Origin: an archaeon GW2011_AR10
Lineage (GTDB): Archaea > Iainarchaeota > Iainarchaeia > Iainarchaeales > GW2011-AR10
Reading direction: 5' to 3'
Length of the DNA stretch: 32,000 nt
Assembly (NCBI GenBank): GCA_000830275.1
Contig: CP010424.1
Coordinates: forward strand, 690,001 to 722,000
The notes under the pieces are model-generated. The model saw only the letters and a program-made list of their open reading frames with translations. It was not told where the DNA came from and made no database searches. The translations under genes and the position numbers were made by a program. Below are positions 1-32,000 of this stretch, one piece after another. Numbering within the stretch: position 1 is the stretch's first letter; every line of letters begins with the position of its first letter.

Positions 1-1
1 G

Positions 2-991
2 GAAGGATACAAGCTGCCGGGAGCGGGAATCTATAACGTGCAGATTGACATAACTTATGATGATGAAACATGGCAGCTCTTCGATGACAAGGGAGCGAAT
101 GCAAAGATTAGGGTGAAGCTGAGCAAGGCCGATACTCCAAGGCCTGACTCGCCTTTTTACAGCCTGCCGTTTGACGGGACAATTGGAGGCGATGGAAGAG
201 TGGGCTATGGCCTTAACTATAATGGAGAGGTTGTCTTGGTTAACTCTGACATCGAGGGGGTTAGAACAGTTGAATTGCCTGGCTCAACTCCAGTGAGAGA
301 ATTGACTGTTGAGGTTTCAAACAGCTTCAAGAGGCTTAACACTGACAACAGGGGCGTTGTGCTACAGGTGCTTGGAGGCTCTGAACCAAAGCTCGTGTAT
401 TCGCCGAGCAAGGCCACTCCAGTTATGCTGAGGCTGGTGAACAACCAGGACGAGGCATGGGCGTTTTACAGCGTTGAGGTTTCAGGCGGAGCACAAGAAG
501 TTGGGCCAAGCATGAACAGATGGGTTGGCGTTGGCTTCAACTGCAAGGGCTTTGATGACAGGTATATGACTGAGTACTTCTTTGAGGCTGACCAGCATGG
601 TCTTCAGACAAGCTGTGCAAGGCTTGAGCCAAACAGGATTAAGACAAGCTATGGCTTTGAGTTCTGTGATGCCGTGAAGTTCGGCGACATGTACTTGAAG
701 TCAGTGTTCTTTACTCCACAAGAGCAGCAGAGCCTCATGACTTTGACTGGAAGAAACGATGACTCAGAGCTGATAACTTCAAGCACTGCCGGAACAATTG
801 TTTCCTTGGATGGAATAGGAATTGCTGGAACAATTAATTCAGTTGAGGACATATTTGACTTGGTTAAGGAAGAGCTTGTGTGCGTTTCAACAAGCGAGGG
901 AAAAACAGAGTTCTGGTGGAACACAAAGAAAGTGCTTGAAACAATTCAGAGCCAGGAAGACAGGGCAATCAACCAGTGCATTCTTGAGTAA
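2..991 (+). CDS. C-terminal ~330 aa of a large secreted/surface protein (5' end lies upstream of the window); paralog of the C-terminus of the next gene
   Basis: Frame +2 is open from nt 2 (EGYKLPGAGIYNVQIDITYDDETW...), so the GTG at 38 in the ORF track is internal. By-eye alignment to the end of the 1019..7768 product: DSPFYSLPFDG vs NSPFYYTPFDG; SKATPVMLRL vs ARATPLLLKI; SVEDIFDLVKEELVCVSTSEGKTEFWWNTK vs SIQDVFELVKQEEICITSSGTQASFWWNPK. Confidence 0.75.
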   Translation, partial: EGYKLPGAGIYNVQIDITYDDETWQLFDDKGANAKIRVKLSKADTPRPDSPFYSLPFDGTIGGDGRVGYGLNYNGEVVLVNSDIEGVRTVELPGSTPVRELTVEVSNSFKRLNTDNRGVVLQVLGGSEPKLVYSPSKATPVMLRLVNNQDEAWAFYSVEVSGGAQEVGPSMNRWVGVGFNCKGFDDRYMTEYFFEADQHGLQTSCARLEPNRIKTSYGFEFCDAVKFGDMYLKSVFFTPQEQQSLMTLTGRNDDSELITSSTAGTIVSLDGIGIAGTINSVEDIFDLVKEELVCVSTSEGKTEFWWNTKKVLETIQSQEDRAINQCILE

Positions 992-1018
992 TGAAAATGA
1001 TGGGGCAAGGAAAGAGAA

Positions 1019-4000
1019 ATGGGATTAAAGGAAATTTATTATTCGCTGGAGGACAAATATTATGCTTTTCTTGACCGTCTCAACGAGTCTATTCCTGTTT
1101 ACAAAGTAATTGATCCCATTGACAGGATTGTACCGAGCTTTGCCTTGTTTTCAGCGATTTTTCTCCTAATACTCATTGCAGTCTTATACATAATCTTTTC
1201 TTCTTTTTTGCCAGTGGCAAAAGGAAGCCTTTCGGTTGTTGTAAAAAGCCAGGATGGAGAGCCGCTGCAGAATGCAACAGTACTTGTTTCAGGCCAAGCC
1301 CTTGAGTTCCCTGTTGAGGAGAAAACCAACAAGAGTGGAAGGGCACTGGTAGAGGAATTAGAGCAGGGAAAAGAGTACTCGGTTGAAGTGGAAAAACGAA
1401 ATTACCGGAAGGCAACTGAAACTGTTGTATTGGATGAAGCAGAAAAACTCCTTATGGTTGAATTGGAGCGTGAAACACCTCCACCAAGCCCAATAACCAT
1501 TGAATTTACCGATTCCAGCGGCAAAAAAATGGATGGCCGAACAATTCAGGTGCATTTTTCCTGCACCAACAGCCAGGTTGCTTTGCTTCAGGCTGATTTC
1601 TCTGTTACCAGCGGAGAAATAACCATTACCCCGCCTGAAGATTGCGGGCTGCTGAGCGTGAGGGCAACTGCTTCTGGTTTCAAGCCCCTGGAGGCAATAA
1701 TTGACAGGGGCGGGAAAGTGCTGCGGTTTGAAGCAGAGGAAACCGCTAAGGGAAGCATTCTGTTTGTTGTAAGGGACTCTGAAACCGACAGGCTGTTGAA
1801 TGGCATAAAGGTTTCGGTTTTTGATTTGCAGGATTTCCCGGTTGGAGTTCCGCGTTTTACTGACAGAGGCGAAGCAGTTTTTTCAATTGAACCAGGCTCA
1901 TACAAAGCAATAATCGAAGATGAAAGCTCGGATTACGGCAGCGAGGAAGTAAGCTTTTCAGTGCAGGAAAGGGAATCATCCACAAGGGAAGTGGAGCTCT
2001 CAAAGCAGGTTAAAGCATTTTTGAATGTTTCAGTAATTGAGGGAAGCTCCGGAGAGGAACTCAACGGGGCAAGCATTTTTGTGAGGAAAGAAAACGGTGC
2101 GAGGGTTGCAAGCAAAGAACTTGAAGAGGATGAGTCAACTGCAATATTTGCCTTGACCGACTCAGGGGTTTACATTGTTTCTGCTTCAAAGGAAGGCTTC
2201 CTTGTTTCTTCCCCGGTTAGGGTTGATACCACTGGCCTTGACTTGGAGGAAGAAGTGGATGTTGTAATCGAGTTAGAGCAGTGCACTCCCACGACATGCG
2301 GAATTATCCGGGTTAAGGTTGAGGACGAGGAAGGATTGACAGTAGAAAACGCGGTTGTTTACCTCCTTGACCCTGCAACTGGTTTCCTGCTGAGCGAGTA
2401 CGGCAGCAAAGTAACAGATGCAAATGGATTAACCTCTGCATTTACTAATGTTAAGGAAGGCTCATACAAGGCAACCGCGCAAAAGTACCCTGCTTCTGGA
2501 ACCTCCAACGCGCTTGAAGTTGACATGACTGCTGAAAACATTATAACTGTTGTAATGGTTATTGGTGATGGAACAATTGAGGTTATTGCAACTGACTTGG
2601 ATGGAAGAGAAGTTCCATTTGCTCTTGCAGAGCTGAGAACCCATTCAGGGGAAGTGCTTGGAACAATTTCGCTTGATGAAGAAGGGAAAGGCTCTTTGAG
2701 CACTAAAGCAGACAAAAGGGTTTACGCAATTGTAACGGCTGATGGTTTCTCCAGGTTTGTGTCAAACTCAAGGCAGGTTTTCAGGAACGAGAAGGTAACA
2801 ATCAACGCTGTTCTTGAGCGAGAAATTTCAGGGGACAAGGCAACAGTAAGATGGTTTGGTTTGTTTGATGAGAGCGGCAACCGCATTGAAGATGCGCTGG
2901 GCGCGGGAGAAACATACATTGCAAGGTTCCAGCTTTTAGTGCCGGAAAACAACGACTTCTTTGAAAGCGGGCTGCATGTAAGGGTTGGAGAGAAGCGGCT
3001 GCTGGAAAACGACATGATACTAATTGCGGGAATCAATGCTCCGGAAACAACAATAGTGAAAGGCACTTCTTTTACTCCTGAAACAGGTACAAATGAAGAT
3101 TATGACAACCTAACTAATGCTGACGCGAAGTGGGCAAACATTGTTTGGATTGGAGAAACCGGGGAAGTTGAAGGCGGAATTTACAATGTCGAAGTTGAAT
3201 TGAAAGTAAAGCGCGAAACAACTCCTGGCTTTGAATTGCCGGTGTTCTACCGCGCGTGGGCTTTAAGCGACTTTGACGGTTACGTGAGGGATCCGGTTGA
3301 TGCAAGGCTTGGAAATTCAGAGAGCACTTCTGCAAGGCACGCGCTTTACGCTGAAGCTTACAAGCAGCCGTTCTTCGAGGGCGCAACCCAGCTGTGCGAT
3401 GAAAACTTCTGTTACAGTGAGAGGGTTGTTGACTTAAGTGAGGGGCTAATACTAAAAGACACTCCTTATGAAGCGAGAGTGTTCTCTGACTACATTGTTT
3501 TGTTTTCCATAACAAACAACAGTTCAACAAGGCATGACAATGCAACGCTGCATGTGCTGAACGAGGACACTGAAGGAAATGATGCAGATGTGCTTGGAAT
3601 CGAAGACTACAACATAGTGAATGCTGACTCTGAACTTTTTTCTTCTTCTACAAGGGCTTTTGAAATTGGGCCAATTGGGTTGGGCAACTTTTCTCCTTTC
3701 AGGTCAGTAAACTCTGACTTGCTTGTCAGGCCCAGAAAAATGGAGGACAGCAATTTGAGGCTGAGAATTGTTTCAGCCGGAAACGAAGTGCTTGAGAAAA
3801 GAATAAACTTCACTGTTGTATCTGAATCAGACCTAAATGTGATTGTTGAGCCTGACACTCTGCCTGCTTTTTTGCCGATTGACCTGCTGGTCAAGGTTAG
3901 GTTTAAGGAAGGAAACAATGCGGGTTTGCCCGCTGCAAGAGCCAACGTGATTGTTTCAAGGATTGCTCCTGACAGGAGCGAGAGCTCTTCCTCAAAGAAA

Positions 4001-7000
4001 ACTGACGCTGCAGGAAACGCTTTGTTCCAGATATGCCAAGGAAACGGCTGCTCTCCCAGCACAAAGGTTAGAATTGAAGTGCAGCTTGCAGGCTATGGAA
4101 GCGAAGTGATTGAAAAAGAAATCACAGCAAGAGTTCTGAGTGTTAGCCCGGAAGAAATCGTTTCAAACCTTGACTTGACTGAGGTAACAGAGGAACGCAT
4201 TAACCTGAACCTGAAGAATCTTGTCCCGAAAACAGTTAAGGTTTCAAATGTGAGAATCAGCGGCGCCTTTAATGGTCTGCTTGAACTGCAGCAGATGAAC
4301 AATTTCGTGCAGGGCAGCCTCCCACTTGAAATCGAGAGAGAGCAGACAAAAGCATTGACTGTTCTGACTTCCTTGAGTGAGCAGGCACAACTAATTGACG
4401 CGCCTGTTGAAGTGCGGGGAAGCCTCCTGCTGGATGTGGAAGAGGAAACTCTAGGGGTTACGTGGAGCTTTGATGTGCCGCTAACAGTTGCAATCAACCT
4501 TGCGCAGCCACCAAGTAACGGTGACTGCCTGATAATTGAAGGAACCGAAGTGCCAAACTGGAGGGAATCAACAGAGGAAAAGGTTGCAATAAATTCGTTC
4601 AGCATCACCAATTCCTGCATCACTGAATCCAACAGGCCAATGGACCTAAAGGACTTGCAGGCAACAATCGACTGGACTGGAGAAGACGGGGTTGTGGGGC
4701 AAGTTGAATTGACTGTTGTCAACCCTGAAACAGGCGAGAGCAGGAGCGAGATACTCCAGGAAAGCATTTGGAGCGAACTTTTGCCGAGCATTCCAGCGGA
4801 ACAACAGTTTTTGGCCACGCTAAAGTTTTTGCCAAAGCCAAGCCAGAGGGGAAAGAAAGCAGAGTTCAGGGTTGAAATCAGGGGAGGGCTTTTAACCAAT
4901 CGCGGAGAGCAGGCAGTCAATGCGAATGAAACAATTGACGCTGAACTTCACATAATCAACTTGTCTGAGTGCATTAACTTTGAGCCAAACGCGCAGGAAG
5001 GCCTAGACCTTGGCACCAATGAAAGCGGAGAATTCACAATTGACACAGCTGAATGCGGTGAAATAGACCTTGATTTGCGTTTCTGCAACAATGATTCTGA
5101 ATGCAGTGGCGGAACAGGAAGAGGCATAACAATTGCGCCTTCAGCTGGAAATAAAGTTACAGTCAACGCGGGAGAAACATTTACTCTTGCAGTTGAACGG
5201 GGCGCTGCTCTACCAGGAATCTATGGCATTCCTGTTGAGGCAAGGCCTCCTGGAGGAAGCTGGAGACAAGTTGCAGTGCTTGACGTGTTAATTGACCCAA
5301 TGGAAGGGGAAGCATTTACTTTGAACAGGTATGACTTTATTTTGATTGGAGAAAACGCGAAGGATTCCGTAACCTTGAGCAACAAGTGGCTTGAAGAAGG
5401 GGTTTCAGTCAATGCAGGGGTTTGCGATTGGGAGGAAGCAACTGACAGCTTAGAGTTTTCAGGCATTGGAGCAATTGTTGGAGGAGCAGCAGGAATAGGA
5501 ATTGGCTATCTTGCCTTGGCAGCTTTTTGCCTGCCGTGTGCACTTGTTGGAGCGGTCATTGGAGCACTGCTGCCAGGATTGTTTGGGGAAGAAGACAAGT
5601 GTGATCCAAACCTTACCCAGAACCTGGTGGATTGGGTAATTAACCTTGCTGGAACTGAAGCTGCAGACGAAACAAGAAGTGTTCCGCCTGACGCGCGCGA
5701 CATTACCGTAAGTGATGACAGGATTTCTGCTGAATGGAAGCTTGACATAACTGATGTTAGAAGCGGTGGAAGCTCTGTTCCACCGCCATCAGGAGAGTTT
5801 GTGCAGGGCTTTACGGACAAGAAACAGGATGTCGGAGTCATTTTTACAAACTCTGGACTAGATGAATCCACTGCAATTTACTCAATTGCAACATTCAATG
5901 CACTCGAGCATATTCACGGAGATTCAACGCATGCAGCACCAGCAGTCAACTGCAGAGCTGGAAACTTTGGCTTTTACTGGATTGGCGGAAGTGACCAAGG
6001 AAACTGCAGCCCTGTTTCAGAGCGCAACTACTCGCAGTCATTCCACCTGCGCTTCAAGTCAAGGCTGCAGGAAGAAACTCTGCCGCCAGTGCAGGGAGAA
6101 ATGGTTGCTTGCAGCACCGGCACCAAGTTTGGAAGGACAGGACAGGATGCGCTCCCGAGAGTAAAGCTAAACTGGAGCTGGGTGGAGCCAGCAGGAATTG
6201 GAGTTGACAGCTGTGACTTCGATAACCCGGATTACATTTATTGTGATGCAACGCAATTCACGATTGAGTTGAACAAGAAAATACACAGGCTTTACAGGTT
6301 CTTGGAAGAACAAAGTTTTATCCTTGAATGCCCGAGCACGCCTCAAGGCCTGGAAGTAACCCCTGAAATGACCGCCAGGGGTTGCTGGCTTGAGAGAACC
6401 ACAGAGGTAAGAGGGGGCGTGCCGCAAATAATCAAGTTCCTTGATGCAAACCCGGACATAAGTGAAGCAGAGAAAGACGAAATAAGGAAGCTGCTGAAAT
6501 TCAAGGCTTATTTGGTGAAGGATGCATACACCACTGACTTCAAGCAGGACTTTGCAAAGTATTATAGTGAGACAGAGTTTGCAGATGCTGACTCTTATTT
6601 CACCAGCATTGGCTCTAATTCAATCGGAGAAACCTATGGATTCAGCAAGCTTTTCACTGAGTCAGGAGCATTCAATTACACAACCAAGTACACTGAGCAG
6701 AACTTCATCCAGACTCCTGGTTTGTACGAGGTGGAGCTTGCGCTCTTCTTTGGAAACGACTGGAGGTTCTTTGACGAGGAAGGCAATCCAACAGTTAAAA
6801 TTACAGCAGTGCTTTTGAACATTGATGACCCTTTCCCGAACTCTCCATTCTATTACACTCCATTTGATGGAAGGGTTGGCATTGAGGGAGATGACTACCA
6901 CAGGCAAGGCTACGGCGTCAGCTATGATTTGGCTGGTTCAGAGGGGCTTGTCAACATTAACAATGGTCCGCCGGCAGTGCAGGCCTTAACTGACATTGGT

Positions 7001-7768
7001 TCAAACCCGGTTGTGGAACTTGATGCAAGGATTGAGAGTGGCTTTTTCGAGTTAAACGCTTCCCCTGAAACGAGGGGTTCGCTGCTGATACTTGAGAACG
7101 ATGGAACTCAAGGAGGAATAGTGCTGCAGCCGGCAAGGGCAACACCGCTTTTGTTGAAAATAAGCTCTGATGCAACTGATGAAGCGTTTGGAGCATACTA
7201 TAAGCTGTTCATTAATGACACTCAGACATGGGTTGGGAACAGCCTCAATTACTGGAGCGGGGCAGGAGCATGTCTTGACTTTTCCGGAGTGCCAGTTAAC
7301 GAGGCATTCGATGAAAGGCCGGACAGGCTTGCAACCGAGGCTGACGCAGTGCTTAACTGGCAGAACACCTACACTGTTCAATGGAATGAGGTGCTTGACT
7401 CCGGGGATGTTTACCTGCAAACAATTTTCTACACAGACCCCTTGTCTAATTCAGTAATCACTGTGGAGGAACCGAAAGGCAGCATGGAGTTCATTACACC
7501 TGACGAGCAGGGAGCGTCTGTTTCACTTAACGGCATCAGCTCAATGCCCTATAACAATTATGCAGGCGGCAGTGTTGGAAACGTTGGCTCAATCCAAGAC
7601 GTGTTTGAATTGGTGAAACAAGAAGAGATTTGCATTACAAGCTCAGGCACTCAGGCCTCATTCTGGTGGAACCCTAAAACTATTTACGAGCAGCCTGGCA
7701 CTAGCAGGAGCATTCACCAAACAGCACAGGAACTGGAGGCAGGGGCTTCCTGCATTGGCTATAGTTAA
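1019..7768 (+). CDS. Giant (2249 aa) membrane-anchored surface protein with beta-sandwich repeats, an internal hydrophobic hairpin, a Cys-rich region and a conserved C-terminal module
   Basis: Uninterrupted 2249-codon ORF with a purine-rich stretch (GGAAAGAG) before the ATG. N-terminal TM helix at aa ~38-63 (VPSFALFSAIFLLILIAVLYIIFSSFL). Six ~80-90 aa repeats at aa ~69-600 (nt ~1223-2823) resemble carboxypeptidase-regulatory-like/Ig-like folds, e.g. GSLSVVVKSQDGEPLQNATVLVSG...KTNKSGRALVEEL..GKEYSVEVEKRNYRK and GIIRVKVEDEEGLTVENAVVYLLD...TDANGLTSAFTNVKEGSYKATAQK. Gly-rich hydrophobic segment at nt ~5461-5590. The C-terminal ~350 aa are shared with the upstream gene. All antisense ORFs in the track are shadows. 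Confidence 0.9.
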   Translation: MGLKEIYYSLEDKYYAFLDRLNESIPVYKVIDPIDRIVPSFALFSAIFLLILIAVLYIIFSSFLPVAKGSLSVVVKSQDGEPLQNATVLVSGQALEFPVEEKTNKSGRALVEELEQGKEYSVEVEKRNYRKATETVVLDEAEKLLMVELERETPPPSPITIEFTDSSGKKMDGRTIQVHFSCTNSQVALLQADFSVTSGEITITPPEDCGLLSVRATASGFKPLEAIIDRGGKVLRFEAEETAKGSILFVVRDSETDRLLNGIKVSVFDLQDFPVGVPRFTDRGEAVFSIEPGSYKAIIEDESSDYGSEEVSFSVQERESSTREVELSKQVKAFLNVSVIEGSSGEELNGASIFVRKENGARVASKELEEDESTAIFALTDSGVYIVSASKEGFLVSSPVRVDTTGLDLEEEVDVVIELEQCTPTTCGIIRVKVEDEEGLTVENAVVYLLDPATGFLLSEYGSKVTDANGLTSAFTNVKEGSYKATAQKYPASGTSNALEVDMTAENIITVVMVIGDGTIEVIATDLDGREVPFALAELRTHSGEVLGTISLDEEGKGSLSTKADKRVYAIVTADGFSRFVSNSRQVFRNEKVTINAVLEREISGDKATVRWFGLFDESGNRIEDALGAGETYIARFQLLVPENNDFFESGLHVRVGEKRLLENDMILIAGINAPETTIVKGTSFTPETGTNEDYDNLTNADAKWANIVWIGETGEVEGGIYNVEVELKVKRETTPGFELPVFYRAWALSDFDGYVRDPVDARLGNSESTSARHALYAEAYKQPFFEGATQLCDENFCYSERVVDLSEGLILKDTPYEARVFSDYIVLFSITNNSSTRHDNATLHVLNEDTEGNDADVLGIEDYNIVNADSELFSSSTRAFEIGPIGLGNFSPFRSVNSDLLVRPRKMEDSNLRLRIVSAGNEVLEKRINFTVVSESDLNVIVEPDTLPAFLPIDLLVKVRFKEGNNAGLPAARANVIVSRIAPDRSESSSSKKTDAAGNALFQICQGNGCSPSTKVRIEVQLAGYGSEVIEKEITARVLSVSPEEIVSNLDLTEVTEERINLNLKNLVPKTVKVSNVRISGAFNGLLELQQMNNFVQGSLPLEIEREQTKALTVLTSLSEQAQLIDAPVEVRGSLLLDVEEETLGVTWSFDVPLTVAINLAQPPSNGDCLIIEGTEVPNWRESTEEKVAINSFSITNSCITESNRPMDLKDLQATIDWTGEDGVVGQVELTVVNPETGESRSEILQESIWSELLPSIPAEQQFLATLKFLPKPSQRGKKAEFRVEIRGGLLTNRGEQAVNANETIDAELHIINLSECINFEPNAQEGLDLGTNESGEFTIDTAECGEIDLDLRFCNNDSECSGGTGRGITIAPSAGNKVTVNAGETFTLAVERGAALPGIYGIPVEARPPGGSWRQVAVLDVLIDPMEGEAFTLNRYDFILIGENAKDSVTLSNKWLEEGVSVNAGVCDWEEATDSLEFSGIGAIVGGAAGIGIGYLALAAFCLPCALVGAVIGALLPGLFGEEDKCDPNLTQNLVDWVINLAGTEAADETRSVPPDARDITVSDDRISAEWKLDITDVRSGGSSVPPPSGEFVQGFTDKKQDVGVIFTNSGLDESTAIYSIATFNALEHIHGDSTHAAPAVNCRAGNFGFYWIGGSDQGNCSPVSERNYSQSFHLRFKSRLQEETLPPVQGEMVACSTGTKFGRTGQDALPRVKLNWSWVEPAGIGVDSCDFDNPDYIYCDATQFTIELNKKIHRLYRFLEEQSFILECPSTPQGLEVTPEMTARGCWLERTTEVRGGVPQIIKFLDANPDISEAEKDEIRKLLKFKAYLVKDAYTTDFKQDFAKYYSETEFADADSYFTSIGSNSIGETYGFSKLFTESGAFNYTTKYTEQNFIQTPGLYEVELALFFGNDWRFFDEEGNPTVKITAVLLNIDDPFPNSPFYYTPFDGRVGIEGDDYHRQGYGVSYDLAGSEGLVNINNGPPAVQALTDIGSNPVVELDARIESGFFELNASPETRGSLLILENDGTQGGIVLQPARATPLLLKISSDATDEAFGAYYKLFINDTQTWVGNSLNYWSGAGACLDFSGVPVNEAFDERPDRLATEADAVLNWQNTYTVQWNEVLDSGDVYLQTIFYTDPLSNSVITVEEPKGSMEFITPDEQGASVSLNGISSMPYNNYAGGSVGNVGSIQDVFELVKQEEICITSSGTQASFWWNPKTIYEQPGTSRSIHQTAQELEAGASCIGYS

Positions 7769-7783
7769 CTTTTTATAGAAATT
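7769..7783 (+). promoter_or_regulatory. TATA-like box upstream of the small-membrane-protein gene row
   Basis: CTTTTTATAGAAATT is centred ~24 nt before ATG 7800, consistent with a leaderless or short-leader archaeal transcript. Confidence 0.3.
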
Positions 7784-7799
7784 AAAACATTAAGCATTT

Positions 7800-8177
7800 A
7801 TGCTTTTTACTATCCTGTTAAGCCTCACGGAAATCTGGAATGATTTCAACCTAATAATCAAAATCTTCGTAGTTATGACCATTTACAGTTGGGTGAGGAA
7901 CCACGTTGAGGGATGGATTGGCTGGGTTGTTTTCGGCATAATAACATTCTTTGTAGTGTTTGACCTGTGGGCCATATTTGGCTCCGTTTATGTGGTTTAC
8001 ATGCTGCTGATGTTCGGCATAAGCCAAGTACTTATTGACTTTTTCTTCATTAGTGCAGGAAGAGGTGGCCACGAAGAAATGGAAAGCCCGGTCAGCAGTG
8101 GAGCTGACTTGGCTGCAAGGCAGCAGCACATTGCTGCAAGGCAAGCTGGAATGATGAAAAGCTTTTTCAAGAGATGA
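7800..8177 (+). CDS. Small polytopic membrane protein (125 aa, ~3 TM), hypothetical
   Basis: ORF starts 31 nt after the giant gene, with a TATA-like box ~24 nt upstream of the ATG. Hydrophobic segments IIKIFVVMTIYSW, WIGWVVFGIITFFVVF and IFGSVYVVYMLLMFGISQVLIDFFFI. Polar tail ends in KSFFKR. Confidence 0.7.
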   Translation: MLFTILLSLTEIWNDFNLIIKIFVVMTIYSWVRNHVEGWIGWVVFGIITFFVVFDLWAIFGSVYVVYMLLMFGISQVLIDFFFISAGRGGHEEMESPVSSGADLAARQQHIAARQAGMMKSFFKR

Positions 8178-8182
8178 GTTAA

Positions 8183-8497
8183 GTGAATGAACGAGGGAAC
8201 CTTCTTCTGATTGTGCTGGCAGCAATGATTTTGCTTGCAATTCTGCCGGTGCTATTAGCACACCTCTTCTGGCCTGTTAAGCTTGTCGCGCAAATTATTT
8301 TCGTGTTTGTCATCTATTCTACTGTGCGAGGGTTCATGGGACCAGGGCACTTAACCATCGTGATTTCAGCAGTACTAATATACTTCATGGTATTCAAATA
8401 CTTTGACATAATGCTTAGCCTTTACATTTTCCAGCTTATGCTTGGAGTGCAGTTCCTCTCGGTAATAATCTGGGGAATTGGCACAAGGATGAGGTGA
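8183..8497 (+). CDS. Small polytopic membrane protein (104 aa), hypothetical; paralog-like to neighbours
   Basis: GTG start 5 nt after the previous stop; the nearby ATG at 8187 is out of frame and terminates quickly. Three to four hydrophobic helices. The motif VIYSTVRGFMGPG resembles TIYSWVRNHVEG in the upstream product. Confidence 0.65.
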   Translation: MNERGNLLLIVLAAMILLAILPVLLAHLFWPVKLVAQIIFVFVIYSTVRGFMGPGHLTIVISAVLIYFMVFKYFDIMLSLYIFQLMLGVQFLSVIIWGIGTRMR

Positions 8498-8576
8498 CAT
8501 TAAACGTGTTGCGGTATTGGAAGTGCGAGGGAAAGGAATTTAAAGCCGGAAACTTAAAATTGTTTAGGATGGGAAT

Positions 8577-8849
8577 ATGATTGGGTTGATTCTGCAGACC
8601 GGCCTGACAGAGAATGTCTGGATTGCGTTAACCTTGTTTGTTTTTGTCTGGCTTTTCAGCTGGGCCAAAACAAATCTTGGTTCGGCAAAGCTTGCGATTC
8701 TTTTCGCGGTAATTGTAGTATACCTTACCTTTTACTCTTACTCTATTCTGATATGGATTGCAGTTGCATTGTTCCTGTTCGCCACTTTTGGCAAGGAGCT
8801 ATTTTCAAGGGTTAACCCATTTGAAGGAAGCAGTGGTGGTTTAAGGTGA
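8577..8849 (+). CDS. Small membrane protein (90 aa), hypothetical
   Basis: ATG preceded by AGGATGGGAAT. Helices WIALTLFVFVWLFSW, LAILFAVIVVYLTFY and ILIWIAVALFLFATF. The motif LFSWAKTNLGS resembles the YSW/YST-(V/A)-(R/K) motif of the two upstream products. Confidence 0.65.
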   Translation: MIGLILQTGLTENVWIALTLFVFVWLFSWAKTNLGSAKLAILFAVIVVYLTFYSYSILIWIAVALFLFATFGKELFSRVNPFEGSSGGLR

Positions 8850-8948
8850 ACTGGAATAAACAGGGTTTTCTCAAAGCCGGAAATCAGAGCAGCACCATGC
8901 AACTGAAAGGGGCATGGCAAATGCAAGCAAACCAGAGCAGTGCCATAC

Positions 8949-8994
8949 GAAACGAAGCAGTGCCATCGAAGATGGCACAGGTCGTAAACGAACC
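8949..8994 (+). repeat. Diverged copy of the hairpin element (stem GTGCCATC / GATGGCAC, loop GAA)
   Basis: GAAACGAAGCAGTGCCATCGAAGATGGCACAGGTCGTAAACGAACC parallels the 9039 and 15089 units (GAAACGAGCCAGTGGCATCGCAGATGCCACACCTCGTAAAC). Compensatory changes keep an 8-bp stem with a 3-nt loop (8960..8978). Confidence 0.5.
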
Positions 8995-9038
8995 TTTTCG
9001 TTTTGGCACGCCTTGCAAACGGAGGTAACAGTTTTTTG

Positions 9039-9098
9039 CGAGTGAAACGAGCCAGTGGCATCGCAGATGCCACACCTCGTAAACTGAGGTAACAGTTT
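9039..9098 (+). promoter_or_regulatory. ~60-nt hairpin-containing leader element ending at the start codon of the 9099 gene
   Basis: CGAGTGAAACGAGCCAGTGGCATCGCAGATGCCACACCTCGTAAACTGAGGTAACAGTTT|ATGGAT. Perfect hairpin GTGGCATC-GCA-GATGCCAC at 9055..9073. GAGGT lies 8 nt before the ATG. Confidence 0.6.
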
Positions 9099-9413
9099 AT
9101 GGATACGTTCAATTTTCTTGTGTCAATTCTTCTCATAATAATTGCAATACAATACCAGCAGAACTGGATTGTTTTCGCAATCCTGATTATTTCGATTCTT
9201 TCAACTAGATCGCTTTCAACTGCAATAACCCTTATTATTTCAACTATTGTGGTGTATGCAGTTCTTGGTTCGGGCGACATTTCGAGCTTGTTCCCTGTTG
9301 TTGTGTTCGGCTTAATCATTTTTGCGTTGGTTCTTGGCTTGGCTGAAAAGCCAAAACAGCCAGAATATTATCCCCCTGACCCCGGCTACGGTGAAATGCT
9401 TGGCGGCGGCTGA
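9099..9413 (+). CDS. Small membrane protein (104 aa), hypothetical
   Basis: ATG preceded by GAGGT 8 nt upstream, within the hairpin repeat element. Three hydrophobic helices. Pro/Tyr-rich tail KPKQPEYYPPDPGYGEMLGGG. Confidence 0.65.
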   Translation: MDTFNFLVSILLIIIAIQYQQNWIVFAILIISILSTRSLSTAITLIISTIVVYAVLGSGDISSLFPVVVFGLIIFALVLGLAEKPKQPEYYPPDPGYGEMLGGG

Positions 9414-9429
9414 TAAAACCGATTCAGCA

Positions 9430-9783
9430 TTGGTTGTGCTGGTATTAGTGCTGATTCTAGTGTTTGTGAAACTGGACGAAATGCTGCTTGCATTGTTGGC
9501 TGCCTTTATGCTGGTGCTGCTTTTATTTGTAAGGGCTTTTGGCGCTTTTACTGGAAGCGCTTCTGCAGTTGGAAAGGTCATTGGAGAGGAAGCAGGAAGG
9601 GAATACGGGGACATTGAAAAAGCAAAGGGAACTTTTCCCTCAGGAGAAGAGCTTTCCAGCATAGCGGGGGAACAGGCAAGGGCTTTTGGGGGAAAAGAAA
9701 AACTTTCAGGCAGCACCATGGAGAAATTCTCGAAGGGCGCCGAACGCTTTGTGAAAAAAGCAAAAAAATTTTTTCAGAAATAG
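9430..9783 (+). CDS. Small membrane protein with a charged C-terminal tail, hypothetical (start uncertain)
   Basis: The track ORF 9322..9783 overlaps the previous gene by 92 nt in another frame. In-frame TTG 9430, GTG 9436 and ATG 9481 lie just after that gene's stop. The product has two hydrophobic helices (VVLVLVLILVFV, LLALLAAFMLVLLLFVRAFGAF) and a Lys-rich tail ending KKFFQK. Confidence 0.5.
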   Translation: MVVLVLVLILVFVKLDEMLLALLAAFMLVLLLFVRAFGAFTGSASAVGKVIGEEAGREYGDIEKAKGTFPSGEELSSIAGEQARAFGGKEKLSGSTMEKFSKGAERFVKKAKKFFQK

Positions 9784-9796
9784 TGTTTCTGGCAGC

Positions 9797-10381
9797 CTAC
9801 TTTTCAAGGGAGTTCAGGATGTCGCGGTTTGTTGAAATCACTTTCTTCAAAAGCGACTGAACTGCTTCGTTTCCTGCCTTTAAATCAGCTAGCTCCCTTT
9901 CAAACTCTGAAAGCTTTTTCTCTATCTGCTTGAGTTTTGAGTCATCCCCGGATTCAGATGCAGGCATTGACTCAACTTTGGAGTGAATTGCTTCCATCCG
10001 CTGTTTGAGCTCATCAAGCTTGCTGCTCTGCTCTTCAAGCGCAGTATGAGTTGTTGTGTGTCCAAGCTCGTGGCTTTCCCTGAAATTGTTAAGGTGCTCT
10101 TTGATTGTTGCAGCAATGCTTCCAACATTTCCTTCATGCTTTTCTTCAGCGAAACCTTCTTCCCCTGCTTCCAAATCATCTTCGGATGCCCCTGATTCTT
10201 CTTCTGCACCGTATTCTTTTGTGCCCTCTGCTGGTTTTTTTCCTTTCGCTTCCGCCAAATACTGTTCCACTTCCTTGTCGTTGAACCCAATGTCCTTAAG
10301 TGTAGACCTAATGGTTTCATCATCGACTCCTGATTCAAGCATTTTCCTGATAGTGTCCATGACAATTTGCTTGCTTACCAT
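9797..10381 (-). CDS. Acidic coiled-coil protein, hypothetical
   Basis: The track starts at GTG 10408, but a TATATAAA box (10416-10423, minus sense TTTATATA) is only ~12 nt upstream of that GTG. ATG 10381 (MVSKQIVMDTIRKML...) lies ~39 nt downstream of the box and is preferred. The product has a small helical N-domain, a Glu-rich linker and heptad-like C-terminal helices. Confidence 0.6.
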   Translation of the reverse strand: MVSKQIVMDTIRKMLESGVDDETIRSTLKDIGFNDKEVEQYLAEAKGKKPAEGTKEYGAEEESGASEDDLEAGEEGFAEEKHEGNVGSIAATIKEHLNNFRESHELGHTTTHTALEEQSSKLDELKQRMEAIHSKVESMPASESGDDSKLKQIEKKLSEFERELADLKAGNEAVQSLLKKVISTNRDILNSLEK

Positions 10382-10536
10382 CAAACCACTTCTTCTATAA
10401 TATTGCACTGGGGGGTATATAAATACTTAACAACCATATAAAATCTTCCCTTAGACAGTGATGGCCCTGCGTTGGTTAATTGCAAAATAATAAATATGGT
10501 TTAGGTTATATGATTATAGATCTCTGAGTGAATTGA

Positions 10537-12027
10537 ATGGAAATTTTCAAGTTAAGCGACGGCCCGTGGAAAAAGCTGTTTGAGGGAGCATTTGAAGAGA
10601 ACGAAGTAAACATTTATTCAAACCCTAAAAGCATTATTCTTGTCCTCATTTTTGAGAAGGAATCAGGCAAGACCTCAGGCGTTGTAGTAGAGATGTTCAA
10701 GGTGTTCTTTTCAGTCGGCGAAGTGGAGGGCTTTGTCGAAACGCTGCCAAGAGAAATCATTCTCCTAACAAAGCACGATGAAAAAGAAACCCTGAAATTT
10801 CTTGTTCTCGGGTCAAGGCCATCCTACATAAAGTGGGAGGAACAGCAGTTTATGGCAGAAACCGATACAATGCTGAAGCGCCTTAAGACATCTTCAACAC
10901 TGATAAAGGATGTTTCAAAGGCATACGATCTTACGCTGCAGGAGCTCAGCGAAGCACATGAATCAGCGCAAAAAGCTTTTTTCACCCAGCCTCTTTTGGT
11001 GCCGCTGCTTTCAACCAGCTCGCATGAAACCGAGTCAGGCATAGCCGGGATTGCCAAAGGAGAAATCATTTTCGGCTTAACCAAAAAACAGGAACAGGTG
11101 CTGGAGCCGATTAATTTGTTCAATAAAACAATTATTTTTGGAGGCAGAGAACATGACAGAAGGCACGTGCTGAAAGTAATAGCTGAAAGCGCGCTGCTTT
11201 CAAGCATTCCAGTGGTGGTTCTTGACTGGAACAACGTGTTCAAGAGCCTAAACGACGCATCAAAGGACTTGGACGGGCTGAAGAAATACAAGGTGGGCAT
11301 CGATCCAATAGGTTTCCCTGTAAAAATCCTTAAGCCAGTTGAAGAAATAAAGGTTGACTTGAACTGCACTAACGCTAAAGGCTTGGCTGAAGTGTTCGGC
11401 ATCGGCGACAACATTATAACAAAAATAATTGTTGACACGCTCCGCGACAACAGGGTTTCAGGCATCAGTGAATTGATTGAAAAGGTTAAGGCAACAACGC
11501 CGGGAGAAGAGCCAAACATTTACGAGCTGAACAAAGCAGTGAGGATTCTTTCGCTGATAAGCCAGCGCTATCCCGGCCTATTTGAAGGAAAAAACGATTA
11601 CGCCAACATTGTTGCAGGCACTGGCAAGTCGATTGGAAGAGCAGCCATTATTGATTTGAGCGGAGTTGACGATAGAGTAAAGCTTTTAGTGGGGCACAAC
11701 ATTTTTAACGGCCTGCTGAAGCAGTTTAAGGGAAAAGATAAAACAGGGAAGCCACCGGTGCTTATCGTGCCGCATGCAAAAATTTTTGTCGGAGCTGAAA
11801 AAGCATCAGTTATCTCAGCCGAGTCAATAATTGTGATAAGCGAACTTGGAAAGATTGGCGTTGGCTATGCGCTGGAAGAAGAAAACGCGCTTGACATCGC
11901 CAAAGAAGTGGCGAACTCAACTGAAGCAAAAATCACTATCATCAAAGAAAATGACATTAGCGTTCAACTGAAGGGAAGACAAAGCTACAGGGTTTTCGTG
12001 AGGCCAACCCTCAGCAGAGCCTCATAA
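10537..12027 (+). CDS. HerA/DUF87 (FtsK-HerA superfamily)-like protein with degenerate Walker A and Walker B motifs
   Basis: 496-aa ORF with AT-rich TATA-like sequence upstream. Its layout matches my memory of DUF87/HerA proteins. GEIIFGLTKKQEQVLEPINLFNKTIIFGGREHDRRHVLKVI occupies the place of ...G..v.l....l..H..I.G.TGSGKS. GRAAIIDLSG matches the IDLS motif. PPVLIVPHAKIFV occupies the place of llv(I/L)EEAH.f. No GK(S/T) P-loop occurs anywhere in the protein. The family call is pattern recognition, not a search. Confidence 0.6.
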   Translation: MEIFKLSDGPWKKLFEGAFEENEVNIYSNPKSIILVLIFEKESGKTSGVVVEMFKVFFSVGEVEGFVETLPREIILLTKHDEKETLKFLVLGSRPSYIKWEEQQFMAETDTMLKRLKTSSTLIKDVSKAYDLTLQELSEAHESAQKAFFTQPLLVPLLSTSSHETESGIAGIAKGEIIFGLTKKQEQVLEPINLFNKTIIFGGREHDRRHVLKVIAESALLSSIPVVVLDWNNVFKSLNDASKDLDGLKKYKVGIDPIGFPVKILKPVEEIKVDLNCTNAKGLAEVFGIGDNIITKIIVDTLRDNRVSGISELIEKVKATTPGEEPNIYELNKAVRILSLISQRYPGLFEGKNDYANIVAGTGKSIGRAAIIDLSGVDDRVKLLVGHNIFNGLLKQFKGKDKTGKPPVLIVPHAKIFVGAEKASVISAESIIVISELGKIGVGYALEEENALDIAKEVANSTEAKITIIKENDISVQLKGRQSYRVFVRPTLSRAS

Positions 12028-12507
12028 TCATTTCCTTCTTTTTCCCTTAAGCTTGTTTTCAATCAGTTTTTCTAAGTCGCCCCTTGTAACGAATTCAAGC
12101 GGGTTAATTGCGTCAATCACGTACTTTATTTCCTTGAGCTCTTCCTGCTTGGCAAACTTGTCATTCATTTCAAGAATGGCGGACTGCATTTCTGAGAGAA
12201 GCTCTGACTGCTTTGAAACAACCGAATTGAGGTTTGCGAGCTCGTTCCTGATTGAGCCAACTTCCCCTGAAGGGGTTACACCGCCTTGCAAGCCGCCTGA
12301 TTCGAGGCCTTTAAGCTTCTTGTTTAATACTAGCAGGTTTCTTCCCAAAATTTTCTCGTTTCTTACCACGTACTTCATTTTTTGGGAGAGCACAAGAATG
12401 CTAGAGTTAAGGGCGCGGATGTCTGAGTTTATTTTTGAAAGAATCTCGGTCGCCCTAGAAGGCACACCTTTTTTTGCCCTTCTATCGTCCCTTTCAACTC
12501 TTGACAT
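12028..12507 (-). CDS. Coiled-coil protein, hypothetical
   Basis: 159-aa ORF whose stop codon directly abuts the stop of the convergent 10537..12027 gene. Basic N-terminus (MSRVERDDRRAKK) followed by long heptad-like helices. TATA-like TTTAATTAAAC ~35 nt upstream on the minus strand. Confidence 0.65.
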   Translation of the reverse strand: MSRVERDDRRAKKGVPSRATEILSKINSDIRALNSSILVLSQKMKYVVRNEKILGRNLLVLNKKLKGLESGGLQGGVTPSGEVGSIRNELANLNSVVSKQSELLSEMQSAILEMNDKFAKQEELKEIKYVIDAINPLEFVTRGDLEKLIENKLKGKRRK

Positions 12508-12618
12508 ACTTCAAGCCTCTATTCGCCTGCAACACGTTTAATTAAACAAAATCACTTAAATAATGACCATTTAAAGTAAAAAAGGTTTTCTTTGGCAGGA
12601 AAGACACCAAACCAAGAC

Positions 12619-12630
12619 AATTATAAAAGA
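12619..12630 (+). promoter_or_regulatory. TATA-like box upstream of polB
   Basis: AATTATAAAAGA is centred ~28 nt before ATG 12653. Confidence 0.3.
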
Positions 12631-12652
12631 TTTCGAAGAAAAAGGTTATATC

Positions 12653-15076
12653 ATGGCTAAAGCGGTTAAGAAAGGCACTCTATTGGATGTAAGCTACTTT
12701 TTGGATGACGAAAAAGGCATTGCCTTAAATCTTTTCGTGAAAACCCAGAAAGGAATAGAGGAATTCTCGGAGAAAAAGTTCAAGCCATACTTTTACGTTG
12801 TTACAGATGACGCAAAAAAAAGGCTGCGTGAACTGGAAAAAAAGGAGTTTGGAGAAGAAAAAATAAAGCCCATGAAAGTGGAGGAAGTAAAAAAGTCAAA
12901 CGAGGAAAACGTGCTGAAGTTGAGCTTCAAAAACACGCACGAGCTTATAACTGCGAGGGAATCAATAGAAGAAATGCAGGGAGTTAAAGAGAAACGGGAG
13001 TACGATATCCCGTTTGCAAAGCGTTTCCTCATTGACCAAAGCATTGAGCCAATGAATGGCCTGGAGCTTGAAGTCAACGAAAAAAACGAAGTGCAAAAAC
13101 TCCGAGTATACAACACCAAGAAAGATTTATTGGATGAGCTCAGCGTTGCGTGCTTTGACATTGAAACCTATTCTCCTGGAAGGTTCAGTGACCCCTCCAG
13201 GGACCCAATAGTTTCAATCGCTTTAAGTTCTGGCGGAAAAGAAAAAGCGTTTGTGTGGAGGCAGAAACCAGAAAAAGAAAAAGCAGATTTTTTTGAAACG
13301 GAAAAAGAAATGCTTGAAGCATTTCTCAACGAAATGGCAAAATCAAAGCCAGACATTATTGTTACTTACAATGGAGACATGTTTGATTTTCCTTACATTA
13401 AGGAAAGAGCCAGAGTACTGAAGGTTGATTTGAAGAAAGGCTTTGGCTCCGAGCCAGACGTTAGAAGGAAAGGTCTTCAGAATGCAGTGAAGCTGAAAGG
13501 AATCCAGCACGTTGACGCATATCAGATAGTGAGACTGATGACAAGGTTTGGCACAGTCAGCCTTGTCAAGTTTGACTTGGAGTCTGTAAGCTTCGAATTG
13601 TTCGGCAAAGAAAAGGAAAAAATGACCCCTGAACAAATAAACAAGGCTTGGAGCACTGGAACAAACATTGATGCGCTGCTGCAGTACAACAAAGAGGACG
13701 CAAAAACTACACTCAGGATTGCTGAGACATTCCTTCCATTGTTTTTTGAGTTCTCAAAGCTCGTGCACCAGACACTGTTTGATTCAACGAGGAGCTCTGC
13801 TGGACAGCTCGTGGAAGATCTGCTGATAGAGAAATCGTTTGAAAACAACGCGCTGATTCCAAACAAGCCGCAAGAAGGAGTTGTAACGCAGAGGCTGCTG
13901 CAGAGCTTTAAGGGAGGGTATGTCAAGGAGCCTGTTGCAGGGCTGCATGAAAACATTGCAGTGCTTGACTTCCGGAGCCTTCACCCAAGCATAATGATTT
14001 CCCACAATGTTTCGCCTGAAACCCTCAAGTGCGAGCACGCCTCATGCAGGAACGGGAAAAACCTTTCGCCTGACAAGGACTGGTTCTGCGAAAAAAAGAG
14101 GGGTTTCATTCCAACAATTATAGAGGAAATCCTGAACAAGAGAATTGAAATTAAAAACGAAATGAAGAAATTTAAGGAGGGCACGCCTGAATTTGAAAGC
14201 CTTAAGGCAAGGCAGCATGCCCTGAAAATAGTTCTGAATTCGCATTACGGTTACCTTGGTTATGCTAGGAGCAGGTGGTATAGCAGGGAAAGCGCAAGGG
14301 CAGTTACTGCTTGGAGCAGGCACTACATAAGGGAGAGCATTCACAAGGCGGAAAAGGCAGGCTTTAACCCGATTTATAGTGACACTGACAGCCTATTCAT
14401 AATCGTTCCAAAAGGCAAAACCGAAAAAGACGTTAACGCGTTCGTGAAAAAAATAAACAGCGAACTGCCCGGAGCAATGGAACTAGAGTTTGAAGGCTAC
14501 TACAAGCGAGGTATTTTCGTAACCAAAAAAGAGGGCGGGGCAGCAAAAAAAAGGTACGCGCTGGTTGACTTCAAGGACAGCCTAAAAATTGTTGGCTTTG
14601 AGTATGTTAGGAGGGACTGGGCAAGGATTGCAAAGGAAACCCAAAAAGAAGTGATTGAAGCAGTGCTGAAGGAAGGCAAACCAGAAAAAGCAGTTGAAAT
14701 CGTGAAAAAAATAGTTGAGAGGCTGAAGAAGGGGGAAGTAACAAAAAAAGAGCTGATAATTATGACGCAGATAAGAAGGCCCCTGAACAAGTATGAAAAC
14801 ATTGGCCCGCACGTTGCTGCTGCACAAAAAGCAGTCAAGAGAGGAAAAGAGGTTGGCGTTGGGTCAACGATTTCCTTCATAATTACGAAGTCTGGGAAAA
14901 GCATAAGCGACAAAGCAGAACTAGAAGAATTCGTTAAAGAAGGAAACTATGATGCCGACTATTACATTAATCACCAGGTTTTGCCGGCAATAATCAAGAT
15001 ACTGGCCGAGCTAGGCTACAGCGAAGAGGACCTAATCCAGGGAGGAAAACAGCAGAGCTTAAGCTCATTCATGTAA
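12653..15076 (+). CDS. polB: Family B DNA polymerase (archaeal PolB)
   Basis: 807 aa, collinear by eye with Pyrococcus/Thermococcus PolB. Exo I FDIETYS; Exo II IIVTYNGDMFDFPY; Exo III YNKEDAKTT. Motif A LDFRSLHPSIMISHNVSPETL; motif B KIVLNSHYGYLGYARSRWY; motif C IYSDTDSLF. Also KKRYA, VRRDW and YYINHQVLPA. No intein. Confidence 0.97.
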   Translation: MAKAVKKGTLLDVSYFLDDEKGIALNLFVKTQKGIEEFSEKKFKPYFYVVTDDAKKRLRELEKKEFGEEKIKPMKVEEVKKSNEENVLKLSFKNTHELITARESIEEMQGVKEKREYDIPFAKRFLIDQSIEPMNGLELEVNEKNEVQKLRVYNTKKDLLDELSVACFDIETYSPGRFSDPSRDPIVSIALSSGGKEKAFVWRQKPEKEKADFFETEKEMLEAFLNEMAKSKPDIIVTYNGDMFDFPYIKERARVLKVDLKKGFGSEPDVRRKGLQNAVKLKGIQHVDAYQIVRLMTRFGTVSLVKFDLESVSFELFGKEKEKMTPEQINKAWSTGTNIDALLQYNKEDAKTTLRIAETFLPLFFEFSKLVHQTLFDSTRSSAGQLVEDLLIEKSFENNALIPNKPQEGVVTQRLLQSFKGGYVKEPVAGLHENIAVLDFRSLHPSIMISHNVSPETLKCEHASCRNGKNLSPDKDWFCEKKRGFIPTIIEEILNKRIEIKNEMKKFKEGTPEFESLKARQHALKIVLNSHYGYLGYARSRWYSRESARAVTAWSRHYIRESIHKAEKAGFNPIYSDTDSLFIIVPKGKTEKDVNAFVKKINSELPGAMELEFEGYYKRGIFVTKKEGGAAKKRYALVDFKDSLKIVGFEYVRRDWARIAKETQKEVIEAVLKEGKPEKAVEIVKKIVERLKKGEVTKKELIIMTQIRRPLNKYENIGPHVAAAQKAVKRGKEVGVGSTISFIITKSGKSISDKAELEEFVKEGNYDADYYINHQVLPAIIKILAELGYSEEDLIQGGKQQSLSSFM

Positions 15077-15088
15077 AGAAAAGATAAT

Positions 15089-15149
15089 GCGAACGAAGCG
15101 AGCAAGTGGCATCGCAGATGCCACACGTTGCAAACAGAGGTGTCGGTTT
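15089..15149 (+). promoter_or_regulatory. Second copy of the ~60-nt hairpin leader element, ending at the map start codon
   Basis: GCGAACGAAGCGAGCAAGTGGCATCGCAGATGCCACACGTTGCAAACAGAGGTGTCGGTTT|ATGGAT. The 22-mer AGTGGCATCGCAGATGCCACAC (15105..15126) is identical to 9054..9075. The GAGGT-N8-ATGGAT arrangement is the same. Confidence 0.6.
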
Positions 15150-16046
15150 ATGGATTCAGAAGAATACAAAAAATATGTGAAAGCAGGAAAAATTCTTCAG
15201 CAGGCAAAAAAGGAAGCAAAAAAGCTTGCAAGGCCAGGCAAAAAAATGCTTGAACTGGCTGAATCGATTGAGGCATTCATAGAGGAAAACAGTGGAAAAC
15301 CTGCTTTTCCGGTTAACCTTTCAGCCAACAACTGCGCTGCACACTTTACTCCATCAGAAAACGATGAACGCACTGTCAAAGAAAATGATGTGCTGAAAAT
15401 CGATGTTGGCGTGCATGTTGACGGCTTCATTGCTGACTCTGCTGTGACAATTGACTTCTCAGGAGAGCACGGCAAGATGGTTGAAGCAGCAGAGCAGGCG
15501 CTTGAAAACGCTTTAAGTGTTGTGAAAGTAGGGGCTACTGTAGGAAAAATTGGAGAGGAAATAGAGAGAACAATCAAAAAAGCAGGGTTCAATCCTGTCC
15601 AAAACCTCACCGGCCACGGATTGGAAGAGTATATTGCACATGCTGCGCCGCCAATTCCAAACATTTCAAGGCACGATGACCGAAAGCTTGAAGACGGCAA
15701 AGCATATGCTATTGAGCCGTTTGCCACCAACGGACGCGGCTTCGTAAGGGAAAGCGTTCAAGCGGAAATCTTTGGCTTGGATAAAGCGATTCCTGTTAGA
15801 AACACTAACGCAAGAAAGATATTGGAGTTCGTGCAAAAAGAATACAGGGAACTGCCTTTTGCTGAAAGGTGGGTTTCAGAAAAGTTGAAGCTGAGCGAGT
15901 TTGCAAGAAAAGTGGCGCTAAGAGAGCTACTGCAGAAAAAAGCAATTCACGCTTACCCGATGCTGAATGAGGAAGAAGGCAGGATTGTAACGCAGGCAGA
16001 GACAACGATTTTTTTAAAGGATGGCAAGATGGAAAAGCTGGTGTAA
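15150..16046 (+). CDS. map: Methionine aminopeptidase, type 2 (archaeal)
   Basis: MDSEEYKKYVKAGKI...KPAFPVNLSANNCAAHFTP...LKIDVGVHVDGFIADSAVT...NLTGHGL...YAIEPFAT...QAETTI is collinear with P. furiosus MetAP (MDTEKLMKAGEI...). Start moved from 15087 to ATG 15150: the upstream 63 nt belong to a non-coding repeat element, and GAGGT lies 8 nt before ATG 15150. Confidence 0.93.
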   Translation: MDSEEYKKYVKAGKILQQAKKEAKKLARPGKKMLELAESIEAFIEENSGKPAFPVNLSANNCAAHFTPSENDERTVKENDVLKIDVGVHVDGFIADSAVTIDFSGEHGKMVEAAEQALENALSVVKVGATVGKIGEEIERTIKKAGFNPVQNLTGHGLEEYIAHAAPPIPNISRHDDRKLEDGKAYAIEPFATNGRGFVRESVQAEIFGLDKAIPVRNTNARKILEFVQKEYRELPFAERWVSEKLKLSEFARKVALRELLQKKAIHAYPMLNEEEGRIVTQAETTIFLKDGKMEKLV

Positions 16047-17063
16047 ATGGAATTTAAGCCAAAATTTGTTGCATGGTTTTTTCTCGTAATGCTTTCTGTT
16101 CTGGTGTGGGCGTTTTTCCTAAATGCCTCCGGCCTTGGCCTAACTGAAGCAATTAATATCGCCAACTTTGAGGAAACGCTTAGAAAAATAATGTCACTGG
16201 AGTTCTTACTGCTTGTTCTGGTTTTTCCAATCACATATTCTCTTGTGGTGGTGATGGCGAAAGCAGAGGGAAGAATCGCAACTTACATTATAACATTTCT
16301 TTCATTGATTTTTGCAGGCATGCTGTCCCTTGCACTTTTCCCTAAACTGTTGGAGTTTTTGGCGCTTGGAATGCTTTACATTATTTCATTCTTTCTCGTA
16401 ATAGAGATTGCAATGCTTAAATTCCAGGAACTGAAGGCATTTGTAATGGTTAGAAGCGCCGGCGACAGCATTGGCAAAAGCATTACTGTTTTAGGCATTG
16501 GCTTGTTCGTTCTAATCTCTTTCACCGTGCTGGCAAACCAGGAGGAATTCGTCAAAGGATTTGAGGACAAGGTATTCTCTCTTGCGGCAGGCGACAGCAG
16601 CGAAATGAATTTGGAGGGCTTGAGCGCTGACCTCATAGCAGGAACACAGCTTCAAACCATACAGCAAATAAAAGGAATGCAGCAATACCAGCCATTAACA
16701 GGAAAAGATGATGTGGAAGTGCAAACGTTCTTACTCGCAATTAACGAACTAGAAGAAGTGGTTGGAAGCCAGCAGTACAGGGAACAGTTGAAAGAAAACA
16801 TCAGAAGGGAATCTGGAAACAGTCAACCTGCAGAGCGCTTCAGATCAACTTTTGAAACAATAAAGAGCCAAATACCGTTTTTTGTTTTGATTGAAAAGTA
16901 TTTCTGGCTGATAACGGCCATCTCTTTCACTTCAATTTTCTTTTTGGTTGGAGGCATCATTATTAAGCCGCTTGGAATGCTTTATGCTGGGCTATTTGAC
17001 CTTGTTTTGAGCCTGATTAGCCCAAAAGTTACTGCACAACAAAAACTTAGAGAAGCTGAGTGA
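16047..17063 (+). CDS. Polytopic membrane protein, hypothetical
   Basis: The ATG immediately follows the map stop (GTGTAAATGG), suggesting co-transcription polB-map-this gene. About 6 hydrophobic helices flank a ~120 aa soluble Gln/Glu-rich insert. Confidence 0.75.
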   Translation: MEFKPKFVAWFFLVMLSVLVWAFFLNASGLGLTEAINIANFEETLRKIMSLEFLLLVLVFPITYSLVVVMAKAEGRIATYIITFLSLIFAGMLSLALFPKLLEFLALGMLYIISFFLVIEIAMLKFQELKAFVMVRSAGDSIGKSITVLGIGLFVLISFTVLANQEEFVKGFEDKVFSLAAGDSSEMNLEGLSADLIAGTQLQTIQQIKGMQQYQPLTGKDDVEVQTFLLAINELEEVVGSQQYREQLKENIRRESGNSQPAERFRSTFETIKSQIPFFVLIEKYFWLITAISFTSIFFLVGGIIIKPLGMLYAGLFDLVLSLISPKVTAQQKLREAE

Positions 17064-17159
17064 CGTCCTCCCTGCACTGAAGCAAAACTTTGCCAAAGTG
17101 AAAATAAACAGCGATCTCTCTTTTTGGCAAAGTTTTGCAGGGTTTTTCCAATGGACGTC
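17062..17159. repeat. Long imperfect inverted repeat (possible structured RNA or terminator) directly after the 16047..17063 stop
   Basis: The 16-bp perfect arms are GCAAAACTTTGCCAAA (17082..17097) and TTTGGCAAAGTTTTGC (17123..17138). Outer pairs are CCCTGCA/TGCAGGG and GACGTCC (17062..17068) / GGACGTC (17153..17159). Confidence 0.5.
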
Positions 17160-17175
17160 GATTTACCGTCAACGG

Positions 17176-17221
17176 AAAAGGAAGCCACATCATTTATAGC
17201 GTGGTCTTGTGGCTTCCTTTT
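17176..17221. repeat. 14-bp perfect inverted repeat hairpin
   Basis: AAAAGGAAGCCACA (17176..17189) pairs with TGTGGCTTCCTTTT (17208..17221); the loop is 18 nt. Confidence 0.55.
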
Positions 17222-17312
17222 GGGTTGGTGAACACTGTAAATAATTTGATTTAAATTCATTCACTTCCACTAATTATTCAATAGGCAAAAAAATGCCTTT
17301 AAAAATTTGGCT

Positions 17313-17384
17313 GCCTCCATAGTATAGTGGATAGCACGCGGGCTTGCGGAGCCTGAAACCTGGGTTCGACTCCCAGTGGAGGCA
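17313..17384 (+). tRNA. tRNA-Arg: tRNA-Arg (anticodon GCG), no intron, CCA not encoded
   Basis: Acceptor GCCTCCA/TGGAGGC. Anticodon stem CGGGC/GCCTG with loop TTGCGGA. T arm CTGGG-TTCGACT-CCCAG. Discriminator A. The D stem has one A-C mismatch. Confidence 0.9.
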
Positions 17385-17388
17385 TCAT

Positions 17389-17504
17389 GCAGGGGTAGGG
17401 AAGCGGCCAAACCTGCAGCGTTCAGACGGGCAAGCAGTAAATGCTTGTTCGGAATTAGGCGCTGTCGCTTAGTGCGTTCGGGGGTTCGAATCCTCCCCCC
17501 TGCA
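17389..17504 (+). tRNA. tRNA-Leu: tRNA-Leu (anticodon CAG) with a 32-nt intron in the anticodon loop and a long variable arm
   Basis: Acceptor GCAGGGG/CCCCTGC. Anticodon stem CAGCG/CGCTG with loop 5' part TTCAG. The intron, ~17426/7..17457/8, forms a 10-bp hairpin. Variable arm TCGCTTAGTGCGTT. T arm GGGGG-TTCGAAT-CCTCC. Discriminator A. The gene starts 4 nt after tRNA-Arg. Confidence 0.85.
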
Positions 17505-17641
17505 CTATCCATTAACAAGCATAAAAAATGGGGCGATTAAATGGAAACAAATAAAGAATGACATCTGAAAAACAAAATGCCTAAAAACCAAACACTGGTT
17601 TAAATATCATACACAGCACTTCAAAAAAAGAGGGAAATTCA

Positions 17642-17995
17642 ATGGAAAAGGAACTTAAAGAAATGACAGTAAGAGAATTGCTTGAATTAAAAGCAAGGCT
17701 GTTTCAGCAAGCCCACGGGAAAGGGTTGCTGGCATCAACCCCTTACGGCAAAAGAGCAAGAGGCGCAATGGACATTAACGTTGACAAAAGCATGCTTGAG
17801 CAAAATCCAGCAACTTGGGCTGAAAAAAATTCAAGAGCAACGCAGTACCATAGCCCCAGCAGAAGAACAAGGAATAACTTGGTTTCCTCTGTTATAAGGC
17901 TTCGGACAATGCTGTCAAAGGCAGAAATGCACAATGCCAGTCTGCCGGAAAAACCAATAAAGCAGAGGACGCCAAAAAGATTCCCAAGAAAGTAG
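17642..17995 (+). CDS. Basic hypothetical protein (117 aa)
   Basis: ORF with AGAGGGA 7 nt upstream of the ATG and TTTAAATA ~35-40 nt upstream. I recognise no family. Confidence 0.5.
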   Translation: MEKELKEMTVRELLELKARLFQQAHGKGLLASTPYGKRARGAMDINVDKSMLEQNPATWAEKNSRATQYHSPSRRTRNNLVSSVIRLRTMLSKAEMHNASLPEKPIKQRTPKRFPRK

Positions 17996-18004
17996 GTAGC
18001 GCAT

Positions 18005-18535
18005 TTACATTGGCCTTCTGCCGCGTTTAAACTTTCCAACCCTTCCGTATTTTAGCCTGGCATCCTTACTTCTTCTGTTTACGCTTGGCTGTTTTGGCCA
18101 TTTCTTAGGGTCCATTTGAAACAGTCTTGACAAAACAGGATATTCCTCTTGAATAGTTAAAGCAATTGCTTTACGCATTGCCTTAACTGAAATTCCTCTT
18201 TCCTCTGCGAAAGTTTTTGCTAATTCATCCAAAAATTTTAACATTAATTCATTGGAAAAAGTTTTCCTGCTAAATAAACCAAGCACTGCTTCTTTTTGTT
18301 TTGCGCTCAAGTCAAATTTCCTGTCCTTAGGCCCCACAGAAATTCTTTCAGCCAGAACAGGATTGGAAGTGCCAATTAACTTGGATATTGAATCCCGAAC
18401 TGAGCTGACTGGTTGGCCTTCCTGCGCAATTAAAGAAACCAGCCCATCCAGCTGCTCCAATTTTTTCCACAGAGAAGTTTTAGAAATAGATGCAATAGCT
18501 AAAACCGCTTTTCTTTGATCCGGCGTCAAAGGCAT
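18005..18535 (-). CDS. Hypothetical protein (176 aa) with an internal duplication
   Basis: ORF on the minus strand. Two related segments, LTPDQRKAVLAIAS and LSAKQKEAVLGLFS. Basic C-terminal tail. No recognised family. Confidence 0.6.
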   Translation of the reverse strand: MPLTPDQRKAVLAIASISKTSLWKKLEQLDGLVSLIAQEGQPVSSVRDSISKLIGTSNPVLAERISVGPKDRKFDLSAKQKEAVLGLFSRKTFSNELMLKFLDELAKTFAEERGISVKAMRKAIALTIQEEYPVLSRLFQMDPKKWPKQPSVNRRSKDARLKYGRVGKFKRGRRPM

Positions 18536-18566
18536 AAAAAAAGAAACAATTCAGAATTATAAAAAC

Positions 18567-19322
18567 TTATCTTTTTTTCCAGGACGGAACGAATTTTGCG
18601 CTTGTCTTATGGTTGAGCCTTTCTCTTTCAGCTTCTGCCCTGAATAGCTCTGCATTTAGTTTTCTTAAAGCTTTGTCATGCTCCATAGGAATTCCTCTTT
18701 CCCTCAAAAGCCGTTTCCTCCTAGAAATTTTTTTCCTTACAACTTGAAGCGCATAAGTTGCTTTGCCAAGAGGGCTGTCCCTGTACAACTTAATTGCTGC
18801 AGTGCCCCTTTCACTTGCCTGATAACGTTTTCTGACAGCTTTACCTTTCTGGCTGCGCTGATAGCGTTTATTCGAAGCACTTCTTTTTGGGGAACCCTTC
18901 TGCCTTTCATGCGCTGCTCTTTCAACCTGCATGCCTTTCTCAGTCAGGCGATAGTCTGCCTTAATTTTTCTGTATTCTGGGGTTGCATGCCACCACGACA
19001 ACTGCTGCTGCCTGCTTAACTCACTAATTTTCCTGGCAATGTCTTCCGGCACACTGTTTTCCTCCAGCAGTTTTCTCCTGTACTCCATTCCCTCTTTTCT
19101 GATAGCCAAAAGCCCGCTATTGGAAGAACCTCTTCTTTTTGCTTCCAAAAACCTGTTATGGAAAACAATTCTGCTCCTAGCCAGTTCAGGAACAAGCCAA
19201 GAAAACTCGTGAATCCTGCCCCTGCCAACAATCCTTGGCCTCGTGCTCCTGCTTAAAGGTTTAACCATAAAAATAAATCCGCTTTCTTGGTTAAAAAAGT
19301 TTTTGTTGAGCCCAGAAAACAT
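18567..19322 (-). CDS. Highly basic hypothetical protein (251 aa) with short tandem Y-x5-G repeats
   Basis: The ATG at 19322 lies ~24 nt downstream of a TATA-like box (19338-19350), so the transcript is probably leaderless. Three 13-aa tandem units: RYQRSQKGKAVRK / RYQASERGTAAIK / LYRDSPLGKATYA. Confidence 0.6.
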   Translation of the reverse strand: MFSGLNKNFFNQESGFIFMVKPLSRSTRPRIVGRGRIHEFSWLVPELARSRIVFHNRFLEAKRRGSSNSGLLAIRKEGMEYRRKLLEENSVPEDIARKISELSRQQQLSWWHATPEYRKIKADYRLTEKGMQVERAAHERQKGSPKRSASNKRYQRSQKGKAVRKRYQASERGTAAIKLYRDSPLGKATYALQVVRKKISRRKRLLRERGIPMEHDKALRKLNAELFRAEAERERLNHKTSAKFVPSWKKR

Positions 19323-19337
19323 ATAAATGAGAGAAAA

Positions 19338-19350
19338 CGTTTTTATAGAA
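19338..19350. promoter_or_regulatory. Shared TATA-like element in the 59-nt divergent intergenic region (18567..19322 minus / trkA plus)
   Basis: CGTTTTTATAGAA lies ~24 nt from ATG 19322 (minus strand) and ~36 nt from ATG 19382 (plus strand). Confidence 0.3.
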
Positions 19351-19381
19351 GGAAACTGTTTATTGTTAGAGTGGTTTTTTC

Positions 19382-20035
19382 ATGCACGTAATCATTGTTG
19401 GCGCCGGTGATTTGGGTTATTATTTGGCGCAGTTTTTGCTGGAGGAAAAGCATGATGTTGTTGTTGTTGACAGGGATGAAGCAGCGTGCAAGAAAATTAA
19501 TAGCGAGTTTGGAATTGTGGCAGTGCAAGGGGATGGCACTGAACCAAAAACACTGGAAAAGGCAGGCATCGCAGAAGCCGATACTGTTGTAGCATTGACT
19601 GGGCAGGATGAAGCAAACATGGTTATCTGCCTGCTTGCAAAAGAGCTTGGAGCAAAAAACATTGCTGCAAGGATTTCAAGAGTTGACTATGATGAGAGAG
19701 CCCTGAAAAGGCTTGGAATTGACATAGTAATTCACCCTGAGGCAGCGGCTGCCGGTTACATTGCCGAACTGCTGACAAAACCAGAGTTATTGGACCTTGC
19801 TTTCATCAGCAGGGGGGACGCAGAAATAATGGAGTTAGAGGTCAGGCCAAACTCAAAGATTGCAGGCAAAAAAGTTAGTGAAGTAGAGCATCCAGCGGGT
19901 TCAGCCATTATTGCATTGTACAAGGGAAAAAAAATTGTAGTCCCTGAACCCAACACAGTAATTGAGGTTGGAGCAAAAGCATTGATCCTAGTAAAAAAAG
20001 AAGCAGCAGAAAAGGTTAGGCAAACTTACGCCTGA
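19382..20035 (+). CDS. trkA: TrkA-type K+ transport regulatory protein (TrkA-N Rossmann domain + TrkA-C domain)
   Basis: MHVIIVGAGDLGYYLAQFLLEEKHDVVVVDRD (GxGxxG...D NAD-binding fingerprint). C-terminal AEIMELEVRPNSKIAGKKVSEV...IIALYKGKKIVVPEPNTVIEVGAKALILV is typical of TrkA-C. No TrkH/KtrB gene is adjacent. Confidence 0.88.
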   Translation: MHVIIVGAGDLGYYLAQFLLEEKHDVVVVDRDEAACKKINSEFGIVAVQGDGTEPKTLEKAGIAEADTVVALTGQDEANMVICLLAKELGAKNIAARISRVDYDERALKRLGIDIVIHPEAAAAGYIAELLTKPELLDLAFISRGDAEIMELEVRPNSKIAGKKVSEVEHPAGSAIIALYKGKKIVVPEPNTVIEVGAKALILVKKEAAEKVRQTYA

Positions 20036-20200
20036 CACCCCGAGTTTCGATTGCTTTTGGGTTGTTGAGCTACTGCATTGGGGGTCTTTGGCGTGGTTTT
20101 CTGGGAGCAAAACCCAAAATTCTCAGTAAATCCCTGACAGGATTCCAGGGCACTTTTTTCGGCATTCTTTGTCTTGGAAAAAAAGGCATTACATCAACTC

Positions 20201-20485
20201 CTATTGATTTTCAACTACTACAAGCCCTTCTCCTTGTTCCCTTGAAAGCATTCCCTTTGAGAGTTTCCCCAGCTTTTCCCTGAGAGAACCCTTTTTTCCC
20301 TTTTTAATGGAAGCACTAATTGAGTGCGCCCCTATTTTGGCGTGCCTGTGCGCTTGCATGCGTTTTCCGCCCCTCTCCAGTTTTGCTTCTTCAAGAGCTT
20401 TCATGTGCTTTTTTTTTGCTCTTTTTTCCGGCGAACCAAAAAGGGCATCATTTATTGTTCCAGTGAAATTGAACCCTGCAGGCAC
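20201..20485 (-). CDS. Possible small basic protein (94 aa), hypothetical
   Basis: This is the only plausible ORF in a ~680-nt gap. GTG start with TTTAAATA (minus sense, 20514-20524) ~34 nt upstream. Lys/Gly-rich and low-complexity, so coding status is weak. Confidence 0.3.
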   Translation of the reverse strand: MPAGFNFTGTINDALFGSPEKRAKKKHMKALEEAKLERGGKRMQAHRHAKIGAHSISASIKKGKKGSLREKLGKLSKGMLSREQGEGLVVVENQ

Positions 20486-20714
20486 TCAACCACAACAAAA
20501 ATAGTTAATTGAAGTATTTAAACCATTGTATTAGAAAAAAAGCACACCATAGAAAGGTATTTAAAGAAAAAGAACACTAATTGTGTTATGAGAAGGGATT
20601 TAGTTCACGGCTGCTGCGGTGGACCCCCGGCAAATTAATGCCACTGATTCTATTCTGATTAGTGATAAAAAGGTTTCCCGAAACACTAGTTATACGAATA
20701 ATTGCTTCTTTAAT

Positions 20715-20787
20715 GGCGGATGTGGTGTAGTGGTTTGCATTGGAGCCTGTGGAGCTCTAGGCCCGGGTTCGATTCCCGGCGTCGGCC
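20715..20787 (+). tRNA. tRNA-His: tRNA-His (anticodon GUG) with genomically encoded G-1 and C73
   Basis: G-1 (20715) pairs with C73 (20787). Acceptor GCGGATG/CGTCGGC with a G3-G70 mismatch and a U6-G67 wobble. Anticodon stem GGAGC/GCTCT with loop CTGTGGA. T arm CCGGG-TTCGATT-CCCGG. Confidence 0.85.
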
Positions 20788-20838
20788 TTTTGCTTAAGCA
20801 AAAGCCCGGGAAAAAATACTTGACAAAGAGGGAAAAAA

Positions 20839-22080
20839 ATGGAACTGAAAACAGTTAAGGGAATGCAGGATTTTTTGCCGGAACAAGCGGCAAAAAAGCA
20901 GCTAATCGAAGAAACTTTCAGGAAAGTGTTCGAAAGGTACGGCTTTAAACCCATGGAAACACCTGCATTGGAGGATTTCAGCCTGCTGTCCAAGAAGGGC
21001 GCTGCAGGTGAAGCAATAAAAGAAGAAATATATTACTTCAAGGACAAGGGAAACCGTGAGCTTGGAATGCGGTTTGATTTGACTGTTCCTCTTGCAAGGG
21101 TTGTTGCAAGCAACCCAAGCATGCCAAAACCGTTCAAGCGCTATCAAATCGAGAAAGTATGGCGATATGACCAGCCGCAGCAGAAGCGATGGCGCGAGTT
21201 TACTCAGGCAGATGCAGACATAATTGGCACTGGCTCAATTCTTGCAGAATTTGAAATAATTGCTATGACAATTGATGCACTAAAAGAATTGGGGCTGAAA
21301 GGAAAAGTGAAAGTTAATGACAGACGGCTTTTAGAAGAGGTTGCCCTGCAAAGCGGAGTGAAAAAAGAGCAGTTAGCTGAATGCTTCAGGTCAATCGACA
21401 AACTGGACAAAATTGGAAAACAAGGAGTGGAAAAAGAGCTGAAAGAAAAAGGAATAAACACGCAAATTTTAGGACAGTTGACTGCTGATTTGAATTCCCT
21501 GCAAAAAAAAGCAAAAACAGCCGCTCTGTTGAAAGAACTTTTTGAAATGCTGAAAGAAAACGGAGTGGAACAATTTGTTCAGTTTGATCTGAGCCTTGCA
21601 CGCGGTCTGGAGTATTACACAGGAATTGTTTTTGAAGTTGTTGTAGAGGGCCCCAGCATTGGCGGCGGCGGAAGGTACGATAACCTGATTGAAAGTTTTG
21701 GCGGTCAGCAAACTCCTGCGATAGGCATAAGCTTCGGCGTGGAAAGGATCCTTGATTTGCTTGAAAATAAAACCAAGCTGGAAAACAAAACCCTTGTTTT
21801 TGTTGCTCCACTGAAAGAAGAATTCAACGGAGCAGCGCTTAAGCTGGCGCAGCAAATACGCTCTCTGGGAATTGGAGTGGAAATTGATTTAATGCAAAGG
21901 AAAGTTGGAAAGAACATGGAGTATGTGAACAAGGAAGGAATTCCATTTGCAATTGTGCTGGGAGAAAAAGAGGTTAAGGAAAAAAAATTCAGGCTCAAAG
22001 AAATGAAGGCAGGTAAAGAAACTGAAATTAAAATGAGCGAACTGGAAAAACTAGCAAAAACAGTTAAATCTTCTACATAA
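20839..22080 (+). CDS. hisS: Histidyl-tRNA synthetase
   Basis: 413 aa. KGMQDFLPEQA, MRFDLTVPLARVVA, FKRYQIEKVWRYDQPQQKRWREFTQADADIIG and GGGGRYDNL are hallmark class IIa HisRS motifs. C-terminal anticodon-binding domain (VFVAPL...IPFAIVLGEKE). Confidence 0.95.
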   Translation: MELKTVKGMQDFLPEQAAKKQLIEETFRKVFERYGFKPMETPALEDFSLLSKKGAAGEAIKEEIYYFKDKGNRELGMRFDLTVPLARVVASNPSMPKPFKRYQIEKVWRYDQPQQKRWREFTQADADIIGTGSILAEFEIIAMTIDALKELGLKGKVKVNDRRLLEEVALQSGVKKEQLAECFRSIDKLDKIGKQGVEKELKEKGINTQILGQLTADLNSLQKKAKTAALLKELFEMLKENGVEQFVQFDLSLARGLEYYTGIVFEVVVEGPSIGGGGRYDNLIESFGGQQTPAIGISFGVERILDLLENKTKLENKTLVFVAPLKEEFNGAALKLAQQIRSLGIGVEIDLMQRKVGKNMEYVNKEGIPFAIVLGEKEVKEKKFRLKEMKAGKETEIKMSELEKLAKTVKSST

Positions 22081-22138
22081 TTAAGGGCAACAAGTTACTA
22101 AAAAGTTTCATTAATTGAATAAATAAGCAAAAACGGTT

Positions 22139-22231
22139 GCTCCCGTGGTTCAGTGGTAGAATTCGTCCTTGGTATCTCCAAGAGAAGAGGCAACTAGGAC
22201 GAGATCGCGAGTTCGATTCTCGCCGGGAGCT
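22139..22231 (+). tRNA. tRNA-Thr: tRNA-Thr (anticodon GGU) with a 21-nt intron at 37/38
   Basis: Acceptor GCTCCCG/CGGGAGC. D arm GTTC-AGTGGTA-GAAT. Anticodon stem CGTCC/GGACG with loop TTGGTA|intron 22175..22195|A. T arm GCGAG-TTCGATT-CTCGC. Discriminator T. Relaxed BHB: the central helix has 3 Watson-Crick pairs plus one G-G mismatch. Confidence 0.85.
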
Positions 22232-22242
22232 TTGGGCATTCA

Positions 22243-22289
22243 AACCCTTTTTAAGGCTTGAAAGCCTATTTCGAACCCTTTTTAAGGCT
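22243..22289 (+). repeat. Two perfect 16-nt direct repeats (AACCCTTTTTAAGGCT) 31 nt apart, between tRNA-Thr(GGU) and the protease gene
   Basis: Copies at 22243..22258 and 22274..22289. Each carries a TATA-like TTTTTAAGG. Confidence 0.6.
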
Positions 22290-22308
22290 AATCCTACCCA
22301 TTTTGAAT

Positions 22309-23196
22309 ATGAACAAGCAAATCCTAATCGGAATAATTGCGGTTGTACTGTCAGTTGGATTGGCTCTAGCGGCAAAGCCTGACTTTCAGCTTGCTTCAGT
22401 GAACCCTTCAAACGGCATTGCATCAGTGGTTATTCCTACTAATTCAGTTGAGGTTGCTCCAGGCGTGTTTTCATTGGGAACCGGCATAGACAAAGGCAGA
22501 ATAGTCGAAGGCTACGCTATTGTAGACTACAAGAAAGCGCCAGCAAAGCCTGGCACAGTCTGCGGAAACAATGTTTGCGAGCCAAGCGAGAACGCAAATA
22601 ATTGCCCTGCTGATTGTGGCGGAAACGGCGGACCAACAAGCACATGCTATGGTTTCCTTGCAAACGGTGCAAAGTGGAAAACCGTTGAACCATACATTGT
22701 CAACCCGGCAAACAACAGCGGTTTAGGCAGTTCCTTTATAGCAGACAACCTTGCATTAGACATAGGCAAGTGGGAAACTGCAACTGGTGTTGACGTTCTG
22801 GGCAATGGTTCAGTAACCAGTAGCACCCTTGAAGCTGACGTTGCAAGCACTGACGGAAACAATGAGGTCTACTTTGGAAGCATTGGTAACGAAGGGGCAA
22901 TTGCAGTAACCATTGTGTGGGGAATATTCAGGGGCCCACCCCAGTTCAGGGAACTCGTTGAATGGGACCAGGTCTATGACCAGGTTGACTTCAACTGGAG
23001 TGACAGTGGCGAAACAGGAAAAATGGACTTCGAGAACATTGCAACACACGAGTTAGGTCACAGCTTTGGCTTGGACGACTTGTACAACAGCGAGTGCTCA
23101 GAGCAAACAATGTTCGGCTTGGCTTCCGATGGCGAAACCAAGAAGAGAACACTGGAATCTGGAGACATTGCTGGAGTACAAGCACTCTACAGCTGA
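22309..23196 (+). CDS. Secreted metzincin-like zinc metalloprotease (HExxHxxGxxD)
   Basis: Start moved to ATG 22309 (MNKQILIGIIAVVLSVGLALA signal-like peptide). The track start 22258 lies in repeat-containing intergenic sequence just after a tRNA. HELGHSFGLDD zinc motif followed by a Met-turn candidate (QTMFG). Cys-rich insert VCGNNVCEPSENANNCPADCGG. Confidence 0.8.
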   Translation: MNKQILIGIIAVVLSVGLALAAKPDFQLASVNPSNGIASVVIPTNSVEVAPGVFSLGTGIDKGRIVEGYAIVDYKKAPAKPGTVCGNNVCEPSENANNCPADCGGNGGPTSTCYGFLANGAKWKTVEPYIVNPANNSGLGSSFIADNLALDIGKWETATGVDVLGNGSVTSSTLEADVASTDGNNEVYFGSIGNEGAIAVTIVWGIFRGPPQFRELVEWDQVYDQVDFNWSDSGETGKMDFENIATHELGHSFGLDDLYNSECSEQTMFGLASDGETKKRTLESGDIAGVQALYS

Positions 23197-23283
23197 ATTA
23201 AATTAGGCTGAAAAACAGCCATCTTTTTCTTTTTTTATTTTATTGCAAATGATTAAATATCTGAGTGCAGTAGTTTTAATGGA

Positions 23284-23964
23284 ATGCTGCACGAGCAACA
23301 CATTGAGGACATGATTGCAAAATTTGTAAAAGACAATGACGTTGTAAGCATTGGCACAAGCAAGCAGGGGGAAACATTCCTGAAAAAGCTTGCGCTTGCA
23401 TTGGAGCACGAGCACATCCCGATTAACCACATCGAATTCATTCCCACCTCAAACCATTTGGCCATAATTGCCGGGCAGTTGAAAATTCCGGTTACCTCGC
23501 TGAACGAAAAAGAAATTGATGTTGCAATCGAATTTGTTGACGCAATAGATGAGCACTTCAACTTCATTAAGCGGAATTCCTATTCGCTTGTCAGGGACAA
23601 AATGATTGCTCAGAGCGCTGCAGTGCTTGTAACTGTTGCAGAGGAAAAAAATTTTGTCAGCAGGCTAAAGGGAAGGATTCCGTTCGAGATAACCCCTTTT
23701 GGCTGGAAGCGCACTCTCAGCCAGCTAGAAATGTTTGGCAAGGCAAAGCTGAGAGAGGAAAACGGAAAGCCGTTAAAAACCGAAACAGGAAACTATTTAA
23801 TTGACGTTGACTGTGATGAAATTTACTCCATTGATGACCTTGACTACCAGGCAAAGAACATTCCGGGAGTGCTGGAAACCGGCATCTTCATCGGTTACGC
23901 TGACAAAATTGTGCTGCACAACAATAAAATAGTGGTTAAGAGCAGAACAGAGTTCAAACAGTGA
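23284..23964 (+). CDS. rpiA: Ribose-5-phosphate isomerase A-like protein (divergent)
   Basis: Collinear by eye with E. coli RpiA. VVSIGTSKQGETF aligns with IVGVGTGSTAAHF. FVDAIDE aligns with YVDGADE. FIKRNSYSLVRDKMI aligns with MIKGGGAALTREKII. TETGNYLIDV aligns with TDNGNVILDV. IPGVLETGIF aligns with IPGVVTVGLF. Confidence 0.7.
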   Translation: MLHEQHIEDMIAKFVKDNDVVSIGTSKQGETFLKKLALALEHEHIPINHIEFIPTSNHLAIIAGQLKIPVTSLNEKEIDVAIEFVDAIDEHFNFIKRNSYSLVRDKMIAQSAAVLVTVAEEKNFVSRLKGRIPFEITPFGWKRTLSQLEMFGKAKLREENGKPLKTETGNYLIDVDCDEIYSIDDLDYQAKNIPGVLETGIFIGYADKIVLHNNKIVVKSRTEFKQ

Positions 23965-23970
23965 TATCCT

Positions 23971-23990
23971 CCCACACCCAAAGGTGTGGG
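23971..23990 (+). terminator. GC-rich hairpin 7 nt after the rpiA-like stop
   Basis: CCCACACC-CAAA-GGTGTGGG, an 8-bp perfect stem. No clear oligo-T follows, so terminator function is uncertain. Confidence 0.3.
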
Positions 23991-24150
23991 CTTCCTACCA
24001 CACGGAAAAGTCAAAGGTAATTAACGAGACTTCATCCAACAACTGAAGATTTGGTTTTCGCCAGCCTTTTTTTAAAAGGCTGATAAGTTGCCTGCAGCAG
24101 CCAATACGCGGTTTTTTTAAAGCTTTAATGCCATGAAATCAATAGCATCT

Positions 24151-24277
24151 GCCGGTGTAGCTCAGCGGTTAGAGCGCTTGATTCCTGCACTAATTGATGC
24201 GGGAAAGCGAAACTCATAAGGCGCTGCTTAATGCTTGGGAAATCAAGTGGCCGAGAGTTCAAATCTCTCCACCGGCA
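24151..24277 (+). tRNA. tRNA-Met/Ile2: tRNA with anticodon CAU (elongator Met or Ile2) containing two introns: 24181..24211 (position 30/31) and 24219..24241 (position 37/38)
   Basis: Acceptor GCCGGTG/CACCGGC. D arm GCTC-AGCGGTTA-GAGC. T arm GAGAG-TTCAAAT-CTCTC. Discriminator A. Removing the two segments, each bounded by a drawable bulge-helix-bulge motif, gives a 73-nt tRNA with anticodon stem CTTGA/TCAAG and loop CTCATAA. It is not an initiator: G1-C72 is present and the anticodon stem has no GGG/CCC. Confidence 0.8.
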
Positions 24278-24315
24278 CTCCAAACATTTTTATTTTTCGC
24301 AGAGGTAAGTATTGC

Positions 24316-25191
24316 ATGGATAAATTAAATATTGCAACCAAGGGCGCATTATCACTTGTTTTTATTATTGCTTTTGCTGCAGTGGTTCTTTATATTCTTA
24401 ATAACAATTTATCTTCCAAAGAACTTGGATTGGATGGCAGGGTTCTGATTTATGCATTCGTTTTCCTGATTGGGGGAATTGCACTTTTTTATTTTGGCTT
24501 CAAGTGGCTGCGCGAAAAACTGTTAATTGAAAGCATTCCAACATCAAAAATCCGAAGCCTTGCAATGGGCATTGTGGAAGTTTTTGGTGAAGTGATTCCA
24601 GCAGAGGACAAGCTTTTGAGGAGCCCTTTCACTAACAAAGACTGTGTATACTATGAATACTCAATTCAGGAGCGCCGGGGCAGCGGGAAAAACTCGCGTT
24701 GGGTTACAATCAGGCATGACAAAAATTTTTACCATTTTTTTGTGGAAGATGAAACAGGAGAAGTTTTGGTTGACCCTGATGGGGCAAACATTGATATTCC
24801 ATTCACTTTCACTTACAATTCCGGCTTATTCAAGGACCCGCCAAAAGAAGTGCAGAATTTTTTGAAATCAGAGGGATTAAGCTTTGAAGGCTTTTTTGGA
24901 ATCAATAAAACAATGAAGTTCGAGGAAAAAGCATTGGTGCCTAACAAAAAAGTTTACATAATGGGAGAAGCCGGTGACAACCCCTTTGTGGAGGAAGCAA
25001 CCTCACAGAAAGGCGTGAAGGATGTTATGATCCAGAAAGGAAAAAACGAGAAGTTCTTTTACATTTCAACCAAGCCGGAAAAAGAGGTTTTGAAAGGAAT
25101 GGGCCTGAAAGCATACGTTGGAATTGCACTTGGAATCCTCTTCATTGTGGGTTCCTTGATTGTGATTTTTGCTTTCTTTAATTTCCTGTAA
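24316..25191 (+). CDS. GIDE-domain membrane protein (the usual LemA partner)
   Basis: Start moved to ATG 24316 (AGAGGT 9 nt upstream), because the track start 24235 lies inside the tRNA gene. Two N-terminal TM helices and a C-terminal TM flank the core domain. The core (IRSLAMGIVEVFGEVIPAEDKLLRSPFTNKDCVYYEYSIQERRG...WVTIRHDKNFYHFFVEDETGEVLVDPDGANI) matches my recollection of the GIDE (PF12483) pattern. Confidence 0.75.
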   Translation: MDKLNIATKGALSLVFIIAFAAVVLYILNNNLSSKELGLDGRVLIYAFVFLIGGIALFYFGFKWLREKLLIESIPTSKIRSLAMGIVEVFGEVIPAEDKLLRSPFTNKDCVYYEYSIQERRGSGKNSRWVTIRHDKNFYHFFVEDETGEVLVDPDGANIDIPFTFTYNSGLFKDPPKEVQNFLKSEGLSFEGFFGINKTMKFEEKALVPNKKVYIMGEAGDNPFVEEATSQKGVKDVMIQKGKNEKFFYISTKPEKEVLKGMGLKAYVGIALGILFIVGSLIVIFAFFNFL

Positions 25192-25240
25192 ACCAAACAA
25201 TTAAAAACAAATAAACTGCATTATATCTAAAGGTGCTGCA

Positions 25241-25813
25241 ATGGTCTGGGAATTTCTGTTGATTGGCGCGGTTGTTTTGGGGCTAATCGGCTTGGCGGTA
25301 ATCGCTTACATTATTCTTATTTACAACAGCTTGGTTCAATTGAGGAACAACATTGACAAATCGTGGGCAAACATTGACGTGCTGCTCACGCAAAGGGCCA
25401 GTGAATTGCCAAAGCTGCTGGACACCGTTAAAGGCTACATGAAATACGAGAAGAACGTTTTAACGGAAGTTACACGCGCAAGAACTGCTTTCATGGATGC
25501 CAAAAGTATTCAGGAGAAAGCCGACGCAGACAACTTTTTGACCGGTGCACTGAAAACATTGTTTGCTGTTGCGGAAAATTACCCTAACCTAAAAGCAAAT
25601 GAGAACTTCATGCAGTTGCAGGGAAGGATTTCTGGTTTGGAAAACGAAATCGCTGACAGGAGAGAATTCTACAACGACAGCGTGAACACTTTCAACATTC
25701 GCATCCAGCAAATCCCCCAGAACTTCATCGCAGGAATGCTGGGCTACCAGCGGAAAGAACTTTTCCAGGCAACCGCTGAAGAAACGAAGGACGTCAAAAT
25801 CAATTTTGAATAG
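25241..25813 (+). CDS. lemA: LemA family protein
   Basis: N-terminal TM helix followed by YNSLVQLRNNIDKSWANIDVLLTQRASELPKLLDTVKGYMKYEKNVLTEVTRAR...ENYPNLKANENFMQLQGRISGLENEIADRREFYNDSVNTFNIRIQQIPQNFIAGMLGY, the canonical LemA signature. AAAGGTG lies upstream of the ATG. Confidence 0.92.
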   Translation: MVWEFLLIGAVVLGLIGLAVIAYIILIYNSLVQLRNNIDKSWANIDVLLTQRASELPKLLDTVKGYMKYEKNVLTEVTRARTAFMDAKSIQEKADADNFLTGALKTLFAVAENYPNLKANENFMQLQGRISGLENEIADRREFYNDSVNTFNIRIQQIPQNFIAGMLGYQRKELFQATAEETKDVKINFE

Positions 25814-25952
25814 TTGCTTTAGGCAAGTGCCTGCAATAGTTTGCCATCATTGTGTCATCTAAATTCGTTATAAAAAAAACTGTTTTTTGGCTCAAATTTT
25901 TTTGAACCATTAAACTGCAGGGTTTTAAGGTTTTCTATTCTATTATAATGCA

Positions 25953-27167
25953 ATGAAACTAAACAGTTTTGCGGTTTTGTTTTTGTTGGCGGTAGTTGTA
26001 ATAGCCGGCTGCACTGCCCCTCCAAGTGGAAATGGTGGTGGAAACGGAGCAGGCGAAACTGCAACTGGAACACTTGTTTTGAGCATAACCGACCAGCCGA
26101 GCTATGCGGAAAATTACACTGCAATTAATGTAACAATTTCAGGCATTGAAGTGCATAAGGATGGCAACTGGCTTTCGTTCTTTGAAGGAGAGAAAACAGT
26201 TAACCTCCTTGAATTAAGCGGCGTGAAAGAGGTTATAGGGCAGGACGAACTTGAAGCAGGAAAGTACACCCAAATCAGGCTGGCTGTTTCAGAAGCGGAA
26301 CTGGTTAAAGCTGACGGCAGCAGTGAAGACGTGAAGGTGCCAAGCGAGGAAATAAAGCTCGTGAAAAGCTTTGACATTGCTGATGGAGAGCTTTTAGAGT
26401 TAGTGCTGGATTTTTCCCCTTACTCTGTTGTGGTTGCGGGAAACCAGTACATTTTGAAGCCAGTAATAAAAGTTCTTAGCACTGAGGAGTTCCAGGAAAA
26501 AGTTGAAAGGGAAGCAAACGAAAGAGGGGAAAGAGAGCGAAGAGAAAAGGAAGTCAAGATAGAGCAGCTTGTTTTCCCGGACACTGTTGAAGCAGGAGAA
26601 GAGTTTGAATTAAGGTGGATGGTTAAAGGCGGGAAAGAGGGGGTTGTTTCCCACACAGCAGCCCATTGGGATTTGGTTGGAGGCCATGACGCTGACATAA
26701 CTAAGTACGCTAACGTAACCGAAATACTGCAGGGAGAAACTCCAATGAATGCAGCGGTAACTGTAACTGCACCAGAAGAGGAAGGAACGCTTTACTTCAG
26801 GGCTCACGCAATAGTTGACGGTTCACATTATTACTTGGAAGAGCAGTCAATTGGGGTTACAGCAAATGAAGAGCCGCCTTCACCTGAATTAACGGAGTTC
26901 TCTGTTGAAGCTGATGACGACAAATTTGAGCCAAACAATGTAACTGTGCCAAAAGGCTCAACAGTCAAAATTACTTTTAATGTCTCAACTGACAACGTTT
27001 CCTGGGGTGGCCTGGACTTCAAGAGCACGCTGTTTGAAACAGAAACAGTCAATCCAGGAGAATCGACAACTGTTGAGTTCACTGCGCCGCAGAGCAACCT
27101 AATAATCAGCTCTTACTGGCCAAGCTCGAATGTTCTCAAGGCACAAATGACCGTGAAGGTTGAGTAA
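25953..27167 (+). CDS. Lipoprotein with a DUF4382-like N-domain and a cupredoxin-like C-domain lacking obvious Cu ligands
   Basis: Signal/lipobox MKLNSFAVLFLLAVVVIAGC. GTLVLSITDQP...INVTISGIEVHKDGNWLSF...VNLLELSG...LEAGKYTQIRLAVSEAELV...LVLDF...ILKPVIKV resembles DUF4382. C-terminal FEPNNVTVPKGSTVKITFNVS...VNPGESTTVEFTAP resembles a cupredoxin strand pattern but has no His/Cys/Met ligand set. Confidence 0.8.
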   Translation: MKLNSFAVLFLLAVVVIAGCTAPPSGNGGGNGAGETATGTLVLSITDQPSYAENYTAINVTISGIEVHKDGNWLSFFEGEKTVNLLELSGVKEVIGQDELEAGKYTQIRLAVSEAELVKADGSSEDVKVPSEEIKLVKSFDIADGELLELVLDFSPYSVVVAGNQYILKPVIKVLSTEEFQEKVEREANERGERERREKEVKIEQLVFPDTVEAGEEFELRWMVKGGKEGVVSHTAAHWDLVGGHDADITKYANVTEILQGETPMNAAVTVTAPEEEGTLYFRAHAIVDGSHYYLEEQSIGVTANEEPPSPELTEFSVEADDDKFEPNNVTVPKGSTVKITFNVSTDNVSWGGLDFKSTLFETETVNPGESTTVEFTAPQSNLIISSYWPSSNVLKAQMTVKVE

Positions 27168-27208
27168 AAAGCAATTCAAATTTAAATTTTTCTTTCTTTT
27201 TCTATTGA

Positions 27209-27649
27209 ATGAAATTCTACAAATTTCTTGTTCTGCTGGTTTTGGCTTTTATTCTGGTTTCAGGGTGCACGCAGATTAAGCCAACAGATGGAAGACAGGA
27301 GCCAGTTTACACTGAGGGAACATTGCCTCAAACAGCAGATGTCAAAACTATAACGGTTAAGGTTGTTGACGGAGCAAACGTTCTTGTTGAACAGCCGATA
27401 GAGCTTCCGAATGATTCAAGTGTTAGCGCATTGGATGTTACTGTTTTGGTTGCAGGAGCTGAAGTGCAACAATATGAGTTTGGAGTATTTGTTACCTCAG
27501 TTGCAGGAAAAGCAGCTGACACCGAGCATTACTGGGCGCTTTACATCAACGGGGAGTACGCTTCAAAGGGCGCTGACCAATATCCAATAACTGAAGTGAA
27601 CTCAATTGAATGGCGTTACGAGGCAGTGGAAGAATTTCCCCTAGAATAA
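27209..27649 (+). CDS. Lipoprotein with a DUF4430-like (transcobalamin-like) domain
   Basis: Lipobox LVLAFILVSGC. ITVKVVDG...SALDVTVLV...VQQYEFGVFVTSVAGKAADTEHYWALYINGEYASKGADQYPITEVNSIEWRY fits the DUF4430 pattern (fG.fv.si.G...yW.y.vNG..a..ga..y.l..gd.i.w.y). Confidence 0.75.
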   Translation: MKFYKFLVLLVLAFILVSGCTQIKPTDGRQEPVYTEGTLPQTADVKTITVKVVDGANVLVEQPIELPNDSSVSALDVTVLVAGAEVQQYEFGVFVTSVAGKAADTEHYWALYINGEYASKGADQYPITEVNSIEWRYEAVEEFPLE

Positions 27650-27865
27650 TTAAGTGGTTCTTGAAATTTTTTTCTTTGGCTCATCAACAGTGCCAAGATT
27701 GAATATTCCATCCAGTGTAACCGCGACAACCATTATCAGGATTCCAATGCCACTGAACGCAGTTGAAGCAACCGTGCCGGGAAACAGCATTTCTCCAATT
27801 ATGACTAGCACTAGGAAAAGCATGCCCAGGAAAAAACTTTTTGTCAGAAGACTGATTAAACCCAT
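27650..27865 (-). CDS. Small 2-TM membrane protein (71 aa), cassette copy 2, gene B
   Basis: Begins MGL like the 28238..28459 product. Starts 4 nt after the stop of the upstream 119-aa gene. Its stop abuts the stop of the convergent 27209..27649 gene (TAATTA). Confidence 0.55.
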   Translation of the reverse strand: MGLISLLTKSFFLGMLFLVLVIIGEMLFPGTVASTAFSGIGILIMVVAVTLDGIFNLGTVDEPKKKISRTT

Positions 27866-27869
27866 TTTT

Positions 27870-28229
27870 TTACCTCAATAAAAAGTTGAATATTAAGAAC
27901 AGTATGTAAAACTCCAGAGTGGCAATTATTACAAGATACTTGTTTAGCTTGGGAGTTGACTCTATAAAAGCAACTACTGCCAGCTTTGTTACATAGTACA
28001 ATAACAGGAACGCTGCTGAAGTCCAGAACAGCCCAGCAAGCACCTCCAAATCAGAAAAAGCCCACATAATCAACGCGAATAAAATTGTAAAGTAAAGGGT
28101 TCTTTTTCCGCCCATGAAATAAAACATTATTGCGTAAAAGGCGAAAAGCCAGAACAGGTTTCCGATAACTAAATTAATGAACCAGCCCAGGTCAAGGGCA
28201 CCCAAGTGAACTAAAGCCTCGTAAAACAT
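27870..28229 (-). CDS. 4-TM membrane protein (119 aa), cassette copy 2, gene A
   Basis: Clear paralog of the 28464..28829 product: EALVHLGALDLGWFINLVIGNLFWLFAF vs EAVLNLATLNIGWFIDLIFGNLFWVFAF. Confidence 0.7.
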   Translation of the reverse strand: MFYEALVHLGALDLGWFINLVIGNLFWLFAFYAIMFYFMGGKRTLYFTILFALIMWAFSDLEVLAGLFWTSAAFLLLYYVTKLAVVAFIESTPKLNKYLVIIATLEFYILFLIFNFLLR

Positions 28230-28237
28230 TTTCTCAC

Positions 28238-28459
28238 TTAACCCTTTTTGCCTCCGCTTACTGAATTGTTGTTGGACTTGGTCTCCATCCTAACAATATT
28301 CACTGCGAAGATGCAGAAAAACAGAAGCATGAACAGACCGCCAGTACTGATTGCACCTGCCTTAATTATGCCGGTTCCAGAACTGATGAGTATGAAAAAC
28401 AAGATAGATGCAGCAACTGCAATTACAATTCCGTCCAAAATGTTTTTAGCCAATCCCAT
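28238..28459 (-). CDS. Small 2-TM membrane protein (73 aa), cassette copy 1, gene B
   Basis: MGLAKNILDGIVIAVAASILFFILI...GGLFMLLFFCIFAVNIV. Starts 4 nt after the stop of the upstream 121-aa gene, the same spacing as in copy 2. Confidence 0.55.
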   Translation of the reverse strand: MGLAKNILDGIVIAVAASILFFILISSGTGIIKAGAISTGGLFMLLFFCIFAVNIVRMETKSNNNSVSGGKKG

Positions 28460-28463
28460 TTTA

Positions 28464-28829
28464 TCACGTCAAAATTATGTGGTAAATTGCAAGCGTTACA
28501 ATGAACAAAGTTAGGTTAACCAGCACTAACCTGCCCTTTAGCGCAGGAATTGTTGAGGCAAAGGTCAGCACCGCAACCCTGCTGACATAGTTGAATGCAA
28601 GGAAACCCGCAACTAATACAGTCAAGCCCCATATTGCAGGAGTGTCAACTGAAAGCCAAATCCAAAGAACAAGCATTATTGATGCAAGGAGCCAGTTCTT
28701 GCCACTGTAAAAGAATGCTGCGAGCGCAGCGAAAGCAAAAACCCAGAAAAGGTTTCCGAAAATTAGATCAATAAACCAGCCAATGTTAAGGGTAGCAAGA
28801 TTCAGCACTGCCTCAATGAAAATAGTCAA
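28464..28829 (-). CDS. 4-TM membrane protein (121 aa), cassette copy 1, gene A
   Basis: TTG start preceded by GGGGGGAGAG (strong SD-like sequence). Paralog of the 27870..28229 product. Confidence 0.7.
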   Translation of the reverse strand: MTIFIEAVLNLATLNIGWFIDLIFGNLFWVFAFAALAAFFYSGKNWLLASIMLVLWIWLSVDTPAIWGLTVLVAGFLAFNYVSRVAVLTFASTIPALKGRLVLVNLTLFIVTLAIYHIILT

Positions 28830-29100
28830 GCTCTCCCCCCTTCAGCCATAGAAGTGCCGGGGGCTAAGCCAGTTGAAATAATTCTGAGAAAGCCTCCGGC
28901 ACCTTCCGATAGCTTCCTTGAACTAAGGAGAACTAGGGAAATTCTATGACTAGTCATATATTTAGGCCTGTATATATTCTACATAATATACTATATAAAT
29001 GTAATTAATTAACCGAATTTGGTGATTTACTGGCTTCTGGCGGGCTTTTTAGAGGTTATAAAGTAATTTAAAGCAAATCTTGTATGATTACTTAATTGCT

Positions 29101-29175
29101 GCCCCGATAGTCTAGCCCGGCCAAGGACAATGCCCTCTCACGGCATAAACACGGGTTCAAATCCCGTTCGGGGCA
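29101..29175 (+). tRNA. tRNA-Glu: tRNA-Glu (anticodon CUC)
   Basis: Acceptor GCCCCGA/TCGGGGC. D arm GTCT-AGCCCGGCCAA-GGAC. Anticodon stem ATGCC/GGCAT with loop CTCTCAC. T arm ACGGG-TTCAAAT-CCCGT. Discriminator A. Confidence 0.92.
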
Positions 29176-29223
29176 CTCAAAACCATTTTAACTTGTTTAG
29201 GTTCTTTTCTTTTTTAGTGCAGG

Positions 29224-29254
29224 TTTTTTCTTTTCTTCCCAAGAAAAGAAAAAA
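29224..29254. repeat. 14-bp perfect pyrimidine/purine hairpin between tRNA-Glu and tRNA-Thr (T-tract, possible terminator)
   Basis: TTTTTTCTTTTCTT-CCC-AAGAAAAGAAAAAA. The T-rich arm resembles archaeal oligo-T termination signals downstream of tRNA-Glu. Confidence 0.35.
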
Positions 29255-29263
29255 AAGTGCGTT

Positions 29264-29336
29264 GCCTCTGTGGCTCAGTGGCTAGAGCAGCGGTTTTGTA
29301 AACCGCCGGTCGAGGGTTCGAATCCCTCCGGAGGCT
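29264..29336 (+). tRNA. tRNA-Thr: tRNA-Thr (anticodon UGU)
   Basis: Acceptor GCCTCTG/CGGAGGC. D arm GCTC-AGTGGCTA-GAGC. Anticodon stem GCGGT/ACCGC with loop TTTGTAA. T arm GAGGG-TTCGAAT-CCCTC. Discriminator T. Confidence 0.92.
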
Positions 29337-29431
29337 TCATGCACCGCAGTGGTTGCGACAAAAATTTAATAAAAATTTTTAAGGAAAAGGTGTCGGAAAA
29401 ACGCAGTTTAGTTCTATGAGAAGGTGCAATC

Positions 29432-29665
29432 TTGGAAATAGTTGAATCCTTTCACTGGCAGAAAAAGAAGAAATACAGGAAAAACATTGAGGAATACATG
29501 ATAGAGCATGCAATAATCAATTCAGAGCATAAAAAGGATTTGCATCACAAGAATGCAGTGAATGCCACTGCAAAAATACCTCAAACAGGAAAAACACTTA
29601 AGGTGGTATTCAGAAAAATTGGTGAGCAAAAGATAAAGTTAATAACCGCTTTCTACATAGATTAG
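29432..29665 (+). CDS. Small protein, possible DUF4258-like toxin of a type II TA pair (weak)
   Basis: 77-aa ORF (TTG start; alternative ATG at 29498) ending 1 nt before the next ORF. The C-terminal pattern GKTLKVVFRKIGEQKIKLITAFY resembles the DUF4258 end (l.vvv....i.viTay). The N-terminal HA..R motif is poorly conserved (EHAIINSEH). Confidence 0.5.
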   Translation: MEIVESFHWQKKKKYRKNIEEYMIEHAIINSEHKKDLHHKNAVNATAKIPQTGKTLKVVFRKIGEQKIKLITAFYID

Positions 29666-29666
29666 T

Positions 29667-29882
29667 GTGGTCATCATGAAGAAAGAAACATGGTATGACA
29701 AGGAAGAAGACATAGTCGGAATACAGGTTTCCAAGGGCGATTACTGGAAAAGCATTGAACTCCCCAATGGCGTGGTCATAGATATTTCGAAAGACTGGAA
29801 AATAATGGCTGTAGAGATTTCCAATGCCAAAAAAGTTTTCTCAGGTGAAACAAAGAAAGTCCTTCAAATGGCAACAGCCTGA
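29667..29882 (+). CDS. DUF2283-like small protein (putative antitoxin partner)
   Basis: WYDKEEDIVGIQVSKGDYWKSIELPNGVVIDISKDWKIMAVEISNAKK fits the DUF2283 pattern (YD.e.D.l.i.l......s.e....vviD.d..g.ivgiEi.nA). The likely real start is ATG 29676 (MKKETWYD). Confidence 0.65.
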   Translation: MVIMKKETWYDKEEDIVGIQVSKGDYWKSIELPNGVVIDISKDWKIMAVEISNAKKVFSGETKKVLQMATA

Positions 29883-29889
29883 ATTTATT

Positions 29890-29910
29890 GTTCGAATCTC
29901 TTCGGGGGCT
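29890..29910 (+). other. Degenerate copy of the 3' end of tRNA-Thr(UGU) (att-like direct repeat / tRNA remnant)
   Basis: GTTCGAATCTCTTCGGGGGCT vs tRNA 29316..29336 GTTCGAATCCCTCCGGAGGCT: 18/21 identical. No 5' half of a tRNA lies upstream of it. Confidence 0.5.
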
Positions 29911-29954
29911 TTTAAGAAAGCTTTTAAATAACAGGCAAGCATTATTTTAGTGAA

Positions 29955-30260
29955 ATGCCTATCAAAAAGCCGGTTAGAAGAGGACTGATTACTAGTTTAA
30001 AAGAGAAAACGCAGAAATTGCGGGAATGGAGGGCAAGCAAAAGAGAAAAAGCAGCCCTTAGAAAAAAACTTAAAATACAATTAGACAGAATCAATAAAAA
30101 CATATCAGTCCTTGAAGGCCGGGTATATGATCAAGAACATCATCCGGCTTATACCGGGTCTGTCCATGTTGAAGAAGCAAAGGACACCATAAGACAACTT
30201 AAGAAACAAAAAGGGTTTTTAGAAAAGCAGATAAAGCAGTTAAAACAATCAAAAAAATAA
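29955..30260 (+). CDS. Basic coiled-coil protein (101 aa), hypothetical
   Basis: ORF rich in Lys/Arg/Glu heptads; no recognised family. Confidence 0.5.
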   Translation: MPIKKPVRRGLITSLKEKTQKLREWRASKREKAALRKKLKIQLDRINKNISVLEGRVYDQEHHPAYTGSVHVEEAKDTIRQLKKQKGFLEKQIKQLKQSKK

Positions 30261-30388
30261 AGACTAAAGGAACCCTTAAACGCATTCCAATTGGTTCTTT
30301 TGGCCAGAGGAATAAAAACTTTTAATTTAAGGCAGATTTAGGCCGTAGTTTTAAAAACGTTATTTAATTCATTAAGGTAGGTGCCCCA

Positions 30389-30829
30389 ATGGCGGAAGAG
30401 AAGTACATCCAATTCGTGGCAAACTACGATGACTGGGTTGCGATTAAAAAACTCAAGGTTGAGCAGGCAACCGACCCAAAAACTGTTATGGAGTTTTTGG
30501 CTGGGCTCACTATTTCGATTGACGACAAGGTTGAAGCAAACCTCGGGAAAGCTGTTGACCTGAAAAAGCTTGACTCTGCATTAAACGAATTGAGTTTGGG
30601 TAAAGGCGATACTTCAAAAGCGCTGGCGGAAGTCAACGGCAGAAAAATTAATTCCATTATTGATGAAATAACTTCCAAGCCTGAGTTCCAGAAAAACGAG
30701 CAGAAAGAGCTTAAGGGATTCTGCAAGGCCTACGCAATGAAAAAGGCTTTGAAGGCATGCGGGCTGAACGTTGATTACTCTGGCGTTGAAATTCCAGGCA
30801 TGAAACGCCTCAAAAAAATAAAGGTTTAA
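30389..30829 (+). CDS. Hypothetical protein (146 aa)
   Basis: ATG preceded by AAGGTAGGTG. Soluble, helical-looking product; no recognised family. Confidence 0.6.
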   Translation: MAEEKYIQFVANYDDWVAIKKLKVEQATDPKTVMEFLAGLTISIDDKVEANLGKAVDLKKLDSALNELSLGKGDTSKALAEVNGRKINSIIDEITSKPEFQKNEQKELKGFCKAYAMKKALKACGLNVDYSGVEIPGMKRLKKIKV

Positions 30830-30925
30830 ATACCTCTTTTGCGTTACTTTAACTGATTTTAACGTGCTTGCTATCTAAAATCGAAGTGGAATCCTAAATA
30901 TAAAAAGAGTGTTTTTGTTTTGGCA

Positions 30926-32000
30926 ATGAAAAAATTTTATTTTTTAGTTCTGCTTGTTTTTCTCTTTAATGGATGTAGCCAGCCGAGTGATTCAGCTTAC
31001 TCTGAAAATGTTGAATTAAGCTTGGACCAAATAAAGGAATTAACCGAGGAAAGCCCTGACACAAATGTTTCGGTTACTTTTTTCGGCGAGAACTCAATTC
31101 AGCGGAACATAGAAAAAATAAAAACCTCCTGCAAAAAAGATTTTCCAATTCAGCCTTACTATTTGATTGAAATACAAAAGACTGCTGGAAACATTGTTCT
31201 CTGGCTTAGCGTGGACTCACAACAAGTCGTTTGCTCAGTAAGAAAAGGAATCAAAGTTGATTCGTGCTTTAGCGAGCTTGACTGCGATGATGGTTTGGTC
31301 TCAACAATTGATAAGTGCGAAGGCACTCCAAGAACTTGCTCGCATGGAAGAATAACTGAATGCAGGGGCGGAGACAATTTTTGCCCCAGCAACTGTACAG
31401 CAGATTTGGATGGGGACTGTGTAAGGCAATGCACTTCTAACGATGATTGCAGTGACGAAAACATTTTAACGGAGGACATTTGTTATGGGTTAATAAAGGT
31501 CTGCACTTTCAAGCCTCTTGACAAAAAAGAGGCTGGAATTTGTGAAGAATTAGCAGACTGCGAAGATGACAACCCATGCACAATTGATTCCTGCACTGAC
31601 TCAAAATGCTCCCATGACCCCCTAATCAATGGCACTTTTTGTGATGATAGAAAAGAATGCTTCGATGGAGCCTGTGTCTCGGTTACAGAAAATGAAATGG
31701 TTGTAAAAAATATTGAGGCAGAACAATCTGGAGAGCGTGAAGTCAAAATTACTTGGACAACAAACAAGCAAGGAGACTCTACTGTTAAGTACGGTGTTTG
31801 GCCCAATGCCTCTTACGACAATATTGAGGAAATTAAAGAATATGTGGTAGACCATGAAGTTTTGTTGCAAAACATTTCAGTGGGAAAAAAGTATGTTTTT
31901 AAGGTTCGTTCCGCGGATAGGTTTGGCCAAACAGCTTCTGAGGTTGGCGGTGATAGGGAAACCTTTACTCTTTGCTTGGAAGAGTGCGATGACGGAAACA
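30926..32000 (+). CDS. Cys-rich lipoprotein/surface protein with an FN3-like domain (3' end outside the window)
   Basis: This ORF is not in the track because it has no stop in the window. I translated it manually from ATG 30926 and it is open to the window end (358 codons). It starts MKKFYFLVLLVFLFNGC (lipobox-like). Repeated Cys modules follow (CDDGLVSTIDKCEG..C, CEDDNPCTIDSCTDSKCSHDP, CDDRKECFDGAC). A beta-sandwich-like stretch comes next (EVKITWTTNKQGDSTVKYGVWPN...KKYVFKVRSADRFG). The three minus-strand track ORFs here are antisense shadows. Confidence 0.8.
   Translation, partial: MKKFYFLVLLVFLFNGCSQPSDSAYSENVELSLDQIKELTEESPDTNVSVTFFGENSIQRNIEKIKTSCKKDFPIQPYYLIEIQKTAGNIVLWLSVDSQQVVCSVRKGIKVDSCFSELDCDDGLVSTIDKCEGTPRTCSHGRITECRGGDNFCPSNCTADLDGDCVRQCTSNDDCSDENILTEDICYGLIKVCTFKPLDKKEAGICEELADCEDDNPCTIDSCTDSKCSHDPLINGTFCDDRKECFDGACVSVTENEMVVKNIEAEQSGEREVKITWTTNKQGDSTVKYGVWPNASYDNIEEIKEYVVDHEVLLQNISVGKKYVFKVRSADRFGQTASEVGGDRETFTLCLEECDDGN

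Follow-up and report, generated by a model that had tools for sequence, protein, structure and literature searches.

Introduction

Proteins of the FtsK/HerA superfamily are DNA-handling rings. In the Ced and Ted systems (CedA, CedA1, CedA2, CedB), which import DNA in Crenarchaeota, a protein of this superfamily is encoded beside small proteins with 2–4 transmembrane (TM) helices; CedB is an active ATPase, and degenerate ATPase domains occur in other secretion ATPases. HerA itself is the helicase of HerA-NurA end resection (4d2i, 9x1m, 7wrw), and in the defence complexes Sir2-HerA/Nezha and DUF4297-HerA (8j4u, 8sub, 8zit) an ATP-dependent HerA ring is the assembly platform for its partners, with an effector enzyme. 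The nanohaloarchaeal SPEARE proteins are examples of the adhesins and very large beta-sandwich surface proteins known from small-genome archaea. Large surface-layer proteins have been reported for Mia14 (PMC5498576).

We analysed a stretch of 32,000 nucleotides (the window) from the archaeon GW2011_AR10 (Ca. Iainarchaeum), a member of the DPANN with a small genome. The window contains a cluster that is undescribed so far. It resembles the Ced and Ted loci in that an FtsK/HerA-superfamily protein is encoded next to several small TM proteins, and differs from them in its giant surface proteins, its coiled-coil partners and its phylum. A preliminary description of the region had conjectured an attachment or transfer role for the cluster.

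Layout of the locus

The genes follow the order giant/TM1–5/cc1/HerA-like/cc2 (Table 1), and the coordinates assigned to them in the preliminary description were all confirmed. Only 31 nt separate the end of the 2249-aa giant gene from the first small membrane gene. The cc1 gene is divergent from the HerA-like gene; cc2 is convergent with it, the two stop codons abutting as previously noted, and is in turn divergent from the PolB gene. GC content is even along the region (0.41–0.48).

Table 1. Features of the giant/HerA-like cluster, in window coordinates.
Feature	Position	Strand	Basis
Upstream giant, 3' end; 329 codons, gene runs off the window; carries the shared C-terminal module	2..991	+	giantC profile match
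Giant membrane-anchored surface protein, 2249 aa	1019..7768	+	ORF
Conserved N-terminal peptide of ~38 aa (MGLKEIYYSLEDKYYAFLDRL..IPVYKVIDPIDRIVPSF), then first TM helix	1019..1213	+	shared motif
Gly/Ala-rich hydrophobic segment, aa 1482–1524, ahead of C-terminal module	5462..5590	+	hydropathy; weak Pfam Gly-zipper match
Folded part of shared C-terminal module, aa ~1695–2249 (~550 aa)	6101..7768	+	alignment A7
TM1, 125 aa, 3–4 hydrophobic segments and basic C-terminal tail	7800..8177	+	ORF, hydropathy
TM2, 104 aa, GTG start, conserved VRG..G.G loop	8183..8497	+	ORF, alignment
TM3, 90 aa	8577..8849	+	ORF, alignment
TM3–TM4 spacer, 249 nt, repeat-bearing	8850..9098	+	repeats, RNA fold
TM4, 104 aa, conserved C-terminal PEYY.PD.GYG..LGG tail	9099..9413	+	ORF, alignment
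TM5-type protein, ~117 aa, start uncertain	9430..9783	+	start near 9430 from orthologues
cc1, acidic coiled-coil protein, 194 aa	9797..10381	-	pI 4.8, 44 D+E
HerA-fold protein without nucleotide-binding motifs, 496 aa	10537..12027	+	Pfam, profile vs PDB, AlphaFold2, Foldseek
Degenerate P-loop site, aa 202–210 GGREHDRRH (HerA: GxxGxGK[ST])	11140..11166	+	alignments
Degenerate Walker B site, aa 408–414 VLIVPHA (HerA: hhhhEEAH)	11758..11778	+	HMMER alignment to 4d2i
cc2, basic coiled-coil protein, 159 aa, pI 9.9	12028..12507	-	ORF

A HerA fold without nucleotide-binding motifs

The 496-aa protein matched the Pfam family DUF87 (HerA central domain) with 24.3 bits, just over the cut-off of 23.2, and the match was confined to profile positions 40–214. 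The P-loop would be expected at the start of this profile, outside the matched part; this is our reading of the alignment and not tool output. Against the PDB, the HerA-like profile gave a weak but specific match to Sulfolobus HerA (4d2i, E 0.0075). The AlphaFold2 model (pLDDT 85) shows strands at residues 12–99 followed by an alpha/beta core, which corresponds to an N-terminal HAS-type beta-barrel and a RecA-like core, and Foldseek aligned it with 9x1m (E 7.5e-14) and 4d2i (E 8e-13) at a probability of 1.0. The shared architecture includes the helical insertion in the core, the best Foldseek matches range from E 7.5e-14 to 1e-10, and identity in the structural alignments is about 10%. The structural resemblance to HerA anticipated in the preliminary description was thereby recovered. 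HerA or HerA-complex entries made up almost the entire top 50 of the Foldseek matches, with DndH at rank 48, and no VirB4 or FtsK name appeared in it.

Unlike HerA, this family has no Walker A motif and a Walker B motif that is mostly replaced. The Walker A signature is found in none of 159 full-length relatives (0/159) and is present in three canonical HerA-like controls. Around the former P-loop, R208 is kept in 134/159 members and E217 in 159/159; at the Walker B site, position 412 is mostly Pro (93/159), with Glu in 30/159 and Asp in 10/159. Three arginines, R336, R485 and R489, are near-invariant among the same 159 members. The lack of a P-loop, previously remarked on for the plus-strand member of the divergent pair, extends to the entire family, which fits the earlier suggestion that the ATPase-like subunit might be a non-catalytic scaffold. 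The motif loss also sets the cluster apart from Ced and Ted, as its HerA-like protein would be incapable of acting as an ATPase. A further difference from HerA lies in the gene neighbourhood: NurA, Mre11 and Rad50 are not among the neighbours, and the linked genes encode membrane and coiled-coil proteins instead.

The Sir2-HerA and DUF4297-HerA defence complexes are among the top structural neighbours, and their rings organise partners much as we propose below for this cluster. HerA paralogues scaffold several anti-phage systems, a circumstance that would favour reading the cluster as a provirus, a defence island or some other mobile element integrated with its HerA-like gene. In contrast to the defence systems, the cluster occupies a fixed housekeeping locus, beside PolB and MetAP in 50/51 species-level loci, and has no effector: PADLOC gave no match for the HerA-like protein, and the locus contains no Sir2 or nuclease effector gene. 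PHROGs and PADLOC otherwise returned coiled-coil noise only, and no relatives were identified in IMG/VR, PLSDB (plasmids) or INPHARED. The fixed chromosomal locus, the even GC and the lack of phage or plasmid relatives effectively refute an origin of this kind.

A row of small membrane proteins in two paralogous sets

The five genes between 7800 and 9783 had been described as encoding small polytopic membrane proteins. The row and its coordinates stand; the TM5-type product is not polytopic, as it consists of an N-terminal hydrophobic segment and a basic amphipathic soluble tail of ~75 aa. The longest TM5 ORF begins at 9322 (TTG) and overlaps TM4. The small ORFs can be taken as real genes because profiles detect their orthologues in 39/41 related loci with enough sequence. 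In relatives, the position of the row is occupied only by proteins of about 76–205 aa. As distant a locus as L078 still has a recognisable TM4 homologue (E 2.6e-7).

By profile comparison TM1 and TM2 are paralogues (hhalign 97.6%, E 4.5e-12), and TM3 is probably a paralogue of TM1 (hhalign 85.7%, E 5.5e-6). TM4 and TM5 have an N-terminal segment in common, through which one TM5-like copy in locus L079 matches the TM4 profile (E 6e-4). The row divides into two paralogous sets, TM1–3 and TM4 with the TM5-like proteins, and this paralogy suggests a hetero-oligomer. TM5-like copies in relatives number from one to several (genes s5–s8 in L009, with more in L078 and L079). The spacer between TM3 and TM4 contains a tandem duplication of ~95 nt with hairpins (RNA fold z-score -4.3); GGAGGTAACAGTTT / GAGGTAACAGTTT occur there in two copies, the second immediately 5' of the TM4 start. 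The corresponding gap in locus L001 is only 3 nt.

None of the small proteins matched a Pfam or NCBIfam family at E values up to 1, type IV secretion families included, and the same sequence-level searches gave no match to VirB2-like pilins (CedA1/TedC). VirB4, VirD4, VirB6, VirB2/3 and relaxase were found neither in the window nor in related loci. Unlike Ced and Ted, the cluster has no polytopic CedA/TedA (VirB6-like) protein, the largest product of the small row being 125 aa. These observations bear on an active Ced- or type IV secretion-like transfer apparatus, whose ATPase would be encoded elsewhere and whose HerA-like subunit would be regulatory or structural. Such an apparatus is suggested by the overall layout, in which a member of the FtsK/HerA superfamily accompanies several small TM proteins, and the degenerate domains of other secretion ATPases offer a precedent for the motif loss. 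However, no active ATPase was identified in any of ~80 loci inspected, a polytopic VirB6/CedA-like protein and family matches for the small proteins are missing, and the structural neighbours of the HerA-like protein are HerA proper. We consider an active transfer apparatus very unlikely, and the Ced analogy drawn in the preliminary description does not survive these comparisons.

Giant proteins with a common N-terminal anchor

That the tandem giants share a C-terminal module was borne out by BLASTP (345 aa aligned, 32% identity, E 1e-45). In the 2249-aa giant, Pfam identifies CarboxypepD_reg in two stretches, with aa 71–142 scoring 65.7 bits (threshold 32.3), and weaker Big_1/SpaA beta-sandwich matches; hydropathy places hydrophobic segments at aa 33–71, the N-terminal TM, and aa 1482–1524. 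With CarboxypepD_reg domains and an N-terminal TM anchor, the protein classes as a large beta-sandwich surface protein. We detected neither protease and nuclease domains nor PKD and laminin-G domains in the giants here. The giants resemble the SPEARE and Mia14 surface proteins in their size of multiple thousands of residues, in their repeated CarboxypepD_reg or Ig-like domains, and in being anchored in the membrane, present in many copies and arrayed in tandem. They differ in their distinct N-terminal peptide anchor, in the internal Gly-rich hydrophobic segment and in a C-terminal module whose folded part has no structural match: residues 168–720 of its AlphaFold2 model are mostly at pLDDT 75–90, and Foldseek returned nothing below E 0.03 in the PDB or BFVD. 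Alignment of this module shows conserved Cys and the motif PFYY.PFDG...RQGYGV. Neither the giants nor the small proteins and cc1 showed any structural or homology tie to a known anchoring system.

The N-terminal peptide and the TM helix that follows constitute the common anchor of the giants, and for the peptide we infer a cytoplasmic location. The same motif heads giants in loci L005, L009, L073 and L078, and with it we retrieved 60 metagenome loci, in which the anchor-bearing giants mostly have no small-TM row downstream. The giants form a multi-copy family with variable tandem arrays, most of whose copies are located elsewhere in the genomes.

Stand-alone homologues of the C-terminal module carry N-terminal signal peptides, and some (e.g., P0044–P0046) have a similar Gly-rich hydrophobic segment after the signal peptide. 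Because of these signal peptides, the module of the giants is presumed to be extracellular. Together with the N-terminal TM anchor of the giants, they suggest Sec-dependent export, which speaks further against an active transfer apparatus.

Conservation of the gene order

The order giant/TM1–4/cc1/HerA-like/cc2 recurs in 68 species-level genome loci, as the preliminary description would have predicted. The 68 loci were found with cc2, and presence was counted only where the contig has room: the HerA-like gene is present in 57/58 loci, cc1 in 50/51, TM1–4 in 39/41 and a giant in 29/32. PolB (50/51) and MetAP (31/34) show the same degree of synteny as the block. Conserved order alone is no proof of one machine: with PolB and MetAP no less conserved in the array than the giants, simple inheritance may underlie some of it.

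Inheritance could account for more than a part. Three independent units, a surface operon of giant and small TM genes, a cytoplasmic housekeeping pair of cc1 and HerA-like, and cc2 with PolB, might lie side by side since the lineage rarely rearranges this region, with no single machine behind them. This would explain why the array keeps not only PolB and MetAP but also the membrane protein at 16047..17063, why the PolB-cc2 gap (median 30 nt) is as tight as any other, and why insertions of > 400 nt separate cc2 from the HerA-like gene in 11/60 loci. It also agrees with the location of most giants elsewhere and with the solitary HerA-like gene of two distant lineages, a Micrarchaeota MAG (L007) and the contig carrying P0139, where proteasome, exosome and TFE genes surround it and neither a giant nor a small-TM row is close by.

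Divergence and spacing argue in the other direction. The order persists at HerA-like identity down to 25–27%, with 8–9 small genes (L009, L079), and where PolB and MetAP identity has fallen to 36–48%, a divergence that mostly operon-level links survive. Whereas MetAP-PolB tolerates insertions (20/41 gaps > 400 nt), the HerA-like/cc1 pair (median gap 73 nt) and the TM row stay compact, the gaps along TM4-TM3-TM2-TM1 never exceeding 343 nt. In locus L078, the PolB context is lost and the HerA-like protein is only 21% identical, yet the small TM genes, cc1 (E 1e-10), the HerA-like gene and a giant are still adjacent, and this giant (2018 aa) has the same N-terminal anchor as that of the window. 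Purely inherited synteny of independent units is possible but in our judgement rather doubtful. The earlier treatment of the block as one unit holds for its conserved order; it is weakened by the giants found mostly elsewhere, by the two solitary HerA-like genes and by cc2, which is tied to PolB equally.

Proposed architecture and the position of cc2

A functional link between the parts of the cluster is suggested solely by synteny. No component fell into an unrelated, well-understood family, in line with the preliminary description. The explanation that we favour, and hold tentatively, is an undescribed envelope module across Iainarchaeota that would be a motor-less scaffold for giant surface proteins and not an NTP-driven translocase. 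A giant array is followed, after short gaps, by a same-strand operon of small integral membrane proteins, adjoined by the divergent pair of cc1 and a HerA-like protein from a family entirely without Walker A. The small proteins may form a membrane platform by hetero-oligomerisation. Those of their tails that are basic or conserved, presumably facing the cytoplasm, would together with cc1 dock an inactive HerA ring beneath the membrane, where both the topology and the formation of a ring are presumed. E217, R336, R485 and R489 could provide the functional surface of this protein in place of the ATP site. The static platform would organise or anchor the giants via the N-terminal peptide and TM helix that they have in common, which might make contact from the cytoplasmic side, and the beta-sandwich stalk and Cys-containing C-terminal module would be displayed outside the cell to serve envelope structure or cell-cell contact.

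In its boldest form, this model would make the cluster an archaeal envelope machine of a new class, a nucleotide-free HerA ring "baseplate" mounting interchangeable giant adhesins in Iainarchaeota, which is conceivable although we would not expect it. If true, the baseplate would be a fixed mounting site in which a hetero-oligomeric platform of paralogous mini-membrane proteins is combined with the inactive ring and a coiled-coil adaptor; adhesins drawn from a multi-copy family with one N-terminal docking peptide would serve partner-cell contact or envelope architecture.

The adaptor candidate, cc1, is taken to be cytoplasmic and has an acidic linker between a small helical domain at its N-terminus and a coiled coil at its C-terminus; its ATG start at 10381 was confirmed by orthologues, and Pfam and PDB searches returned coiled-coil noise only. 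Whether cc2 belongs to the module is uncertain: by the gap statistics it is bound to PolB no less closely than to its HerA-like neighbour, and it is absent from L078, where ScpA (PF02616) occupies its position. Its tight, divergent pairing with a replicative polymerase, this ScpA and its basic character would favour a membrane-tethered chromosome or cell-cycle device, in which the inactive HerA ring, cc1 and cc2 would bind or clamp DNA as it is replicated or segregated or as the cell divides, in the way of an FtsK-like tether without a motor, held by the small TM proteins and with the giants as bystanders. The DNA-handling nature of the FtsK/HerA superfamily and the near-invariant arginines would suit such a device. 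Against it, Pfam and NCBIfam searches detected no DNA-binding domain, there is no NTPase to move DNA, the solitary HerA-like genes neighbour proteasome, exosome and transcription genes and not replication genes, and the link to a giant is kept in L078. We regard a chromosome device as unlikely.

Downstream in the window, the 16047..17063 membrane protein is likewise conserved in this array.

Conservation of the gene cluster

The genes at the start of the window form a real and strongly conserved cluster (see the table). We first inspected the genes surrounding eight homologues of this window's HerA-like protein (55–21% identity). Six of them (loci L001, L003, L008, L009, L079 and L078) contained a giant gene, five to nine small genes, cc1 on the minus strand and the HerA-like gene on the plus strand, and all of these except L078 also contained cc2 on the minus strand. 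A cc2 profile, run against a single genome for each GTDB species, identified 68 loci, mostly labelled Candidatus Iainarchaeum, with a few labelled Micrarchaeota. Six-frame ORFs from these loci were compared with purpose-built profiles, and each gene was counted where the contig had room for it. The HerA-like gene was found in 57/58 loci, cc1 in 50/51, all of TM1–TM4 in 39/41 and, beyond TM1, a giant carrying the C-terminal module in 29/32. Gene order was constant across the profiled loci, and the TM4-TM3-TM2-TM1 spacing never exceeded 343 nt. Median gaps were 73 nt between the HerA-like gene and cc1 and about 30 nt between cc2 and the family-B DNA polymerase gene (PolB), the latter measured between stop-to-stop ORF limits. 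Insertions of more than 400 nt separated cc2 from the HerA-like gene in 11 of 60 loci, and the methionine aminopeptidase gene (MetAP) from PolB in 20 of 41.

PolB (50/51 loci) and MetAP (31/34) accompany the cluster, and the arrangement holds where their identities fall as low as 36–48%. Because the synteny of these two genes equals that of the block, inheritance may account for some of the order, and the cluster could consist of independent units held side by side by inherited synteny, an explanation that we consider somewhat unlikely. Weighing against a single machine are this PolB/MetAP synteny, the tie between cc2 and PolB, the presence of giants elsewhere, and the solitary HerA-like genes of L007 (a Micrarchaeota MAG) and of the contig encoding the homologue P0139. 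In these two cases the neighbouring genes encode proteasome and exosome components, aCPSF and TFE, and neither a giant nor a TM row is nearby; the 157-aa product of a gene divergent beside P0139 may be cc1. On the other side stands L078, which lacks PolB and has a HerA-like protein of only 21% identity. In this locus, the HerA-like gene is still found next to a TM4/TM5-like row, a clear homologue of cc1 (E 1e-10) and a giant (2018 aa, with CarboxypepD_reg), although the order is partly changed. This adjacency supports a functional link despite the limits listed.

Coordinates of the cluster genes and associated features in the window and in related loci
Locus	Feature	Coordinates	Strand	Remarks
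Window	Giant gene	2..991		partial
Window	Conserved Cys, first giant	964-991		4–6 residues from C-terminal end of module
Window	Giant gene	1019..7768		2249 aa
Window	Conserved Cys, second giant	7735-7768		4–6 residues from C-terminal end of module
Window	TM1	7800..8177	+	
Window	TM2	8183..8497	+	
Window	TM3	8577..8849	+	
Window	TM3-TM4 spacer	8850-9098		tandem duplication, ~95 nt
Window	TM4	9099..9413	+	
Window	TM5	~9430..9783	+	longest-ORF start 9322
Window	cc1	9797..10381	-	pI 4.8
Window	HerA-like gene	10537..12027	+	496 aa
Window	cc2	12028..12507	-	pI 9.9
Window	Between cc2 and PolB	12508-12652		
Window	Polytopic membrane protein	16047-17063		338 aa
Window	tRNA	17389-17504		over-long
Window	tRNA	22139-22231		over-long
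Window	tRNA	24151-24277		127 nt
Window	ORF, GIDE-domain protein	24235..25191		TTG start
L005	Giant array	1-20157		
L008	PolB with intein	12288-15977		
L009	PolB with intein	11998-15582		
L078	SMC_ScpA (kleisin) match	4879-5550		223 aa
L085	Orc1/Cdc6-like and small gene beside giant	7110-8318		
L088	Orc1/Cdc6-like and small gene beside giant	11374-12591		
L121	Orc1/Cdc6-like and small gene beside giant	7493-8698		

The HerA-like protein

The 496-aa protein matched Pfam DUF87 just over threshold and solely from profile position 40 onwards; by our own reading, the P-loop would be expected in the unmatched start of the profile. When the family profile was compared with PDB sequences, the best match was Sulfolobus HerA (4d2i, E 0.0075), with the HerA segment viEEAH aligned opposite lpeae in the family and VLIVPH in the window protein. 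In an AlphaFold2 model (pLDDT 85), the N-terminal domain is all-beta and precedes an alpha/beta core. HerA or HerA-complex entries made up nearly all of the model's top 50 Foldseek matches (E 7.5e-14 to about 1e-8, probability 1.0); DndH appeared at rank 48, and no entry in this top 50 was named VirB4 or FtsK.

The family is broad, since its profile matched 352 clusters (at 50% identity) among 1.84 billion cluster representatives, 178 of them below 1e-30. A further homology search with the divergent family alignment returned just close relatives and three canonical HerA proteins. The motif GxxGxGK[ST] was absent from all 159 full-length members and present in three canonical HerA-like controls. 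The P-loop site reads GGxxx(E/D)RxH instead, and the first Walker B position is occupied by Pro in 93 members, Glu in 30 and Asp in 10. Six residues (W11, G180, E217, R336, R485 and R489) show little or no variation across the members. The protein thus combines the fold of HerA with the loss of both the Walker A and Walker B motifs. Judged by these motifs, it cannot be a P-loop ATPase and its family appears to be catalytically inactive; motif loss together with new invariant residues argues for an old, strongly selected branch of HerA.

Small membrane and coiled-coil proteins

The preliminary description placed five genes for polytopic membrane proteins after a 31-nt gap downstream of the giants. 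The five genes are present, and four of the products have three to four hydrophobic segments. The fifth, TM5, differs: it has an N-terminal hydrophobic segment followed by a basic soluble tail of ~75 aa, with its start revised from that of the longest ORF by orthologue comparison. By sequence, the small proteins make up two paralogous sets. Using hhalign on orthologue alignments from six loci, we found TM1 and TM2 to be homologous (97.6%, E 4.5e-12) and TM1 and TM3 probably so (85.7%, E 5.5e-6), and in TM1–TM3 the first helix leads into a shared (W/F)V(R/K)xxxGxG loop; paralogy of TM2 with TM3 or with TM4 was unsupported. TM5-like genes number from one to several per locus, and one such protein of L079 matched the TM4 profile (E 6e-4) via an N-terminal "MDxxx-hydrophobic-Q/N-W-hydrophobic" segment. 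Each copy of the duplicated TM3-TM4 spacer contains a GC-rich hairpin (GTGCCATCGAAGATGGCAC / GTGGCATCGCAGATGCCAC) with the stem changed on both sides and a Shine-Dalgarno-like GGAGGTAACAGTTT, and the spacer has an RNA fold z-score of -4.3. As the same gap is 3 nt in L001, the spacer represents a lineage-specific insertion or leader duplication.

The coiled-coil proteins predicted on the minus strand were both borne out, cc1 as acidic and cc2 as basic, with the cc2 stop abutting that of the HerA-like gene. Searches of their profiles against PDB sequences returned just apolipoprotein, designed coiled-coil and similar matches, which were set aside as composition effects. The linkage of cc2 to PolB is no looser than its linkage to the HerA-like gene. 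In 50/51 species (the window; L010-L077), cc2 is the divergent neighbour of the replicative PolB gene, which suggests a shared bidirectional promoter region. A link between cc2 and replication is possible. In L078, cc2 is absent and a kleisin-matching protein takes its place, followed by the giant gene on the opposite strand. A membrane-tethered role in DNA handling or the cell cycle would accommodate the PolB tie and the kleisin match; L078 nevertheless keeps its link to a giant, and we regard this role as improbable.

The giant proteins

The C-terminal module reported in both giants was confirmed (32% identity over 345 aa, E 1e-45). The 2249-aa protein begins with a conserved peptide of ~38 aa (MGLKEIYYSLEDKYY..IPVYKVIDPIDRIVPSF) and a TM helix. 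After these come CarboxypepD_reg/Ig-like repeats (65.7 bits; cut-off 32.3), a long middle region with no domain assigned to it, a Gly/Ala-rich hydrophobic segment (aa 1482-1524) and the shared module. Stand-alone proteins of 800-1000 aa contain the module as well. Because some of these start with a signal peptide, after which comes a similar hydrophobic segment rich in Gly, the module is most likely extracellular. Its AlphaFold2 model is confident over ~550 residues, and searches of PDB and BFVD gave nothing below E 0.03, with isolated beta-sandwich sub-domains alone matched; flavivirus E-protein matches were dismissed (probability 0.01-0.02). Most aligned sequences that reach the C-terminus share a Cys near its end (C-I-x-x..., e.g., SCIGYS, QCILE, CITG), with longer tails beyond it in the homologues P0044/P0045. 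This residue probably takes part in a disulfide, although its setting superficially resembles a CaaX-type lipidation box.

Giants of distant loci begin with the same N-terminal anchor; one of them, the L078 giant, has no C-terminal module. A metagenome scan with a three-sequence alignment of the anchor peptide identified 60 loci, many of them tandem giant arrays. Only two had the TM row downstream, and at least nine with 2.7-5 kb of downstream sequence ran into unrelated genes such as Orc1/Cdc6. The giants are thus a multi-copy family with most copies elsewhere. Their number, both upstream of the small-gene row and in separate arrays, is very variable (L005, L086, L108, L110 and L114), with up to five large genes in tandem, including stand-alone modules, which suggests rapid turnover of the surface repertoire. 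In L085, L088 and L121, anchor-bearing giants adjoin two further genes. One is Orc1/Cdc6-like; the other is small, and its product begins with M.FMDK.FKK..D, has an acidic stretch and looks SepF-like. This hints at a second recurrent context near a replication origin.

Comparison with known systems and proposed function

Searches of Pfam, NCBIfam, PHROGs and PADLOC with all ten products returned just CarboxypepD_reg/Ig-like domains in the giant, the marginal DUF87 match and coiled-coil noise, and none for the small membrane proteins. The giants belong to a general class of large beta-sandwich surface proteins, in which the anchor peptide and C-terminal module are new. The cluster differs from type IV secretion and from HerA-based defence systems in every defining feature examined. 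Of the three defining features of Ced/Ted systems examined, it lacks two; for the third, a pilin-like subunit, no small protein matched a Pfam or NCBIfam family. A Ced-like translocase powered from elsewhere is decidedly improbable. An analogy with rotary ATPases or type III export (ring, coiled-coil stalks and small TM proteins) was set aside, as neither sequence nor structure supported it. In the accessible text of the literature, including PMC6393860, PMC5898192 and PMC5498576, we found neither the cluster nor a Walker-less family of HerA proteins described. The cluster is undescribed, and its most distinctive part is the phylum-wide inactive HerA paralogue linked to membrane and coiled-coil proteins.

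Based on gene context, we tentatively favour a motor-less envelope platform. The giant and small-TM genes form a co-linear operon beside the divergent cc1/HerA-like pair, the small proteins are paralogous within their sets, the ATP site is lost, and the giants share an anchor peptide. The small proteins would assemble into a hetero-oligomeric membrane platform in which the tails of TM1, TM4 (PEYY..GYG) and TM5, basic or conserved, would face the cytoplasm and, jointly with cc1, provide the docking site for a ring formed by the inactive HerA paralogue. Such a platform would position or anchor the giant membrane-anchored surface proteins. If the ring does dock membrane proteins, the FtsK/HerA fold would extend from pumps to static scaffolds; the family lost ATP binding long ago and is still under strong selection, as a motor protein turned to another use.

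Iainarchaeota and related archaea have small genomes and have yet to be cultured. The cluster is one of few phylum-wide conserved multi-gene arrangements built wholly of uncharacterised proteins, and is therefore a concrete target for the surface and cell-contact biology of Iainarchaeota. The anchor peptide, the C-terminal module, the two small-membrane-protein families, cc1 and cc2 provide searchable signatures for annotating many metagenome-assembled genomes.

Surrounding chromosome

Hypothetical protein QT03_C0001G0754, encoded on a 1.24-Mb contig of archaeon GW2011_AR10, has the same sequence as the HerA-like product. We take Candidatus Iainarchaeum andersonii to be based on this genome; the genus belongs to the phylum Iainarchaeota (DPANN; formerly Diapherotrites). 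Outside the block, the window is ordinary archaeal chromosome, encoding PolB, MetAP, HisRS, ribose-5-phosphate isomerase, TrkA and tRNAs. A mobile, viral or defence element was considered for a cluster of this kind and rejected as very improbable, given the even GC (0.38-0.48 over the window, 0.41-0.48 over the block), the fixed locus and the lack of relatives in IMG/VR, PLSDB and INPHARED.

Directly after MetAP lies a gene for a polytopic membrane protein with no Pfam match. It is kept at the same position in many relatives (profile matches in ~20 loci), and so adds one more uncharacterised gene to the syntenic array; its product could be a missing membrane component. The PolB genes of L008 and L009 contain inteins (Pfam Intein_splicing; products of 1194-1229 aa), and the window PolB (807 aa) has none. 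The longest of the three tRNAs in the table was found by Rfam, missed by ARAGORN and presumably bears an intron; as it overlaps the TTG start of the GIDE-domain ORF, the true start of that ORF is probably further downstream. The length of the other two tRNAs suggests introns as well.

What the first reader, a model, noticed from the sequence alone, without database searches (positions are those of the whole stretch)
10537..12027. HerA/DUF87-like protein in which both Walker A and Walker B appear to be lost
Seen: the 496-aa product keeps the spacing and flanking hydrophobic patterns I associate with DUF87/HerA ATPases.
- The P-loop position reads IIFGGREHDRRHVLKVI instead of I.G.TGSGKS.
- The later IDLS motif is kept (GRAAIIDLSG).
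- The Walker B/EEAH position reads VLIVPHAKIFV.
- No GK(S/T) occurs anywhere in the protein.
Established: Walker A lysine and Walker B acidic residues are required for NTP hydrolysis in this superfamily.
Inference: this is a pseudo-ATPase retained as a scaffold or regulator, which is notable given its position next to the surface-protein genes.
Basis: partly seen in the sequence, partly recalled or inferred. Interest (0 to 1): 0.6.

Follow-up and report, generated by a model that had tools for sequence, protein, structure and literature searches.

The report
Catalytically dead HerA-like protein, DPANN core gene
This archaeal gene encodes a protein with the fold of the HerA DNA-pumping ATPase but without any of its ATP-hydrolysis motifs; it is kept in nearly every sampled genome of its phylum beside a coiled-coil protein and tiny membrane proteins, so it probably works as a non-enzymatic structural part of an undescribed membrane-associated assembly.

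Summary
The ORF (10537-12027, 496 aa) and the quoted motif strings are real. Profile-profile alignment to canonical HerA puts G-R-E-H-D-R208-R on S-G-A-G-K-S, IV-P-H-A-K on VI-E-E-A-H, and E-E-N-A on S-Q-R-P. One statement is wrong: GKT (44-46) and GKS (363-365) do occur, but they are unconserved, at chance frequency and not in P-loop topology.

Residues 174-496 model as a HerA ATPase domain (Z 24.9 to 4D2I). Helix alpha1 is extended over the former P-loop, as in the ATP-inert EccC "DUF" domain. Residues 1-173 are not a HAS-barrel; they resemble the YbjN/T3SS-chaperone fold (Z about 7-8, suggestive only).

No canonical Walker A was seen at the P-loop position in any of 158 full-length representatives. 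The gene was found in 146 of 151 Iainarchaeota genomes (55 of 55 high-quality) and 7 of 101 genomes of a second DPANN phylum. Three intact DUF87 paralogs exist in this genome, including HerA next to NurA.

A divergent coiled-coil gene (9797-10408) and small membrane-protein genes (7800-9413) are syntenic and co-occur with it across both phyla.

Verdict: a conserved pseudo-ATPase and a new stand-alone variant of a known kind. Its function is inferred, not shown.

The parts
10537..12027 (+). Gene for the Walker-less HerA-like protein (P0001, 496 aa)
   Evidence: ORF and translation. 36 close and 216 representative homologs, all about 500 aa. Found in 146 of 151 genomes of the phylum.
10537..11055 (+). 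N-terminal domain (residues 1-173): seven strands plus a 27-residue helix; conserved G-P-W at 9-11; probably a YbjN/T3SS-chaperone-like fold, not a HAS-barrel
   Evidence: Model m07eedd73fb5f, pLDDT 86.8. No Foldseek match with E < 1e-3; best is 3cxj at 0.03. VIA wide search tops out at Z 6.6-7.9 and is dominated by YbjN and T3SS chaperones. No HAS-barrel Pfam hit.
11056..12024 (+). HerA/FtsK-type RecA-like domain with helical insertion (residues 174-496), catalytically degenerate
   Evidence: VIA Z 24.9 to 4d2i_B, 22.2 to VirB4 4ag5, 21.8 to DndH-C. Foldseek top 50 are all HerA or HerA-like. Atlas structural look-alikes are all DUF87/HerA_C.
11140..11166 (+). Degenerate Walker A (G202-G-R-E-H-D-R208-R-H210). 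R208 sits at the Walker A lysine position, D207 at the last Gly and R209 at Ser/Thr. The segment is predicted to be helical from E205.
   Evidence: Gapless hhalign to HerA M-S-G-A-G-K-S. DSSP gives strand 197-202, loop 203-204 and helix 205-221, with pLDDT above 90. R208 is 83 % conserved and E217 100 %.
11758..11781 (+). Degenerate Walker B (V408-L-I-V-P412-H413-A-K415), aligned to HerA L-L-V-I-E-E-A-H
   Evidence: Family column 412 reads P 94, E 30, D 10. Column 413 reads E 43, N 22, K 22, D 17, Q 15.
11875..11889 (+). Position of HerA's S-Q-R-P (arginine finger); reads E447-E-E-N450-A, with no conserved Arg in the family
   Evidence: hhalign; column counts.
9797..10408 (-). Divergent neighbour P0183 (203 aa): conserved N-terminal helical domain of about 45 aa, acidic low-complexity linker, conserved C-terminal amphipathic helix. 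Candidate partner or adaptor.
   Evidence: Adjacent and divergent in 20 of 20 Iainarchaeota loci and 3 of 6 second-phylum loci. Strong hits in exactly the 7 second-phylum genomes that carry the HerA-like gene. Only generic coiled-coil matches in PDB and Pfam.
7800..8849 (+). Three paralogous small membrane-protein genes (7800-8177, 125 aa; 8183-8497, 104 aa; 8577-8849, 90 aa), each with 2-3 hydrophobic helices
   Evidence: Hydropathy. Found in 12, 13 and 20 of 20 loci. Their profiles cross-hit each other's second-phylum homologs upstream of the HerA-like gene, E 8e-8 to 3e-3. No Pfam family.
9099..9413 (+). Small membrane-protein gene of a second family (104 aa, about 3 TM, Gly-rich C-terminal tail)
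   Evidence: (E 3e-11 to 3e-8). Strong hits in 6 of the 7 second-phylum genomes that carry the HerA-like gene and in none of the other 94.

Best explanation
P0001 is a stand-alone pseudo-ATPase of the HerA clade of the FtsK-HerA superfamily. It keeps the RecA-like core and HerA-type helical insertion. The nucleotide site has been dismantled: the glycine-rich P-loop is replaced by G-x-E-x-[DE]-R and is predicted to fold as an N-terminal extension of helix alpha1. The Mg-binding Ser/Thr, both Walker B acids (in this protein) and the trans-acting Arg finger are gone. It therefore most likely neither binds nor hydrolyses ATP.

Selection has kept it as a core gene, so it must act through its shape. 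The likeliest form is an oligomeric (HerA-like ring) platform whose novel chaperone-like N-terminal domain binds partner polypeptides. The best-supported partners are the divergently transcribed coiled-coil/adaptor protein P0183 and a set of small 2-3-TM membrane proteins. Together they would form a membrane-associated assembly specific to Iainarchaeota and a subset of a second DPANN phylum.

Shown: fold, motif loss, conservation, synteny and co-occurrence. Inferred: no ATP binding, ring formation, physical interaction with the partners, and membrane association.
For: - Fold.
- Motif register and loss.
- Family-wide motif state.
- Extended alpha1 over the former P-loop with pLDDT above 90. [quoted passage not shown]
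- Purifying selection: 146 of 151 genomes, 55 of 55 high-quality, full length, 22-55 % identity.
- The classical roles are covered by active enzymes: HerA is next to NurA with Rad50 nearby, and there are two more intact DUF87 ATPases. HerA itself is in 60 of 61 genomes.
- Module: P0183 is adjacent in 20 of 20 Iainarchaeota and 3 of 6 second-phylum loci; the small TM families lie upstream.
- Co-occurrence: the partners give strong hits only in the 7 of 101 second-phylum genomes that have the HerA-like gene, even where they sit on another contig.
Against: - No biochemical data. Absence of ATP binding is inferred from sequence and an AF2 model.
- R208 at the Lys position is 83 % conserved. Many family members keep one acidic residue at Walker B (E or D at column 412 in 40 of 158; E or D at column 413 in 60 of 158). 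Residual nucleotide or phosphate binding in some members is therefore not excluded.
- Oligomeric state was not modelled.
- The seven co-occurring second-phylum genomes may be a single clade, so co-occurrence may count as one or two evolutionary events.
- In G151 and G152 the HerA-like gene sits among housekeeping genes (proteasome beta, aCPSF1-like) away from the partners.
- The N-domain fold assignment rests on Z below 8.
Confidence: 0.6

Rival explanations
1. The site is remodelled, not dead. R208 at the Walker A lysine position, the invariant E217, D230 and (in many members) one Walker B acid would bind a nucleotide or another phosphorylated ligand without the canonical P-loop. The protein would then be a ligand-gated switch or a slow NTPase.
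For: R208 is 83 % conserved, E217 100 % and D230 83 %. Column 412 is E or D in 40 of 158 members and column 413 in 60 of 158. K-to-R at the Walker A lysine keeps a positive charge.
Against: All three P-loop glycines that form the anion hole and the Mg-binding Ser/Thr are replaced, with an acidic residue directly before R208. The model puts this segment in a helix that would occupy the phosphate site, as in EccC5-DUF, which does not bind ATP. The window protein has neither Walker B acid and no Arg finger.
Confidence: 0.15
2. It is an accessory or regulator of DNA transactions, for example a passive ring or a poison/regulatory subunit that pairs with the active HerA-NurA resection machine or with the replicative PolB encoded just downstream.
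For: Closest fold relatives are DNA translocases. PolB lies downstream in 16 of 20 Iainarchaeota loci. Conserved arginines R336, R485 and R489 (96-99 %) could contact nucleic acid.
Against: It is not linked to HerA/NurA/Rad50, which sit about 366 kb away. In the second phylum PolB is either about 5 kb away, with its own conserved partner P0182, or absent from the locus. The consistently linked genes are membrane proteins and P0183. The N-domain is not the HAS-barrel that HerA uses.
Confidence: 0.12
3. It is a decaying paralog or mis-called ORF with no function of its own.
For: Loss of all catalytic motifs is what a dying ATPase gene would show.
Against: Full-length and without stops in 146 of 151 genomes (two matches carry a single in-frame stop). 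Conserved motifs of its own (GPW, PxGFP, E217, R336, R485, R489). A confident fold.
Confidence: 0.01

Closest known systems
HerA (archaeal/bacterial bipolar DNA helicase-translocase; Pfam DUF87 PF01935; e.g. S. solfataricus HerA, PDB 4D2I)
   Same: RecA-like core with the HerA-type helical insertion. The 'vvfD', 'iiDLS' and C-terminal strands align. Z 24.9, rmsd 3.3 A over 285 residues. Similar length, about 500 aa.
   Different: No Walker A, no Walker B acids and no SQRP arginine finger. The N-terminal domain does not look like a HAS-barrel. No NurA partner: the genome's true HerA has one.
EccC/EssC 'DUF' domain (and degenerate D2/D3 domains) of type VII secretion ATPases (PMC11154593)
   Same: FtsK/HerA-superfamily fold. 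The degenerate Walker A (GEREQVL there, GGREHDR here) forms, or is predicted to form, an extended alpha1 helix instead of a P-loop. The catalytic Glu and Arg finger are missing. Retained as a structural ring element of a membrane machine.
   Different: EccC-DUF is one domain of a multi-domain membrane protein that also carries an active D1 ATPase. P0001 is a soluble stand-alone protein with its own N-terminal domain. No homology beyond the superfamily was shown. No ATP-binding data exist for P0001.
Ced/Ted DNA-import systems and T4SS (CedB/TedB/VirB4 ATPase + 2-TM CedA1/VirB2-like pilins + 6-7-TM CedA/VirB6; PMC9905601)
   Same: A HerA/VirB4-fold protein (Z 22.2 to VirB4 4ag5) encoded with several small 2-3-TM proteins.
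   Different: The ATPase is inactive here. No VirB6/CedA-like polytopic protein was seen in the conserved block. No sequence similarity of the small proteins to any Pfam pilin family. The module has a coiled-coil adaptor-like protein instead.
YbjN / type III secretion chaperone-like fold (e.g. DR_1245 4H5B, AvrPphF chaperone 1S28, AmyR 5FR7, MTH protein 3CXJ)
   Same: The N-terminal 130 residues superpose at about 3 A over 100-113 residues. This fold class fills most of the top 20 matches.
   Different: Z is only 6.6-7.9, Foldseek E is 0.03 at best and sequence identity is 8-14 %. Homology is unproven. No fusion of this fold to a HerA-type domain came up in my searches.

Membership tests
HerA (FtsK-HerA superfamily, HerA clade) | RecA-like ATPase core with HerA-type helical insertion | tested here: met
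   VIA Z 24.9 / 3.3 A / 285 residues to 4d2i_B. Foldseek E 5.6e-14 to 9x1m. Pfam DUF87 24.3 bits against a cut-off of 23.2.
HerA (FtsK-HerA superfamily, HerA clade) | Walker A GxxGxGK[ST] | tested here: not met
   The aligned segment reads G-G-R-E-H-D-R-R. No member of 158 has GxxxxGK[ST] at this column.
HerA (FtsK-HerA superfamily, HerA clade) | Walker B hhhh[DE]E (HerA: EEAH) with catalytic Glu | tested here: not met
   VLIV-P-H-A-K in the window protein. Some family members keep one acid.
HerA (FtsK-HerA superfamily, HerA clade) | Trans-acting arginine finger (S/T-Q-R-P motif) | tested here: not met
   Aligned residues are E-E-N-A. No conserved Arg in columns 447-451.
HerA (FtsK-HerA superfamily, HerA clade) | N-terminal HAS-barrel domain | tested here: inconclusive
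   No PF09378 hit at E <= 0.1. The separate N-domain model matches YbjN/T3SS-chaperone folds best, and no HAS-barrel chain is among the listed matches. Absence from a list is not proof.
HerA (FtsK-HerA superfamily, HerA clade) | Operonic NurA nuclease partner | tested here: not met
   NurA (PF09376) lies next to the canonical HerA at G000:C1:1065285-1066382, not next to P0001.
Degenerate FtsK/HerA-type domain of the EccC-DUF kind | Degenerate Walker A folded as extended alpha1; no catalytic Glu; no Arg finger | tested here: met
   Predicted only. DSSP helix from E205, three residues before the Lys-equivalent, with pLDDT above 90. Alignment. Description of EccC5-DUF.
Degenerate FtsK/HerA-type domain of the EccC-DUF kind | No nucleotide binding | not testable with these tools
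   Needs ITC, DSF or a structure of recombinant protein.
Degenerate FtsK/HerA-type domain of the EccC-DUF kind | Part of a TM-anchored polypeptide with active D1-D3 ATPase domains | tested here: not met
   P0001 is a 496-aa stand-alone protein. Its only hydrophobic window (211-229) is helix alpha1 of the model, so no membrane helix is likely, and there is no second ATPase domain.
Ced/Ted/T4SS-like apparatus | Active VirB4/CedB-type ATPase | tested here: not met
   The fold is similar (Z 22.2 to 4ag5), but the motifs are lost.
Ced/Ted/T4SS-like apparatus | VirB2/CedA1-like 2-TM pilin | not tested
   Small 2-3-TM proteins are present, but no Pfam hit.
Ced/Ted/T4SS-like apparatus | VirB6/CedA-like 6-7-TM channel protein in the cluster | tested here: inconclusive
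   No polytopic protein lies in the conserved block 7800-12027. The nearby polytopic ORF 16047-17063 recurs in only 4 of 20 loci. No dedicated search was run.

The most novel reading that the evidence does not exclude
The Walker-less HerA ring, the P0183 adaptor and the families of tiny 2-3-TM proteins would together make up a previously undescribed membrane-associated apparatus. It would be core to Iainarchaeota and shared with a subset of a second DPANN phylum. It would be comparable in logic to Ced/T4SS or T7SS, but the HerA-type component would have been converted into a passive docking or portal platform with a chaperone-like substrate-binding domain. Any energy would come from another DUF87 ATPase or from none.
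Probability: 0.3. Interest if true: 0.8.

Novelty: new variant of a known kind. Interest (0 to 1): 0.55.

Why it matters
Pseudo-ATPases inside the FtsK-HerA superfamily are known as domains of type VII secretion ATPases. I found no description of a stand-alone HerA-fold protein family that has lost every catalytic motif and yet is a near-universal core gene of an archaeal phylum.

Iainarchaeota and related DPANN archaea have tiny genomes (about 1.2 Mb here), so a 500-aa protein kept in 146 of 151 sampled genomes is likely important to their cell biology. Its tight linkage to small membrane proteins and an adaptor-like coiled-coil protein points to a lineage-specific envelope or membrane machine. 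That is relevant to how these poorly understood, mostly uncultured archaea build their surface or interact with other cells.

It also gives a natural second example of the 'P-loop turned into helix' route by which a RecA-like ATPase becomes a structural protein.

Tried and rejected
- **Sequence libraries:** NCBIfam gave no hit for P0001. phmmer against PDB sequences gave nothing.
- Synteny was obtained through the genome search and the fetch from genomes instead.
- **Hidden P-loop:** the GKT/GKS in the window protein and a recurrent K-x-K-G-K-[ST] before the Walker B strand (15 of 158 members) were examined. I rejected them as unconserved, in the wrong topology and at chance frequency.
- **N-domain:** Foldseek against PDB gave nothing with E < 1e-3. 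A HAS-barrel was not among the matches.
- **Coiled-coil neighbours:** P0183 and P0182 gave only generic coiled-coil hits in Pfam and PDB; the nearest named Atlas cluster for P0182 is FlaC_arch at 0.81, which is chance level.
- **Small membrane ORFs:** no Pfam family.
- **Wrongly picked ORFs:** minus-strand ORFs 8738-9319 and 9312-9719, which I first took as genes, are not conserved (2 and 0 of 20 loci). I replaced them with the plus-strand ORFs. The plus-strand ORF 12053-12541 is the shadow of the minus-strand gene P0182.
- **P0182 as a partner:** rejected, because it travels with PolB.
- **Giant surface protein as a core partner:** weak, at 12 of 20 loci and none in the second phylum.
- **Technical failures:** alignment A3 was too diverse for the search for related loci. 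The genome search does not accept a locus as 'of'.
- **Literature:** searches found no description of this family. The founding FtsK-HerA paper (PMC521647) is not held.
- **Source names:** a spread of representatives gave only 'Candidatus Diapherotrites'.
Full report
**1. Observation**

The window has an ATG-started ORF at 10537-12027 (+) encoding 496 aa. One statement is wrong. The protein contains GKT (residues 44-46, ESGKTSG) and GKS (363-365, AGTGKSIG).

These are not Walker A motifs:
- They are not conserved in any alignment.
- In the model they lie in a beta-hairpin turn of the N-domain and in a loop that precedes a strand, whereas a P-loop follows a strand and leads into a helix.
- GK[ST] is expected 0.32 times per protein from family composition. 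It is seen 0.44 times, at scattered positions, in 58 of 158 members.

**2. Fold and motif register**

Pfam gives only a marginal DUF87 hit: 24.3 bits against a cut-off of 23.2. It covers residues 212-387 on profile positions 40-214, which is downstream of the profile's Walker A.

An AlphaFold2 model built on 34 homologs is confident, with pLDDT 84.9 and pTM 0.78. Foldseek against the PDB returns HerA or HerA-like chains for all top 50 hits, with E down to 5.6e-14. VIA-align gives:
- Z 24.9 (rmsd 3.3 A, 285 residues) to S. solfataricus HerA 4D2I
- Z 22.2 to VirB4
- Z 21.8 to DndH-C
- Z about 16 to TrwB/FtsK

All of these cover model residues 174-496.

The register was fixed three ways:
- hmmsearch of the family profile against 4D2I
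- hhalign against this genome's own HerA
- a global profile-profile alignment of 158 family representatives against 26 canonical Iainarchaeota HerAs (Prob 97.8 %, E 4e-12)

The last alignment is gapless through the P-loop:

| HerA motif | HerA residues | P0001 residues |
|---|---|---|
| Walker A | M-S-G-A-G-K-S | G203-R-E-H-D207-R208-R209 |
| Walker B | V-I-E-E-A-H | I-V-P412-H413-A-K |
| Arg finger | S-Q-R-P | E-E-N450-A |
| 'DphGEY' strand | IVVMDPHGEY | VVVLDWNNVF |
| 'DLS' strand | GKLTVVDLSE | GRAAIIDLSG |

In the model the strand ends at G202 and helix alpha1 already starts at E205. That is three residues before the lysine-equivalent, with pLDDT above 90. The P-loop is therefore predicted to have become an extra helical turn.

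**3. Is the loss lineage-wide?**

A word-indexed search found 36 homologs. An exhaustive HMMER search of 1.84 billion representatives found 216 (188 below 1e-10), nearly all about 480-520 aa and aligned end to end, down to about 22 % identity.

In an alignment of 158 full-length representatives, none has GxxxxGK[ST] at the P-loop column. The consensus there is G-G-x-E-x-[DE]-R-x-[HRK].

Residues conserved across the family:
- E217 and G180: 100 %
- R336 and R489: 99 %
- R485: 96 %
- R208 and D230: 83 %
- a P-x-G-F-P motif at 257-261
- G-P-W at 9-11

Walker B varies by clade. Near relatives mostly read hhhh-P-[DE]-A. The distant clade reads hhhh-F-E-x-D-A. The window protein has neither acid.

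**4. Distribution**

The source genome is a single 1.24-Mb contig, 99.9 % complete. The Atlas and source names place the family in Candidatus Iainarchaeota/Diapherotrites.

The family profile finds a match, usually one per genome and with stops in only two matches, in 146 of 151 sampled genomes of the phylum. That includes 55 of 55 genomes that are at least 90 % complete, and 61 of 62 genera.

The distant clade lies in genomes labelled Candidatus Micrarchaeota. In that GTDB phylum only 7 of 101 sampled genomes have it.

**5. Intact paralogs**

The genome has three other DUF87 proteins, all with canonical motifs:
- a 512-aa HerA (MSGAGKS, VIEEAH, SQRP) directly downstream of NurA (PF09376), with a Rad50 zinc-hook protein a few kb away
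- a 431-aa ATPase (GKRGSGKS, MIDEAH)
- a 951-aa protein (GARGSGKS, FIDEAH, ATQQPS)

The canonical HerA is in 60 of 61 genomes at 49-69 % identity. The HerA-NurA end-resection role is therefore covered by an active enzyme. The Walker-less protein is an additional paralog that evolves faster, at 24-55 % identity.

**6. N-terminal domain**

Residues 1-173 were modelled separately (pLDDT 86.8, pTM 0.82): seven strands followed by a 27-residue helix. Foldseek finds nothing below E 1e-3; the best match is 3cxj at 0.03 with probability 0.97.

An all-against-representatives VIA search gives Z 6.6-7.9 over 100-113 residues at about 3 A. The matches are DR_1245, the AvrPphF chaperone, AmyR/YbjN, STM2138, VecA, SicP, SchA, ExsC and 3cxj. 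The YbjN/type III secretion chaperone fold class fills most of the top 20.

Z below 8 is only suggestive. No HAS-barrel appears, and Pfam's HAS-barrel model does not hit. The architecture therefore differs from HerA.

**7. Neighbourhood**

I compared 20 diverse Iainarchaeota loci, in which the HerA-like protein is down to 24 % identical to P0001:

| Gene | Coordinates | Position relative to the HerA-like gene | Loci with it |
|---|---|---|---|
| P0183 (coiled-coil) | 9797-10408 (-) | directly upstream, divergent | 18 of 20 by tblastn, 20 of 20 by profile |
| 159-aa gene P0182 | 12028-12507 (-) | directly downstream | 17 |
| PolB | 12653-15076 (+) | downstream | 16 |
| MetAP | 15087-16046 (+) | downstream | 12 |
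| small ORF | 8577-8849 (+) | upstream | 20 |
| small ORF | 8183-8497 (+) | upstream | 13 |
| small ORF | 7800-8177 (+) | upstream | 12 |
| small ORF | 9099-9413 (+) | upstream | 12 |
| giant ORF | 1019-7768 (+) | upstream | 12 |

The small ORFs each have 2-3 hydrophobic helices. That agrees with the scan's earlier notes e1-3181671 and e1-3181674.

In the second phylum, three of six loci (G237, G207, G197) again show the P0183 homolog divergent and adjacent (E 7e-15 to 2e-12). The small membrane ORFs lie upstream: the 9099 family at E 3e-11 to 3e-8, and the 7800/8183/8577 superfamily at E 8e-8 to 3e-3, with the three profiles cross-hitting. The P0182 homolog lies about 5 kb away, and in L061 it sits next to PolB (E about 1e-30). 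P0182 therefore belongs with PolB, not with the HerA-like gene.

In G151 and G152 the HerA-like gene lies among housekeeping genes. The P0183 and 9099-family genes are still present, about 1 kb apart, on another contig.

Across 101 genomes of that phylum:
- Strong P0183-family hits (E <= 1.4e-8) occur in exactly the 7 genomes with the HerA-like gene.
- Strong 9099-family hits (E <= 4e-11) occur in 6 of those 7. The seventh has the gene at a contig edge.
- The other genomes give only weak hits in long unrelated frames.

This co-retention supports a functional module. The caveat is that the seven genomes may form one clade.

P0183 has a conserved N-terminal helical domain of about 45 residues, a variable acidic linker and a conserved C-terminal amphipathic helix. 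PDB and Pfam give only generic coiled-coil matches.

**8. Mechanism**

The best experimental analogue is the EccC5 'DUF' domain of mycobacterial type VII secretion (PMC11154593):
- It has an FtsK/HerA-type fold.
- Its degenerate Walker A (GEREQVL) forms an extended alpha1 helix that would clash with nucleotide.
- It lacks the catalytic Glu and the Arg finger.
- It does not bind ATP by ITC or DSF.
- It is thought to act as a structural ring element.

P0001 shows the same sequence logic (GGREHDR) and the same predicted helix extension. I therefore conclude, at about 0.85, that it is catalytically inert.

With less confidence, about 0.5-0.6, I conclude that it works as an oligomeric platform together with P0183 and the small membrane proteins. 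The chaperone-like N-domain would be the partner-binding module.

Ced/Ted systems pair a HerA/VirB4-like ATPase with 2-TM CedA1/A2 and a 6-7-TM CedA (PMC9905601). They are a looser analogy. The ATPase here is dead, no CedA-like channel protein is in the conserved block, and the small proteins have no detectable similarity to known pilins.

**9. Rivals**

- **Remodelled ligand site (0.15).** R208, E217, D230 and the residual Walker B acids in many members leave room for this.
- **DNA-transaction accessory of HerA-NurA or PolB (0.12).** This is weakened by the lack of linkage to HerA/NurA and by PolB's separate conserved partner.
- **Dying gene (0.01).** This is refuted by conservation.

**10. 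Novelty and verdict**

Degenerate ATPase domains are known in this superfamily. My literature searches and the family libraries found no description of:
- a stand-alone HerA-fold family that lacks all catalytic motifs
- one fused to a chaperone-like domain
- one that is core to a DPANN phylum and linked to a conserved set of tiny membrane proteins

I class it as a new variant of a known kind, with interest about 0.55. The function is inferred, not shown. The decisive tests are nucleotide-binding assays, the oligomeric structure and interaction tests with the neighbours.

Noticed in passing
Relatives' HerA loci, e.g. G048:C10:23619-28703, G025:C6:89087-91171, G026:C37:1-3564, G053:C16:42212-44758, G031:C1:2030-5065: The canonical HerA genes of about a dozen Iainarchaeota genomes are interrupted in frame. 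Pieces of the 512-aa protein lie in single open frames of 750-1700 aa, with breaks near residues ~170-184 (at or after Walker A), ~377-381 and ~419-439. This looks like one to two inteins per gene.
   Followed up: no
window 12028-12507 (-) and 12653-15076 (+); L061:13639-14058 with PolB from 14130; L059:13434-13934: The 159-aa coiled-coil protein P0182 (basic N- and C-termini) forms a divergent pair with the family-B DNA polymerase. The P0182 homolog is found in two second-phylum loci (profile E about 1e-30), in L061 directly next to PolB, even though the HerA-like gene is about 5 kb away. It is a candidate PolB-associated factor. The Atlas finds the family only in Iainarchaeota clusters.
   Followed up: partly
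window 12053-12541 (+): A 162-aa ORF on the strand opposite P0182 is also 'conserved' in 13 of 20 loci, but more weakly than the minus-strand gene. It is a shadow ORF of a coiled-coil gene, not a gene.
   Followed up: yes
G000:C1:112984-114947 (L050:2985-4280:- and L050:4469-4948:-): The intact 431-aa DUF87 ATPase of this genome also has a 159-aa coiled-coil ORF immediately upstream on the same strand. This echoes the coiled-coil genes around the Walker-less paralog.
   Followed up: no
G000:C1:413368-416223 (L049:1369-4224:+, P0184): A 951-aa DUF87/HerA_C protein with intact motifs, a highly acidic N-terminus of about 120 aa, and a weak TrmB-like winged-helix match at 800-854.
   Followed up: no
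window 7800-8849 (+): The three small membrane proteins (125, 104 and 90 aa) look like paralogs. Profiles built from each cross-hit the same second-phylum ORFs, and they share an aromatic motif after the first hydrophobic run (FSWAK / YSTVR / YSWVR here; YKWAQ / YNWAQ in the other phylum).
   Followed up: partly
window 1019-7768 (+) and 2-991 (+): A giant 2249-aa ORF with an N-terminal hydrophobic segment (33-71) and an internal hydrophobic hairpin (about 1482-1524). Homologs lie within 7 kb of the HerA-like gene in 12 of 20 Iainarchaeota loci and in none of the second-phylum loci examined.
   Followed up: partly

Follow-up and report, generated by a model that had tools for sequence, protein, structure and literature searches.

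A predicted two-intron CAU tRNA gene with a non-canonical 30/31 intron in a groundwater DPANN archaeon

The stretch of DNA analysed here, positions 690,001-722,000 of contig CP010424.1 (32,000 nt, called the window, to whose positions all feature coordinates refer), contains at 24151-24277 a locus with the arms of a tRNA and a long interruption between the two strands of its anticodon stem. The question raised by this locus is which tRNA, if any, it specifies, as both a single intron with the anticodon CCU and two introns with the anticodon CAU can be read into it. The best explanation, with a probability of about 0.75, is a CAU tRNA spliced at two bulge-helix-bulge (BHB) motifs, most likely elongator tRNA-Met, in a groundwater DPANN host.

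Structure and predicted splicing of the interrupted gene

Window 24151-24277 (+) holds a genuine tRNA gene of an archaeon, with the anticodon CAU and two introns of the protein-spliced kind (Table 1). Its length of 127 nt is that of a 73-nt tRNA plus 54 nt, and the Rfam tRNA family (RF00005) matches the whole of it with 61.8 bits (gathering score 29), in an alignment that has a 58-nt insertion in the anticodon loop; ARAGORN, which called six other tRNAs in the window, missed it. The 5' half reads, in gene order, GCCGGUG UA GCUC AGCGGUUA GAGC G CUUGA, and after 61 nt the 3' half follows as UCAAG UGGCC GAGAG UUCAAAU CUCUC CACCGGC A. The 5' exon comprises the 5' strand of the acceptor stem, the D arm, G26 and anticodon-stem bases 27-30 (CUUG); the middle exon (A31 C32 U33 C34 A35 U36 A37) holds the anticodon CAU; and the 3' exon supplies A38, UCAAG, the variable loop UGGCC, the T arm, the 3' strand of the acceptor stem and the discriminator A73, CCA not being encoded. 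The predicted spliced product has 73 nt, a 5-bp anticodon stem (CUUGA/UCAAG) and a 7-nt loop (CUCAUAA) with U33 and A37. A sequence-only reading of the window had already proposed the two-intron CAU structure, and every one of its coordinates and pairings is present in the sequence, base for base; the structure is supported by the BHB geometry, by a shuffle test and by homologues of other archaea.

Table 1. Window positions of the arms, exons, introns and splicing motifs of the CAU tRNA gene, its putative expression signals and two neighbouring tRNA genes
Feature	Position	Strand	Description	Basis
Acceptor stem	24151-24157/24270-24276	+	7 Watson-Crick pairs	
D stem	24160-24163/24172-24175	+	fully Watson-Crick	
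T stem	24253-24257/24265-24269	+	fully Watson-Crick	
5' exon	24151-24180	+	tRNA positions 1-30	Rfam match and sequence
Middle exon	24212-24218	+	tRNA positions 31-37	spliced-product sequence, route search, 31:39 covariation
3' exon	24242-24277	+	tRNA positions 38-73	sequence and Rfam match
Intron 1	24181-24211	+	non-canonical 30/31, 31 nt	BHB scanner, pair probabilities, homologues
Intron 2	24219-24241	+	canonical 37/38, 23 nt	BHB scanner on intron-1-free intermediate
BHB1, whole	24172-24215	+		BHB scanner, homologues, pair probabilities
BHB1 outer helix	24172-24174/24213-24215	+	GAG/CUC, 3 bp	
BHB1 central helix	24175-24178/24206-24209	+	CGCU/AGCG, 4 bp, all Watson-Crick	
BHB1 bulges	24179-24181, 24210-24212	+	UGA, AAA	
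BHB1 inner helix	24182-24189/24198-24205	+	8 bp, one G-U	
BHB2 central helix	24213-24216/24236-24239	+	CUCA/UGGG, 4 bp, one G-U	
BHB2 bulges	24217-24219, 24240-24242	+	UAA, AAA	
BHB2 inner helix	24220-24223/24232-24235	+	4 bp, two G-U	
A/T-rich stretch	24112-24129	+	TTTTTTTAAAGCTTTAAT, 22-39 nt upstream; putative TATA/BRE region	sequence only
Oligo-T run	24287-24297	+	TTTTTATTTTT, 10 nt after gene; putative termination signal	sequence alone
tRNA-Leu(CAG)	17389-17504	+	long variable arm; 32-nt intron (17426-17457)	strict BHB
tRNA-Thr(GGU)	22139-22231	+	21-nt canonical intron	loop UUGGUA, U73, orthologue in L007 after HisRS

Splice sites were sought with a scanner for BHB motifs (outer helix, 3-nt bulge, 4-bp helix, 3-nt bulge on the opposite strand, inner helix) that places each cut between the second and third bulge bases. 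The motif at intron 1 (BHB1) is a strict 3-4-3 motif (hBHBh') and by far the best match of the scanner in the primary transcript. It is built in part from borrowed exon bases, namely the 3' strand of the D stem, G26, C27, U28 and C32-C34. Base 31 is supplied after the intron and pairs with base 39, as expected of an insert at 30/31, a site listed in PMC4090602. Because 24181 and 24212 are both A, cutting at 30/31 or at 31/32 yields the identical product here; the site is fixed as 30/31 by the BHB geometry and by the existence of homologues in which the first intron base differs from base 31.

The motif at intron 2 (BHB2) has as its outer helix the rebuilt anticodon stem, of 7 bp once intron 1 is out, and is the weaker motif of the two, with G-U pairs in both its central and its inner helix. 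In the unspliced transcript the outer helix of BHB2 is a single base pair (A24212-U24243). In the intermediate lacking intron 1, the cloverleaf with BHB2 is predicted at -32.6 kcal/mol, compared to a predicted minimum of -38.5 kcal/mol in which exon AGCGCU pairs with GGCGCU of intron 2 instead of BHB2 being formed, and this is counted as a weakness of BHB2 rather than a refutation of it.

Two segments of intron 2 have potential partners in the exons: 24220-24226 (GGCGCUG) is complementary to exon AGCGCU (24173-24178), and 24234-24239 (CUUGGG) can base-pair to the anticodon stem's 3' strand. Together they give rise to a decoy BHB (intron 24181-24225) and to folds that beat BHB2 in predicted energy. 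The decoy, which has the same 5' site as intron 1 and the central helix 24175-24178/24220-24223, was rejected because its product is unable to form a tRNA; excision between the two outermost sites only was rejected because the anticodon would be lost.

An exhaustive search of one-step and two-step routes through strict BHB motifs, with a 73-nt cloverleaf having U33 and a purine at position 37 as the endpoint, found exactly one route on the real sequence, identical to the one originally read and ending in the loop CUCAUAA. When the 61-nt insert was dinucleotide-shuffled with the exons fixed, a valid route appeared in 1 of 3000 shuffles.

BHB1 belongs to the minimum-free-energy fold of the full precursor; the ensemble predicted for the primary transcript assigns probabilities of 0.95-1.0 to the BHB1 pairs (0.5 to one inner-helix pair) and of close to 0 to those of BHB2. 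The strict forms of the two motifs cannot coexist because 24213-24215 (C32-U33-C34) are used by both, as the 3' strand of the outer helix of BHB1 and as part of the central helix of BHB2. Since BHB1 is the motif predicted to form in the precursor, where BHB2 has an outer helix of 1 bp, removal of intron 1 followed by intron 2 would be the natural order, and is the likely one according to these models. An earlier statement that splicing must be sequential stands as to the mutual exclusion of the strict motifs and the near-zero pairing of BHB2 in the precursor, but its "must" is lowered to "likely"; a relaxed form of BHB2 might be cut first by a broad-specificity endonuclease.

The pathway proposed would begin with a primary transcript in which the 3' strand of the D stem (G22-C25), G26, C27 and U28 leave the cloverleaf, the freed G22-U28 segment forming the strict 3-4-3 BHB by pairing with C32-U33-C34 and the 3'-terminal part of intron 1. 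EndA would cut after the second base of each BHB1 bulge, and an RtcB-type ligase would join G30 to A31. This ligation would complete the anticodon stem CUUGA/UCAAG, which would become the outer helix of the canonical intron-2 BHB (37/38), and a second round of cutting and joining would release the 73-nt tRNA with the loop CUCAUAA.

CAU tRNA genes of other archaea with inserts at 30/31

Among the matches listed from two scans of a sequence collection are at least nine further CAU tRNA genes of archaea that are likewise interrupted between bases 30 and 31. One of the scan patterns, consisting of the 5' half and CTCATAA, gave at least 119 matches, of which 116 of the 119 listed are intron-less and mostly bacterial tRNAs and three are useful archaeal genes with inserts. 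The nine homologues belong to a Thermoproteota genome, B15_G15 (L020, with three introns, 30/31 and 37/38 included), a Woesearchaeota genome, CG10 (L032, with 30/31 and 37/38), a MAG labelled Methanosarcinales (L094, with a 12-nt intron at 30/31 and a long one at 37/38) and six metagenome contigs, four of which (L132, L133, L135 and L137) are interrupted at 30/31 only, one (L134) has three introns, 30/31 and 37/38 included, and one (L136) is interrupted at 30/31 only and has the Ile-type acceptor GGGCCCG.

The inserts at 30/31 in these genes are 12-33 nt long and their inner sequences are mutually unrelated; some are mini-introns without an inner helix, and in some of the genes the T loop is interrupted by a third intron. 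The exon partners are identical in all nine: GAG (22-24) faces CUC (32-34), and opposite C25 G26 C27 N28 stands NGCG, located at the insert's 3' end. The search pattern itself fixed three of the four central-helix pairs, and the free pair is U-A in 5, C-G in 3, U-G in 1 and a mismatch in 1, and thus covaries.

In a 29-column core alignment, every cell of the anticodon stem that is reassembled across the insert is paired (100%), and changes on both sides have occurred in four of its five pairs. The base following the 3' splice site pairs with base 39 (31:39) in 9 of 9 distinct sequences (G-C in seven, A-U in two). None of 500 shuffles reached the observed percentage paired or the observed covariation score, and controls slid along the alignment were 16-39% paired. 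In L132, L133, L135 and L137, the insert at 30/31 is followed directly by CUCAUAA and then by the 3' strand of the stem, and because these four genes have no other interruption, CUCAUAA is the anticodon loop of the family. Copies of the tRNA region in six assemblies of the same population are 100% identical and therefore contribute no covariation information. No close relative with both introns was found among the collection matches listed, and an orthologous CAU tRNA is absent from the 10-kb flanks on the contigs of family-B DNA polymerase homologues P0008 and P0009, on which the gene order breaks after HisRS.

At L135 262-355, L136 438-531 and L137 5293-5389, ARAGORN reports CAU tRNAs that carry a 30/31 intron as Ile(AAU), a tRNA of undetermined type or Leu(UAA); this miscalling is a systematic annotation error for the 30/31 class.

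Identity of the spliced product

Features of the tRNA body suggest that the product is probably elongator tRNA-Met. It combines the anticodon CAU with A73 and G1-C72 and has no GGG/CCC run in the anticodon stem, which is the full set of sequence features sought for elongator tRNA-Met. Initiator tRNA, which in archaea has A1-U72 (PMC8450103), is excluded by G1-C72 and by the stem CUUGA/UCAAG. The sequence-only reading had bracketed the product as elongator tRNA-Met or tRNA-Ile2, and this bracket was right; G1-C72, G4-C69 and U29-A41 now narrow it toward Met.

It is unlikely, though worth weighing before any other rival, that the same gene with the same introns produces tRNA-Ile2, in which case TiaS would convert C34 to agmatidine and the tRNA would read AUA and be charged by IleRS. 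The loop CUCAUAA and the discriminator A73 are common to Met and Ile2, and the 30/31 intron is present also in L136, an Ile2-like member of the family; however, the pairs C4-G69 and C29-G41, determinants of tRNA-Ile in E. coli that were retained in the reconstructed archaeal tRNA-Ile ancestor (PMC9976931, PMC13433404), both occur in L136 alongside its GGGCCCG acceptor, whereas the window tRNA has G4-C69 and U29-A41. These are minor determinants, defined in E. coli and in reconstructed ancestral tRNAs and taken from reviews. The acceptor GCCGGUG and the D arm of the window tRNA group it not with L136 but with L027, L056, L068 and L086 (acceptor GCCGG[U/C]G, A31-U39), genes that have the canonical intron only. 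No other CAU or Ile tRNA was found in the window, at a permissive threshold, or within approximately 10 kb beyond either end.

The 37/38 introns of L068, L086 and L027 (53-60 nt) contain UUAUGAG, complementary to the anticodon loop, with CUGA two bases later, as well as UGAU-type motifs, an arrangement that resembles a cis-acting box C/D guide aimed at C34. Cm34 in haloarchaeal tRNA-Met is guided by sR-tMet (PMC4033218).

That the locus is a decaying or unexpressed pseudogene, with inserts that merely look like introns, is highly improbable. The thermodynamic weakness of BHB2 and the folds that compete with it would be compatible with decay, but none of the four stems has a defect, and U33, A37 and both the T-loop and the D-loop are preserved; the gene is preceded by an A/T-rich box and followed by an oligo-T run, a putative archaeal TATA/BRE region and termination signal, respectively (Table 1); the identical sequence is present in six independent assemblies; a valid splicing route arises by chance about once in 3000 shuffles; and the same architecture recurs in other archaea. 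Comparable A/T boxes precede two other tRNA genes in the window, those for Glu and Arg.

There is hardly any likelihood that the gene encodes a tRNA-Arg(CCU) with a single 54-nt intron at 37/38 and the loop UUCCUGA, an interpretation previously judged to be a misreading for which no BHB can be drawn: the anticodon stem's 5' strand does run straight into UUCCUGA, and the product of such splicing folds into a cloverleaf, but the central helix UUCC/UGGG is not fully paired, the scanner finds no motif there even at one mismatch, UUCCUGCA makes up one of the two strands in the 8-bp inner helix of intron 1, and the equivalent region is unrelated in all nine homologues, in which CUCAUAA is invariant.

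Host, neighbouring genes and known disrupted tRNA genes

The archaeon harbouring the gene is a mesophilic DPANN organism of groundwater (Diapherotrites/Iainarchaeota). Archaeal genes adjoin the tRNA, encoding a family-B DNA polymerase (PolB), HisRS, RpiA and an M24 peptidase; the closest named relatives of PolB are in 'Candidatus Diapherotrites archaeon' MAGs (52-62% identity), and an identical RpiA protein is encoded on groundwater contigs (ANAN16 scaffolds, the 250-kb Ga0209211_10000053, and GCA_018304495.1). No gene for EndA or RtcB was found within the window or its flanks.

Seven tRNA genes, all on the forward strand, are located within 12 kb (window 17313-29336) in the order Arg-GCG, Leu-CAG, His-GUG, Thr-GGU, CAU, Glu-CUC, Thr-UGU; three of the seven have introns, and two of these three have a non-canonical site. 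The strict BHB of tRNA-Leu(CAG) puts the cut at 36/37, not 37/38, which would give the loop UUCAGGG, and intron-less orthologues in the two nearest relatives (L007 17663-17746, loop UUCAGGA; L009 16688-16772, loop UUCAGGG) support G37. In tRNA-Thr(GGU), the central helix UUGG/GCAA contains a G.G mismatch, making the BHB slightly relaxed. ARAGORN miscalls tRNA-Leu(CAG) as Asn(GUU) and tRNA-Thr(GGU) as Asp(AUC).

Free-standing LAGLIDADG_3 genes of approximately 362 aa adjoin tRNA genes in the two nearest relatives, beside tRNA-Thr in L007 (19387-20478, minus strand, with a 52-nt overlap) and beside tRNA-Leu in L009 (16758-17846, minus strand); none was found at the corresponding place in the window. 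The PolB gene of the window (12653-15076, +; 807 aa) is without an intein, and several close relatives (among the homologues P0002, P0012, P0017 and P0026) are approximately 1220-1250 aa long with an intein or LAGLIDADG domains. Three giant tandem genes, one in the window (1019-7768, +; 2249 aa) and two upstream (2444 and at least 2669 aa; L140 1-9973), encode CarboxypepD_reg and Ig-like repeats in an arrangement that is kept in L007 and L009; their products are probably surface proteins.

Non-canonical BHB introns, those at 30/31 included, are known from Crenarchaeota and Nanoarchaeota, as are genes interrupted by as many as three introns (PMC4090602, PMC4033280), and the multi-intron tRNAs of Thermoproteales and Crenarchaeota were described by Marck and Grosjean (2003) and Sugahara (2007/2008), as far as summarised in two reviews (PMC4090602, PMC4033280). 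The window gene resembles these in having a strict hBHBh' 3-4-3 motif, in combining a canonical with a non-canonical intron, in forming a BHB through an alternative fold that borrows exon bases, and in using a site that is on the published list. It differs from them in that its host is a mesophilic groundwater DPANN archaeon and not a thermophilic crenarchaeote, and its introns have no sequence relationship to those found in other lineages. With L020, L032, L094 and L132-L137 it shares the splice junction and the exon partners, whereas the inner helix differs every time. Position 30/31 is also the BHB junction of the split tRNA-Lys(CUU) of Nanoarchaeum equitans and Staphylothermus (PMC4090602), which is made from separate genes joined in trans, whereas the CAU tRNA of the window is one continuous gene.

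Within the DPANN, ARMAN-2 has 56% of its tRNA genes disrupted and possesses an epsilon2 EndA, which cleaves relaxed as well as strict motifs (PMC3239211), and several lineages with an alpha4 EndA bearing an L3 loop show increased disruption of tRNA genes (PMC5829648) and, according to the same authors, still hold unidentified disrupted tRNA genes. The window host is of the same superphylum as these organisms (PMC3239211, PMC3488258, PMC5829648) and is like them in its high share of intron-bearing tRNA genes (3 of 7 in the window), its non-canonical sites and its two-intron tRNA; the examples in ARMAN-2 are at 53/54 and 59/60 and some are of the relaxed hBH form, whereas the non-canonical motif of the window is strict and lies in the anticodon stem. 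The original assertion that non-canonical introns require broad-specificity enzymes survives as a correlation in the literature (PMC3239211, PMC5829648), but BHB1 itself is of the strict 3-4-3 form. Non-canonical and multiple tRNA introns, 30/31 included, are already known, also in DPANN, and no new mechanism is implied; only the host phylum and the recurrence of the 30/31 junction in CAU tRNAs are mildly new.

A more speculative reading, which has little probability, is that the 30/31 intron, instead of being a random insertion, represents an old or repeatedly re-acquired class specific to CAU tRNAs, by which modification of C34 (to Cm, ac4C or agmatidine) or charging would be delayed until the tRNA is spliced. 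Such a delay could occur because a BHB1-type fold locks C32-C34 in a helix and unzips the D stem. The BHB of this class would be formable only where a GAGC strand of the D stem meets an anticodon loop beginning with CUC. If this were true, the intron would provide a checkpoint for tRNAs in which the wrong wobble base swaps Met and Ile.

The practical consequence of genes of this kind is that DPANN tRNA inventories built with ARAGORN will appear to have gaps or errors, and the apparent absence of a tRNA-Met could be mistaken for genome reduction; tRNAscan-SE 2.0 has models for non-canonical introns (PMC8450103). As a two-intron CAU tRNA gene, most likely for elongator tRNA-Met, the locus brings a Diapherotrites case, backed by comparison, to the view that tRNA genes in DPANN archaea are heavily disrupted and that their splicing endonucleases are correspondingly versatile, and the occurrence of the same 30/31 junction with the same exon partners in CAU tRNAs of distant archaea offers a small, testable lead on the gain of introns at preferred sites.
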